DNA of 64,000 nt from Botryllus schlosseri (GCA_051294905.1 CM119371.1:10666001-10730000), one strand, 5' to 3'. Shown: positions 1 through 64,000, counted from the first letter of the stretch. The notes: generated by a model from the letters alone, not told the origin. Translations and numbers: made by a program.

Positions 1-434
1 CCAACGAATCTGGGAAATATCGGCTTCAACAGTAGCCGTTGAGGGAAAGAATGTTGCCAGTCCTCCACAAAAGGTTTTCATAGCTTCAAAATTTTGGAGG
101 GCAGAACCGGCTTCCAAGCATCATGAAAAGAGATCACTGCGGTAGTGCCATCGATCTCATCGCGGAAAGAATTTTCCTCCCGATACTTTTCCAGGAGTTT
201 CCTGTGTTGTCTCTCAACACATTCTATTTTGTAGCCCGACCATCCCATCTCCATCAGTCTACCGATACATTTTAGGAGGACTTTTGTCACGTCAGATGGC
301 TTTAATATTACCAACTCACATGGAAGAGTCCTGGGAAGGTTAGCTTGTTTAAGAACATTAACGCAACAAGACTGTCTGGCAAAACGAGACTGCAGCTCAG
401 AAATAGCCGGACTGTTTGTTTTGTCACAATGCAA
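1..434 (-). pseudogene. Degenerate hAT-like transposase C-terminus (frameshifted; runs off window start)
   Basis: ORF 78..434 (LPRTLPCELVILKP...FHDAW) continues after a frameshift near 85-95 as AMKTFCGGLATFFPSTATVEADISQIRW, a hAT dimerisation-type motif (PxTATVExDxS). Confidence 0.7.
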
Positions 435-1194
435 AAATCGTGGTTGAATCTGGGGGTTCCAGATCCATGAGCAGAATACAATTTATATTTTAGTAATCAG
501 TACAGCGGAAGCTGTCCATTGATACCCGTTTTATCAAATTTAGCGCTCGGCAAGCTGGTCAAAAATAGCCGTAAAATTGCCTCTGGACGAATGGAAAGTA
601 TGACGTAAACCAAATGCAGTCAGCCGTTCAATCTCGCTGTGCCCACACCATTTAGGACACCATGCTTTCTCCCCTAATGGGTGGGCTGGACCCATAGAGT
701 TCGAAACCTGCCCTTCACACACGCTCTTCTCGCTTGTAATGCGGTCCTGTTAACACAACACCATGAACGAAATACACTATTGGCATGCCGTGTTATTTTT
801 GGCATATGCCAAAAATTGGTTATTTTTGGCATTTTCAAATTTTTATTTTTGGCAGTTTTGGCATCTGGTTCCTGAAATGCCAAAAATAACACGGCCTGGG
901 TATGGTACACTGTCAAAATTAATACGAATTGATCAACGCCGAATTTTGCGTAAAATTTACTGAGGAATAGGCTGATCAAGCGATAAGCTGTTAGCCGCCA
1001 TCGAAAACGAAACAGCTATCGCGCTTGACAGGGGTTGTAATTGTGAGCAAATGGCCCGAAGGCCACCATTCCACGGTGAAATTGACATTGGAGAATATAA
1101 AATAAAACTAAATATTTGAATGCAAACCGAGGATGTTAGTAAACTGTTTCATGATATCATCATCTCATCACCTATCTCAGTATGGAACACAGAT

Positions 1195-1600
1195 ACACCG
1201 GCTTTTGCGTGAAATCCGCAATGCGTTAGGTAGGCCTAGGCTAAGTGTCAGATCAGCGCACACCGCACATCTCTACCATACTCGAACTTGATAACGAAAT
1301 TGCTGCCCTAATCATTGAGTGCCAACCTTGAGACTTGGCACAGCGTTCGATACTAAAATCAAAACATACCATGTAAAAGCTCATGACGGATCTAGCTAAG
1401 GAGCATCGTTAAAATTAATGGAGACCAATACCGGCTTTGCGTGAAATATGTTTGCGATACATGACGGATCAGCACACACTCGACTTTGGAAACGGAATTA
1501 CTACCCTAAACTTTGAGTAGAAACCCTGAAACTTAGGACAGTGTTAAATACCACCATCACGACATGACATACCAAGTTTCAAGAATTATCATGGTGTGAA
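1195..1600. repeat. Diverged two-copy tandem duplication (~235 bp period)
   Basis: ccggcttt(t)gcgtgaaat at ~1198 and ~1431, each followed by similar ctcga..tga..aacg.aatt.ct.ccctaa....tgagt...aacc.tga.actt.g..cag blocks. Confidence 0.55.
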
Positions 1601-2590
1601 ACACCATCAAAATCGACCTATACCAGCAAAGGTCGACTCAACGCATATCACGGTATCCGAGTTCAGATATAGATACGATTGTTACATCACACCTTAGGGG
1701 CGACAGGCATATATGCCCCGGTTGCTCGGCCATTTTACGAATAGGAGAGAGTATATCACCGTTTCTTAATTGTGCACGGCTTTGAGAGAATAGATAGTGA
1801 AAGCTTGTTATGAGCGCTACCGGGGCAAGCCCCGGCTAGGCATTCACAAAGCGAAAACACAGAAGAGTGTTCGTATGTATGGGCATTTGCAAGCGAAAGC
1901 ACAAGAAGAACGCGGGTTTCGCTGTGATCTCGGTATATATTGAGCGCTGTGCGTCTATAAATGGTTAAATTGTTATTGAACGGAATTTTAGGTGGGGCAA
2001 TGCCCCAGTTGCCCCATAGGACGAGCCGCCACTGAATACTATGTTTATAATATAACTTACGATTATCGTGTTGAAATATATTAAGAAAAAGTTTAATCAA
2101 GTACATACAGTAATTCGATTTTTAGTACGCATTTATCAATATTTTCACGTTTCCTGAGGTTTTTGCGGGCTGCACAAAACGGTGTTGCGGTCCGCAGTTT
2201 GCCCACTCCTGCCCTAGGGTGTACCATAATGTTCGAAGGGTGTATCTCTCGGATGTGGTGTACTGGCGTGTAATAGATTCCCATTACGATGTACCTATAA
2301 CTAGTTACCCTAAAGCAGCGGTTCTCAACCTTTTTGGACATGCGCCCCCCTTGGCGATGGTCAAAAATATTGCGCCCCCCTGATTCCTCTGCACATATCG
2401 TCATGTAAAAAAGGGCACATCATCTAATAGTATACATATGGTATATCTTACGTCAATTTTGAATCCGCATTCCAGTTGTTGAGTCATGTCGTCCATTACA
2501 TATCTGACAAATTTCCCCCAAACTCCTTTGAGAATACCAAAAAACATTGAACAATACATCAATTTATTTCAAGGTGCACTGAGACTAATC

Positions 2591-4381
2591 TTAATGCGAA
2601 GGCTGCGCCTGTTTTTTTAATACCAAATGTTCAATTCTAGGATAGGTAGCAGATAATGCGCATCTCATATCGGATTCACAGTCGAGTTTGTTTCTTGCTT
2701 TTGTCTTTATATTCACAAGAGTAGAAAAACCCTTTTCGCACAGGTAAGTGGAAGAAAATGGAAGAAGTATGCGTATAGCCACATTACCCACACTCTTGTA
2801 GATGTGGATATATTTCACCCAGAACTCAGTAAGTGGTAGTGCTTCAAAGTTGTCTCTTGCAGTAGAATTGCATGTTAGATCCACAAACTCCTCTTGCAAA
2901 TAGTCCGGAAGAATATCCACATTCAAACGAAAGAGAGTCCTTGTCATCTGCCATTCCGGAAGCTCGGTGTCATTCAAGTCTGGAAAATAGCGTTCGAATT
3001 CTTGTTTCAGAAGTTGAAGGTGATTCTCCACCTCGGCTTTGAGCTCGCTCTTCATTTCAATTTGTTTTTTTTTGTCAAGGATAGTGTCAAGGTTGTAAAA
3101 TGAAGCCGCATTTCCTTTTTGAATTCGACGATACCACAGCCCAAGTTTTTCTACGAAAGCGTGAATCGCATCATAGTCTGCTATGCGATTCGTATCCTTC
3201 CCCTGTAGAGAGAGATTTAAATTATTGAGGGCTTGAAATATGTCCACAAAGTAGGCCAACTGCAGTTGCATCTTCTCTGATGCAAATGACAGAAGCAGAT
3301 CCTTTTTACCATGAGCTTCCAAAAATAGCTTCAGTTCTTCTCTCATTTCATAGATTCGAGCTAACATATTACCTTTTGACAACCACCGAACAGATGTATG
3401 AAACAGTAAAGTTTCATGATCGGAATCCATATCTTGACACAGTTTAGTAAACAATCTCGTATTGACTGCACTTGCTTTGACAAAGTTAACGATTCGAATG
3501 AATATTGCAAAATTATCCTTCATTGCAGCAGGTAGAGTTCTGGAAGCAAGAGCCTCTCGGTGAATCACGCAGTGCGATCCTACCGCATTTGTGCTTCTTT
3601 GCTATATCCTGGCAATGATTCCACTTCGCGATCCAATCATTGCTGGGGCACCGTCAGTGCAGACGCCAACAAGTTTCTCCCATTTTATAACATTGTTATC
3701 AAAAAATGTGGCGACAAGTTCGAATATATCTTCTGATTTAGTAGTCGTTTCCAAGGGTTTGCAAAATAATATGTCTTCTTCGATTGAAGTAGGCCCAACA
3801 AAGCGAACATAGACCATCAACTGAGACAATTGGGCAACATCAGTCGTCTCAACACACTGAATGGCGAAATAAGGTGATGCGTGAATCTTATCTATAACTT
3901 GACACTCAATACCCTTTGCGAGCTCATCGATGCGTTTTTTAATGGTAGAATTAGATAGAGAAATCGCCGCAAGCTTCTTACTGCTCGCCTCACCCAACAC
4001 GAGCCTAGCTGCTCGTAGCATGCAGGGTTTTATCAACGTTTCGCCAATACTATGGGGTTTCTTCTCTAGAGTTATCATGTAAGCAATTACGAAAGACGCT
4101 TCAAGGACTTCAGCAGCCGGGGATTGACGAAAGCACTTGCTACTCGCACCCTTCATTTTCTCAAATGAGGCTTTCTTGCTTTGGAAAAAAGATAGAGGCT
4201 TCAATTGATGGGCGGAATGTTTTTTCTCGAGATGACGCTCCAGACGAGTTGGTCTCAACGCGTCGTTGCTCAGCTTTTGAAAACATATCACGCATTGCGG
4301 CACAACTTCGCCATTTACAATGGTCTCTATGAATCCAAATTTCAGGTAATCTTCGACATACTTTCTCTTTTTACCACTCAT
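2591..4381 (-). pseudogene. Buster-type hAT transposase, ~596 codons, with one in-frame stop
   Basis: ORFs 3602..4381 and 2591..3568 are in the same frame, separated by TAG at 3602-3604. Motifs: BED finger (PQCVIC...RHLEKKH), CTDGAPAM, HCVIHREALA, VRWLSKG, PFSSTYLCEKGFS, QAQPSH terminus. First catalytic Asp position reads QCVETTD. Confidence 0.93.
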
Positions 4382-4561
4382 ACCAGTTCAAGCAAATTGA
4401 CGATGTCGATGAAAATTCACGCCCACGCCGCTGCCTACAATAACAATATTTTCGAAATCGACATGAGTCGAAACCTCGGCGACACAGGTGCAGACAATTT
4501 CATTGTGACATCATCGTGCAATAGACAACGATATATGATCATGCGCTTGATGAATGTAAAC

Positions 4562-6442
4562 CAGTGGTTCTTAACCTTGCTCCCAGCGCCCCCCAGGGGG
4601 CGTTGGCGATTTTGAAGGGGGGCGGAAACGCTCAGGGGGCGAAATGGGGGGCGCTGGGCTCAGGGGGGCGGTATGGGGGGCGCTAGAGAAAAATGGGTTC
4701 GCAGTAGATGATGTGGTGATAGGACATATCCTTATTGAGTATTCAGAGCAAATTAACACCGAAAACTTTGTTATATATAGCCTTCAAAGTACATATAGAT
4801 TTTATTGTCTATGGGCGCCTAAATGACTGGCACCGAATGTTCCTGTCTTGGCAATCTGATCCCCAGAACACGAATTCCATCTGGCAGGGAAAAATTATAT
4901 GCCAGTGAAGAAATACCAATTTGAAATCGTGTATGTCTCTTAGTTTAGTACGATTGGGCGACAGGGATATTCCTGTTGGGCGATATCCCTGTAGGGCGAA
5001 TCTATATTTTTTGATATTGCAGACAGGAGGTCACGAAATAACATCATGCAACGAAGTCATATTAACGGGTTCGCCCACCCGAATATGTTTAATTATTAGT
5101 TACGGGCCGCACAGTTTCCACGACACCTCACAATGTTCTCTTCAAGTCTTGATGAGTCTGCGCACACTCAACAACTCACTGCGCTGACCCTTGGACAACA
5201 GTGCGTAACGACTAAAAAAAGGTCATAACTTCGGATTTGTTGTGGGCAACGTAGATTTTCTGTGCGCAGAGACGGTGTCAGCACTGCGCAGGTGCGCAGC
5301 TTTGAGGGAACATTGCATCTCACTCAGCTCTACCGGTAAATCTGGTAACGTGAGCAGAGAGACCAAAGAAAGTGATAGCAGTATATTTGCAATCCCCGGT
5401 CTTACTAACCGATTTTAGCATGAATTATCGAAAGTTTTCGCGCTTCGCACTGGCTCGCTAAACTGTAGGCTACAGCTGATTCCGTGGCAAAAGCGAACAA
5501 CGTGATGGGGGGGGGGTCGGTTTATCACCCTATGGGAGCCCAAGACCCAAGTTTTTTCAGGGGCCTGACGAAGTGACGTTTCGTTCCTGCCAACGGGTAT
5601 ACGCCCGAAGATGTATAATTATTATTGAGGGGTCCTCTTTTCAAACACACATCACTCAGCTCTACCGGTAAATCTGTTTACGTGAGCAGAGAGAGGATAA
5701 AAATTGATCTCAATATACATGCAATTCCCGATCATATTGACCAATTTCAATCATTAATTAGTGAAATTTTCCGCGCTTCGCGCGTCTAGGCGAAAGTAGC
5801 TGCCTCAGTAGATGGACACCCAATGTAGATACCTAGTATCAGAAAATAGCGGACAGCCGAATGGGGTCTGGGGGTGAAGCCCCCCGGAAATTTGGTTTAT
5901 CACCCGATGGGGGCCCAGGACCAACGTTTTTTGTTAGGGGTGGGGGGGGGTGAAGAAGTGCTGTTACGGCGCTGGTAACGAATAATTTTACCTACGGGCA
6001 CGCCCGAATATGTTTAATTATAACTTACGGGCCCGTTATTTTCCTATACAACAGCTCACTCAGCGGTACTGGTAAATCTGATTACGTGGGCTGAGAGGAT
6101 AAAAAGTTTATAGCGACTTATATATATAATTACCACCTATTCATTCATGCATTATAGAAGATTTTGGTACCTAGGGCGACCAGGCCACACAAACTTTGCT
6201 TACCATCGAAATCACGCTATGGGGTTCGTGGGGGCGAAGCCCTCAGAAGTTTGGTTTATCACGCTATGGGTGCGCAAGGCAATCGTTTATAGGGGGGTTG
6301 ACGAAGTGCTATTACGGCCCTCCCTCTTACTAATTGTCTTTATTACATTCCTCACAATATGAAGGTGGGGGGGGGGGGGGGGCGCTGGAGCAAGATAATT
6401 TTTGAAAGGGGGCGCTGGACGAAAAAAGGTTAAGAACCACTG
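4562..6442. mobile_element. Non-autonomous hAT element nested in the Buster transposon
   Basis: Perfect 16-bp TIR cagtggttcttaacct / aggttaagaaccactg; perfect TSD ATGTAAAC (4554-4561, 6443-6450); contains 3-4 diverged ~340-400 bp units (cactcagc at 5321, 5653, 6057). Confidence 0.93.
5131..5315. mobile_element. Small MITE (hAT Tip100-like ends), third nesting level
   Basis: caatgttctcttcaag ... ctttgagggaacattg inverted ends; flanks cacctca / catctca. Confidence 0.65.
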
Positions 6443-9400
6443 ATGTAAACCATGTAATACCGTTCATAATATCATCCATTCGCTTGCCTAGCGGAATGTT
6501 CAAAAGTACAGAACGTGTAACATTGTAACAGTAATCCCGATAAATCTTCAGATAGTTGTAGATGAGAACAAATAACTTATGTTGATTATGTAAGAAGATT
6601 CATTATTTGTAATATTTGTGATCTAGCGAATTATCCGCAAAATGTTAACAAATTTTCGAGTCAGGTATGATAAGCCTGTAAGTTTGAAGATAATTACATG
6701 AATATGCGGTGATCGATATGTTATTAGTGCGAGATATAGATGTATGCTGGTAGTGACCACATGGAGCATGGCGTCGTTCTGTCCTGCCATGCTAAATTTG
6801 ATCAGTTTTGGAATTGAATTAAATTGTGTTGATTTAGGGTAGCCTGAGTGAGGACAAAAACGGGGGCAACGTATATTGCATGTAAGTCTGTCTTAGGCAG
6901 TGCAGTTCGCCAGCTACTAACAAGAGCTGCCCAGCGCGACGAGCTTTAGGCTACTGTCAAAGCGATTAAGCAATTAATGACTTACACGTGGGAATTGCTC
7001 TCTATATCTCCAAAGAATTTCAAAAATTTGCTCAAATGAAGTTGAAATCAGCCTATACTCCGTTGAGCGCGGCTGCTAGAGTTTGTATTTTGCAAGCTTT
7101 CTTGAATATGGAATAAGTTTCATCTTCATCAATCGCCTTCTCATAATCGATGTGAAACACATGTTTAGTTACGTACAATTTATACTGACTTTGTCAATTT
7201 CTCGCGCCCCCCTTATACTGACTTTCTCAATTTCTCGCCCCCCCCCCCCCCCTGAGAGCCTCCCGCGCCCCCAGGGGGGGGGGCGCCCCCCAGGTTGAGA
7301 ACCCCTGCCCTAAAGAATAGGCAAGTTCATGCTACAGTACAGGTGGACCAGATGTGAAATATCGTGGTACCAGTGTTGTGATGACTCGAGTCATGACTTG
7401 ACTCGAGTCAGACTCAAGTCCACTTTTTCCTATGACTTGACTTGACTTGAGTCACTGTGGAAAAATGACTTGACTTGACTTGACTTGGTACGGAGCATCA
7501 AAATTGTGCATTGACTCGTGACTCGGAGCAAAATTTACGAGTCAATTTCAAGTCATCAAGTAAACGTTGTCGAATAAATCACTGTATCTTGCGTACGTTC
7601 GGATTGTTCGAGATACGCCGGTGTCAATCGTGAGAGCAACCAGTCACTCACTGATTGTACGTTACACTGATCCTCCATTGTTAGATCACAAATAAATTGA
7701 CCGCAAACTATACGATCACAGCTTACGCTTCCGTAGCAGTAGGAGTAGAAGATTAACATAAATAGCAATGTGTCTCTGTTTCTTAGACGGCTAAATGCTT
7801 AGGCCTACGTTGCGCAGTGCTCACATTTACCAACCCTCTTGCATGATTTAAATCGAACAAATATAGTTTGTTCGTTTACATTTTTACGGATGTGTAGATG
7901 GGTATTGGGTAGTGTAGGCAATTGTACCATATCAATTTGTTTCAACTTCTCGAAGCTTCGTATTAAGTCCTATATATTGGCTGATAATAACTGACTGTAG
8001 CATGGAGCTGTACAGTTACTCCCGTATTTTATTAGCAGTCCTACGTGTTCAAGAGGGAGACAACGTCTTTTTGGATGTATAGTTAACTAGATATTCGTTA
8101 TTTGACTCAAGATAAATGATCAATTAGGGTGGATTGCACAGATGTCGATTAATCCCTAATCGCCGATTAAACGTCAGTAATCGGCTGGCTTCCGTGGTAC
8201 GGATGCCGATCTGCCACTAATCGCTGAATTTTAATCGGCCAAATGTTATCCGCCGAGCGAGGTGTCTAGAAAGTCGATCGGCTGTGTGCTTCGCGTCGAA
8301 TGCGGTCTGGGCTGGCTATAGGTACACTAGTATTTGGTATTGACTTGGTGTTAACTGGATGCTCTGACGTGCAGTTGCGGTATTAGCTGAAAATATTGTA
8401 CTCAGACACTACTACAACTGTTGGCGCATATTATGGGCGTGGGCCTGCCACAGCCGATAGTACCTTATGCTATGATTACCGGTATGAATTTTTTTTACAG
8501 ACTGTACAGAATTCGATAGTATACTTTGGAAATAAAATACGAGGACGGAAAATTGCAACAGACAGGAAAAGTTTAGAATAATTGAATTGATAGAAGAATA
8601 TATTGAAACCAAGGAAGACAAAAAGACTGATGGCAAAACAACAAAACAAAAAGATGCGGCCTGAGATGTAATCAGTAATCAATATGCAGCTATGAATACT
8701 GGTCCTGCGCGTGCAGCCGTACAACTGGCCAAATCCAGAATGTATTGAAAAATTTGAAACGAAAAGCAAAAAAGTTATATGCATCACGACGCGTTGAACG
8801 GGCCAAAACTGGCCCACCTCCACCTCCAGATGACGAACTACTTGGAAAAGGTTTTCGATAGGTAATTTTACTGGCAATTCTTCAAAATTCGCAGTAGGAG
8901 ATGTATTGTTTCCATCTGTGTTTATCGTGACTCTCTGCGTGCTTCATACTCACGTTTTAACGCTCATTTTGAACTGAATAGACAAATTTTGATGATCATG
9001 AAAAACATGGATTTATTGTCTTTTTAGTAATTCCCAACCAACTAACCATATCCAGAGACTGCTGCACGTCATCAGCTATACGAAAACGACACATGGGGAA
9101 CACTGCTTGGCAAATTCCTAATCTGAACCGCTCCTTAATCAATCTGCAATTGATTTTTATAGCACTGGTATATTTATTATCACTTATTCCATCTCAAATT
9201 GAATGTTTAAAACATCGGTATGACTACGAACAATGGTGAGTGCATTTAGGACATGAACTTTTTTAATATGTTACAACCAACGGCAGAGGAACTTGCATCC
9301 AATTTTAACTTGCAACAGTCTGGCTTTGCTACTGTGCAGGTGCCTGAGCAGTATCGTTGGCCATATTATTGTTAGGCTTGCAACTTGACTTGAAGATTTG

Positions 9401-9627
9401 ACTTCGAGTCAGGATTTCTCATACCGTATGTCATACTGAAGCAGTGATTCGAGTCAAATCCAATCATCCTATTCCAAACAGGTAATTTTGACTCGAGTCA
9501 AGTCATGATTTTAGTCATCCATCCTTCCTATGTTTCGCGAGGTTAGGATAAACCATGAAAAAATAATTTTAAAGTAACTTTTCTAATGTATTTCTAACAA
9601 AATTTTTTAAATAAAATGTTTATTCAG

Positions 9628-10297
9628 ATGCATATTCCCAAGATTCAGTTTGCACCTTCATCATCGACGAGGATGTGAGCACAGAGGCTTTTTCTTCATG
9701 TCACAACAGCGATGGTAAGTTGAGGTACTAATTTGAAATCCATATGAATCATGTTGGTACTAATATAGCCACACGAATACTTCAAATAGAACACTCTATT
9801 GAACTTGAACTCTATTGAACCAATACAACTGTTGTTAACCATAGATTTCTTGCAGCAAATGAAATTGCTGCCCTTTTCGTTGTTGATGGCGATGTGACGC
9901 TTCCTTCAGTTCCCTCGACAGACTCCAGGATGGAACACCAGACCGGTAAGTGTTAGCATTAGCACACAATGATGGTGATGCAACCCACAGTTTATTCTTT
10001 ACTACATTCAGATATACAAGATGAAACAGAGAACACAAAAAGCTCAGCGCTAATTTTCTCGAAAAAGAGAGCAAGAATTCCAAATTTGGAAATACCAGGT
10101 GTGTTGATGAAAAAAATCATATTTTAACTATAATGTTGGTGATCAAAATGTGGTGTTCAGAAATGAGCGTCCTGGAAATGGCGAAGGAGCAGCATGATAT
10201 CAGAATGAAATATTTTGAATTACAGATGCATGTCAAGTACCAGAAACTGGAAATTGAAAGGCAGAAACTGGAAATGGAAAAAGAACTGCATAATTGA
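9628..10297 (+). CDS. Cryptic spliced 3' gene fragment (exons 9628-9714, 9856-9945, 10012-10098, 10161-10297) ending in a coiled coil
   Basis: Four exons joined by phase-1 GT-AG introns (141, 66, 62 nt) give an open frame: AYSQDSVCTFIIDED...NEIAALFVVDGD...IQDETENTKSS...MSVLEMAKEQHDIRMKYFELQMHVKYQKLEIERQKLEMEKELHN*. The 5' part is missing. Confidence 0.7.
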
Positions 10298-11093
10298 GAA
10301 AATACAGCAACGAATCGAAATAGCACAAAAACCAGACTTGGACAACTAGTTAATTGGCTGTATAATTAGAATAGTAAGTGTAAATGCCAGTAGTATAATT
10401 CTAACCTAATTTCTGGTTTTGCTGAAAATTCTACAATAGAACTCTACAATACTAAGCGAGTAATCCCTATTCTAATTTAATTGAAAAATAACTACTGTAT
10501 CTATAATTCTATTTTAATTTGGAAAAATATGCAGCCATAATTATAATTATAGTCTAATTTTGAAAAGCTGATTTTCTAGTTGTCCAATTCTGACTACAGC
10601 ATAGGCTACTGGATCTCGTAATAAAAATGATTGACGAGGAATTGAATGTGTGGTTATTGGTGTTCAAACACGAGATGAAATACTCGAGACATTACAGAGA
10701 AGTGAATCTGTCTCCGCTGAAGTCGTGCTCGGTTGTGCCGTCACGTTAGTGGTGTCGCTAACCTCCAGGGTTCCAATGGATTTGCTCTGTCTTTGACCAA
10801 TCTTCTTGGCACTCTCTCTTCTGCTAGGCTCTCTAACATCTGGAGGGTAGCATAACATTGAGGTATGGATCCAGTGTTATTCTCAGTCGATATTGTACTA
10901 TATTAATGTAGCTCTCTATAAAACAGGTTGTATTGAATTTTATGGTGGATCAAATTCTTGATAAACTGAAGTGAGGTTTGGCTGTCAACAAACAAGATTA
11001 GCCTACTCAACTGGGTAACAGCAGATAACTTTGCATTGCAAAATTGTAACATAAATGCATTACTATTTGTACAGCACTTGAGCACATGTATGC

Positions 11094-11512
11094 TAGGCTT
11101 ACCATACGTCCTCTTTTAAGAGGATTTGTCCTCTTTTTTGACTTTTTTGGAAGTGTCCTCGGAGGACGCCCTTTTGTCCTCTTTTTTGAGATTTTGTCCT
11201 CTTTTTTGAAAATTTAGGTCAGATATAGAGGAAATTGCGAGTGATATGCCGCAAATTAGCGCAGAAGTGAAGCTCCGGCGGGTATTTCGGAGGAAAAGCG
11301 GTGATTGCAGCACTGAGCGAAATGAAGACCTTTTTTTTTTTTTTTTTTTTTTTTTTAGTCATCCACCTAGCAATGTGGAGTGAAAAACGTGTTTTTGAGC
11401 TCTGAGCGGAAGTGATGACCTTTTTTTTTTTTAGTATTCTACTCCGGTTTTGTATCTTGCAAATTTCTGAAAAAGTGTCCTCTTTTTGCATTTTCAAAAT
11501 ATGGTAAGCCTA
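11094..11512. mobile_element. hAT Blackjack-like MITE
   Basis: TIR taggcttaccata / tatggtaagccta; perfect TSD ATGTATGC; gtcctc subterminal repeats. Confidence 0.9.
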
Positions 11513-12794
11513 ATGTATGCACATGACTTATTATATGATAACATCGTCACATTGCACATTTGCACAACAGTTAGATCCTTGCAATGGCTGAAATTTACTT
11601 CTACACTCCTGCAGAGCCAATTGTCATTGGTATGGAGAAATCAAAAGTTCGTATGCAAATGTGTGTGATACAGAATCTACACAGACGTTTTGTATGAACT
11701 CAATTTGTATATCTTCACATTGAAGAAGCGGCTATCATGACTAATCCACCAATAAACGGAAAATAAAATTCTATTTGAAAAGTATCTATCTAGTTCAAGA
11801 TATCCCTGAGTAATGATATACATGTTCTGCAATATACGAAATTTGTAGTAGAGTTTCTGGCATAGCGATACCGGTATAAGGCGATGATTTTGGTACGCTA
11901 TTCCTACAATACCTCTTTTCATAACCTCAAAACTTTTGTTCTGACGGGTTCTGGCGTTTATAACCTTACACTGTGCAATAGCAACAGTTTAGTTAGCTGC
12001 TATACGTAAAGCACACGCACATGACATCAACTAAACATACTTATTACTTATCTATGAAGAGCTCATCACTCCATTATGACGACACACTTCATATCGCCAC
12101 CGACCGAAAACAGCTGATTGCTAACGTACGTTATTTGCGTCGATTTGCGTCAGTAATCCGCGATAAGATAACTCACAGGCGAATCCGTATCTGTACCACA
12201 GAGTCACCAGGTGACCTTGCTCGCTGATTAAATTATCGCCGATTAAGGCAATCGGTGATTACTTTTCAATCGGTATCTGTGCAATCCACCCTTAATCTGT
12301 CTTTCACACAGCTAGCAAAATTTAATGACTTTGAATCATCACTCATACTTCGAAAATTCAATTTTACTTGAATTGTGACTTGACTCGTGACTTGACTTGA
12401 CTTGACTCGACTTGACTCGAGTCACCTCCAAAAATAAGTGACTTGACTTGACTTGACTCGAGTAACCTTCGAAAATCGATTGACATGACTTGACTCGAGT
12501 CAAAATCTGCAATGACTCGAGATGACTCGTGACTCGAAGGTAGTGACTTGATCCCAACACTGCGTGGTACTTCGTGCCAGATGGTTATAAATAAGGCTGT
12601 GTACCTAATTGCGGAGGCGTAGCCAAGGAAGTCTCGGGGTCGAGTATGAGAACTATACTGTGTCCGACGGTGGTACGGAATAGCATTTCCTATACGTTGC
12701 AGCCTTGCTCATTCTTATCTGGATTAGACCATGAGTGGATAAACATGCAGACCATGCTGACCATGCAGAAATAGTAACATGGGTGTCTTTCCAG

Positions 12795-12960
12795 GCGTCA
12801 GATGTTATGCTTTGGCACGCCCCGTCTTCACTGTCCATCGAACAAGCAAGAACTGAATCAACACTTCGATATCGGACCACGAATAAGTTTCTAAGGCGTT
12901 ATGGAGCCAACTTGAGAAACTTGTTCCGAGACCATTTTCCTTTGAAACCAGCAGTTAGAG
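12795..12960 (+). CDS. ITLN: Intelectin gene 1 exon (end of fibrinogen-like domain)
   Basis: ctttccag|ASDVMLWHAPSSLSIEQARTESTLRYRTTNKFLRRYGANLRNLFRDHFPLKPAVR-G|gtaaag; resembles intelectin AKDLGIWHVP...LLRYRT..FL...GHNL. Confidence 0.92.
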
Positions 12961-15900
12961 GTAAAGTATATTCGTAGACTAGTTACGTATCGTCGAGTAG
13001 TGAAGCGACGATCAAAAAATACGACTGTGTATATAGAAGATGACCCTGTTACAAGGGTTGATTGCATAAACCCAAACGAAATGATTTTTATTCAGAAAAT
13101 AAGTGGGTATAATTACTGTCACTCGAGTGCATGAGGTAGGCTATTGTTTTGTCTCCTGTTATCAAAATAATGCGGTAACTTATAGCAGTATACTGGCTAC
13201 CAAAGATTTGCGGGCACCCGCAGGACCTCGGTACCAAGTTAGATAATACCTTTAGAAAGATATAATGGATCGGAATATTGCATCATCCGTATATGAACAT
13301 TGAACATCAATCCTACAGGAATGTAGTGTGTTTCACACTGTTGTCGTGAACTTCAAGGTGTAACATCCAGTCTAGTACACTACAAAGGTGTACAACATGC
13401 GGCCTCAGAAAACTGCAGCAGTTATCACCAAATTCAATAGGCATGAATTGGCGACCGTCAACATGCAGGTCGGACATACCAACTCGCCCCCAAGCTCGCA
13501 TATGAAATAAATAGCATATTCCAGGATAAAGGTTGTCATTCCTTGAAAATATTTCGTAAATCAATATAGAATACATAGTATTGTTGGAACATCGACTTGA
13601 AGCATCGCGTGATCTGGTGATACTGGATTCATCGATATAAATATCGGTACTCTTCCCCTTCCTCAAGAAAAAATACGCATAATGTGCGGTAATAAGTTCA
13701 TGCTCACTCGCAATTATGCGAGAACGCCATATTGATAATATCGCTTATGGCCTTTAAAATGCTTTAGCTCAAGGATGTGTAACCTGTCGGTGCGTGACTA
13801 TAATTAGGCTCTGCCACTGTGATATAGTATAGTCATTGCTTTCGCGTCCTAAATTATCGAATAAATCCCCGCCATCAACGATATACCAGTAAACCTGATC
13901 ACATGGCCCGAGAAAGAATAATAATTAATCGCAATGTATTCAATTAAAGATAACATTGACCTAATGCATTTCTGAATTTAAAAAAAAAACTCCCCGCGAA
14001 ATTATGATACTCGAGATTTCAGTGAATATGGTAAACCCATCGCATGATCTTTACCAGAACCTGTTCAGTGCGAATGATAAATCTGTGTATGATTTTGGAA
14101 TGATATCCATAGATAGCGGTGTTGAAATGAAGCACCGTATTCATAGCGCGTTCTGCGGAATGAAATCCACCCAGAATTTGGTTAATCATCGCTTCTGCGG
14201 GCCCAAGACCAACGTTTGGTGGGGATGACGAAGTGATGTTTCAATCCTGTATATACAAAAAGGGTTGTACAACATTTTAAAAATGCTGCGTTGTAATGTC
14301 TTATTCTATGAATAGATTATTGATTAAAAAAACATAAATGAGCCTGCAAAAACCTCACAGAAAAGCCGTTATAATTTCATTCAAAGCTTTTGAAAGTAGC
14401 AGCCGAAGACTGGTCGTGCCACCAACCACAGAACGGTCAGAAGCAGGCAGAAGACTGACAGTACTTACGAAGTCGCGACTCTTGATTAGCTAATCGGCTA
14501 TGCTTCAACGGTCATGACGGTGCCAGTTTGCTGACTAGCAGAGATGAGCGGATTTGAAATTTCTATGTCCTAATCCAATCCAAATCCGAACCTTCAAATC
14601 CAAATCCTAATCCAAATCCATAACTTTTTCATATTGAAGTCCATGTCCAATCCTAATCCGATTCCAACTGGAAATTCAGAAAAAAAAAACTAATTTATGC
14701 AATGGAGGGATTCGAAAATTTTCTTTCTCAACTAACAATTCACTTGATTCAAGATAACCTAGTAACCATAAGTACATTAATAACTGATCTGAATAAAGTT
14801 TGTCACCATTCGCCACACGACATTTCAATCTCCCAGAAAATAGGTCAATCCAATCCAAATCCTAATCCGTTCTGAAAAAAGTCTAATCCTAATCCAATCC
14901 AAATCCGACAAAATTTCACAAATCCTGTTTTTTCAAAACCTAATCCTAATCCATGCTCATCTCTGCTGACTAGGTACTAAGGAAGTCTGTTGATGGCGGA
15001 GGATTCTGTGAGCGCATTGTAGGTTGATTGGCAAATAACGATTTAAGATTCATTCAGGACATGTTGAGTCCTGAAAGACATCACGAAGTAACAACAGCTG
15101 TTTCACTAAAATTCTTAAAGCATGACTGGTTTATTTAACCTTACATTCCTTGTTTTCATATGGGAGAACAAAGAAAAAAACCTGAGAAATACTGCAAAGG
15201 CACTTATGCAAGTGGCGGACAAACTTTTTGCTTCAGAAGCGATCCGACATCATTGAATACAAACAAAGCAATGGCACTGTACTTTGTCTGGTCTTACTGG
15301 GCTCCCGTCACAGCATAAATGAAATTTTCGATGTTCCGGGGATTGAGTGAAACAGCCGTTTATGCTTGTCACTTATAAGTTTCCTACGGCAAAATGAATT
15401 CTGCCGTAAGTGCTGTCGAAGTCCTTAGTGATGCCGCAGAAAGAGGCGAAATGGCAAGCACAGACTATGGCGGAATGACTAGCCCAAAGACAGTTAGCCT
15501 GTAACTTAGCATGTCATGAATGAGTAGAAACTCATTAACGGCAGCATTACCGCCCATGCTTGAATGAAACCTGACCTGAAACGGGTATAAAAAAGAGCTA
15601 AATACATTGAAGCGGTGCGGAATTTACACTTCTTCAGAGCTGCACTGTAAGCTACCTGTTTGGCAGGAGCATGCAGGATTGTGTCCTTCATCCATCTTAC
15701 ATTGCGTGATGCACCAATTTGTCAATGACTAATATACTTTAAATGTATCCAGGATAGCAAGAGTAGCCTACAGACGTAATCGCAAGCATATCCGACAGGT
15801 ATTTTTTAGATATATCTTTAGTTTTATAAGTGCACATGTGATCACTGCTCAACTGCAAATTCAATCACATCTGTCATGCCTGTAGCATTATTACACCAAA

Positions 15901-18900
15901 CTTATCTTAAACTACTCTTACAACTAATACATTAGATGACCAGATGCCACATTATATTATTAGATCACCAACGTGCAATCCGCTTATACAATCACTGACG
16001 TCAGTATGTATACTTCATGAACACATAGAAGCACCTGATGAACATCCGTTGCCGTCGTGATCATTGACGCATAGCCGGTCAACCAGTCAAAAGCCGTTAT
16101 TTCGTGGTTGCTAGTCTCCACGCCATTCATAATGGCTTTTTGTGAGCTTTTTGCAAGCTCGCTCATGTTGTTTTAATCAATAACCCATAGAATGAGACAT
16201 TACAACGCTGCATTTTATAAATTTTCTTAATTTTGGGCAAGCATATTATCCATGTCACTAGAGTTGCATTTAAAGCAAAAATCAATTTAAAACAGACATG
16301 TTTAAAACAAGGCTGTCACTCTGGGTGGACAACTAGACGAAAAAGGCTTCCGAACCATGTCATAAACGGTCCAACATATCTTTAACCAGGACTACATCGT
16401 CATGCAGTATTTTTACGGTCGGATGGTCATCATCATCAGAACATCCATTCCACACCAATGATCTATGTCCACGTGCCATAACCGACGAAGATTTAGCGGG
16501 TTCTATCATTTTTTACAGGCATTATCTTAAACAGTTTTCAAAACATGTTGTGAACAAAGTGTTTTGAAACGCTATCTGTTCTAAATTTAACCCTACCTGT
16601 CACTGTGGAATTGATTTTAGATCACCATCATCGCCAGCCAGTGGATCAATAGTGCTGTTGCCAATTTACTTTTACGTTTCGTCGAGAACGGCTATATTAT
16701 ATGAGGAATGTCTTTGTCATTTTGAGATGTTCAACAAGTGCAAGTTTTAGTAGACGACGAAAATTTATATATAAATCTTTCAAATCGGCCTCATCCGAAA
16801 TGCTACCTCGGAAAATCTATATAGAACGGAGACGGATGATGATCCTCAGAAATAGCGATGCCGAAAGCTGTTGCGGGACGCGTGTATGTCCGAGAAAGGC
16901 GTTGTTTTATTTGTTGAGATTCTACAATTTAAAATTATTCATGTTCAAGGTATTTCATAAGCAATCATGGATATTTGGCGTCTTGGTTGCCCTTCATGTC
17001 TGCGCGCTAGCAGTCGGGCATACGATATGGAAGTAATCGATTTTTCGTCACTAGAACACCCCGACCATGATACCGGGGACTACAACTATCTACATGCTTA
17101 GTTCATGATGAATGCATAAAAGTAGTTAGACATGATTGCGGAAAAGACATAATGTCACCTGCTTAGAAACTTGATGTTGTGCGAAAACGACATCGGCGAT
17201 CTTACACAATCGTGAAGTCACATGACTACTATGCATTCCCACACAAGATAAAATTTCATCGCCTACCCTGACCCAAGAATTCAGAATAAAATGTATGATT
17301 GTCATGGAAAGAGCCTGTGACTATAATGGCGTATGAGAAGTTTCTGGATCTAGTCTAATCTAGTTCATTAGATCGTAGGTCATATCTATTTTATTCAAAT
17401 CCAAGGAAGACCTTTCATTACATACATGCACACAAGTCACTCATGGTCGTTGAATGCGTCACAATTCGTTATGTTCGTGCCGATTTCCCGCAAGACTGAA
17501 TGTATTGTATCGGGAGTCGGGACTATAACGAATCGATGGATGGGATATGCCCTGTCATATATGGAAGTTAGCAATACGCATCGCCAATATTTCTCAATAA
17601 ATGCTTTCTCGTTACTCATGTTGGTGACTATGAGTTACATTCATAACTTTACTGAAGTAATTTGGTTCGACCATGCATGATTGAATAAAAAGAAGAAATT
17701 TAATTTTCAACAAAATGAATCCATATTGCGCGTGCTCAGCAATGGTAGGCTACTTCACACAAATGCTGAGATCAAGTGGTACTTCAAAACTACCACTGAT
17801 TTTCGTTTAATTGTTCTAGGATTCAGAGACGGTACGACCACTATGAAGAGTCTTCTTTCCTCTCTAATCAGAATAAAGTATCATATTAAAGGATGGTATG
17901 ACTATTCGATTTTACATGGAAAAACCAGAATAAGCGACGAGAAGCTCTTACCTGGTGACAACAACATTGTGAGTGATTCGTGATCCTATATTCGACGATT
18001 CCACTTACAAGTATTATTAAATTACGTTCATAAAGCTGTATAAGATTTAGTGCTGAAGCGACCAACCTTTTCGGAACCAAGAGCTACTATGTGGTACTGA
18101 TAATAAATGCGAGGGGTCACCTGTTATTGCCGCCGTTTATCCGTGCTTAATTGAATTTATTCATATTCACATTCAGAGCATTTGGCAGGGCATCCACTCT
18201 TTAGTAAGAAAAGATAAACTTATACCAGGCGTCATGCCAGCGTCTGCAAGTTGCGTTGCCACATGCGGCGCCAATCTCCAATACGAGTTTAGATAATAAC
18301 CAGATTCTCTTTCGGACTCACAAGCGAAAACTGCGTTCTAATTTTCCTTAGTATCGACCGACCCGTTTTCAACTGCTGTTCACATGGAATCAATCACCAC
18401 TTCCATACCTTCAAAACTCTAATTTGAATATTTGATACTGCCATCAATGGCGACTAATATAGTCCTTACGAGCGATCTGGTGCTAGCCGGCACCGCGTTG
18501 GTGACGCCTGATTTAGATGGTATCTCATGTTAAGCAGCATCATATCTTTATACCTGATTTATTCGTTTGGCTTGATTTAGGCCAGGGTGAATCAATTGTG
18601 GTTTAATTAGGGTAAGGTCTAAAGAAGGCGCGATTTTCTTCAAATCTATGACGTCACATCACCAGATCTGAATATCTTGCTGCCATCATTTTGTAATGAT
18701 ACTTCACCAGTAAGGCGAATATTTTTTGACTTAAAAACGGACGATTTCACACTAAAATTTTTTTCGTTAAGATTGATTTTTTGACAATGAAAAACTACAT
18801 TTTGACACCATTTTGCGCTCAAGGTTATTTGTAAAACAAGTCAATCAGTGCTCGCGAATACTATGAGCCATCATCACCCATTCAGGTTGAACAAGTATGC

Positions 18901-21900
18901 CAAAAAAAGAATTCCGACAGCAGAAATGCAAAGAAGGTTTGGAGCAATAAATATTTGTTCACTGGAGTCAGGGGTACATCCGCCCATTTAGTTTGTGCCG
19001 AACAGGCGGCCGTGTAATGTCATTTGGTCAGACAAAAACACGGATACCGACACTCGGTCAAGGGAGGGCGAATTTCAGACGACTGCAAGCTTCGCTCAAC
19101 AACAAGGCCATGCCACCATTAAGCTTCACACTGCTTGAAAGGAAGAGACCAAGAAAATAAGCTTTGTAGTATCCCAAATACATTTTATTGTCTTAATAGA
19201 GAAAAAGTGGTTAGGGATTTCAAGAATTTCAAATGTATTATGTTTAACATTGTTTCGAATCAAGATGGCAACTACATATTTTATTAATCGTCATTTTCTC
19301 ATTACCTAATATCAACACAGCCACTGAGCAGCGTTTATTAACATTGTAATTCGCTGCTTTCAATTTAGAAGTAAAATTAATTCACCACAGAATAGATTAA
19401 ATTTTCAATTCGGCCCGCCAACATATTTTCGGTTTCTCATTTGGCTCGCCGAGAAGAATAATTGCCCACCACTGATCCAACCCCACATCTAATACGTTAT
19501 TATAGATTACTGGTGCACAGAATTAACTGTGCATGAACAGAGTGCTAAAAGAACAAAACGACTAAAATATAATTTTCACACAAATCGAGACGAATGAATA
19601 TTTTTCGAAAAACAATGTGACGTCTACTGCTCCCTTCCTGATACCATTTCAGAAATGCGAGGATTCATCTCGAAAAGTGCCATCGTGTTGTTCGGTCGAA
19701 ACGCAACAGCGTGATGTCAATTGCTTAAATACAAATGACCTAATAAATATTTTGGATAGCATTGTCCGTAAACGCCGCTGCACACGACGTACCACCACAT
19801 CAGTCACACTCGGATTACTGACAGGGTCTAATTACGTAAACAGCATGATGATCAAGTCCGGAGTATCCGCACTAATCATTTGGGCTTTTTTTGTCACCGA
19901 ATAAACGGAAGATTTTGACCTAAAAACTCAAAATATTGACGTTTTTCACCTTAAAAACCTTAATGTTGGGCCAAATTTGATCCCATGTATGTAAATGAGG
20001 TGTTTTCCCACATCTTCGAATTGTACTACTTATCTTCATTTCTGGTTGGAACTGTCTGTACTTACGAAGTAGTTTGGCCTGGAAAAACTTTTTTGACTTT
20101 GAAACTGACAAATTTTTACATGAAAAAACTTTCTTTTAACGAAATCTGGCCCTATGAAGGATTCCAGTAGTTACGTCACGTATTATTTGTTGTAAGTACA
20201 ACGAAAGATACTTTCCTACATTATCTGGTAGAAAGTGTCTGTCCTTACTATGTAGCTTGCCAAGAATGGAGAAATTACGTTGAACAGCAGCAGTTGTTGG
20301 CTGACAACGCTCAAGTTGTGCGTACAATGCTGGTGACAAACCGTGGTGCTTCTTTATGACAATGTTGCATACATCACAATTTTTCATCTTGTGCTTTTTG
20401 ATATAATAACCATGTCAACCTATTTGTTTCACTCGACCGTTTTTGATTCACAATTAGCTGGCAATGGGCCACCTACAACGGTGGGCCAACAAAGTAGGCT
20501 ACCAGCTGTAAAATGTCAAATGTTAATTCATCAATAGCCTTTGTATAAGCTATGGCTCATCGACAGCGCAAAAATCTACGATACAAACGAAATGCAGGAT
20601 GCCAAATTTTTTTGACTTTGTAAACAATTTGACAATTCTTCGACCTATCGCTTTGGTGACCCCTGCCCTAGTACTTACACCTATATGTATTACCCATTCA
20701 TGACGCATGCAGTGAAAGTTAGTGAACTGTGACTCCGCATACGGTCCGCGAGGATGTCGATTGTAAATATATTCAGGTTGCATTTATAAGCGAGATGGAG
20801 ACAAGTTTCGCAGAATACGGCATCGACCACCGGTAAGTTATGATATTTTCATACTAATACTTTGATTCTACAGTTTATTATACCGATTACTAGGGTTGCA
20901 TTTAAAACAAACATTTCTAAAACAGGACCGTTGTTTAAAACATGTTTTTTTTTGTTTCTGTTTTGTTTTTTAAAGCCACGTCTTCACGAATATTTCTTTG
21001 TGACGTCATAGTAGAATGACATTAACAATTGAAAATATCGGGTACTAGCTCCTTTGACGAAATATCTACGTACTATAGCTGTTGAACCGACTATTGTGAG
21101 GCTTCCAACCATTCTATGTCGTATACGTCGGCTTTATTGAGTGATAATTGTCCGTAGACTCATTCATCGTGTTTTTTGGAAAGTATTTACACAGTTATGG
21201 CATGATTTTGCAACTAAATAAAACAATTTTGGTTAAAAGGCCTTTTTTAAAGATTGTTTGAAACATGTTCTGAACAAAGTGTTTAGACAACCATTTGTTT
21301 TAATTGCAACCCTACCTATTACACTGCAGCTTATTCATCATAGTAAATGCTACTTCAGTGGTTCTTAACCGATGTGCTGCTGTACATTAGTGTGCAAATT
21401 GGGCTGCTCAGGAATGCCGCGGGTAAATGAAGTGTTAAATAACGTCGACCTATAAGAAAATGGAATCCAAATTTTTACTGTGGCATTGTCGATGGTTCTA
21501 TCATTTTTTCTCGTTCAGGACACACAAAGTACAATGCGAGGCCATGAACAGCAGATACGAGAGTGTCGAAACCACCAAGTAGCCTACGGTCTCTCAATCA
21601 GGCATCCCCTGAGCCTAATGTCCAATGTGCCAATGTTTGACCTATACCAGGGTCGGCAACCTTTTGCTAGTCACGGGCCAAATTTCGAGTGCACAACAAT
21701 TTGGCGGGCCGGAATTTTCCTTAATACTCTATTTATCGATCACGTCGGCATATTACCCTACAATGCTGCAATCTCAATCATACAAATCACAAAAAGAGCA
21801 AACCACACGTATTTACACTTCAACAACGCAAGATAAATGTGACACTTGGCGCAGCTTGCTTTGTGAAAGGTTTTCAACTTCTGGTAACAAGTCAGATGAA

Positions 21901-24900
21901 GCAAGAATCAGACCATATTCTAAATGGGTGTTGGAATACGTGATCTTAGCTTGCTCTTCGTGAATTTCATTGTTGAAAACAAAAGTCGATGCCATTTCTT
22001 TTGCATTGCTGGTCAAGTTGGGATGAAGACCCATTTCAAGAACGTACTCTTTGTCAAAGTCATTCAGCGATATGCTCTTTGTATGAAATTTGTCATTCAA
22101 TTCAACTGCATCTCATTTCAAATGGGGCCATTTGAAATTTTCTGGCAATGGTTTTGGCGTCCACATTAAACGTAGTACTGAGTAGTCAGAATTTATTTTG
22201 TACAGAACGAATGTCGGAAAAGCGGGTGGAAATTCAGTAATTAAATATCGTTTCTCACACTTACAAATGTATAGTGCTGGTACTAGGTTAACTCTCCTCC
22301 AGAGGAAAGTGAGCATAATTTTCTTTGTACTGTTGACATTCCCAGAGTCGCAGTTTTGTTTCGAATGCGTCTCAACATCTCATGTATTTAGTTGTTTCCC
22401 CCTGAAGTTCCAAATTCAATTTGTTTAGATGTGACGTTAAATGTATTACGAAAGCTAGATTAGATACCCATTTTCGATGACAAGATTATGAGTTGGCGAT
22501 GTTTGTATTTTCAAGGAAAGTTGCTATTTCATTTCTCAGTTCATACACTCGTGCAAGCATAGCTTCTCGACTTAATGCCCGAACATGGCAGATATACAAG
22601 ACATTGCCATATTGATACTCTGCTTCTAGTAATATCTGAGGTAGGCTAACTGTCGGTCATTCAGTTTGTGAGACAGAATCAACTTTCACCATTGTGTCCA
22701 AAACACTATTCAGGTTTGTTGTCTTAGCGTAAAATGTCTTCTGGTGAATTAAACTACAGATGACTAACCTACGGATGTTAGTTAAGTATAATGAAACATG
22801 GAAAGTTTGAGATTTTGACATTGCGTCTGAGCAGAGGAACGGCACCTTTATTGTCGCACACTATCTGAGAGGCAAACCCTTAAAAAAGTATGGTATACCC
22901 TCGGTTGCGCTATACACCCGCTTGATAAGCACTGGTCTAGTCTACTCCACAAACATTCTCCATCTCCTAATTTCAGTACGAGATAGGCTACTAGTCGACC
23001 GCCTTCGCACCAGTTTTATGGCGTAACAATAGACTAATACGGCGTAGGATACTTTATATCGGAGCAATGCCGCATTCTTTCCAAGCAGTGCAGCACTGCA
23101 GATTGGAACTCATTACATAACGGCGGGCCGTATTATCGTGGGAAATAGTTATTTCGTCGCGGGCCGGACGATTTCGCTTGGCGGGCCGGATCCGGCCCGC
23201 GGGCCGTAGGTTGCCGACCCTTGACCTATACCACTCTTTTTCAGGCTTCCTCGCTCTTTTTCATTATCTTCCTTGAATTCGTCCTTGGTCGGGTCCTATT
23301 CAGGGCAGTTTTGTAACGTCACTATGAGCACATAGAACCAGTCGAGGGGTCTCCACCGTTGATGATGGTGAAACGCCAATTCACTCGCGTATAATAGCAG
23401 TTGGGAAGGGTACTCGAAGTGCTGGGGTGCCGCGAACTATATTATCTTCGAGACGGGGCCTCAAGCCCAAAAACCTTGACAACCACAGCGCTTTTCATAA
23501 ACTGAAAGTTGTTGTTCATATAATATGATTATTAGCGATATCAATTTCTTAAATATATATCCTGTTATTTAAGCTGAATTAATCACAGATTTTTTCCTTT
23601 CATTTGTGCTACTCTTTATCAATACCACATTTGTCAGAAATGACCATTTACAATTTCACGGGTTCAATGAGGCAACGACGCCATATGTTTACTTGAATGT
23701 TATCGGAAATGATCTTCAACGCTCCAAATATTTCCGAATTCAGGTGGATTTTGGTATTACGCGCATTGAGAACAATCACCGAATATTTATCTGTAATTTA
23801 CAGGTTACTTCCCACAGAACGATTCCGAATCCGACAGTCACTAAATTCGAAAACACGTCTGCCTCAGGAGACTTCTATTTACATTATCATGCGATACAGT
23901 TCGGAAATCTGTCAATGCCAACAGAGTGTCGGTTTTATTTTTACGTGTCAAATGAGAAGGTATGACGTGAAATAGGTAACAAAATGGATCAGGAATTGCA
24001 TCTATTTATCTTATATAGATGGTATACATTTTTGCATTTCCCAAAATATTCAAGAAAATATTCTAGGCCGGTGATTTTAGACTTGAAGCGATGCGATGTA
24101 TTTTCCATTGACACGAGAGAATTCTCTAACTTGAAATTTTGAGTATACACAGAGCAATAACTATGAATGGGTGGTAGCGCGCGCGACGTGAAAATATTTT
24201 TCAATTGACAGCACTTTCTCGCCCCAATTCAAATGCATTCCCGCCCGAGGTGGGCACGCCCGCTAGTTTGAGAACCACTGTACTAAAGTAAAAGCAGCCT
24301 AACATTCTATTCAGAATTGAATCACTCGTGATCTCGGTTTTGTTCCTAGCTAGCAATAAGAATTCTATACTTGAAGAACAATAAAGTGACTTTGGAGAAG
24401 TATTATTACGGTTCGAGTCAAATAATTGTGTACTATTACTCGAAGGAATTTGACTAGCACGATAGTCACTGAAATGCTTTCTAGTTTGGTCAAATCGCTA
24501 CACACCACAAAAAAGCATCATTCTTATAGTTTGCTATACATTTCCAAGTTTGCTGATATCTTACCGCGTGGTACCCCTCAACGTGACATACCTGACTTCC
24601 GTAGTATAGTTGTCGCTTTATATTTCAGGATTGGAGATCCACCCCACCAACGGTGTTTAATCAGTCGTACGAAACCATTACGTCTACTAGACACACTACA
24701 TATTCGATTGAAGGTGTTCCACGGCGGGTTTTATTTGGATACTTGCTCCTCTTCAGGTAGTTACGACAAAATACAACATGCAGGACACAACACATCATTG
24801 AAAATATCAATATTTGTACAGAAACACTGGAAAAAACTATACCTCGGTCGAACTGGACGAGGTTGCCGCTTTTCTCGTTAAAGCCGTGGCGAAGTTTCCT

Positions 24901-27900
24901 CGTTTAATGGAAGGTAAGGCGAAATCCTGCGTTAAGATTGAGCGACCTCAAAAGACGAATGTAACAGAAGTCACGAATGTCACGATGTAAAGAAAATCAG
25001 ACAGCAATCAACACAAACACAGCACTCTAGTGGCCAACAGGCACTAAACCTCCACAATCTTCCCCTCTAATGAAAGAAAGGCCAACATTAGAATTGTCCA
25101 TGTCGACGATCGTTCAGGCGTGCGTTTGATATTACCATCTTCTCAAAGGTGGAGGTTCAGTGGCACGTTCTGGCAAAGTTTCCAAAGAATCTTCCATGTT
25201 GGTACCGTCCGCAGTAGGCTCAACCACAGACGAATCGTTGGCCAGTGACTGGTCCGGTTCGGTGTGCTCCCGCTTCACCATCGACTGGATAGTGTTTAGT
25301 TGTGGTTGGATAAGGTGTGACGTCCTTGACAGAAATTCCTGATTGATGCCGGATCAACGCATATTTTGAGTTAGCTTCGGGCAATTCGACTTCGAGCGGA
25401 TGAATTAGTACACAAAAGCAAGCGGATATGGCGAAGGGCATTAGGCAACATAGTTTACCATGAACTTTCGGGCTGTTTTCAGGAATCTAAAAGCGACCCA
25501 TCAGATGCACCAGCCTTAATATGTCGGATTAATAACAGACTGGAAAAGGTCAAAACGAGGTAATGGAAACTTTTTCCGCTGACAATCCTGGAACGAATTG
25601 CTTCATTTTTAGGTCGAGCGTTATATACTGATGTAGGAAATAATATTCTCTCCGTCAATAAGTTGCTCATGTAGAATGCTGGGATGAAAAGGTTCATTAT
25701 GGATATCAGTTCCTCAACGCCCAGTGCATTGTGATTCTGAAATTTTGAAACTTATATTCCAAGTCCATAAGCTTGTACCAAATTGTTTAACCTGTGCTGA
25801 TGGAATACTCCACGTTCTGAATCAACTTCAATTTCGGAATCTTCTTAATGACGACTTCTCTCACTAAGATCCGAACATGCAAGGGCGTGAGCTTAAAGGA
25901 AGACTTGAACAGCCGAATGATGCGGATTAGACATATAGCTGATAGAAAATATACAGTTTAGTATTCGTGCTTCATCCTGCAGTTCGCATGAAGTCTGTAT
26001 CTAAAGCAGCTGGTCCCAATCATTTCTTCTTCATTCCCCACTTCGCAGTTTTTCGTTGTCTTCATTCCTCGCGTCCTAAAATACCTCAATCCTACCCTGA
26101 AAATGCTCCCTCAAATAAAATTTGGTAAGACTTCGTTTGTGTGGGATTTTTATTTATGCAAATTGAGACGCGCCCGGATTGATATTAACGACTCGTGAAT
26201 AGAAATCCAACATTGTGCAGTTGTTCGTAATTTATCTGAACAAACATGAATCCGAGTGCGAGTTTACTGTAGTCGTATTCTCTTTCAACCATATAGTCAT
26301 TACGTTTTCATCTAATTTGTTTACTCGAGTGATATGAATGATGTGACAGGCAATCTATTTGCTTGGATGACTGCACCCAATATCCCTGGGACGTCCGATA
26401 GTAGCCTAGCCTACACATAAACAATCACCTTTCATTGCAACAAAGACGTTTTTGTGTACCGGTAACCCGTAAAATTATACGAAAGCTTTATTGCACATCA
26501 TACAGCTCGTGATAAACGGGTTTGTGACCTCAATATTGGTTATCCATACGCATGCAGGCTAGAGCAGTGCTGCTCACCCTTCCTGAGCACCATCACGACT
26601 TTTTTGCAAAATAAATTTCATTCGCACAAACCAATAATATACATACAATGATTGGAAAGTCACGTGAGCCCTGCGTTTCGCTAGTCATGCTTCACCGGGG
26701 TTATCTTGGCGATGTAAACAAAAGGTTCGTCGCAATCGTCAGCAATCTTTCTTTAGGAACTAGTGTTGAAGTAGTGAAAATTTTCTATCATGACCGCTGT
26801 TGAAAGTGAAATGTGTGCATACTGTGTAGGTTTTGGCCACTACCGGCAGCATGTCCTAATATTTAGACAAAACCGATGTAGCAGTGTGCGAACGTGATGT
26901 AGCCTACATTGTGACCGGAGGTGGTCTCGCATGAGCAAATAACGGTGGGTATTTCATAGTACGAGGTAGTGTTGGGATCAGGACATTATCTTCGAGTCAT
27001 GGCAAATTTTCAATCTAGTCAAGAAGTCATTTCTAAATTTTTCAATTCAATTCAGACAAGTTCTAAAACTGACTCAAGTCTAATCTTCTCAAGTTGTGAA
27101 AATAGGCAAGACCTACTTGAGGACTTCGCAACAAACATCACGTATTTGAAGTAACAATAGTCATTGTTCCTTTGTTACGGAGGTACGAAGATTCATCTTG
27201 TGGTTTGAATGCTCCTATATACAATTGAATAATGTATACATTTTTCACATTCTATTGAATCGATTTGAATATCTTCGGTTGATACTCGTCAGGGGTAATC
27301 ATCAGCTTCTTGTAAATACAGTATACAATTGACTAACAAATATCTGCGAAGTCTGGTCTCAACTTACTTCTTCAAACTACTCGAGTACTTCCCAGACCGT
27401 TCATTGTCTGCTTCAACAAGTATATTTTATTATACAATTGACTAGCAAAAGTCTGCATAGTCTGGTCTTAACCTGCCTTTTCAAACTACTTGAGTACAAT
27501 TTAACATCTTATAAGTGTATGTGTGCGCAAGAGCGACCCACAATAGGAAGAAAGTTCCTGCCACTGTTCATTTCAGGTTTAATCGACTTGTGCACAGCCA
27601 ATGATATATAAATAATACTTCACAGCGTACCCTTTGCAGAGTCATTTAATTTTGATGTCGGCTAGTTTTTCAATTCCTACAGTCATAGTTGACTTGCAAG
27701 ATGGTGATTTCGAAGAAGTGGACGAAATAGAGGCAGTCAAACATTCTCCTTCACTCAACAAATTTCCAGACTCGCACAGCACCATCCCTTCTTTCAACAG
27801 TCGAGGTAATCCTGGAAGAAGTTGATCAAATAACAATGCGCCATCTGGATATTACAGAAGCACGACTCTGAACAGCTTAAGAGCCTCTCCTCTTCATGAA

Positions 27901-30900
27901 CTCGTAAATGAGCTGATACTAGTCGTGACGAAATTTCAATCCGGTTACCAACACCATATTATTATTAAGCATTTTATGCAGGGTATAGATATTTCATTTA
28001 CTATAACACTTGAAATAACTGCATAACACATCACCTACATACTAGAAAACATCTTTTGTTACAATGTCCATGTCTATGCGAATTCCTATCTTAAGATTTA
28101 CCTATGTTTGATAGAGTTGACATACGTCCTTCTTTTTCAGGATTTTGAAAATGTCCTCCTTCTTGGGAATTCGTCCTCCTTTACAGCTTTTAGAGCTAAG
28201 ATAGCGGATATATTTGAATGAAAATGGTCATAAATGGGAAATTCGTGGTTCGAACAAATACAAAGACCTTTTTTTAGTCAACTAACCACAAAGTCGGGAA
28301 AAATTAACCAATTTTTCTGGATTTTACTCCAGTATTCTAATTTTGAAAAATTGTCCTCCTTTCGCGATTCCAAAATATGGTAACCCTCATGTTTGAGCCA
28401 TTCGATAGATGTACTATGTGCATCTATTTTTGTTGCAATTTATGAAATTGTGCTGTGCTATTATGACCAATCGAATAACTGTGTCTAATCGTTGATGTTT
28501 CTTGTCCCGTAACAAAAAGATCATTCTCATATATTATTACTTCGAGCGCTCTTGTTCTCTCTTAATGATAATAACAGCACTGCAGTTGGATGGTAGAGCA
28601 GGGAATTGACATGACGTTGAGCATCGGAATCATCTTTTAACAATCCGTCCAGGTTCTGCACATCTATGTTGACGCTCACACACAGTTTCTATTAATTTAT
28701 TAGGCTATGTCGTACAAGCATGTATGCCTCCGACGCGAAAATGCTTAGCAGCTAGTGGGTACTTTGATGAATGTGCATCGTCAAAAGTTATATTACATCC
28801 TAGTATGCACCACTGCCTCAATATGCTCACGAAATCAAATAAAACTCAACCAATTGGGGAAAATCAGTGAAATATTACACCAGCAAGGTCGATTGCAACA
28901 CTCCACAAAAGTCGGCATAACCCAATCTCATACCTCCGCTTAAGCATATCCCGCGACGGACTGATTCCGCCGGGAACCTATCTTATAGCGTCAAGGGGCG
29001 TGGTACTTTCTAATCATTGTATAGGCTATATATTATTGCACAAACTAACCGAGAGTTGTTATACAAAATGAAGATGAAGATACTTAACAATATTTTGTTC
29101 AGATTGCAACGAATAGGCTAGTATATCTTAGTTTGGCCATCAATTGCACATTTGAAAAGACATCTCCTTTCCCTCGTTTTGATTTTTACTATCGTGCACT
29201 TGAACCCCTATCTTCCCGTTAAGTTGTTGTATTGTGTTCAAGAACGTAGCTACTAGTGCTTGGACGGCCTGGTCTTTGTAAGAACCATGCAGCACGCCTA
29301 TTTAAAATACAGCGTATGTTCACGGGGTGAAAAATGTTTGCTGGCGGAATTCGTTTTCAAAAGATGACACAAAGGTTTCGTAGGCCACAGCTCGTCGAAA
29401 GGGTGAAAAATCCATATGTTTGTGGTGAGGCTTCTGCCTGGTGGCTTGGAAAATAATCTCCAAAATTATGAAGAAGAGTAGGCGCATTGAAGCTCAACAC
29501 CTATGATGCGTTGCTACAACTTTTTTGCTAATTTCCCATTTTATGTTTCGCCAGTAAATGAAAAGAGCAAAGAAAGTAACAACGCCCTGTTTTCGGCTCT
29601 TTAGCTCAATCTAACTCGAAAATTTATAAAAGTTCAATAACCTTAAAGCAGCTTCTTGCACCACGACACGGCATCTCGTGACCCGAGTCTCGCTCATGAA
29701 AAATAGTGCATTTTTAAATTACAGTAGTATGCCTCGATTTTACAGACATGTATGGCATATAGAACGCGCACACCAAAATTGTATCCAACACAGCTATACG
29801 AAGCATGTTTGCCGCAAGCGATTTCGAATCGGGGTGATTTAAATTCTTTTGCTCGTTGCATTTGTGCCACTGTCCACAACGGGACTATTCGGTGCCGACT
29901 GCCGACCATTTCGACAACGGGGCATCCATATCAAAAGTGACGTTCATTCTGTTACAAGGTTCTGTCGTCACTGATCCTTTTTGCACCGCATTTTATCAGC
30001 GGTATGTTGTCCAAAACTATACGTCTTCATGTGCCCCGACGCAGAAAGGGTTAGCCTCGAAATGAATGCGTCTCATAGGCCCGAAATCATTTGTTACACA
30101 CCCCTATACTAGATCATGTCAACGGTTTTCGACAATGTTTTCTAGAGAAATCAGCCGGATAATTCCTATAAATTCAAACTAATTTGCGTAATACAAAGGT
30201 CGGAATGTTCTCATGATTAAGCCATATTTTGTTGCATTTCTGGCTTATTGGCTATTGCATCCGACACGGTGACTTTCGATGTCTGAAAACTATCCAAAGA
30301 ATATTTTTGGCAATAAATTCTACAAATATTACAAACATATTAACAGACCGCTCTGGTGCCGTGGTGACTCAAAATTATACCCTTTGCGACCCGTACTTGA
30401 ATGACCGTCAAAGAGGTAAAAATTTGTGTTACGGTCACTTGCAAATGTGAGTCTGTAATGATAGCATTTACTACTATCCTCGTGCCTCGAGCTAATCGAA
30501 CTGTTATTACGGATATATGGTGATTGTCCAGAGAAAGAAAACAGAATGTCAATTTGACGTAATGTTTCCAGCGTGTCGCAGGCTCTGACATGCTGGTTCA
30601 CTGTATGCATGCCACTACGCACGCTTTTAAACAGTGTACAAATGCATGCAAATATTGTACAGTGCGCAAATATTTTTAATTCACTACGGCTGGTGAAAGA
30701 CTGTTAGTGGTGCGTCGCCAGTCGAATCAATTTTTACAATTGCGTCGCAACTACAAAAATTAGGGAGCCACTGCACTTGAATTTCTTATTTATTTATTTT
30801 AAATATTCCACGTCACAAAAAGTAACAATTATTTACGACTGTCATCCGCATTCATCTGGATTTTCATCGGTACCATATGTACCACCTTCGTCATCCGCAC

Positions 30901-32702
30901 TGCAATAACTTTTTCATTCGCACATCTGTTCCATGTCACAGGTTGAATAGCACTGGACCAGGGGATTGAACTGGCAACCGTAGTTGTGGTGTTCTGACTC
31001 CGTGTATATATACTGTATGTATTCATGTTGCAAGTGTGCCAGTTCCCCACCAAAAACCCTGGATGATCGCACCCTCCAACAAAAAATCAGGGAAAGCAGC
31101 GACGTAGACCTAGATCAATATAACTTCGTCACTCTGCCTAATAATGTAATTAAACCATTTGGGTATATATCTTATTACCTGATTAGCGTGTCCCCTGTGC
31201 AGTAATCGTTACGTTGGAAAGGTAAAACGGCTATATCTGTGAAAAGTTGCATGTCTTGGGAGCATGCTGTGATGCAAAAAAAAACTGGACATTATAAAAG
31301 AAAACTGGCAGTATTTTTGTTTTTAGAACACCACAGTTAGCCCAGATCAAGTGTAAAATCAAAGGCAAGAGAATTTTCTTTGAAACTTGTTCCTCTGTGT
31401 AACAGACGTGACGTTCGAAATACCACGTATTTTTTAATTTGAAATCAGTACTCGATATAGGCTATATATAGCTGGTATTGGTCGCAGAAACTTAAAGGAT
31501 TGATATTTCAGACGAACAAATATATATTTTGCCAGAATGGAGGTATGCAGACCCATTGGTAGTACCAGTTACATTTGACAAGGGAAGTGAAGAATCGGCT
31601 TTTAAGAGTGCACCGAAAAATATGACCAAATACATTGAATCGGGAAACTTGCAATTTACTTCACATAATAACTATGGATTTCCGAATGCTATATGTCCGG
31701 GAGTAAGGTAGGTCTGCTCGCATTGTTACGGAAGATACTTGAAATATAAGGACTTGATTTTAGGTCGATTCATGTTGGAAAGATGGTATCAGCTAAGACG
31801 CGTTTCTTAATACATTGCAGTGACGGGCCAAGTGAAAATTGCAGTATCTCTAAAATATGCCCGAGAAATGATCCCTCCATCGAAAATGAGGATTGACAAG
31901 ATAGTATAATACATCAAATACTCAAAATTCAAAGAGTCGATCTTTAATCAATTCTTATAACGTCTTATTCGCCGAAATGGGTCTTTTCATTATCGACCGG
32001 GTTTCACAAATCATTTTGACATGTTATACGGAAATAAAAACGGATTCTGGATCTACCCCATAATAACAGTAAAAGTCTGACAGTCGGTGTTGCTCCAAAC
32101 CATCGATCGATTTAATTCTCTTTCTCTGATATTCCTAAACCGCTATCAACAGAGCAATATGAAGCACGCGGGCCACGGGTCCCCGATCCTTTTTCTGGAA
32201 AAGACCTGATACTATACACACCTCGTAGTGTCAATCACATTCAAATAAATCGCGATTTAATTTTGCCTACATCGAAATGAAATACATTTTCATTAACGTT
32301 TGCAGCGTGAGCAGCATGTCGCCCGAATATGTCTGCGTAGGCGGAATTTCCAAGGATATCAGTGCGAATGGCACGTGCGGAGATTTTGCAGGTCAGTCTG
32401 TTTTACTTGTAAATGAAGCAAATTCGTAAACTTGATGTATTACGCCGTGATTAAATTAGATGATAATTTCTGATAATTAGGTTGGGGTGGGAGATCGGAA
32501 GGTGCCGAAGTTGACAGAGGTTTGTCTATGATTTCTACAAACAATACAGTATTGTGATTCGCTGTCCCTTCTCATAATTTCAGGTATAAGGACTCGTCGG
32601 TTTTCCTGCTACCTAGGCAGGAGATATGATCTACCGGTTGCCAATGGATTCAACCATTCTTCGTCGGATTTGTCATCGACTATTCTGATATTCTATCGTT
32701 GA
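12795..32702 (+). CDS. ITLN: Intelectin-family gene 1, 3' portion (12 exons, 445 aa; 5' exons outside window) with a 252-aa inserted domain
   Basis: Exons 12795-12960, 17820-17968, 20777-20832, 23638-23743, 23804-23959, 24629-24756, 24822-24913, 30347-30415, 31536-31707, 32306-32391, 32481-32519, 32584-32702. All introns are GT-AG with compatible phases and no internal stop. Intelectin motifs: D.MLWH.P, LRYRT..FL..YG.NL, VPV.FD.G, QF...NN...NAICPG, CVGG, CGDFAG, terminal LIFYR*. Confidence 0.88.
13313..13666 (-). pseudogene. Possible decayed Mutator (MULE) transposase fragment
   Basis: EIFSRNDNLYPGICYLFHMRAWGRVGM...SFLRPHVV loosely resembles the MULE F...GC.FH..A..R....G and AFLP..V region. 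Confidence 0.3.
14275..16222. mobile_element. DNA transposon relic with ~100-bp TIRs (superfamily unassigned)
   Basis: aaaatgctgcgttgtaatgtcttattctatg...gcctgcaaaaacctcacagaaaagccgttat (14280-14372) is the diverged reverse complement of 16129-16217. Confidence 0.7.
14539..14965. mobile_element. hAT MITE with AATCC repeats
   Basis: TIR cagagatgagc / gctcatctctg; perfect TSD CTGACTAG. Confidence 0.9.
16259..16595. mobile_element. hAT MITE, TAGGGTTGCA family (copy 1)
   Basis: tagagttgcattt...tttaacccta; TSD catgtcac/cctgtcac; body similar to 20891 and 33075. Confidence 0.8.
17820..17968 (+). CDS. Intelectin gene 1 insert exon 1
   Basis: ttctag|GFRDGTTTMKSLLSSLIRIKYHIKGWYDYSILHGKTRISDEKLLPGDNNI|gtgagt; phase 1 to 0. 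Confidence 0.8.
18195..18447 (-). pseudogene. Decayed 28S (LSU) rRNA fragment
   Basis: aagaaaagataaact...ccttagtatcgaccgacccgttttcaactgctgttcacatggaa...ccacttc...ccttcaaaactctaatttgaatatttgatactgccatcaa matches, with substitutions, the antisense of a conserved eukaryotic 28S segment (ttcaactgctgttcacatggaaccct...tttgaatatttgctactaccaccaag). Confidence 0.8.
20136..20666 (-). pseudogene. Decayed hAT transposase C-terminus with a nearby hAT-type end
   Basis: CQPTTAAVQRNFSILGKLHSKDRHFLPDNV resembles the hAT dimerisation motif (PTSA.VERSFS.L); ttggtgacccctg end at ~20666. Confidence 0.65.
20777..20832 (+). CDS. Intelectin gene 1 insert exon 2
   Basis: ttcag|VAFISEMETSFAEYGIDH-CG|gtaagt; phase 0 to 2, needed to bridge the flanking exons. 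Confidence 0.78.
20891..21314. mobile_element. hAT MITE, TAGGGTTGCA family (copy 2)
   Basis: TIR tagggttgca / tgcaacccta; TSD ccgattac/cctattac. Confidence 0.85.
21648..23223 (-). mobile_element. Internally deleted hAT Buster/Charlie element with transposase remnants
   Basis: TIR cagggtcggcaacct / aggttgccgacccttg; perfect TSD ACCTATAC; minus-strand SLIHQKTFYAKTTNLNSVLDTMVKV resembles the CxIHQEALCAK..L..V...VVK region. Confidence 0.88.
23638..23743 (+). CDS. Intelectin gene 1 insert exon 3
   Basis: ttgtcag|RNDHLQFHGFNEATTPYVYLNVIGNDLQRSKYFRIQ|gtggat; phase 2 to 0. Confidence 0.8.
23804..23959 (+). CDS. Intelectin gene 1 insert exon 4
   Basis: ttacag|VTSHRTIPNPTVTKFENTSASGDFYLHYHAIQFGNLSMPTECRFYFYVSNEK|gtatga; phase 0 to 0. 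Confidence 0.82.
24629..24756 (+). CDS. Intelectin gene 1 insert exon 5
   Basis: tttcag|DWRSTPPTVFNQSYETITSTRHTTYSIEGVPRRVLFGYLLLF-AG|gtagtt; phase 0 to 2. Confidence 0.82.
24822..24913 (+). CDS. Intelectin gene 1 insert exon 6
   Basis: gtacag|RNTGKNYTSVELDEVAAFLVKAVAKFPRLME-G|gtaagg; phase 2 to 1. Confidence 0.82.
24960..25860 (-). mobile_element. Decayed LTR retrotransposon (Gypsy-like) 3' end
   Basis: Minus strand: polypurine tract agaggggaaga just before TGTGGA (25056) ... GTTACA (24960), a short TG..CA LTR. Upstream FIPAFYMSNLLTER resembles integrase PYHPxSNGLAER. Confidence 0.5.
26967..27130 (-). mobile_element. Diverged copy of the right end of the 7371-12562 hAT family
   Basis: tagtgttgggatcaggacattatcttcgagtca matches the reverse complement of ~12530-12562 (cagtgttgggatcaagtcactaccttcgagtca). 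Confidence 0.65.
28112..28388. mobile_element. hAT Blackjack-like MITE
   Basis: tagagttgacatacgtcc...atatggtaaccctc; perfect TSD ATGTTTGA. Confidence 0.85.
30347..30415 (+). CDS. Intelectin gene 1 insert exon 7 (symmetric phase 1-1)
   Basis: taacag|DRSGAVVTQNYTLCDPYLNDRQR-G|gtaaaa; open and in phase, but not required to keep the frame. Confidence 0.6.
31536..31707 (+). CDS. ITLN: Intelectin gene 1 exon (intelectin-specific domain)
   Basis: ttgccag|EWRYADPLVVPVTFDKGSEESAFKSAPKNMTKYIESGNLQFTSHNNYGFPNAICPGV-AG|gtaggt. Confidence 0.93.
32306..32391 (+). CDS. ITLN: Intelectin gene 1 exon (carbohydrate-binding region)
   Basis: ttgcag|SVSSMSPEYVCVGGISKDISANGTCGDFA-G|gtcagt. Confidence 0.93.
32481..32519 (+). 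CDS. ITLN: Intelectin gene 1 39-nt exon
   Basis: attag|GWGGRSEGAEVDR-G|gtttgt; supplies the Trp that follows CGDFxG. Confidence 0.8.
32584..32702 (+). CDS. ITLN: Intelectin gene 1 terminal exon (alternative in-frame acceptor at 32617)
   Basis: tttcag|GIRTRRFSCYLGRRYDLPVANGFNHSSSDLSSTILIFYR*; the xxFYR-stop terminus is typical of intelectins. Confidence 0.9.
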
Positions 32703-33074
32703 GAATGGATGGATCACTTTTCCCGATAGCCCGCTATATTACGCAAAGCTACCTGGAATTTTTGCCGGCTTCATCTTTCATCGTGACTATTATTCCTTGG
32801 AAATAACATGATTCGGTGACATGTCTAAAATACTTCTAATTCCGAAACAACACAACAAAATTCCGCATGGGTTAGGAAGGTGTGTCTACCTTGAAGTATG
32901 TTGCCCGTCTGTTCAAATATAGGGGAACATGATTCATTGATTCCAAATTTTCTGTACAACCGTCCACAGGAGGCATAGCAAACATATAAATCGCAATGCA
33001 ATGCTGAGTGGATTTTTCGAAGAAATAAAAAATTAGTCATTACTTCATTGTCACAGTCGGTGATGCCTTTGGAT

Positions 33075-33516
33075 TAGGGTTGCATTTCAAACAAAAATTT
33101 AAAACAAACATGTTTGAAACAGGGCCCTTGTTTGAAACATGTTTTTATTGTTTTTTTTAGCCAAGACGTCACGAATATTCAATTGTGACATCATAGTGGA
33201 TTGACATTGACAATTTATAATATACAGGTAAATATAGCTCCGTTGACGAAATATCTGTACTGTTGCTGCTGAACCGACTATTTTGAGGGTTCCAACCATC
33301 CCATATCGAAATACGTCCGGTATATCGGATGGCAATTTTCCGTAGGTACATACAACATGTTTTTTGGAAAGTATTTACTCAATTATGGCATAATTTCACA
33401 ATTTAAAAAACAACAATCTTTTTTACTTCTTCAAAAAGGCTTTTGTCTAAAACACTGTCCAAAACATGTTGTAAACAAAGCGTTTTCAAACACTGTTTGT
33501 TTTAAATACAACCCTA
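33075..33516. mobile_element. hAT MITE, TAGGGTTGCA family (copy 3)
   Basis: TIR tagggttgcattt / aaatacaacccta; perfect TSD CTTTGGAT. Confidence 0.9.
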
Positions 33517-33546
33517 CTTTGGATACATTTTTTCTAGTATAGTATT

Positions 33547-34028
33547 TAGGGCTGGGCAAAATCGAGTACCTGAGTGATTCGATTCTGAATCACGTAATAT
33601 GCTTCGAGTCGAGTAATCGAGTATCACTCATTATGACGTCATAACAGAATGCAATATGTCAACAAAGAATATAATGCCTGTTATCCATCACATTAAGGAG
33701 ACTTTGGTATTTTTCGACCCTGTTGATTTCATTGCACTTGGCGACAATGTTGTGGGATGATCATGGCTTCGGGAATGTGCCATTCCCAGTAACGTTCTTA
33801 GGTTTGTACTACAGGTTTCGTAAGGTACGATAGGGCCAATCAAGGTTTCAAGGCTTCAACAGTGAAAATTAGTATCGAAACTATATTTATTGTCGATAAA
33901 TTTACTTTCAGTGGCGACGAACGTCTAATTTCAGTACTCGAAGAAATGGTATTTGACTACTCGACTCGAATCATTAAAATTAATACTCGATTCAGATTCG
34001 AGTACTCGAATCATTGTGCCCAGCCCTA
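33547..34028. mobile_element. hAT MITE (TAGGGCTGGGCA ends)
   Basis: TIR tagggctgggca / tgcccagcccta; perfect TSD ATAGTATT; tcgagta/tactcga subterminal repeats. Confidence 0.9.
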
Positions 34029-34192
34029 ATAGTATTCTCGGTTCGTGTTTACAGTCTGCTCCTGAACTTCGTTGTTATTTCTTTGTGTTCATCAATTGAT
34101 ATTTATTGTTTACGCTATGCCTTATCCGCATTAGTGTGACCATGCCTTCCTCGTTGTTTTTCGCCATTTCGCACGATCCCTATTCTCTAGAG

Positions 34193-34784
34193 CAGTGGTT
34201 CCCAACCTGGAGTCAACGAACCCCCTGGCGGAGCGTAAGAAATTATTTTGGTGTCCGTGAATACGTTGATGAATTTATGATAAAACGATAAAGGATGCAA
34301 GCGATACGCGGCTACCAACTGTACCGCTATGCATGAAGATAAATTGATGCTGTTGCCTGCAGTGTCCACATTGAACTGAAACTACAATACAATATTCCAA
34401 CGCATGTCGAACACATTCAACTCATCATTACCCTGTCTATTGCGCAATATAACGCACGCGGATTAGTTCAGGAAATGATATAACAGCCCTTTATTCAAAT
34501 TTGCCTACATTGACTAAGTTTCGGCGCGCTACTTTTGGTCCCCTTTTTAAAACACTTTATTTTAGTATTATGTTATTCAATTAAATGACAGTGGTGTGTT
34601 AAACTTTTGTTCATTCGTTCGGTCGAACGACAACTTGATACAGTACAGTATAGTGCAGTAGCATAATTATTACAATAGTCAATAGTATGTTATTTCATTA
34701 ACAGGAGAAATTTAGGCAAGGTTCCGCAGAATGAATACTTTGTGTAAAGGGGTCTGTGACAACAAAAAGGGTTGGGAAACGCTC
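34193..34784. mobile_element. hAT Buster-type MITE
   Basis: cagtggttcccaacc ... ggttgggaaacgctc; TSD ctctagag/ctctagaa. Confidence 0.8.
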
Positions 34785-36119
34785 CTCTAGAAGGACGAGA
34801 AGGGCGTAATTTCAGTATTTTTCAGTATAACGAATAAACCACCGCAATGTGGCGACTACCGCACTCGACGACTGTCGGAACTATATGTTGTTAGCGAGAC
34901 TCCCCATTATTAACCCGAACGATCGGATATCTGCAATCCATTGCAGGCAGGTGTTATAATCTCTGTAAAATTTACGGGCTGATTCGTGTAATTTGCAGTA
35001 AATCCCATTGTAATATTGCATTCTGCGCTAATTTGCAAAATACAGCAACGTGATATTCACGCCATTGTGTTAGCTTGCCGCTCCAGGATGCTGTCCGTTG
35101 CAAACATTTCCAGTTTCCGTTACGTCACATGGCACATTTAATTACACGATGACGCAACAGGATTTCTTACTATCGATCTATCAAACATGAAAACCCCCGG
35201 AGTCAATGTATATGCTGGTAGATCAATGCATGAAACAATCGGATATTGTTAGCAATTACATACTTAAGACCGATTTGTTAACATGGCGTGGCAAAGAATG
35301 TCAAACGTTTCCAGAAATTTAGGTTTTACAATATCACGTAATATTTGAAAGACCGCAACCGCCGTTCCATCAACCCGTCGGTAGGGGTGAAAGTCCGCGG
35401 GCGACCCAAAGTTATTTTGTAACTCAGCCAAGTAGAATATTTTCGCGCGGATTTTTCTACATTAAATTTCTCTTCGCAATTCATAAGATTTGGTGTCACT
35501 AGATTTCTTGATTTTAATATGGGGAGACCCACAACAAAAATAAAAATATTAGTAAAATATATCTCAAAATAGTACGCATAATTTAAAGTGAGTCTAGCTC
35601 AGGTGTTCTCAGCCGTCTTTTGGCCGTGGCCCATTTTCGGGTTCGAAAATGTACTGTGGCTCACTTCTTATCATAGAGTTATAGTCCTATTCAATGTGTG
35701 ATATTCGCCGCCGCCGAAATGCCTATTTCTCTAAAATATGCACATTTTCTCTTACTAGTCATATTTAAATGTAAGCCTATCGCGCGAAGAAATTTTTCAA
35801 GTTGAATAAATCTCCTCCAACAACCAACCAACGGGATATGTTCGCCCCCTCGAGCTTTCCCCAATTGGGGGGTTGGGGTGCGACAGTTACGGCCCTGGAA
35901 CATCGTATACCTCTTGTGTATTTCCTCTCTTCCACTCATGTCAAGAAACCTAATGATCCAATCCCCTCATCCACTTTGTGATTAGGGTTTAGTTCCACTA
36001 TGGTGGGGAATAATATAACCATTCTGGGTCCGCTTCAAACAATTCTTTGGTGAATGGGATACTAAAGAGAAGTGGTGGAGGAATTTTTTAATATACTAAG
36101 CTAGTTGTACAATGTACAT

Positions 36120-36783
36120 TAGGGCTCTTCAAATATGACTTTTTTTCTCAAATCGCACTGGCTACTTGATAAAATTGTTAGGTTACCTAATTTAAGCCTA
36201 CACACCAAATTTGGTTCAATTCCAACCAGTAGCCGCCTTGCTACAGAATAAGAAAGTTTATATTTATTATATAAAAATAAATAGCAAAAACTTTGAACAT
36301 TTTCTGTTCACCCCGTGAAAGTGTTAGGTTGTCTATCGAAACGATGTTCACCAAATTTGGTTCAAATCCAACCAGTGAAAGCGGAGTTATCGCCGTCGAA
36401 AAATTTGGATTATCAATAAAATAGTATTTACGGTGACCAATTCTTTAATTATTTATTACTGTGGTGCCCACCGTAATTACTATTTTATTCGAATCCAAAT
36501 TTTTCGACGGCAATAACGCCGCTTGCACTGGTTGGAATTGAACCAAATTTGGTGAACATCGTTTCTGTAGACAACCTAACACTTTCATGGGATGAACAGA
36601 AAATTTTCAAATTTTATGTTATTTATTTTTATATAATAAATAGAAACTTTTTTCTCCTGTAGCAATGCGGCTACTGGTTGGAATTGAACCAAATTTTGTG
36701 TGTAGGCTTAAATTAGGCAACCTAACAATTTTATCAAGTAGCCAGTGCGATTTGAGAAAAAAAGTCATTTTTGAAGAGCCCTA
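36120..36783. mobile_element. Foldback element: almost entirely one inverted repeat
   Basis: Arms ~36120-36437 and ~36469-36783 are near-perfect reverse complements; flanked on both sides by ATGTACAT. Confidence 0.92.
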
Positions 36784-38259
36784 ATGTACATAGTATGTTT
36801 TATACAGATTGAAGTTGCGATGTCATGACATTAAATCCAATGATACAATCAATTGATGTTACTCTTACAATATGTACAATACCTTCAAGGCCGGACAATT
36901 TAAAACCGACTCCAAAGATTAATGTGCTGCGTTAAATTCTCAGCCGATTACGATTCCTTGCGGTGGTGCCGTATAGTTCCACAGGAAGTTGATAGCTTAT
37001 CAATAATATGCAATTGTGACTATTTGTATGTTACAATAATGCGACCTGCCTAAGTACCGTAAATATACATCAAATGAATTTCAGTACGTTTTTATTGCAC
37101 ATTGCACACCATTTTCAAGGCTAAGCCGAAAGACTTGGTTACTTCAGCATTAACTTCCAGATATTATATAATTGAAATTATTTTCGTTGCTGTTGACCGT
37201 ACTTTGTCATAGCCGGTGGACAAATTCCGCCGTTTTCCCTCCCATTTTCGACTTGTACATTGTGAGTCCATATGTGCCACTACCTCTCATCATAGTCGGA
37301 TGAAAAGCTTTTTACAGCCTACGTGTAATTCGATAATATGAATATATTTTCGAGTACATGAATATAAGAATATATATAACTAAACTTTCACTAATTCTAA
37401 AATGTTCCGAATAGCTCTGTGGCCCACCTCATATTACTCCTATAGTCCACCACCTACACCAGGGCGGGCAACTTCTCCAGTCGGTGGGCCGGAAGTAGAA
37501 AAATTAGGAACTTGGCGGGCCGGATAGCTGAATCGATACAATATTTGCCCATTTATCCACATATAGGCTAAACAAGGAATAAATCGCATGCAATGAATGT
37601 ATTGTAACGACAGCAATGTCATTTCAAAGCCATTTCTCGCCGACAATGATGAAGACAATGGGGATTTGAGAACACCATTGTCATACAGGGGCCGCGATGT
37701 CTGCTTCTCTCTGATCAATCAACACATGGTGCAATCCTTAATTAGGGTTTCAAGGCGTTTGATAAGCCCGGCACTCCAAATTTACCAAAATATCAATTAA
37801 TTAGGGCTGAGTACATCGCAAATACCGAAAATGCTAGTCATCTCGCTACTATGAACTTATGAGTAAGCTCCACTCTCGCACGCATTCTCGGTAATGTCCA
37901 TTCTCGGTAATGGCTTTCTCGGTATTGGTATAGAACCCCCGCGGCCCTAGTCTGCCGAGATTCCCCACTACTTGCTTACTACGTCAAATTTTAGTGACTG
38001 TATGTTATTATTTGCGTGTGTGCGCAGCGTGAGAGAGTGGAGTTTACGCCTAAGTCAGTAGAAGCAAGAAGACTTGCATTATCGACATTAACGGTTCTAT
38101 AACAATACCGAGAAAACCATTACCGAGAATGGACATTACCGAGAACGGCCAATGCCAAGAATCTAACTTACTGACGAGGCGTTGTCGAGAAGATTATCTC
38201 TGAGAATGGACACCGAATTTGGCTAAGCCGTCATACAGATGCACACGACCTGTATATAT

Positions 38260-38605
38260 TGGGGTTACCATATTTTGGAACCGGGAAGGGAGGCCACTTT
38301 TTCAAAATTTTCAAACTTAGAGCACCGGAGCTAAATCCTGAAAAAATTGTTAATTTTTCGTACTGCTAGGTCGGTTGACTAAAAAGGGTCAACTTTCCGG
38401 CTCAGCTCTCGAAATACCCGCCGGAGCGTTATTTCGGTGCTGATTTACGGTATCTCAGTCGAATTTGGCCATAAATTTGACAAAAATTCTCAAAAAAGAG
38501 GACAAAATCCCAAAAAGGAGGACACTTCGGCGTCTTCGGAGGACATTTTTAAAAATCTGAAAAATTAGGGCAAATCGTCCTAAAGGAAGACGTATGGTAA
38601 CCCTA
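38260..38605. mobile_element. hAT Blackjack-like MITE
   Basis: tggggttaccata / tatggtaacccta; perfect TSD GTATATAT. Confidence 0.9.
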
Positions 38606-38641
38606 GTATATATGCATAACATGACTGCTTTGCATACATTG

Positions 38642-38779
38642 CATTCTCGGTAATGTCATTTCTCGGTGGTGTCCATTCTCGGTGGTGTCCATTCTCGGTG
38701 GTGTCCATTCTCGGTGGTGTCCATTCTCGGTAATGGCTTTCTCGGTAATGGTTTTCTCGGTAATAATTTTCTCGGTATT
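38642..38779. repeat. 16-bp tandem minisatellite (gtccattctcggtggt and variants), ~9 units
   Basis: Directly adjacent units without spacers; related shorter arrays at 37883-37927 and, inverted, at 38104-38146. Confidence 0.9.
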
Positions 38780-38956
38780 GATCGGTCACCGGCCAGCGGG
38801 CCATATTATGAACTAAGACGGGAAACTGTCCGCGGGCCGTATGTTGCCCGCCCCCTACACCCTATGAGAACCTCTGACAAGCCTTATTCGCATTTGTGAG
38901 AGAACGGTGGGCCTAAATTCGTAGTGTCCCCTGAAGTCCGTTGGGATTCTGTGGAG

Positions 38957-39814
38957 CAGTGTTTCTTAACCTTATCTCCAGCGCCCCCAGGGGGCGATTT
39001 GGATTTTGAAGTGGGCGGAAACGCGCAGGGAGCGATATGGGGAGGACTCAGTGGGTGGTATGATGGGGGGTGGGGGTGGGGGGCGCTGAAGAATAATGGC
39101 GTCGCAGTAGGGACATATGATTATATAGTAGAACAAAAGTTATATATATCCCTGAGTTCTCATTGCAAATTAACATTCGACAAAATCTGTCACATCTCGA
39201 AATTTTTCATTGCGCTACGTGCGAAATATATGCCGACAATGTTTACAACATGTTTCCACGTATGCAGTGATTTATTATATTTAATGTAAAATTAATTGCG
39301 CATACTTTTAGGTCGCCAATTCCCCCAAATCGAAGAAAGGGTCATTGTAGGAGTGATAGTGAGAGCCCTTTGTGCATCAAAGATACTTTGAAACTTTTTG
39401 GTCAACATGATTTGTATTTGAGAGCTACAAAATTATATCTTCATAATATTTCTTCATCGTATCATAAAGGATGATACTGTTTAGTGTTGTGAACCGCAAC
39501 CTTACAGGTACGTTATTATATAATAGGGATTGCTTTGTTTGGAATACATTCATGTTAAGGTTAATCGACCGGATGGTATGAGCCAGTACCCGATGGTTGA
39601 TTTGATTACGAATATAGCACACACAATTATCATAGCGTTAATAATTCACGTGGTCCTCTGGCGCGATTCAAGCTGGCGAAGTCGCAACCCGAATAGACCG
39701 ACCTGACTTCGAACTCTTGCCCCTTGTTTTAATACTGTCCTTAAAATAAGGGGGCGCCAGACCCAGGCAATTTTCGAAAGGGGGTGCTGCAGTAAAAAGG
39801 GTTAACAACCACTG
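38957..39814. mobile_element. hAT Buster-type MITE, same end family as 4562-6442
   Basis: cagtgtttcttaacctt...ggttaacaaccactg; TSD ctgtggag/ctgtagag. Confidence 0.88.
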
Positions 39815-40479
39815 CTGTAGAGTATGTGAATTCAACCTGATAGTGCAAAATCATGAATGACCTGCATTGCGTCTCATAAAGTGAAATGTGACAGGAACAT
39901 GACTAATATATGTATATTGCACAGTTACGTGACCTACGTTTTTGAAGTCATCTCCTTAATCACTTTCTATCAATAAATATGTTCACGATGGTGACGGATG
40001 ATTACAAATTATTTGTAATATATGCAAGCACCAACATTATTTCGAAATACATTCATTAGCTTAAAAAAAATCCGATAGAAGAAATATATAGTCCGGTTAT
40101 ATATTTGTGTCTGCTCATGAAAAGCACAATGCACAACGTGATTCATATTACCCAAGGCTATGTAATCAAAAGATAGGAGGATTCCTAATCGACCTGTCAC
40201 AGTCTATTAATCTGGCATCCAGGTCGTCCGAGAACCTGATGTCAATTGTTCGACGTTAATCATTATTCGGCTGTCCCCCCTTTTAGACGTTCGGTCTAGT
40301 GCACTCGCACACTGCACTCGCTTCCATTCAGACATATCAACATTATCTGCGCTTCTTAGATGAAATGGTTCACAAGTTTCAGTTTTTTTAAAAATAAATA
40401 TAGCGGTCTGGTCGATCCTTAATTTCAGTTAGAATTAGATGTAGATATGGCGAATTTGTGTGTCATTAAGGCCTACACT

Positions 40480-40767
40480 AGTGGCGAGATAGCGCAGTGG
40501 TATAATCCGCGGCTACAACACCAATGGGTGCGGGTTCGAGTCCGACCGAGGTCGACTTCCGAATTCCGATATCTAAGTGTTGGAGGTTTACCTAGGCTCC
40601 TCCTCGCCACCTCATCCGCGTCAGCGGTGTCTTACAAAAAGCCTAGAGGTGGGCCGTGCTATAAGTCGGCAGTTACGGAAAAATACAAAGAATATCGGCC
40701 TGGTGTAAATGACCACAGTAGTCGACAAACACCATGAATACCCCAAAAAACAAACAAAAAAACAAAC
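40480..40767 (+). mobile_element. tRNA-derived SINE
   Basis: A box TAGCGCAGTGG (40490-40500), B box GGTTCGAGTCC (40533-40543), CAAA-rich tail, perfect 12-bp TSD AAGGCCTACACT (40468-40479, 40768-40779). Confidence 0.93.
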
Positions 40768-43150
40768 AAGGCCTACACTCAATTCGGTCTTTAACGCTAT
40801 GGACGCATTAGTTATGGAGTGACATCCAGTTCCGCAAATGCTTCATGCTGTATTGATGCCATGAGCGCCGGCTTATCCAGTTTAACTAGTTTTATCGACG
40901 ACATCATCCTTACTGACGCAGAGGAACGATTATCAGGCCCCTGAAGAAGTTTGTTGCAGACCAAATGACAATACCAACCATAGCAATCTCCAGGGATCAA
41001 ATTAGATATATTAGCCTGGTAGATTCAGGAGTCAGGACCTATCTATATTAAAAAAAGAACTCCTGCATGTAGTCAAAAGGCAAACCATTGCTAGTGTGAC
41101 GTCACATTGACAGAAAATGTGTTTATACCTCATTTTGAAATCCTCTAGCGGGCGCTAAAGAGCACCCAGAGTTTGAGCCACAAAAATATAGTAACCCTAC
41201 ACTAATCTAATTTTTTGTGTCAGCTTACTATACGCAGCGAAATCGAGAGTGGCTACGTAATAAAAATGGTCGCGCCAGGCGCGAAATTTTTTTAGATTCA
41301 TCGATGGTTTTCGTCATTCTATTAGTAGTTTCACTTATTTCTTTCAAACATTTATCCTTTCTCAACCCATGTGATCGGATTCATCGGTAGAGTCGGTGGC
41401 GGGCTTGTCTTCGGAAATGCAAGGTATAAATGATGATGGATCTTTGGGTGGGCCAACTGTTATCAGTCACTTTCTTTCCAGCTGTTATTTCTTGGCCTCC
41501 CATCAGGATTGTCAGTATAGTGGAAATGGAAATATATTGGAATCGCCCAAACGTACTCGAAACAAATTCATTTCGTGAGGATCACACGATTCCGAGTTGG
41601 TATATGAGGCGCATCATCTTCCTCTGATGTTCGCATCTATACTGTGGGGATTGGATTGCAAATTGCGTTACTATATATTTAAAAAAAGATGTAGCAGTGA
41701 ATCGCGCGTAGCGCTAAGAAAATATGAAGATTATTTGAAATCTCTCAAAAATCCGTAATTTCAATTTGCTTGTCGAAGGCCGCTAACGCACACTAATGGA
41801 ATTAGGTGTCGACGGCCGCACAAAGTTCCGTCTACGGCCGCAGGTTGGCCACCCCTGCTCCAAAACAGTAAAGATGAGACTGCATATGTAGGGCTGTAGC
41901 TCAGCGCTATGTTACCGCCAAACAATTTGTCATTTGAGTGGTACGGTTAATAAAATGATACCGGTTAACAATCGTCTCCGCCTCTGAAGTTTTCTTCTCG
42001 GCTTGGAGTAACTGATTAAATAACAGGTCGCTGTCAGTAGAACAAGTGAGGGGTGGCTACCCTCGCGTGTGCTGCACCGATTTGATTAAGTCGTGTTACT
42101 GACGAATATGCAGTCAATTCGCATTCATTTTCTTTGATTGTTGGTTTTGCTTTAAAATGCACATCTAAATCGCATTTAGTTCCAAAATATACCACATGGC
42201 TGTAACGAAAAGAAAATTATAAATATGTAGCTTGAAAAAGGTTACCGAACCCTCTAGCGACGGTAAAGTGTCGGATGGTGTGTCGGACATGGCCAACTGT
42301 CGTTTTTCATTGTGTCGGATGCTCAAATGTAAAGATACCCTATTGATTAGTGCGGACGGTTTAACATCACATCAGCGTTTACACAAGGAATTTGGCGCAC
42401 ACGACGAACCCTATGCAGTTAACCTTGATTTATTGCCTCAATGACGTCACGTATCGTCGATTGTGACGTAACAGTTGGCATTGATGTATGGCATTTGGGA
42501 ATTACAACTGAAAATTTCGGGTTAATATGATTCTTTTGTCGAAAAAGGTTCCCGACCCCTGCTATATATTGGATTTGAAAGGTTGTAGATTTTCGTTTTT
42601 GTACCTAAGTGAAAATTTGATGTTCGCTGGAAGCTTTCAGATTAACGCAAGGGATCGCCAAGTTAGTAAATGTTAAGAACCAACCACTGATCTATAAGGT
42701 CACGTTATGTTAGGAATTGATGGCGACTCATTCAGTAACTGCGATATGAATGTTATGTAGCCATACCAAAGACATGATATTACATTCCATGCACTTTCGA
42801 CTTCGTTCTTGAAATCAACTACACTCGATATATCTACAAGGGCTAAATTTAGTATAATATTTAATATAAAATGCTCGCAACTGATACTTTCGAACGTTCA
42901 CTAAGGGAATTGCGATATGTAGTAATCAGATTTAGCATGACATCATTAATCGATATATATATGTAAATGTGTAACGTTATCGTCACGTCGCTTTAATGTT
43001 TACGAATAGAGAAAAACAAAGAAAGACCTAATGGCCTGAGTAAAAGTATGAATATTATTACATAAACCATAGTAATATAGTATCCAGAAAAGCTCAATCG
43101 TTTCATTATTCAGAACGCTTCTATACGCTACGGAAAAAAGAACGGGAAAA

Positions 43151-43211
43151 ATGAACCAGCAGGGTGAATCGGTATACGAAGCAGGATATCTCGATATTTA
43201 CGAAACAACAA
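43151..43211 (+). CDS. Putative first coding exon of gene 2 (Tyr-rich cytoplasmic tail)
   Basis: Acceptor-like ttattcag at 43113, AAAAATG start, MNQQGESVYEAGYLDIYETT-A|gtaaag; phase 1 matches the TM exon. Confidence 0.55.
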
Positions 43212-46200
43212 GTAAAGTTTGATTTAAATAATTTAATTTCAACGTAAATATATTTGACTCTATACTACTATGTGTGACTAGGTGTGCTGCATAATTGGGA
43301 GAGTTTCACGTACAGAATTAGTTGGTCATTTTCCGTGACTGTTGCCCATTACTTCGGTCATTTCATACCAAGCCGATAGTTGTCGTTCTGATGACTGATC
43401 TACCGAGTGCCGACTTTTAGAATGGCTCAATTTCGGCCAAAGCTTTTTGCGAAACACCGCTTACGCAGGTCGAATCGGATTAAAAACCTTCAACTGTTAG
43501 GACGACATTTTGGAGTCGATTTCTGTCGGATTCGAACCCGAAATCCACTATGGTGTAGTGATGGAGGTTTATCTAGGCTCTTCCTCGCCATCTCATCCGC
43601 GTAAGCGGTGTCTTACAAAAATCCTAGAAGTGGGCCGTGCTACAAGTCGGCAGATACGGAGTCAAATATAAACAATATCGGCCTGGTGTAAATGACCATA
43701 GTTGTCGACACACCATGAATACCACAGAACCAGGGCTTTGGAGCTGCCGTAAATTTGCATTGCTCCAGCTCCGGCTCCGGATCTTTCTTCTATCTTACAC
43801 TAGCTCCGGCTCCAGCTCCGGAGCCGCATTATTACCACTGCTCCGGCTCCAGCTCCGGCTCCGGCTCTGTAAACTATCGAAGGTGCCTGTGTATATCTGG
43901 GGTGGGCAACCCGCGGCCTGCGGGCCATATGTGGCCCGCGAGAAGGTTTTGAGTAGCCCGCGAGCTAATTTCCCATTATATTATCGAAATCCTGCTATAT
44001 TATCGAAATTGAATTGCTCAGATTGTGAACTTGCAAGGCCAACCAAAAATATGATTAGTCTGACCGCAACACTTGGGATGTTGATGAGTAAAATATCAGT
44101 TCTGACGCATTGACAGATCCATGGTCCAGTCACATTTCAAGTAAATCATCATACATTACAATAAACTAGAATAGTAGTAAATTTTTCTTCAACCTTCGCG
44201 TGTTTAATTGTCACACGATTTCTTGCTTTGTAGCTAGCTACCCTCCCCTGAAAATAAAAAAAACGCCTGATTTAGCCGATTGAGTCTAACTATATTCGCA
44301 ATTACGAGAGAAAGTCTTTTCGCGTTTGCGCTCGCAGAAAGATCGTCGACGAAGAAATGAAGGCACAAAATGATTGTCGTATATTAGCGGAAATCTTCGA
44401 TATCGATATGTCCATATGCCGAATAGTCCTGTCCTTGTAAACTGGGCCCAGCGAGCGGTATACAGTTGACCCGCAATATACCTGTCACGGTGGATATTAT
44501 TTTCTTTATGGCTCACTCGCCACTTATACTGCTTCGGAGCGCACGTGTGTTCATTTACGTGAGCGACGTGGTGAGAGTAGCCAGCTTTGTTTTGTTGTTG
44601 TTGGTCTGTTTTATTTATTGTTTAATACTGGTTGTATTAAGGATATTACCAGCAATTTTTCAACGGTATTTTAATAAGATATTCGTCCATTTGGAGTTCT
44701 TGTTTCGTGCCAGTTGAGAGAGGAGATCCAGAGTCAGCCTACTCCAATCACATTCTTCATAAGTCTCTACTTGGAGACGACAATACCCAAGTAATAATAA
44801 TATTAACTTTGAAAATTTCTCGCGCCTGGCGCGCCTAGTGGGCAGCGCACTCTTTCGTCAATTTCATGTGGCCCTTTAGCCGAAAAGGTTAGCCATCACT
44901 GGTCTATATCGATTACTAATTTACCCGTAGGTTAGTTATCTATAGTAATCTAGAGTCTGTCAGCCGTCAGTGACATCGGATGCAGCAACGAAGATATAGG
45001 TGCCACCGTGTCGGTTTGTGAGGTCATAATGAATACTTGTCAATTGTCGATAACATCATAGTTGCACTGCACAAGAACACACTTTACTTCATGCCATTGC
45101 TGTGTATGGTATGAATATAGAATGCAAACATTTGTTTACATTCTATTGTATGAACATTCTGATGCGGCGTTTTAACACTGGCACTGTACTCGTTAACATT
45201 AAGCCATACAGCTCAATTCAATCTTTAAATAAGCGATTATTATTCAACTGTAACTGTAGTAAGAGCAAAATGGGCGGAGATCACGACCTCATCAATAAAA
45301 ATTCGATTGGTACCAAATGGCCAATGGTTTGACGTTTGATATTGGTGCACTCGTTGCCAATCCCTCTGGTGTCGATCAAGTTTATCGGAATATAATATTT
45401 TCCCATTGAAACGAATTGAATTAAACACTTTACCATGCACATTGCGCCATGCCCATAACGAATTAAACTATGCAGTATGTACATTGCACATTTACAAGTC
45501 ACAGTGAGCGATAATCCGGGAATACTATGTAGTATCAAGCAGACATCAAGAATGAATTTACGAAACAGATGATTACAAATTGGAAATCGCTTATCAAATC
45601 AGTAATATGTCTCCAACATAAATACCCTGGGCTCCTGACATCGAATTGAGTCGCTCGCACCGCGACAATTGTTCTGCTCAGTGTAACGGCGTTTTGGGTT
45701 ACTCTTCTGCCATCCCCTATTCACGCTCGAAAGCCTTACTGGAGTGAATGACGATCATGCGGCGTAAGGAATTCCGATTCGCATGCATAATTGTATATTT
45801 GTATACTCCCTAACACTGTCCAATTCCGCGGCCCGATTAACGAACTGTCACGAAAGAACGAGTATTTGCTCATCCGATTCATAGCAACAATGATATGGAA
45901 TTTCGCTGCTCGTTCTCATCATATCGACATGTGCATTGTGCAACGAAATCACGTTTTTATCCTCTCTCCCATTTTGCGTAATACATAGTGATCATTATTT
46001 TCGAACCGTACAATTGGCCAACAAGGTTGTGCTGATGATGAAATTGCGGGTATGCCGAATACCCATAATATTCACAGGCATATCTAGCATACCGAGGTTC
46101 GGCATTCATGTATGAAAATTGAACATTGAACATATGACTGCTCTGCTGTTAAATCCCCAGGAACATAGTCGGATAAGGTAGCGCCAAAGAGTAAAAGATT

Positions 46201-49200
46201 CTCAATTTCGCGAAGGCCTGCTGTCGAATTATTTGAACTCCGCAGATATGGTTGTTGCTTCGGATCCGGCTCCGGCTGAATTTTATATAGAGCTCCGGCT
46301 CCGCTAAAAATGCATGGCTCCGGGGCTCCAGCTCCGGCTCCAAAGCCCTGCACAGAACAACAAACTATGATGTAGCTGGGAACGTGTCATGCGTGATCTT
46401 GCCACCGCGAACTCTCAATTCCACGTAGGCTCATCTTTCCACTTGCGAACGCAAAGTCATTCCAGGTGCAGAGTAGCCTACATATATATGCTTATTGCTT
46501 ATCTAATACCAGAGGCGGTCAAAGTAGTCAAGAAAGCTACTCAAGTAGAAGTAGAAGTAGCGACGAAAAAATCTACTCAAGTACAAGTAGAAGTACTTCT
46601 TTCATGAGCAACCTGAAACTACTTGAAGTAGAAGTAGAATTGTCTGACTTTAAAAGTACTCAAGTAAGTAAGTAGTTGTGAAAACGATCCTGATTTGATG
46701 GATTATAAAAAGGTGCAAATTGAGCTATGTGATAGGTGACGAGCTTGATTCATATTGATGCATAGCAGCAGGTATCCAATTTTCGATAGCATAAGCATTC
46801 GCCCACATCATGGGATGAAATGATAGTACAGTATTGATAAGGAAATGCGATGCTAATCCTCTATTTTCTCGAACAGCACGTTTTGGAAAATAGCATGGTA
46901 TGGCGCCATCCCCCATATTATAAGGCCCGTAGTTTAGTCGAGGAGCAATACGGAGAAGTTATATAGGATATGGTGTAAACACTTTGCGCGGTTACTAAAC
47001 GTTAATAAAAAATATGGTGGACCGTAAAAGTGCCATATTGCGTACCTTTATTTCCAGACATTAAAGGCATTACTGCACTTGCTTCTATACTTCAACATGT
47101 ATGTTATCCAGACAAAATAACTGATATTAATTATAACTCAAAGTATATGATACTGGGAATTGAAAGTGAAATATTAATACTACTTCTAAAAGCAGAATAT
47201 GTATTTCATGTTTTTAGTCCAGAAAGTTTCAAAGGTGGTATGCTAAAACAGCTCTAAAACTAAAAAAAATCAAAGTCCACTCTTCCAGATTAGGACACGC
47301 CATGGACATGCTAAATTACGATATGACAAGAAAATGCTAGATTGCGAAACATCAGTTTCAAACGTTGTGATGAGCCATATATACTGTGATGAATTATTTC
47401 ATACAGGCGAAGGGTGACAATGTGGCGTGAACGGAACCACTCCAACCCTCCACCTAAATTATATTCACCGATACTTTCGTGAAATCATACCGGTCACTCC
47501 GTAGCCACTGCGCGCGAAGCGCGACGAAAATTCTGGGCTTCACAAAACTTTTATGAAAATTCCGTGAAAGCAGCTCCGAAATTCCTCAGGCTATCTTCCT
47601 GATTGAAAGATTGAACTACTTCTACTTGACAAAGTCAAAACAGCGACAAGTAAGTAAGTAGATCACAAAATATTAAGAAGTAGAAGTAGAAGTAGCGAAA
47701 ATCAGATCTACTTGAGTAAGTACCAGAAGTAGAGGAAAACTACTTGAGTACTTCGAAAAAGTACAAGTACTTCGTTACTGACCACCTCTGTCTAATACCC
47801 TCAGAAGGGCACACACGTCCAAAATATATCGATACCTGTCTCGGTGTATTATTTGGCGTAATAGACAATCTCAATAAATTGGCGACGAGGAAAGTGCTTT
47901 AGTTTGCTCTCAAAAAATTGAAAATTTCGTACTAAAACACAGAGCGCAATAGAAGGCAATGTTGTGACAATATGCACCTAAATGCTCTACCATACAGTGA
48001 TGTTACAGGATGTGAATGGCAAAGACGGCAACGCCGGTGCACGATCGGGTAATAACTTACCTCAATGGACCTCTAAAGCGAATCATCATATAAACGTCAG
48101 TGGCATGAGAAAATTTCTCTGTGATATATGAGACAGGGTATGCCGAGCGTTTATTTATCTCATACCGAAACTATCTGGCATGGTGTAAATCGGATAACTA
48201 TACGACTATGCCAGAACAAAACATGAGCAACTATAGCGGTGGGAACACAGACCTTGAGCCATCTTTGTGCGGAACCTATGTTACGAACGTATCTTGTTTT
48301 CCATTTCAATTAGTCACTGTTGATTGCCAGCAAATCAATTTCGATCAGACGCTTGGAATCACCCTTATGTTACCAATGCTGAGTTACATAAACAGTTATA
48401 CATTATCCCTTAGAGCGCCCATATTTCTATACAGTAATTTTATCATGGAATTTTGCTGTATATTACGGGTACCCTTCACATAAACCTATTGTCAGCCGAA
48501 TTTGAGCATGCAACAAAATGAAAACCGATAGTTGAGCTTGTGACTTTTGAGCAATTCACTTTATTACCCCACGATGAACCGGAACCTCAACACCAACCCC
48601 TAAATAAACCTTATGACTAACCCTTACGCTGCGCAAACCCTGCTGTTAACCCATGTGCTTAAGTGTCGCATGCCCATGTGCCCAAGGACTAATCACTTTA
48701 TCCAAAGTAACTTGTAAATCATTTTGGCCTGCGTTGAAGATGGTCAAGAAGGGCGGACAACTCCACTATGCTCCACAATATTACAATTAATAAGAATAAA
48801 GACGACAAGTGGGGTTGACACGGTCTTGGTTGCCAGGAATCCAGTGAGCGTTCATATGAGCGTTCATATAGCTCGGATTAGGTGCTACGTTGAATATCGG
48901 ACAATACCATAAATGGCGATCGACGACCGTGCTTATGAGAAACCTCGGCCAGCTCACTACTGTTCCATTATTATAAGGTAACTATATTTTGTATATCTGA
49001 AAAGAGGACACTTTTTCAGAATTTTCATACTTAGAATACTGAAGTAAGATCCTGAAAAAAAGTAAATTTTCCCGACGTCGTGGTCGGTTGACTCAAAAAA
49101 GGTCATCTTTCCGGTTCAAATCTGGAATTATCGGCTTTCCGTGAGATTTTCCGTTGGTTGATTAAAAAGAAGGCCAATCACGTCGGGCCGTTACTTGGCC

Positions 49201-52200
49201 GCTGATTTCATAAATCTTAACCAAAATTCTCAAAAAAGAGGACAAATCCTCAAGGAGGACGTAAGCGTAACGTAACCCTACATTATTGACTAATCCGTGT
49301 CGATTAACACAACCGCTGGATGCCGTGCACCTTAAGGCCCTAAGGTGCAGCTGGAATCACAAAATTTTCCAAATTTTTTTTATTGCAGAATCTCGAAGTA
49401 TGAAACTAGTTCTTTTCAAAAATGTATTGCTCTTGTCTGATTTCGAATTAGAAGTATGTTGAAATACGATTTCAAATCCCCCATTTTCGTAGAAATTCAC
49501 CCCCCATACTCTTTCATTCATTTAAACTCACTCAAAATTGTCTATAAGCATTCTGCCAAGCTGATTTTATACAATAAATAGAAGAGCCATATGTCTAATC
49601 GATGAAGCGTGACTTTCAAAACATTCAGCAGCCCAGCAGCAGCCGATCGCTTACCTGGGAAGAGCTGAAAGCTGTTGATATTATGAGCGTTGTTTATCGT
49701 ATTGTATACTATTCAAGATTGCATTGGTATATTGCTAATAGCTATTAGCTAATCGCTTAATTGACGATTAGGACAAAGACATACACTACGAAGTCATTTG
49801 GCATAGGGAAAGATAAAACCGTGGTAGAAAAGAACCAGTGGTTCCTGAGCAGGAGCTGAACAATCGAAGAAATCTTTTGAAAAAGATTGGAGCTTTCACC
49901 GCCTTCAACATCTGATAATGATGGTTCGGATTCGGCGGAATCGTTTTTCCTCGCAATTTCTACATTTTTGATGCAGTTGTTCTCAACACTGTGAATTGCC
50001 TGACTGTGGCTCATCCGGCAAAGGATATTGGGACTGCACAGGCTATGCATAAGGGTTATGCAACTCAAATTAGTGTCGCAGTGTTATGATGAAATTGATG
50101 CTAAAATTGTATGTTTGAAAGATGTTGGGGGGGAAATACGCGTGTAGTATCTTGACTCATACCTACTAAAATGGGTATTTCGACAATGTCACAATATTCT
50201 TGACATGTTGTTCCGTTTTCAAAACATCTAACTGATGTTTAGTTCAAGGTTTGCAAATTTTTCGAATATGGTATGGCAGTTTTGGGAAAAAATCATCAAA
50301 TCAATCATACTTCATACGACTTATTTTGCATTTAGGCACTTTCAATTGTCTTCAAATTTGGCTATATACTGAATAAAGCATGCCTGCACCATTTAAAAAC
50401 AACAAATTTCAAATACCTGCTTTACTTTTTCACCAAAATATTTTTCAATTTTCAAAGTTGATTTTCTCCCATTTCTAGTTTTTGGTAATATGATGTCGCG
50501 GGGACACGAAATTTTGATATCAGGTGACCTTCAATCCTGATCAAACTTTGCTCAGTACTAGCAATAAGACTGTTCTACCTGGTGAACTTATTGTTTTTGC
50601 TATAGGAGTTTAGGTGTACTTACTATGTTACTGATGATCTGAATTTTGTGAAAAATATTAGAAAATTCGGCACCGTACTGATATCAAACAAATATTTTGG
50701 TAATTTTTTCGAAAATTCGTTAGTTTCAAGCAGTTCACCAGGTGGTTAGAGACCTCAGAACACTTTATGAAGCCTTGGTTAGAATCTCTCAGCATCCATT
50801 GATGAGACAGGCGTTTCCCCGTACTAACCGTCCGATTCACCAATCTCCCCCCCAATTTGGGCCCAAGGAATTACTGTGAAATGCTGAAATTTATACCGTA
50901 CATGAAGTTGGGTATGAATAGCTTACACACCAATTTTTGAGAATCTAGGATTGACTGTTCATAAAATATCGCAATTTGAAAATTTTGCGAGTCTAGCTGC
51001 ACCTTAGGGCCTTAACACTAAATAATTCGATGTAAGCGACTCTAAATTTTACTAATGGAGTGGTCGAGAGGAATATGGAGTATCAGCTATGCCAGATTGG
51101 ATTGGATTGAATACAATACTTACTGACACTAAACACATAGTCATTCCTTACTGAAACGTCGACTGTCGCTTCTGATATTTCATTGTGGTATATGGCCACA
51201 CATTAAGGTCATTCCAGAACAAATATCTCGGGCATGTGTGGTCTTTTGAATGGCAACGTAGGCATGTGAAGTAATAGGTTTGCTTCCACATCTCGCTCTC
51301 GATAAAACTTCGTAACAATAACACGCGAACCCGGACCTTTTATGATTTCGCTTTATCGCCATGTTCACCATTCATGAATTTGTATATGAATGTGGCATTG
51401 CGTTGGAGAGAAAGAGACAACTTTTCGAAAGGAACAAATGCTTCCAATAGGCATGCCCTTGATAAACGCTGGCGCTTCGACGCTATGGTAGCAGTGGTGG
51501 CTTTTGGGGTGGGCGAGGTTGGCGGTCGCCCGGGCCCTCCCCTCTTTGGTTTTAGCGCTTTTTTCAAGGGTATGTACCAATCAAAAAGATGATTGCGTTC
51601 AGATGAGTAAAAAGTCCCATATCACGAGAATCATCAAGTCTCTGCAAGTTTGCATGCCTTTTAAGTTGGTTGTGAAAGGGGGGTCTGGGGCGAAGCCCCC
51701 CAGAGGCTGCGATTACATACTTATAGGGGGCTCCCCCGGAAGTCTCGCCTAGGGCCCCCTCCAATCGTAGGGCCACCACTTTATGGTAGGCTATAATCTG
51801 ATAATTATCATAATTCGTCGTGTTTCAGTACGTAACTCTCCAGCTGATGTAAAATCGTCGGATCCGAAATCTTCTGTCCTCAAGCGAAACAAATCAAAGT
51901 CAAGATTAAAGAAAATATTATGGTTGACGTGCTTACTGGCTACATTGGTCTTCGCAGTATGCGTGATCGCGTTGCTTGCTGTGCTGTTGGACAGGCAAAC
52001 GGTAATCAGTATTTTACCATTGTTTCAAAGTATTGTATCCATAGTGTTTAGTCACAAACTGTCATTTTGCACTGGGACTGGGACAAGATTCTTTGTATGA
52101 TTCCCGAAGTGCTGACGTGTGCCACGGTAAGACACCGCTTGAACCGTACGAAAGAAAGTTACACCTGACAGTATCTGGTTACAAAGAAAGTCTAGCACAG

Positions 52201-55200
52201 GATAATAATTTTTTTCGATAAGAACATTAGTATTTCATTAGTAAGAACATATGATTAGATAGTAGAACAACTGTTCTATATATCCCTCAGTTCTCATTGC
52301 AAACTAGCATTGGACAAAATCTGTCAAATCACAACGATTTTCATTGTCTCATCGCGAAATATCCACCGAACATGTTTCCATGAAAGTAGTGGTTTATTTT
52401 AATTCATGTAAAATGAATGAGGCGTACTTTTGGATTGCCAATTCCCCGTTATAACACTCCCGTCACGCTAGCTACTACAAGTCGATTCGACATCTTCCTA
52501 TCTTTTCATTGTATCGCAGTTTTGTGACGTTTTGAAATGATGAAAATATTAATAAACTGATACTTGTACTGATAGCTCGTGGTATTTTCCACAATATGTT
52601 TTGAACTAGGTATTGTATCCTGCAGCGCACTGCGTGCCGAAATCGAATAGTCACTGTAGGCTACTGTACAACTTTTGAGAGTGATGCCCTTTGTACATGG
52701 AAGATATTGTGAAGCTTTTTGGCCAAAATGATTAACTAAATATACTTGCATTTGAGAGTTACAAAATTAAATCGTCAGAATATTTCTTCATCGTATTATA
52801 AAGGATCATAGTGCTTAGTGTTGGTACCCATTCATATTAAAGTTAAGAGCTTGGTACAGTACTAAATTAAATCAGAGCTAAGATCTCTGCCATATTCTCA
52901 GTTGATTTCGTAGTCAAACAAATCAATAAAACAAAACCCAACAGAATTACCTTTCCCGTATTGTCAATCGCAGAGTAGAATTCGGGATGTGCACACTGTA
53001 CAGTGTACATTGATCTCGAACCAAATGCCAGGAGCGTATGAGCCCGTAGGCCTTACCCGATGGTTGATATAACAACATAGATTGGATCCCGCAAATAGCC
53101 CATACAATTATACAGTCTAATAGTGAAGTCCCAACCCGAAACCGGACATCAACCACTTGCCCATCGTTTTTTACTACAGTCCTTAAAAGAGGGGGCGTCA
53201 GACCAAGGCCATTTTTGAATGGGGGCGCTGGAGAAAAAATATTAAGAACCACTGCCATACACGGATAGAGATAGTTGGCGATGCCATACAGAGTCGAACA
53301 TATATAGTGTACAATATATACTGGAATATATCAGATCGACTTTTAGAACCATATATCACCAGTTTATGCCGTTCATATACACGTAGGGGAGATGTGCTAG
53401 CCAACCAACTTTTCTTGCTGTCTACTATAATCTAAGCTACAGCCAGTCAAAGAAGAATGTTTTTGGTCGCCACCTTAGATATATAGAATAAAATATGAAG
53501 TCAAATTTTGGCAGAAAATGATGTTTCGACTTAGGCTACAAGTTACACATTGGCGGTTACATCATATTGTCGTAAATCGACATTTGACTTCAAAATCGCT
53601 GGCCATTGCGATAAAATACCACATGTCATTATTACACGCAGTCTCGCTGCTTGTAGGCGTGTTCCTGTGGAAGCATGATTAATTAGTCCAACTATTTCGC
53701 TTGATTGAGCTACGTTATTATTGACCCCACGCTATAAATTCTTCAATTGAATTGAAGAAATTTGACTCAAGGATTGTATTGAATAAGAAAAGCATGTGAC
53801 ATCATATATCCTGATAAAAGCCCTCCACTCCTCACCAGAAATGATTGTAACTTTGTTTGTGTTGAAGGTTACAAATAAAAATGTATCGAAATCTCTTTTC
53901 TACTACCAAAAAAGAAAACAATTGCCACAGACACCATAACTCGCGCAGCATGCATCTGTAAACACATTCACAGAGTCTTATCATGGGATTATGATAAATG
54001 ATTTTTCAAGTATTTTCGGTCCCAATATGTCGTCGGTACCACATCTATTATTTTGCTGCCATCTCATGTTTATGTCGGTCCGTGGTATAAAAATTCCCAC
54101 CCTGTACACTGTTGTTATCCATATGATGAAAAATGATGATATTAATAATAATTCGTGATCTGATCGCTATTGCGAGAGGTTGAATAAGTAAAACTTCGTA
54201 CAGAGGATCGAGATACGAAAACGGTCAAAATCATGAATATGTCGAATTCATTTTGGGAGATATCCATCCAAACACCTTCTTTATTGTGTATATTATCAAA
54301 ACATTGTGGCTCAGCCATTTAGTAAGAACGCAAAAGAACCGCCTATCCCTCACCCATGCTATAGGAATAACAAGACTCATACTCATAATAAATTAATATT
54401 TACTTCTTCGACAATGGAAATGCGTCAAACTCAATCAAGTTGTATCTTCTAGTCGATTTCGTCTATGCTGCGAGCAAACGAAATATCACGCCCCGCATCA
54501 TGTCTGGAACTAAAACAAAGTGGGGTCAGAAGTAGCGGTATACATCAAATTCAATTGCCGGACGAGCATGTTCCAATCGAGGTAAGTTCAGCTTAATAGT
54601 GTGCTATTTCTGTAACTCCTTCAGAATCATATTCCTTTCGGTTTGAGATTTGAGAAATGTTGGGAACAATCTGCTGTCTCTGACATGCAATATACCTGAT
54701 AGGGATGGTGTGAACCTCTAAAAGGTTCAGGTTCGTGTGAACGCGAACATTTTTGCAAGGTTCTGTGTGAACGTGAACGTGAACCTCATGCTAATTCCAA
54801 CCCTACATCTCAGTGAAGTGATATATTAATGTATACACGATACCCAGCGATGACTCGGGCCGCATAATGCCACAATGCTGAAGTACATACTGGCTATTTG
54901 AACGTCGCCAAATGTATCAACTGTGACAATCAAATTATATTTCAATCGCATAAAATCAATATCTTCCGCCTCTTTGCCAACAATTTTGACAAAAACTTGC
55001 AAGGGAATATAAGCTTACGCCTTACCTGTCTAGGTCAGACCGGACAATGTAGTCGGCGTGTGAGTGTTGCTACACTGACATTGAGTGTAACACGGGTTTA
55101 TATATACTTACTAACAATATTACCCCATTAACAAGGTATACAGTAGAATCCAACACCCCAATCGCACGGATTTTGTTTTTATAAAACACTAAACATATGA

Positions 55201-58200
55201 AATCAAGATGAACCCCGTACGCTTGCTACATTTATTTTACATCAGACAACGATATCAATTTCATTGATTGATTGAATAAGCATCATTTGCTGACTACCAA
55301 CAGCTACAAGTAGTGTATTTCGCTCTTGATGTTTTTGATTGCAGGTCAAGCTCACGGCAGAGAGTCAGTAAATATTCACAAAAGTAAAGCTGATTATTTC
55401 GAGCAAACTTTTGTCACAAAGCAAGTACAGTTTTTGAGATAGGCAAGGCGCATGTTCGTTTAGTGTTGATTTTTTTTTGTATGCTGCCAGCGCCATTTAT
55501 AGCGTGGTCCGAAGGTGAAATGCAAAGAATTTCAACCAAAGATGTGATAATTGTGATATATGTGAAAAATTGTAATATATGAAAATGGTTCACGGTGCAG
55601 AACCTACCAAGGTTCGTTTGTGAACGTGAACCTCTAAATTTCAGAGGTTGACACACAGAAGGCCAACGTGAACCTCACGTTCACACCATCTCTAATATCT
55701 GACATATATAGGCTACCTACCGTACATTGCGTCTCGATGAAAAATAGATGACGTCGGCTAGAAAGCAAATTAAGTCAAATAAATTGTTTGAAACCTGTTC
55801 CTTATGCAATTCAGCTCCACGCGTTTCATAGCAGTTGCCAGAATTAGGCTGGACAAATCCAGTAGTTGAGAGAATCTAGAACTCATTATGACGACACAGC
55901 AGATTGAGTGATATGTAACGTTCAAAAATGTATCTTTTATGCGATCACAAGTAGATGATGCCAGCAGTTGTTGTTGTTTATTAAACAAAATGATGTGGCG
56001 CTTGTCGCCTTACGGCTTTTTGCACCACGGACAAAGACATAATGTAAAGTGTGAAGGATACGAGGATGTCGTATGAACTAATGACGGATATCAGAATGGA
56101 ACAAAAACGATCAAACAACAGAATAGCCTAAAACACCGAAGTTACAAATAGCGGTTACACTATAAAACAAATTCAACTACGAACGGAATTATACGAGAGT
56201 CAACCAGTAAATCAGTAATACAAAAATTAACTTTCAATTGCGCACATTTATCGATATGAAATTTCCGATGAAAATCAGAACTTGAATATAGCTTTCAATA
56301 CAACATCCATTGTAGCAGTATATTTATTAAACTCGAATACTTTTCGGGTGCCTCTTTTCAAGAGTTATCGGCACACTAAAGGGATTTAAACATATTTAAA
56401 AGCAAAACCAAAAAGGCAAAGTATGACGCAACAATCGAAATCACAGACCACGAAATTCGCATTGTACCAATGGCAACAATAACAAACTATGAAGTATACG
56501 GACATACGGTACTATAGTAGCAGCACAATTTGTAAATAAACAATTACACGCACGGAACCGTGACTATTACAATGACTATTACAAGAATGCCAATTACGTG
56601 GATGCTAAGGGCGGCTCATTTCTGAATATTTTTGTTCATTTTTGCAAAATTGAAGAAAGCACGACCTCTGAGGAATGCGAATCCGGTACACAAGGTATCA
56701 GATCGGCCGAAGCGTCATTTTAAAGTGTCATCTACTATAACCTAAGGTTATTGTCTGGCCATCACTATGTTGGGAGTATACTAAAAATCATTAGGACGTT
56801 TTTTTTTCTTTCTGCAAACTATAAGTCACCGGTAGTGCTATAATACATACACGCACGGTCGGTGCGACCGAATAACTGATATATCGCTATCTGTATTTCG
56901 AGTGACTTAGTCTTCCACGCAGTGGTGGCCTTTAGGGTGGGCGAGGTGGGTGGTCGCCCCTCCCCTTGTCGAAGGCCCCCCTCTTTGGTTTTAGCGCTTT
57001 TCTCAAAGGTTATAGCGAATAGACATATAAATCCGTGTACCAATCAAGAAGATGATTCTGTTCAGATGGGTCAATCATCAAATATCTGCATTTGTTAGTT
57101 TTGATGCAGTATGTCCTTGTAACCATGCAATAATAGATATGACCTAATCCAGCGCCTGGCTCAAATCTTGGCGTGATGTGCTGGCTTATTACTAATGTCA
57201 GCCGACACCTTTCCAGATTAGTGTGGTATATTTAGCCTGCAGCATTTGCAATTGTATCGCTATTCAATTTACGAGTGCTCCAAAGCCATGCAGTTGATTA
57301 AACACTGCATTTGCGACACCAATGGACGTTGGTTCGAATCCCGGTTCTGACCGACTTCTATGTGTCGGAGGTTTCTCTGGACTCCTCCTCGCCGACCGCA
57401 CTACTACGGTAGTGCACTGAAAAGCACAGAATGAAAATGAGCCGTGCTAAAAGTCGGCAGCAATGACCACGATGGGGACGCATGGGAGCGAGAGTGAATG
57501 AAGAATGACTGCGAGAGAGATTGAAGGACGTTCCCAAGCTTACAAAAAGCAAAGACCTCTGAACATTATGAAATTCGTGTCGCGGAGCACAAGGCCTAAA
57601 AAGGCGATAAGCTCCACTGTGTTGTGCACATTAATATATACATACATACATCTAGTCGTCTCACGAAATTTACATTCTCAACGAACACTTGAATCTGTAC
57701 AACGAATTTCGGTACAATTACTTAGAATATACCATACCATTTACATAAATATGTGCAACATCTGGATGGAATAATCCCAAAGCGATGCATGGAGCAGTCG
57801 TGCAATGTCACGGTTTTGTGACCATTGCATTCGTTATTCAGCATTCAGCTATCGATATAATGAAGTTGGCCCATTCCTGATACCGGAGTTTCGCAGCACC
57901 AGTCATATTGTTTAAATGATGCGTTCGATTATGACAGCAACTGCTAGGATGTACTGCAGCCCAAGAACACTATTGTCATGGTTGCAATGTCACGAATGCA
58001 GAATATTTTCGGTAATGACTCAAAATATTTTGCTATACCGAACATATTGCCGAGCTCAGATATGACTCCGCCAAAGTAACACATTAATAAACTGCTTAAC
58101 AGATATATAAATTTCATCTGAAATCGAACCTTTGTCGACTCCCTCTATTACAATAGTTTATCAAACTGAAGATGCGCATTCCCAATGTCTTAGTGGTTTA

Positions 58201-60598
58201 TGAGTGTATTCAATCGGAAAAAAGATGTTGCTAAAATATTGAGACCTCGTGCAATATTAGCCTATATCAATTTATCGGCCTGATAATTAAGTTTCCTGCT
58301 TAATAATGAAGCTATTTATTTGGTGGTTTAACATTTTTGCATGATTTAACTGGTCCGGCCCAGAGGCCACCAAAAGGTTTGAATCCGGACCGCGTTAGAC
58401 ACCATTGTTCCTATACCAGGGGTGTCAAACTCGTGCCGGTCAATCAACTGATTCCAGAATGTTACCTCCTGTATATGCTTTTCACTTGAATGCTCGATTA
58501 TCGAGCAGATATAGATAATACACATATCATAACGATTATATTCCAGGAAGTGCCAACACCTTTATTCGCGAACAATTATATTGGCATGAATACCATGATT
58601 CTCCGGTTGAATACAGTTAAGAGCCGATAAGACAGTGGCGCTAACGACGATATAAGTTGGCATATTTCTATATTCCCTTTGCTGTAGTCGTAATCAGCCT
58701 TTATTCCCGCGTGTGCGCTGTGAGGAATTCAAAATATTTAACTGTAAACGCGGGCGTAGGAGTTTAGATTATTATTATTAAATCGCAAGTCGGGTTTCTC
58801 GTCCAAAGTCCAGAGACTTATATATCGGATGACAAGTGACACAGCAGTGCGGTGTGGCCACTGGCCATAGATATTTGAATCGGATATTTGTGTAACTAAA
58901 TATATTTCCCTGTAAATTGCATATGACAGTTTTGCATTGGCGTTTGCACTTGTGTGAATCGCTACTTATTGGTCCATTTTGCCATAAAACTGTAAACTAA
59001 GTGCGTAAAGTTCAAGTTTTGCCTTCTCGAATTATATAGAGGGAAAACACAAGTATTTCCTGCAAAAAATCTGAACATTTGTTGCAAATGTGCTGTATAA
59101 TAATATAGGAATGTTTCAATCTACCCAAAATTGCTTTGCGGGCCGTATGTAAGACAACCCTACATACAGTTATAGCTTTTCATATAATGAAACTATACGT
59201 TATAATTACACACACCCTGGGGCCTGGTTCATCTTTTTATCATTCTTGAGTTGATGACATGGGCAAAGTTATCAATAAGGGGACTTTCCTCATAGAGCTT
59301 CAAAACAATGTCGTCTGAAAATGGTGTCAATCGATACCGGTGTCAATTGATTATAAATTAAGGTTACCATATTTCGTAAATGTGAAGAGAGAACACTTTG
59401 AAAATTATAAGACTTGCAATACCGGAGAAAAATCCTGAAAAAATGGTAAAAATAAAATAAAAGTTAACTTTCTGGCTAAACTACCGAAATATCGTTGGTT
59501 GACTAAAAATAATCATAATAAGGTCAGCTCTCCAGCTGCCCAACTCCCGAAATAGCCACCGGAGCGTTACTTCAGTGCTGATGAACTGTATCTCAGTCGA
59601 ATCGTGCCATATATTTTCAAAAAAGTAAAAAAAGAGGACAAATCCTCTTAAAAGAGGACGTATGGTAACCCTATGACAGACGAATTGTGACAGCCAATTG
59701 TTTTAAATCCAACGCTAGATATCGTGAGCTAGTTGGAAGTCAAAATGTCGACTTACGGGCAATCTGTATGTACCCTCAAATTTGTAAGTTTGTGTTTAAA
59801 TCGAAGCATGTATTCATGGCAACATTTAGGGTTTTATTTGTTCTATTTTCTCGACGGTTGCGACCAAACATCCTTCTTTGACTTGCAGTAGGTTAGATTA
59901 TATCACGCAGCAAGAAAATGTGGAAAATTGAAATTTTTGAGCGCATGTCTCATAGGTCCCCAGGTCGTGTTCCTTCGGACCCACTGGGTGGAAACCAATA
60001 ATTCGTTCAGGCAACAAATATTGAACGCCCATAAATATTTTTCAAAGCGCGGATATTCATGTATTTTGTGTGGTAGAAGGAGCTTGTATCAAAGTGTTGG
60101 GCTAGCAAAAGATGTGCTGTTATCGGCTGAAGATTTAATGGCCAGAGGTCATTTTGCAGTTTTCGATCCATCGGTACCACATCTCCCATACAATGTCATT
60201 ACTTGACTCATTATTCTCGTGAAGTTACGTGTCCCTGTTTATCGACCGCTGGCTCAATTATATTATTTTGCAAGGGTGATCTAGTAATTTGTTTTCTAGC
60301 GAGTACACGAGAAATCTCTAAATGTATACAAGAATTCATTATTTTAGTCAGTCGCAAGCACGATTAAAATGATGTATAGTTTCAGTCACGTTGCGTATAC
60401 CCGTTCTAAACTACCAAATACGACGTTGCATTGTTCAAGGATGTTGAAACATGATATATTTTTAGGTCTTCTGCGACATGGAAACTGACGAAGGCGGTTG
60501 GTCTCTGGTTGCGAGCATACATGAATCCGACATCAGTGCGAAATGTTCCTTTGATGATCGTTGGTCCAACTATGCACCAAATGCTGACACCTACAAAG
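43151..60598 (+). CDS. ITLN: Intelectin-family gene 2, 5' portion; predicted type II membrane protein (probably continues beyond window)
   Basis: Exons 43151-43211 (tentative), 51829-52001, 54453-54581 and 60466-60598 splice in frame: MNQQGESVYEAGYLDIYETT-IRNSPADV...KSRLKK-ILWLTCLLATLVFAVCVIALLAVLL-DRQT-SISS...RPASCLELKQSGVRSSGIHQI...IE-VFCDMETDEGGWSLVASIHESDISAKCSFDDRWS. Confidence 0.8.
43525..43730 (+). mobile_element. Second copy of the SINE (5' end diverged), tail interrupted by a hAT element
   Basis: ggaggtttatctaggctcttcctcgcca...cggcctggtgtaaatgacca...acaccatgaatacc is nearly identical to 40582-40742; the tail resumes as aacaaac after 46358. Confidence 0.85.
43731..46350. mobile_element. 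Non-autonomous hAT element with GCTCCG hexamer arrays
   Basis: TIR cagggctttggagc / gctccaaagccctg; perfect TSD CACAGAAC. Confidence 0.92.
43897..44901. mobile_element. Nested Buster-type MITE
   Basis: ctggggtgggcaacc ... ggttagccatcactg; TSD gtgtatat/gtctatat. Confidence 0.75.
46510..47790. mobile_element. hAT element with AAGTAG subterminal arrays
   Basis: TIR cagaggcggtca / tgaccacctctg; perfect TSD TCTAATAC. Confidence 0.92.
48974..49280. mobile_element. hAT Blackjack-like MITE
   Basis: taaggtaactata ... gtaacccta; TSD cattatta/cattattg; gaggac repeats. Confidence 0.8.
49336..51011. mobile_element. Kolobok-like non-autonomous DNA transposon
   Basis: TTAA TSD (49332-49335, 51012-51015); TIR ggccctaaggtgcagct...aaaatttt begins with RR, not the piggyBac CC. 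Confidence 0.82.
51492..51781. mobile_element. hAT (Tip100-like) MITE
   Basis: cagtggtggc ... gccaccactt; perfect TSD TATGGTAG; partial second copy at ~56919-57070. Confidence 0.85.
51829..52001 (+). CDS. Intelectin gene 2 exon: basic juxtamembrane stretch and TM helix
   Basis: tttcag|RNSPADVKSSDPKSSVLKRNKSKSRLKKILWLTCLLATLVFAVCVIALLAVLLDRQT|gtaatc; 25 uncharged residues after a Lys/Arg cluster. Confidence 0.82.
52255..53254. mobile_element. 5'-truncated copy of the 38957-39814 MITE family
   Basis: Shares tatatccct.agttctcattgcaaa..., aatatttcttcatcgtat.ataaagga and the ttaagaaccactg end. Confidence 0.75.
54453..54581 (+). CDS. ITLN: Intelectin gene 2 exon: start of fibrinogen-like domain
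   Basis: cttctag|SISSMLRANEISRPASCLELKQSGVRSSGIHQIQLPDEHVPIE|gtaagt; matches the PxSCxELK...SGxYxI FReD motif. Confidence 0.9.
54700..55694. mobile_element. hAT MITE with GTGAAC arrays
   Basis: TIR tagggatggtgtgaac / gttcacaccatctcta; TSD atacctga/atatctga. Confidence 0.88.
57280..57470 (+). mobile_element. Older diverged SINE copy
   Basis: B box ggttcgaatcc followed by cgacttc...ggaggtttctctggactcctcctcgcc...aagtcggcag, as in the 40480 SINE. Confidence 0.65.
59359..59673. mobile_element. hAT Blackjack-like MITE
   Basis: taaggttaccata / tatggtaacccta; body similar to 38260; TSD not preserved. Confidence 0.78.
59737..60187. repeat. Partial copy of the right half of the 62076-63036 element
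   Basis: aagtcaaaatgtcga ... gatccatcggtaccacatctccc is colinear with 62582-63035. Confidence 0.85.
60466..60598 (+). CDS. ITLN: Intelectin gene 2 exon: fibrinogen-like domain core
   Basis: ttttag|VFCDMETDEGGWSLVASIHESDISAKCSFDDRWSNYAPNADTYK-G|gtatat; intelectin signature GGWxLVASxHE...KC...DRWS. Confidence 0.95.
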
Positions 60599-61271
60599 GT
60601 ATATCGTATCTCTTTTGGCGTAGGATTTTCAAGGAGATAACCATGGAATATTTCATATCACCCTTTCAAAGCATATTCAGGTCTAAATACTATGGCTCAA
60701 TATGTCACTGCGCGTGCCTGCGGTAGTCATGTCTACATCTCGCGTGATGGCATAGGTAAAGTGCAATCATTATAAGCTGGTGGTTCTTAATCAGTGTTCC
60801 ACGGAACACTAGGGGTTCAGTGAGCCAATATCAGGGTGATTATCTACACTTATGGGGGGCTTGACCCCCCAGACCCCCCATCAGCCTGTACGTTTTTACG
60901 CTACTTATTACCGAGATTTCTTGTGCTATATAGGAACCCAGCTTATACCGCCTAAACCGCGCAAAGCGCAAACAATTCTATAATTCATGTTTGTATCGAT
61001 CAATATGAGAGGGAATTGAATATATCTTGCTATCAATTTTTTTAACCTGTCTGCTCACGTAGGCCTAATCAGAATTGCCGGTAGAGCTGAGTGGGTTGTC
61101 TTGGAAAATGTGGGACCGCAAATAATACTTAAACATATTAGAGCGGACCTGTTGGTATATTGACTTCGCTACATGATGTTGTTTAGTGATCTCCTGTCTG
61201 TTATGTCAAAATATATTGAAAGCGCCCAAACGACTAAACTATACCACGCACACGATTTCAATTAAACATTG

Positions 61272-61294
61272 TATATATATATATATATATATAT
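61272..61294. repeat. (TA)n microsatellite
   Basis: About 11 TA units. Confidence 0.9.
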
Positions 61295-62075
61295 CGAAGT
61301 TTTCGGTCAGCATAAGGGCAGTCCTTTTCGGCCAAGCTTATCCCGCTGCCGATCGTCCTGGCAAACGTCTTGTAGTCGCATGTTACATGGCCTAAAACTT
61401 CATATGTCTTGGTGCGTAGTGGCGCAGTGATGGCCGTCGTCCATATTCCCAATTCCATCCATCGTGCGTATTTTTTCTTGGAAGACGGGTACCCAATAAT
61501 CAAGATATTTGACACATGTAAATCGCTAACAGCGCGAAAAATGTTTTGAAAAAGTTGCATATATTTAAAAGATAATACTCTATTATTTATGGTAATTCAG
61601 AAAATAATTTTGGGCCCCTTCGAGCTTACCCCCTCCGATTTGGGGGTTTGAGGTGCGACAGATACGGTCCTGGATGTGATGTTACGTCGTGTGCAGTGGC
61701 GTGCGCAGATGAGTTGGAGCTCCGAAATATAAATTGCGTCCTTCGGAAAAAACAATCGTCTCCCAAATATTGATAAGCTCATCTGTAATAATGTAATTGG
61801 TATCTCGCTGTTGGGTTTCGACCGAACAATACGACACTTTCCAAGGTGAATCCTCACATTTCTGAACTCGTATATGTGTACGGTAGAAGTCAGACTGATT
61901 TGCGATAAATATTGTGGCAACCCAGGGTTTCCAGAATGTTATGTAGTTGCCGTTTGGAAATTATGTTGCGCGTGGTATGGCAGCAGACGGCGTGTTGAGA
62001 TTGTTGGGAGTTGGGAAGAGGGGGGATGAAGACGGATGCGAATGAGTATGTCTCTGTGTTTGCTGGCATGAAGTA

Positions 62076-63036
62076 GGGGAGATGTGGTACCGATGGATCA
62101 CTGGGACCGAAAATACTTGAAAATTCTCCATGATAATTCCATCATTACACTCCGGGAATTTGTCTACAATTACATGCTGACAGAATCTTTCCTCACATGC
62201 ACAAAAGTTCGACCTGCGTGAGTTATGGGGTCCGTGACGAATGATTTACGTTTTAGGGGGTGTAAAGTAAATTTGGATCGACATTTGTATTTTTCTATAT
62301 CACCTTTCAGACTAACAAACCCGCCATAATTTTTGATGTGAAGTATAGGACTTGTATCAGGGTATATAATGGCACATCTTTTTTGAATCAATACCATCCT
62401 CGAGTGGACTGTTTTCAAGTCAATTACAATATTTATGGGGTGGGGGACCTATGGTACCATAGCCAAATCAAACAAAATAAATGGACCAACTAATCACTTA
62501 ACAACAGAAACTCGCCTACATATATATAGGCTGTATATCATAGGTGCCTGTGGTATTTTATCGCTATTACGAGGTATTTGAAAGTCAAAATGTCGATTTT
62601 CGGGTAATATGCATGTGGCATTGATTTTGTAAGTTTAGTCATAAATCAAAACATGTTTTTATGCCAACATTTCAGTTGATATAATCTATTTTATTCTTGA
62701 AGGTCGCGACGAAACATTATTCATTGGCTTGCTGTAGCTTAGCTTATAGTGCACAACAAAACAACTTGACAAATTTGAGTTTTTGAGCGTATGTCTCATA
62801 GGTCCCATGGTCGTGTGCCTTTGGACCCACCGGGTGGGGACCGATGACACGTTCGAGCAACAAATTTTAAACGTTTATAAATATTTTTTGAGAAGGCGGA
62901 TATTCATGTAAATGTCTGCGATAGGTAGAGCTTGTATCGAAGTGTTGAGACAGCAAAAGATCTGCTATTCTCGGCTGAAGATTTGAAGGCTAGAGATCAT
63001 TTTGCAATTTTTGATCCATCGGTACCACATCTCCCC
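62076..63036. mobile_element. TA-flanked MITE (Tc1/mariner-pogo-like)
   Basis: Perfect 25-bp TIR ggggagatgtggtaccgatggatca / tgatccatcggtaccacatctcccc with TA on both sides. Confidence 0.88.
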
Positions 63037-63084
63037 TATTAGTAGTCGGTAGCAGCAGCATGGAGTAGTTGTAGGATATTTCGC

Positions 63085-63306
63085 GCCCCGCGTGACGAAA
63101 AGTTTCGAGTTTCGACAGATTTTGTCGAATGTTAATGTGCAATGAGAACTTGGGGATCATATATTAAATGTCCTTGCTGCACCCTCTACTGCGACCCCAT
63201 ACCTTCTCCTGAGCCCAGCGCCTTTTTATCGCCCCTTGAGCGTTTCCCCACCCTTCAAAATCCAAATCGGCCCTCAGGGCGCGCTGCGACCATGTAAAAA
63301 ACACTG
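63085..63306 (-). mobile_element. Left end of a 38957-family MITE, reverse orientation
   Basis: Reverse complement reads cagtgtttttaca...cgatttggattttgaag...aaacgctcaagggg...agttctcattgc. Confidence 0.7.
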
Positions 63307-64000
63307 GTGAACATGCTTCAACGCCAAAAGTGCTGCTATGAATAATATTACATTATTTATATATCATAAATATCGTAGTAAGTGTCAGTCGGATGCAGTA
63401 ATACCAGTGTTTATCAACCTTACCAACCTGCGGGACACTTTCTGATCCGAAAACCTCCGCGCAACATCAAATTTCACTGAGTCATGAAGACATATATCAA
63501 CTCAATACATACCCACTATAGATTACAAATGCCGAAAATGAACTGTGCATCCACATAGAGTTAATAGAACATAATCATGAAAATATGATTTTCACACAAA
63601 AAGAAAACATTATAATGAATATTTTCCTGAGAATTAGTGAGGCTTTTGCTGTCTTCTTCTAACTGCTAGTTCTGAAATGCGGAGCTTCAATTAAAATTGG
63701 GTCATCGTATTGCTCGGCCCAAATGCAACATCTGCGCGTCAACAAGCAAGTTCAGTAAAGTGGAGACGATAGTTCTTCTTCGTCTGGGGTTCACGTGGAC
63801 TCTTTTCTGGTGTTTTTTATTGCGCCAGGTCAATGAATAAATAATGAATGGGTCTCTCTAGTAGGCACGCTGATCAATGGTGAGAATCTGTTATTCTTGA
63901 TTCGAGCTTGTAGTCTGATATATGTGATATGTGGACGGGAAACACAATCGTTTTATTCTTTTTAGGCAGCCCATCGACGTGCTTCTGTATATTTGAATTT

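Follow-up and report, generated by a model that had tools for sequence, protein, structure and literature searches.

Dectin-1 and CLEC-2 are type II lectin receptors, in which a short cytoplasmic tail bears a tyrosine motif near its N-terminus and the head is C-type lectin-like. FIBCD1 of vertebrates, which the abstract of PMC9994688 presents as an endocytic receptor, type II transmembrane and fibrinogen-related in its head, has in common with the gene reported here a short N-terminal cytoplasmic tail, a single helix and a C-terminal head of the fibrinogen superfamily. Vertebrate intelectins, represented by human ITLN1, Xenopus XEEL and the lamprey serum lectin (PDB 4WMQ, 4WMO and 7E1E), have the same lectin fold as this gene. 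They are secreted, soluble and calcium-dependent according to passages of PMC8185196, whereas the present gene has a tail and a predicted signal-anchor in place of the signal peptide. Within tunicates, Yan et al. (2013), as cited in a passage of PMC6321704, counted 22 intelectins, and the FcoR receptors of Botryllus, as far as they are set out in an excerpt of PMC12582321, are type I members of the immunoglobulin superfamily whose tails bear non-canonical tyrosine motifs beside ITIM and hemITAM. Among the titles and abstracts found, and the passages of a few papers, none described a membrane-anchored intelectin.

We analysed a window of 64,000 nucleotides from Botryllus schlosseri (GCA_051294905.1 CM119371.1:10666001-10730000), which an initial annotation had singled out for a candidate signalling lectin. 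Our preferred explanation, to which we give a probability of about 0.7, is that the gene found there encodes a type II single-pass membrane intelectin belonging to a tunicate clade and serving as a glycan receptor with a tyrosine-based tail. Below we set out the gene model, the lectin head and its anchor, and the tail, on which the competing explanations turn.

The gene in the window

The 5' part of a gene for a predicted membrane-anchored intelectin is confirmed to lie in the window as four exons (Table 1). An AG preceded by a pyrimidine-rich tract stands before exons 2 to 4, and all four exons are followed by GT. The exon phases are 1/0/0, and the joined exons read through 165 residues without a stop. 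The claim that exon 2 joins in frame, in phase 0, to two intelectin exons is thus borne out by borders, phases and open frame. Exon 3 holds the first cysteine of the intelectin/fibrinogen-like domain (in S-C-L-E-L-K) and matches a profile of the family at positions 89-123 (E 1.3e-5; tblastn with homologs, E 0.002-0.09), while exon 4 matches the consecutive positions 123-165 at E 1.3e-20, so that the two exons are collinear with the profile. By itself exon 3 has no match in the PDB, and Pfam returned nothing in the tail, exon 1 or exon 3. Exon 4 is the gene's last exon within the window; homolog tblastn and the family profile found no further exon in 60599-64000, and the gene continues beyond base 64000.

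Table 1. Positions of the gene's parts and of a neighbouring family member, counted from the first base of the window.
Feature	Position	Strand	Description
Exon 1	43151..43211	+	61 nt; start codon and first 20 1/3 tail codons; GTAAAG donor, phase 1
Tyr9	43175-43177	+	in exon 1
Tyr13	43187-43198	+	in exon 1; Y-L-D-I, fits YxxPhi
Tyr17	43199-43201	+	in exon 1; family-conserved
Intron 1	43212..51828	+	8.6 kb, repeat-rich, GT..AG borders
Exon 2	51829..52001	+	173 nt; rest of tail, predicted signal-anchor, 4 extramembrane residues; GTAATC donor
Rest of tail, with Lys/Arg cluster	51831-51914	+	28 residues, in exon 2
Uncharged run	51915-51989	+	25 residues, in exon 2, followed by D-R-Q-T
Exon 3	54453..54581	+	129 nt, 43 codons, phase 0-0; stalk and first domain strand region; GTAAGT donor
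Exon 4	60466..60598	+	133 nt; intelectin core with C-D-M...G-G-W motif; GTATAT after
Insert of upstream paralog	23666-24924	+	~250-residue insert; family profile positions 339-493

The first exon had been named the weakest link of the initial annotation, and it has gained in support. Exon 2 has no methionine in frame, and an upstream coding exon is therefore required. Of 1017 phase-compatible candidates (ATG..GT, upstream, + strand), exon 1 came first with a score of 44 (the runner-up reached 33) when all were ranked by how closely they resemble Styela clava homologs at the N-terminus. It aligns with the N-termini of the Styela proteins P0187, P0018 and P0026; the product opens with M-N-Q, as do P0187 and P0026, and the junction with exon 2 reads Y-E-T-T-I-R where these two have Y-E-T-A-I-R (family form Y-E-T-x-I-R). 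Homolog N-termini of 24-30 residues, compared with the window by plain tblastn, gave nothing significant, exon 1 being the second match for P0018 at E 0.32. We rejected an alternative start at an in-frame ATG within 51771-51828, which falls among the pyrimidines of a good acceptor's tract and would be without the family N-terminus. Given this likeness to relatives, there is a strong probability that the proposed first exon is correct.

Four bulk RNA runs out of 21 listed for the species, 6-13% of each read, were aligned to 43000-62999, and no read among them covered an exon. Depth was 0-0.05 in the exon-2 bin and 0-0.18 in the exon-4 bin in these partly read runs, and 95-100% of the aligned reads fitted only in part. 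Reads in the bins of exons 1 and 3 had their differences at intronic places (43622, 43703 and 54720-54756). Within intron 1, partly fitting reads of 95-99% likeness were heaped at 46.3-48.3 kb and 49.2-51.0 kb, the pattern that dispersed repeats would give. None of the predicted junctions is among the 15 joints listed of 20 in these four runs, a result that speaks neither for nor against expression, and three small contig runs share 0.02-0.04 of the window's words.

Upstream, 10 kb away and on the same strand, the window also contains the 3' two-thirds of another family member. We propose that the two genes may form a tandem array and that the clade stands in tandem clusters.

An intelectin head on a predicted membrane anchor

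Compared with the PDB, exon 4 finds four intelectin chains at E 1.7e-11 to 1.7e-10, among them 7e1e (1.7e-11), XEEL (6.8e-11) and human ITLN1 (1.5e-10), versus 2e-3 for the best non-intelectin chain, a fibrinogen, 0.2 for FIBCD1 and at least 0.15 for ficolins and angiopoietins; the Pfam Fibrinogen_C model matches it at E 2.2e-4. On these scores the N-terminal fibrinogen-like subdomain of the gene classifies as intelectin rather than as another fibrinogen-related type. The full-length homolog P0159 behaves likewise, with E 2.6e-46 for vertebrate intelectins and 5.7e-5 for FIBCD1. The FIBCD1 head is therefore far from those of the intelectins, which score near 1e-11 and 1e-46 in the two comparisons, and its likeness to the present gene is one of architecture; a FIBCD1-like architecture probably arose independently here. 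Exon 4 does depart from the family at two invariant positions: the first Gly of G-G-G-W is replaced by Glu, and a Thr by Ser.

What the missing 3' part of the gene might contain can be gauged from its relatives. A model of P0187 superposes on 4wmq_A with Z 26.3 and an rmsd of 3.7 over 251 aligned residues (34% identity). Unlike vertebrate intelectins, the full-length relatives have an insert of ~250 residues, a beta-sandwich that interrupts the intelectin fold from within, at a point between residues 170 and 178 of XEEL, and in which Pfam found no match; the upstream paralog has this insert as well.

The predicted product begins with a 49-residue tail, followed by a 25-residue uncharged helix, a short stalk and the start of the intelectin domain, with ~20 residues between the helix and the first domain cysteine. 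The uncharged run, which begins at residue 50, has a Kyte-Doolittle mean of 3.14 over a 19-residue window, and its flanks hold 7 Lys/Arg among the 15 residues on the N-terminal side and 2 on the other. An excess of Lys/Arg before the helix over that after it, again in 15 residues, is found in 18 of 19 homologs (the other is a tie), whose helices are 19-25 residues long, and the AlphaFold model of P0187 places a helix at 52-84. A tail-and-helix profile of 14 tunicate homologs has the exon-2 frame as its sole match among 2238 six-frame open reading frames of the window (E 0.015; the next, 5). Under a hydropathy heuristic, 49 residues with strong positive charge ahead of a 25-residue uncharged segment do not make a cleavable N-terminal signal peptide; the earlier argument to the same effect, which counted at least 28 residues before the helix, has held up. 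Hydropathy and the positive-inside rule predict a type II single-pass topology with the N-terminus in the cytoplasm.

This arrangement, with tail, basic cluster, single helix and intelectin in that order, recurs in a tunicate clade. HMMER returned 241 relatives, and among the 150 representatives listed at least 14 single-domain proteins have a hydrophobic segment after residue 25 and before C-D-M; 13 of these come from Styela clava (9), Ciona intestinalis (3) and Clavelina lepadiformis (1). With P0187, P0189, P0190, P0194 and P0185 added, the order of tail, helix and intelectin is found in at least 19 predicted proteins, 18 of them from the same three tunicate genera. Nearly all are automatic gene predictions, which RefSeq labels only 'intelectin-like' or 'uncharacterized'. 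P0185 is of another kind: its 681 residues, with tail, helix and intelectin together, stand on a Logan contig of 2140 bases, a sequence that must therefore be intron-free and transcript-like. In a tree of 34 rows and 81 columns, 12 Styela rows, P0185 and the gene make up a clade of 14 rows (support 99/97), and by these comparisons the gene belongs to a tunicate clade of predicted membrane-anchored intelectins. The premise that intelectins are secreted thus stands for the characterised members, which are soluble, but not for the family at large, since RefSeq already contains predictions of anchored forms from three tunicates. A search of longer proteins with exons 2 and 4 through a word index, limited by its 5-residue words, gave no match. 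A fish protein, P0113, was not counted as an anchored intelectin, because its cluster contains shorter isoforms, from which we suspect a signal peptide that has been over-extended.

The closest comparisons are the Styela clava proteins P0187 (LOC120340930), P0018 ('intelectin-1-like'), P0026 ('intelectin-1b-like'), P0152 (LOC120335029) and P0157 (LOC120342979), which have the same part order and share with the Botryllus gene the N-terminus M-N-Q...Y-E...Y-E-T-x-I-R; over exon 4, the best of them reach 66-74% identity. These are predictions with no described function, and the Botryllus gene is visible for 165 residues only. It differs from them in the two changed invariant residues, in reading Y-L-D-I where they read Y-N-D-T, and in being without their second tyrosine (R-Y-E-N). 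Its end branch in the tree is long (1.26; median 0.33), and this length, with the exon 4 substitutions, fits a fast-evolving or a decaying copy.

The tail and its competing explanations

The tail tyrosine that the relatives keep is Tyr17. It stands in Y-E-T-T-I-R (context I-Y-E-T-T-I), an instance of a core Y[ESGT]xx[VIMAP][RQEC] that occurs in 12 of the 19 homolog tails, from Styela and Ciona; the pattern was derived from these same tails, so that the fraction describes them and is no test of it. The core is missing from P0013, P0156, P0159, P0190, P0194, P0135 and P0185, in the last by one inserted residue. In 8 of the 19, all from Styela, it is followed by R-Y-x-N. Because its conserved hydrophobic residue lies at +4 rather than +3, the core corresponds to none of the textbook motifs for SH2 or AP-2. 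It also differs from core-2 ([A/D]VYxxV) of the FcoR tails, whereas their core-1 (YxxI/L/V) fits Y-L-D-I (in the part of PMC12582321 that gives these motifs). Across the family, tyrosines are a shared feature of the tail. Conservation among paralogs, on which the initial annotation wished its proposal to be judged, divides: the helix and, in 12 of the 19 homologs, the core at Tyr17 are kept, but the YxxI at Tyr13 is not kept in the three closest tails.

The proposal itself was that E-A-G-Y-L-D-I, once phosphorylated, recruits Syk, as in an intelectin-fold counterpart of Dectin-1 and CLEC-2, and this we now regard as very improbable. The predicted type II topology and a motif near the N-terminus do recall those two receptors, and the sequence offers Gly at -1, one upstream acidic residue and a YxxI. 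According to passages of PMC12582321, a tunicate expresses kinases of the SYK family, FcoR receptors of Botryllus are reported to carry hemITAMs, and the hemITAM is defined as [E/D][E/D][E/D]xYxxL. Against that definition Y-E-A-G-Y-L-D-I has one of three acidic residues and Ile for Leu, and a regular-expression scan found no hemITAM in the tail. Nor is the YxxI conserved, its place being taken by Y-N-D-T in P0187 and P0018 and by Glu for the tyrosine in P0026, and none of the 19 homolog tails holds a hemITAM, strict or loose, an ITAM or an ITIM. The gene thus departs from Dectin-1 and CLEC-2 in its motif as well as in its head.

A purely endocytic or scavenger receptor, comparable to FIBCD1 or the asialoglycoprotein receptor, deserves more weight, though we hold it to be fairly unlikely. 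Y-L-D-I would here be an AP-2 signal of the YxxPhi type, by which glycan-bearing particles are cleared without SH2 signalling; the fit of Tyr13 to YxxPhi, the example of FIBCD1 and the shortness of a tail with no other recognisable domain are all in keeping with it. YxxPhi, however, occurs in just 3 of the 19 homolog tails and at positions that do not align, and a tyrosine core in acidic context with a hydrophobic residue at +4 is more typical of kinase substrates. That the protein is instead the membrane-bound precursor of a soluble lectin, its anchor cut by signal peptidase or a sheddase and its tail without a receptor role, appears unlikely. Secreted family members, which have signal peptides and collagen-like stalks, occur in tunicates too (P0191, P0192, P0195, P0196 and P0198), the characterised intelectins are soluble, and the stalk between helix and domain is short; yet in length and position the uncharged run does not resemble a signal peptide's h-region, the stalk shows no evident dibasic or furin-type site, and disposal of the tail would be difficult to reconcile with a motif in it that is kept between Styela and Ciona. 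It is also distinctly unlikely that the gene is a decaying or incomplete tandem duplicate, or a mis-joined model, whose exons are real relics but are not expressed as proposed. The long end branch, the two substitutions, the lost second tyrosine and a repeat-rich tandem locus with the 3' part outside the window would suit such a history, whereas four open exons with canonical splice sites and compatible phases, in an order collinear with the profile and beginning with an ATG and the family N-terminus, argue against it.

If the gene does encode a membrane-bound receptor of the tunicate clade, as we prefer, the basic cluster and the 25-residue helix would direct its insertion so that the N-terminus stays cytoplasmic, and the lectin head would be exposed at the cell surface or within endocytic compartments and could bind glycans there. 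The acidic-context motif near the N-terminus of the 49-residue tail (hydrophobic-Y-E-x-x-hydrophobic-R) would most likely act as a phosphotyrosine docking or sorting signal, and ligand binding may thereby be coupled to uptake, to signalling or to both. Topology, surface display, glycan binding, tyrosine phosphorylation and a downstream partner are what we infer here. Considerably more tentative, and open to doubt, is a wider proposal: that tunicates turned the intelectin fold into type II receptors signalling through a tail motif of their own, with an acidic-context tyrosine core behind which most Styela members have a Grb2-type Y-x-N, and with a head that joins the intelectin site to a second, nested, sugar-enzyme-like beta-sandwich. 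Such receptors might be an independent X-type-lectin counterpart of C-type lectin receptors in the vertebrates' sister group, and the Botryllus gene a fast-evolving member in which Y-x-N was swapped for YxxI.

Implications for tunicate lectins

For annotation, the comparison means that dozens of 'uncharacterized protein LOC...' entries are one definable family. The Ciona, Styela and Botryllus genes are candidates for glycan-sensing receptors of hemocytes or gut; they offer a new tyrosine motif that is testable against the SH2 domains of Src, Syk and Grb2, together with an unusual domain-in-domain lectin head. Intelectins have been treated as soluble microbe-binding lectins, and a conserved membrane-anchored branch whose tail bears tyrosines would show the fold in use as a receptor in the closest invertebrate relatives of vertebrates, in a role that is filled in vertebrates by C-type lectin receptors and FIBCD1.

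Gene structure and the lectin head

The gene under study was initially annotated as four exons (listed below) encoding a membrane-anchored type II intelectin, and this structure holds up well: the splice borders agree, the phases (1, 0, 0) are compatible, and the spliced frame runs for 165 codons without a stop. The exon 2 product begins with 28 residues that include a Lys/Arg cluster; an uncharged run of 25 (51915-51989; 19-residue mean hydropathy 3.14) follows, and four more residues complete it. Seven Lys/Arg lie in the 15 residues preceding the putative helix vs. two after it. As exon 2 contains no in-frame Met, an upstream coding exon is needed. No further exon of this gene was found in 60599-64000, so the gene extends past the end of the window.

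Exons of the gene under study and segments of the upstream paralog
Feature	Position	Strand	Details
Exon 1	43151-43211	+	61 nt; GT directly after
Exon 2	51829-52001	+	173 nt; pyrimidine tract and AG before, GT after
Exon 3	54453-54581	+	129 nt; pyrimidine tract and AG before, GT after
Exon 4	60466-60598	+	133 nt; pyrimidine tract and AG before, GT after
Paralog segment	12780-12953	+	family profile 194-251, E 1.1e-20
Paralog segment	17834-17947	+	family profile 262-302, weak
Paralog segment	23666-23959	+	family profile 339-415
Paralog segment	24626-24757	+	family profile 415-459
Paralog segment	24805-24924	+	family profile 454-493, weak
Paralog segment	31538-31708	+	family profile 491-547
Paralog segment	32301-32393	+	family profile 546-576
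Paralog segment	32637-32699	+	family profile 589-609; end ...I-L-I-F-Y-R, then stop

Judged by sequence comparison, exon 4 clearly encodes intelectin: it matches four solved intelectin sequences at E 1.7e-11 to 1.7e-10, vs. a best E of 2e-3 for other fibrinogen-like chains and 0.2 for FIBCD1. The predicted head is of the intelectin type rather than the FIBCD1 type.

Samples of 6-13% from each of four bulk RNA runs offered no usable support for the gene model, none of the 15 joints listed being a predicted junction, and the model was therefore tested by comparison with relatives. Across the 2238 ORFs in the window's six frames, a tail-plus-helix profile built from 14 homologs matched exon 2 alone (E 0.015; next best 5). 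Exon 1 had been regarded as the weakest link. Among all 1017 upstream plus-strand ATG...GT stretches that are open and fit exon 2 in phase, it scored highest against Styela N-termini (44 vs. 33 for the runner-up). Its product begins M-N-Q, as do the Styela predictions P0187 (LOC120340930) and P0026, and its junction with exon 2 reads Y-E-T-T-I-R where these have Y-E-T-A-I-R. Plain tblastn with such short N-terminal queries was not significant on its own. The assignment is accordingly well supported by these matches, but not proven.

A predicted membrane-anchored family in tunicates

An exhaustive HMMER search matched exon 4 to 241 proteins. Among the 150 representatives listed, at least 14 single-domain relatives carry a strongly hydrophobic segment after residue 25 and before C-D-M; 13 of these are tunicate RefSeq/UniProt predictions (Styela clava 9, Ciona intestinalis 3, Clavelina lepadiformis 1). 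The fourteenth, a fish protein, was rejected as a membrane-anchored intelectin, its segment resembling an over-extended signal peptide. The best single-domain matches listed for exon 4 (66-74% identity) are all membrane-anchored Styela proteins. Nearly all relatives are automatic gene predictions. A profile search added further members, including P0185, in which tail, helix and intelectin stand together in one piece; the Logan contig encoding its 681 residues has just 2140 bases, so it must be transcript-like and free of introns. A 34-row tree places the gene inside a 14-row clade (support 99/97) alongside 12 Styela rows and P0185. It thus belongs to a tunicate clade in which the predicted order of tail, helix and head is conserved.

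Full-length relatives measure 550-680 residues. The prediction P0159 aligns with the Xenopus intelectin XEEL in two blocks (P0159 105-247 and 497-582), and the relatives carry an insert of about 250 residues between XEEL residues 170 and 178 that had no Pfam match. P0187 was modelled with AlphaFold using 20 family sequences (mean pLDDT 70). The model shows the tail as disordered, followed by a helix (52-84) and an intelectin fold that superposes on 4wmq_A with Z 26.3 and rmsd 3.7 (34% identity over 251 aligned residues). In a loop of this fold, within the insert, sits a confidently modelled beta-sandwich some 200 residues long (~290-485). Among solved structures the sandwich most resembles the N-terminal or "mutarotase-like" domains of this kind in sugar phosphorylases (GH65/GH94), glycosidases and lyases (5h3z_A, Z 9.4, rmsd 3.4, 168 aligned; 3wiq_A, Z 8.9; 7fe3_A, Z 8.8), and Foldseek independently returned a kojibiose phosphorylase at E 3.0e-5 and 7fe3_A, a GH65 glucosidase, at 8.2e-5. 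These scores lie barely above the level of unrelated models, so the modelled likeness is a fold-level hint and no family assignment. The insert is also present in this genome, in the upstream paralog (23666-24924).

The cytoplasmic tail and its proposed role

The Lys/Arg bias preceding the helix recurs in 18 of 19 homologs. By the positive-inside rule, basic cluster and long helix would leave the N-terminus in the cytoplasm on membrane insertion; the lectin head would face outward and bind glycans, and a tail tyrosine may undergo phosphorylation or act as a sorting signal, linking binding to uptake or signalling. PMC12582321 reports that a tunicate expresses Src, SYK, SHP-1 and Grb2 homologs, which indicates that signalling machinery exists. 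The uncharged helix and the charge bias favour the type II reading, and we consider the tail-helix-intelectin architecture, its topology predicted from hydropathy only, very likely; together with a receptor role for the tail, we place it at roughly 70%.

The tail had been read as carrying a hemITAM-like motif, E-A-G-Y-L-D-I. Nineteen homolog tails, which include near-duplicates and isoform-level variants (P0187/P0018, P0182/P0189), were compared. Their recurrent feature is an N-terminus-proximal tyrosine in an acidic setting with a hydrophobic residue four residues on, usually followed by Arg or Gln (e.g., I-Y-E-G-E-V-Q, T-Y-E-T-A-I-R, A-Y-E-C-A-M-R, I-Y-S-N-D-I-E, I-Y-E-Q-E-V-C). This core, a pattern written from these same sequences, occurs in 12 of the 19 tails, Styela and Ciona ones alike, and at Tyr17 of the gene under study. 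A second tyrosine follows as R-Y-x-N in eight of the 19, all from Styela. Hence the predicted tail remains tyrosine-based, and conserved in this respect, without being a hemITAM. The Botryllus receptor paper PMC12582321 defines that motif as [E/D][E/D][E/D]xYxxL; the stretch around Tyr13 has one of the three acidic residues and Ile in the Leu position. No homolog tail (0/19) contains a hemITAM, strict or loose, an ITAM or an ITIM. Nor is the YxxI conserved: at the place of Tyr13, two close relatives read Y-N-D-T and a third has Glu, and the YxxPhi motifs in three of the 19 tails lie at other positions. Y-L-D-I fits the loose "core-1" class (YxxI/L/V), whose function PMC12582321 gives as unknown, and also an AP-2 sorting signal. 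Signalling through Syk and a hemITAM is very improbable.

The gene could also be a fast-evolving or decaying duplicate. Its branch length is 1.26 vs. a median of 0.33, in exon 4 Glu replaces the first Gly of a G-G-G-W that is invariant in the rest of the family and Ser replaces an invariant Thr, the second tail tyrosine is gone, and the 3' part lies beyond the window.

Genomic setting and comparison with other lectins

By its profile matches, 12780-32699 (+) holds the 3' two-thirds of another gene of the intelectin family. The 5' part of this paralog (profile positions 1-193) falls outside the window, to its left, and the paralog's stop is 10.4 kb upstream of the ATG of the gene under study. 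With this second member upstream on the same strand, the locus is a tandem array, in agreement with several Styela family genes sharing one 32.7-Mb contig. Elsewhere, 2594-4387 (-) holds a hAT-type transposase remnant, made up of two adjacent ORFs (336 and 261 residues) with a stop between them; the first matches Pfam Dimer_Tnp_hAT at E 3.3e-5. Intronic stretches (46335-48335, 49003-51003, 56340-57673, 59008-59674) attract many RNA reads of 95-99% likeness and only partial fit, and reads join ~49246 to ~59615-59629 across an additional 20-34 letters; the pile-ups suggest dispersed-repeat copies transcribed elsewhere in the genome. ORFs 40423-40734 and 43628-44110 (+) share ...Y-(K/R)-P-G-V-N-D-H-S..., and a repeated element thus lies on either side of exon 1.

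Other builds were also seen. P0191, P0192, P0195, P0196 and P0198, predicted tunicate intelectins from Clavelina and one other source, have a signal peptide and then a Gly-x-y collagen-like stretch, by sequence a ficolin-like build with an intelectin head, and the insert occurs in P0191 and P0192 too. P0144 (ENA contig, 1200 residues) contains two or more C-D-M motifs of the intelectin type, and basic residues follow a hydrophobic segment close to its C-terminus (1164-1182); it may represent a multi-intelectin with a type I anchor.

The predicted protein resembles FIBCD1, a type II endocytic receptor according to the abstract of PMC9994688, and Dectin-1/CLEC-2 in design, not descent. Intelectins characterised so far are soluble (PMC8185196), and a full-text literature search, with some tunicate-intelectin papers outside its reach, found no description of a transmembrane intelectin. 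The family sequences are already public, named "intelectin-1-like" or "uncharacterized protein LOC...". With the specific hemITAM claim set aside, the membrane-anchored intelectin is a real and directly testable finding.
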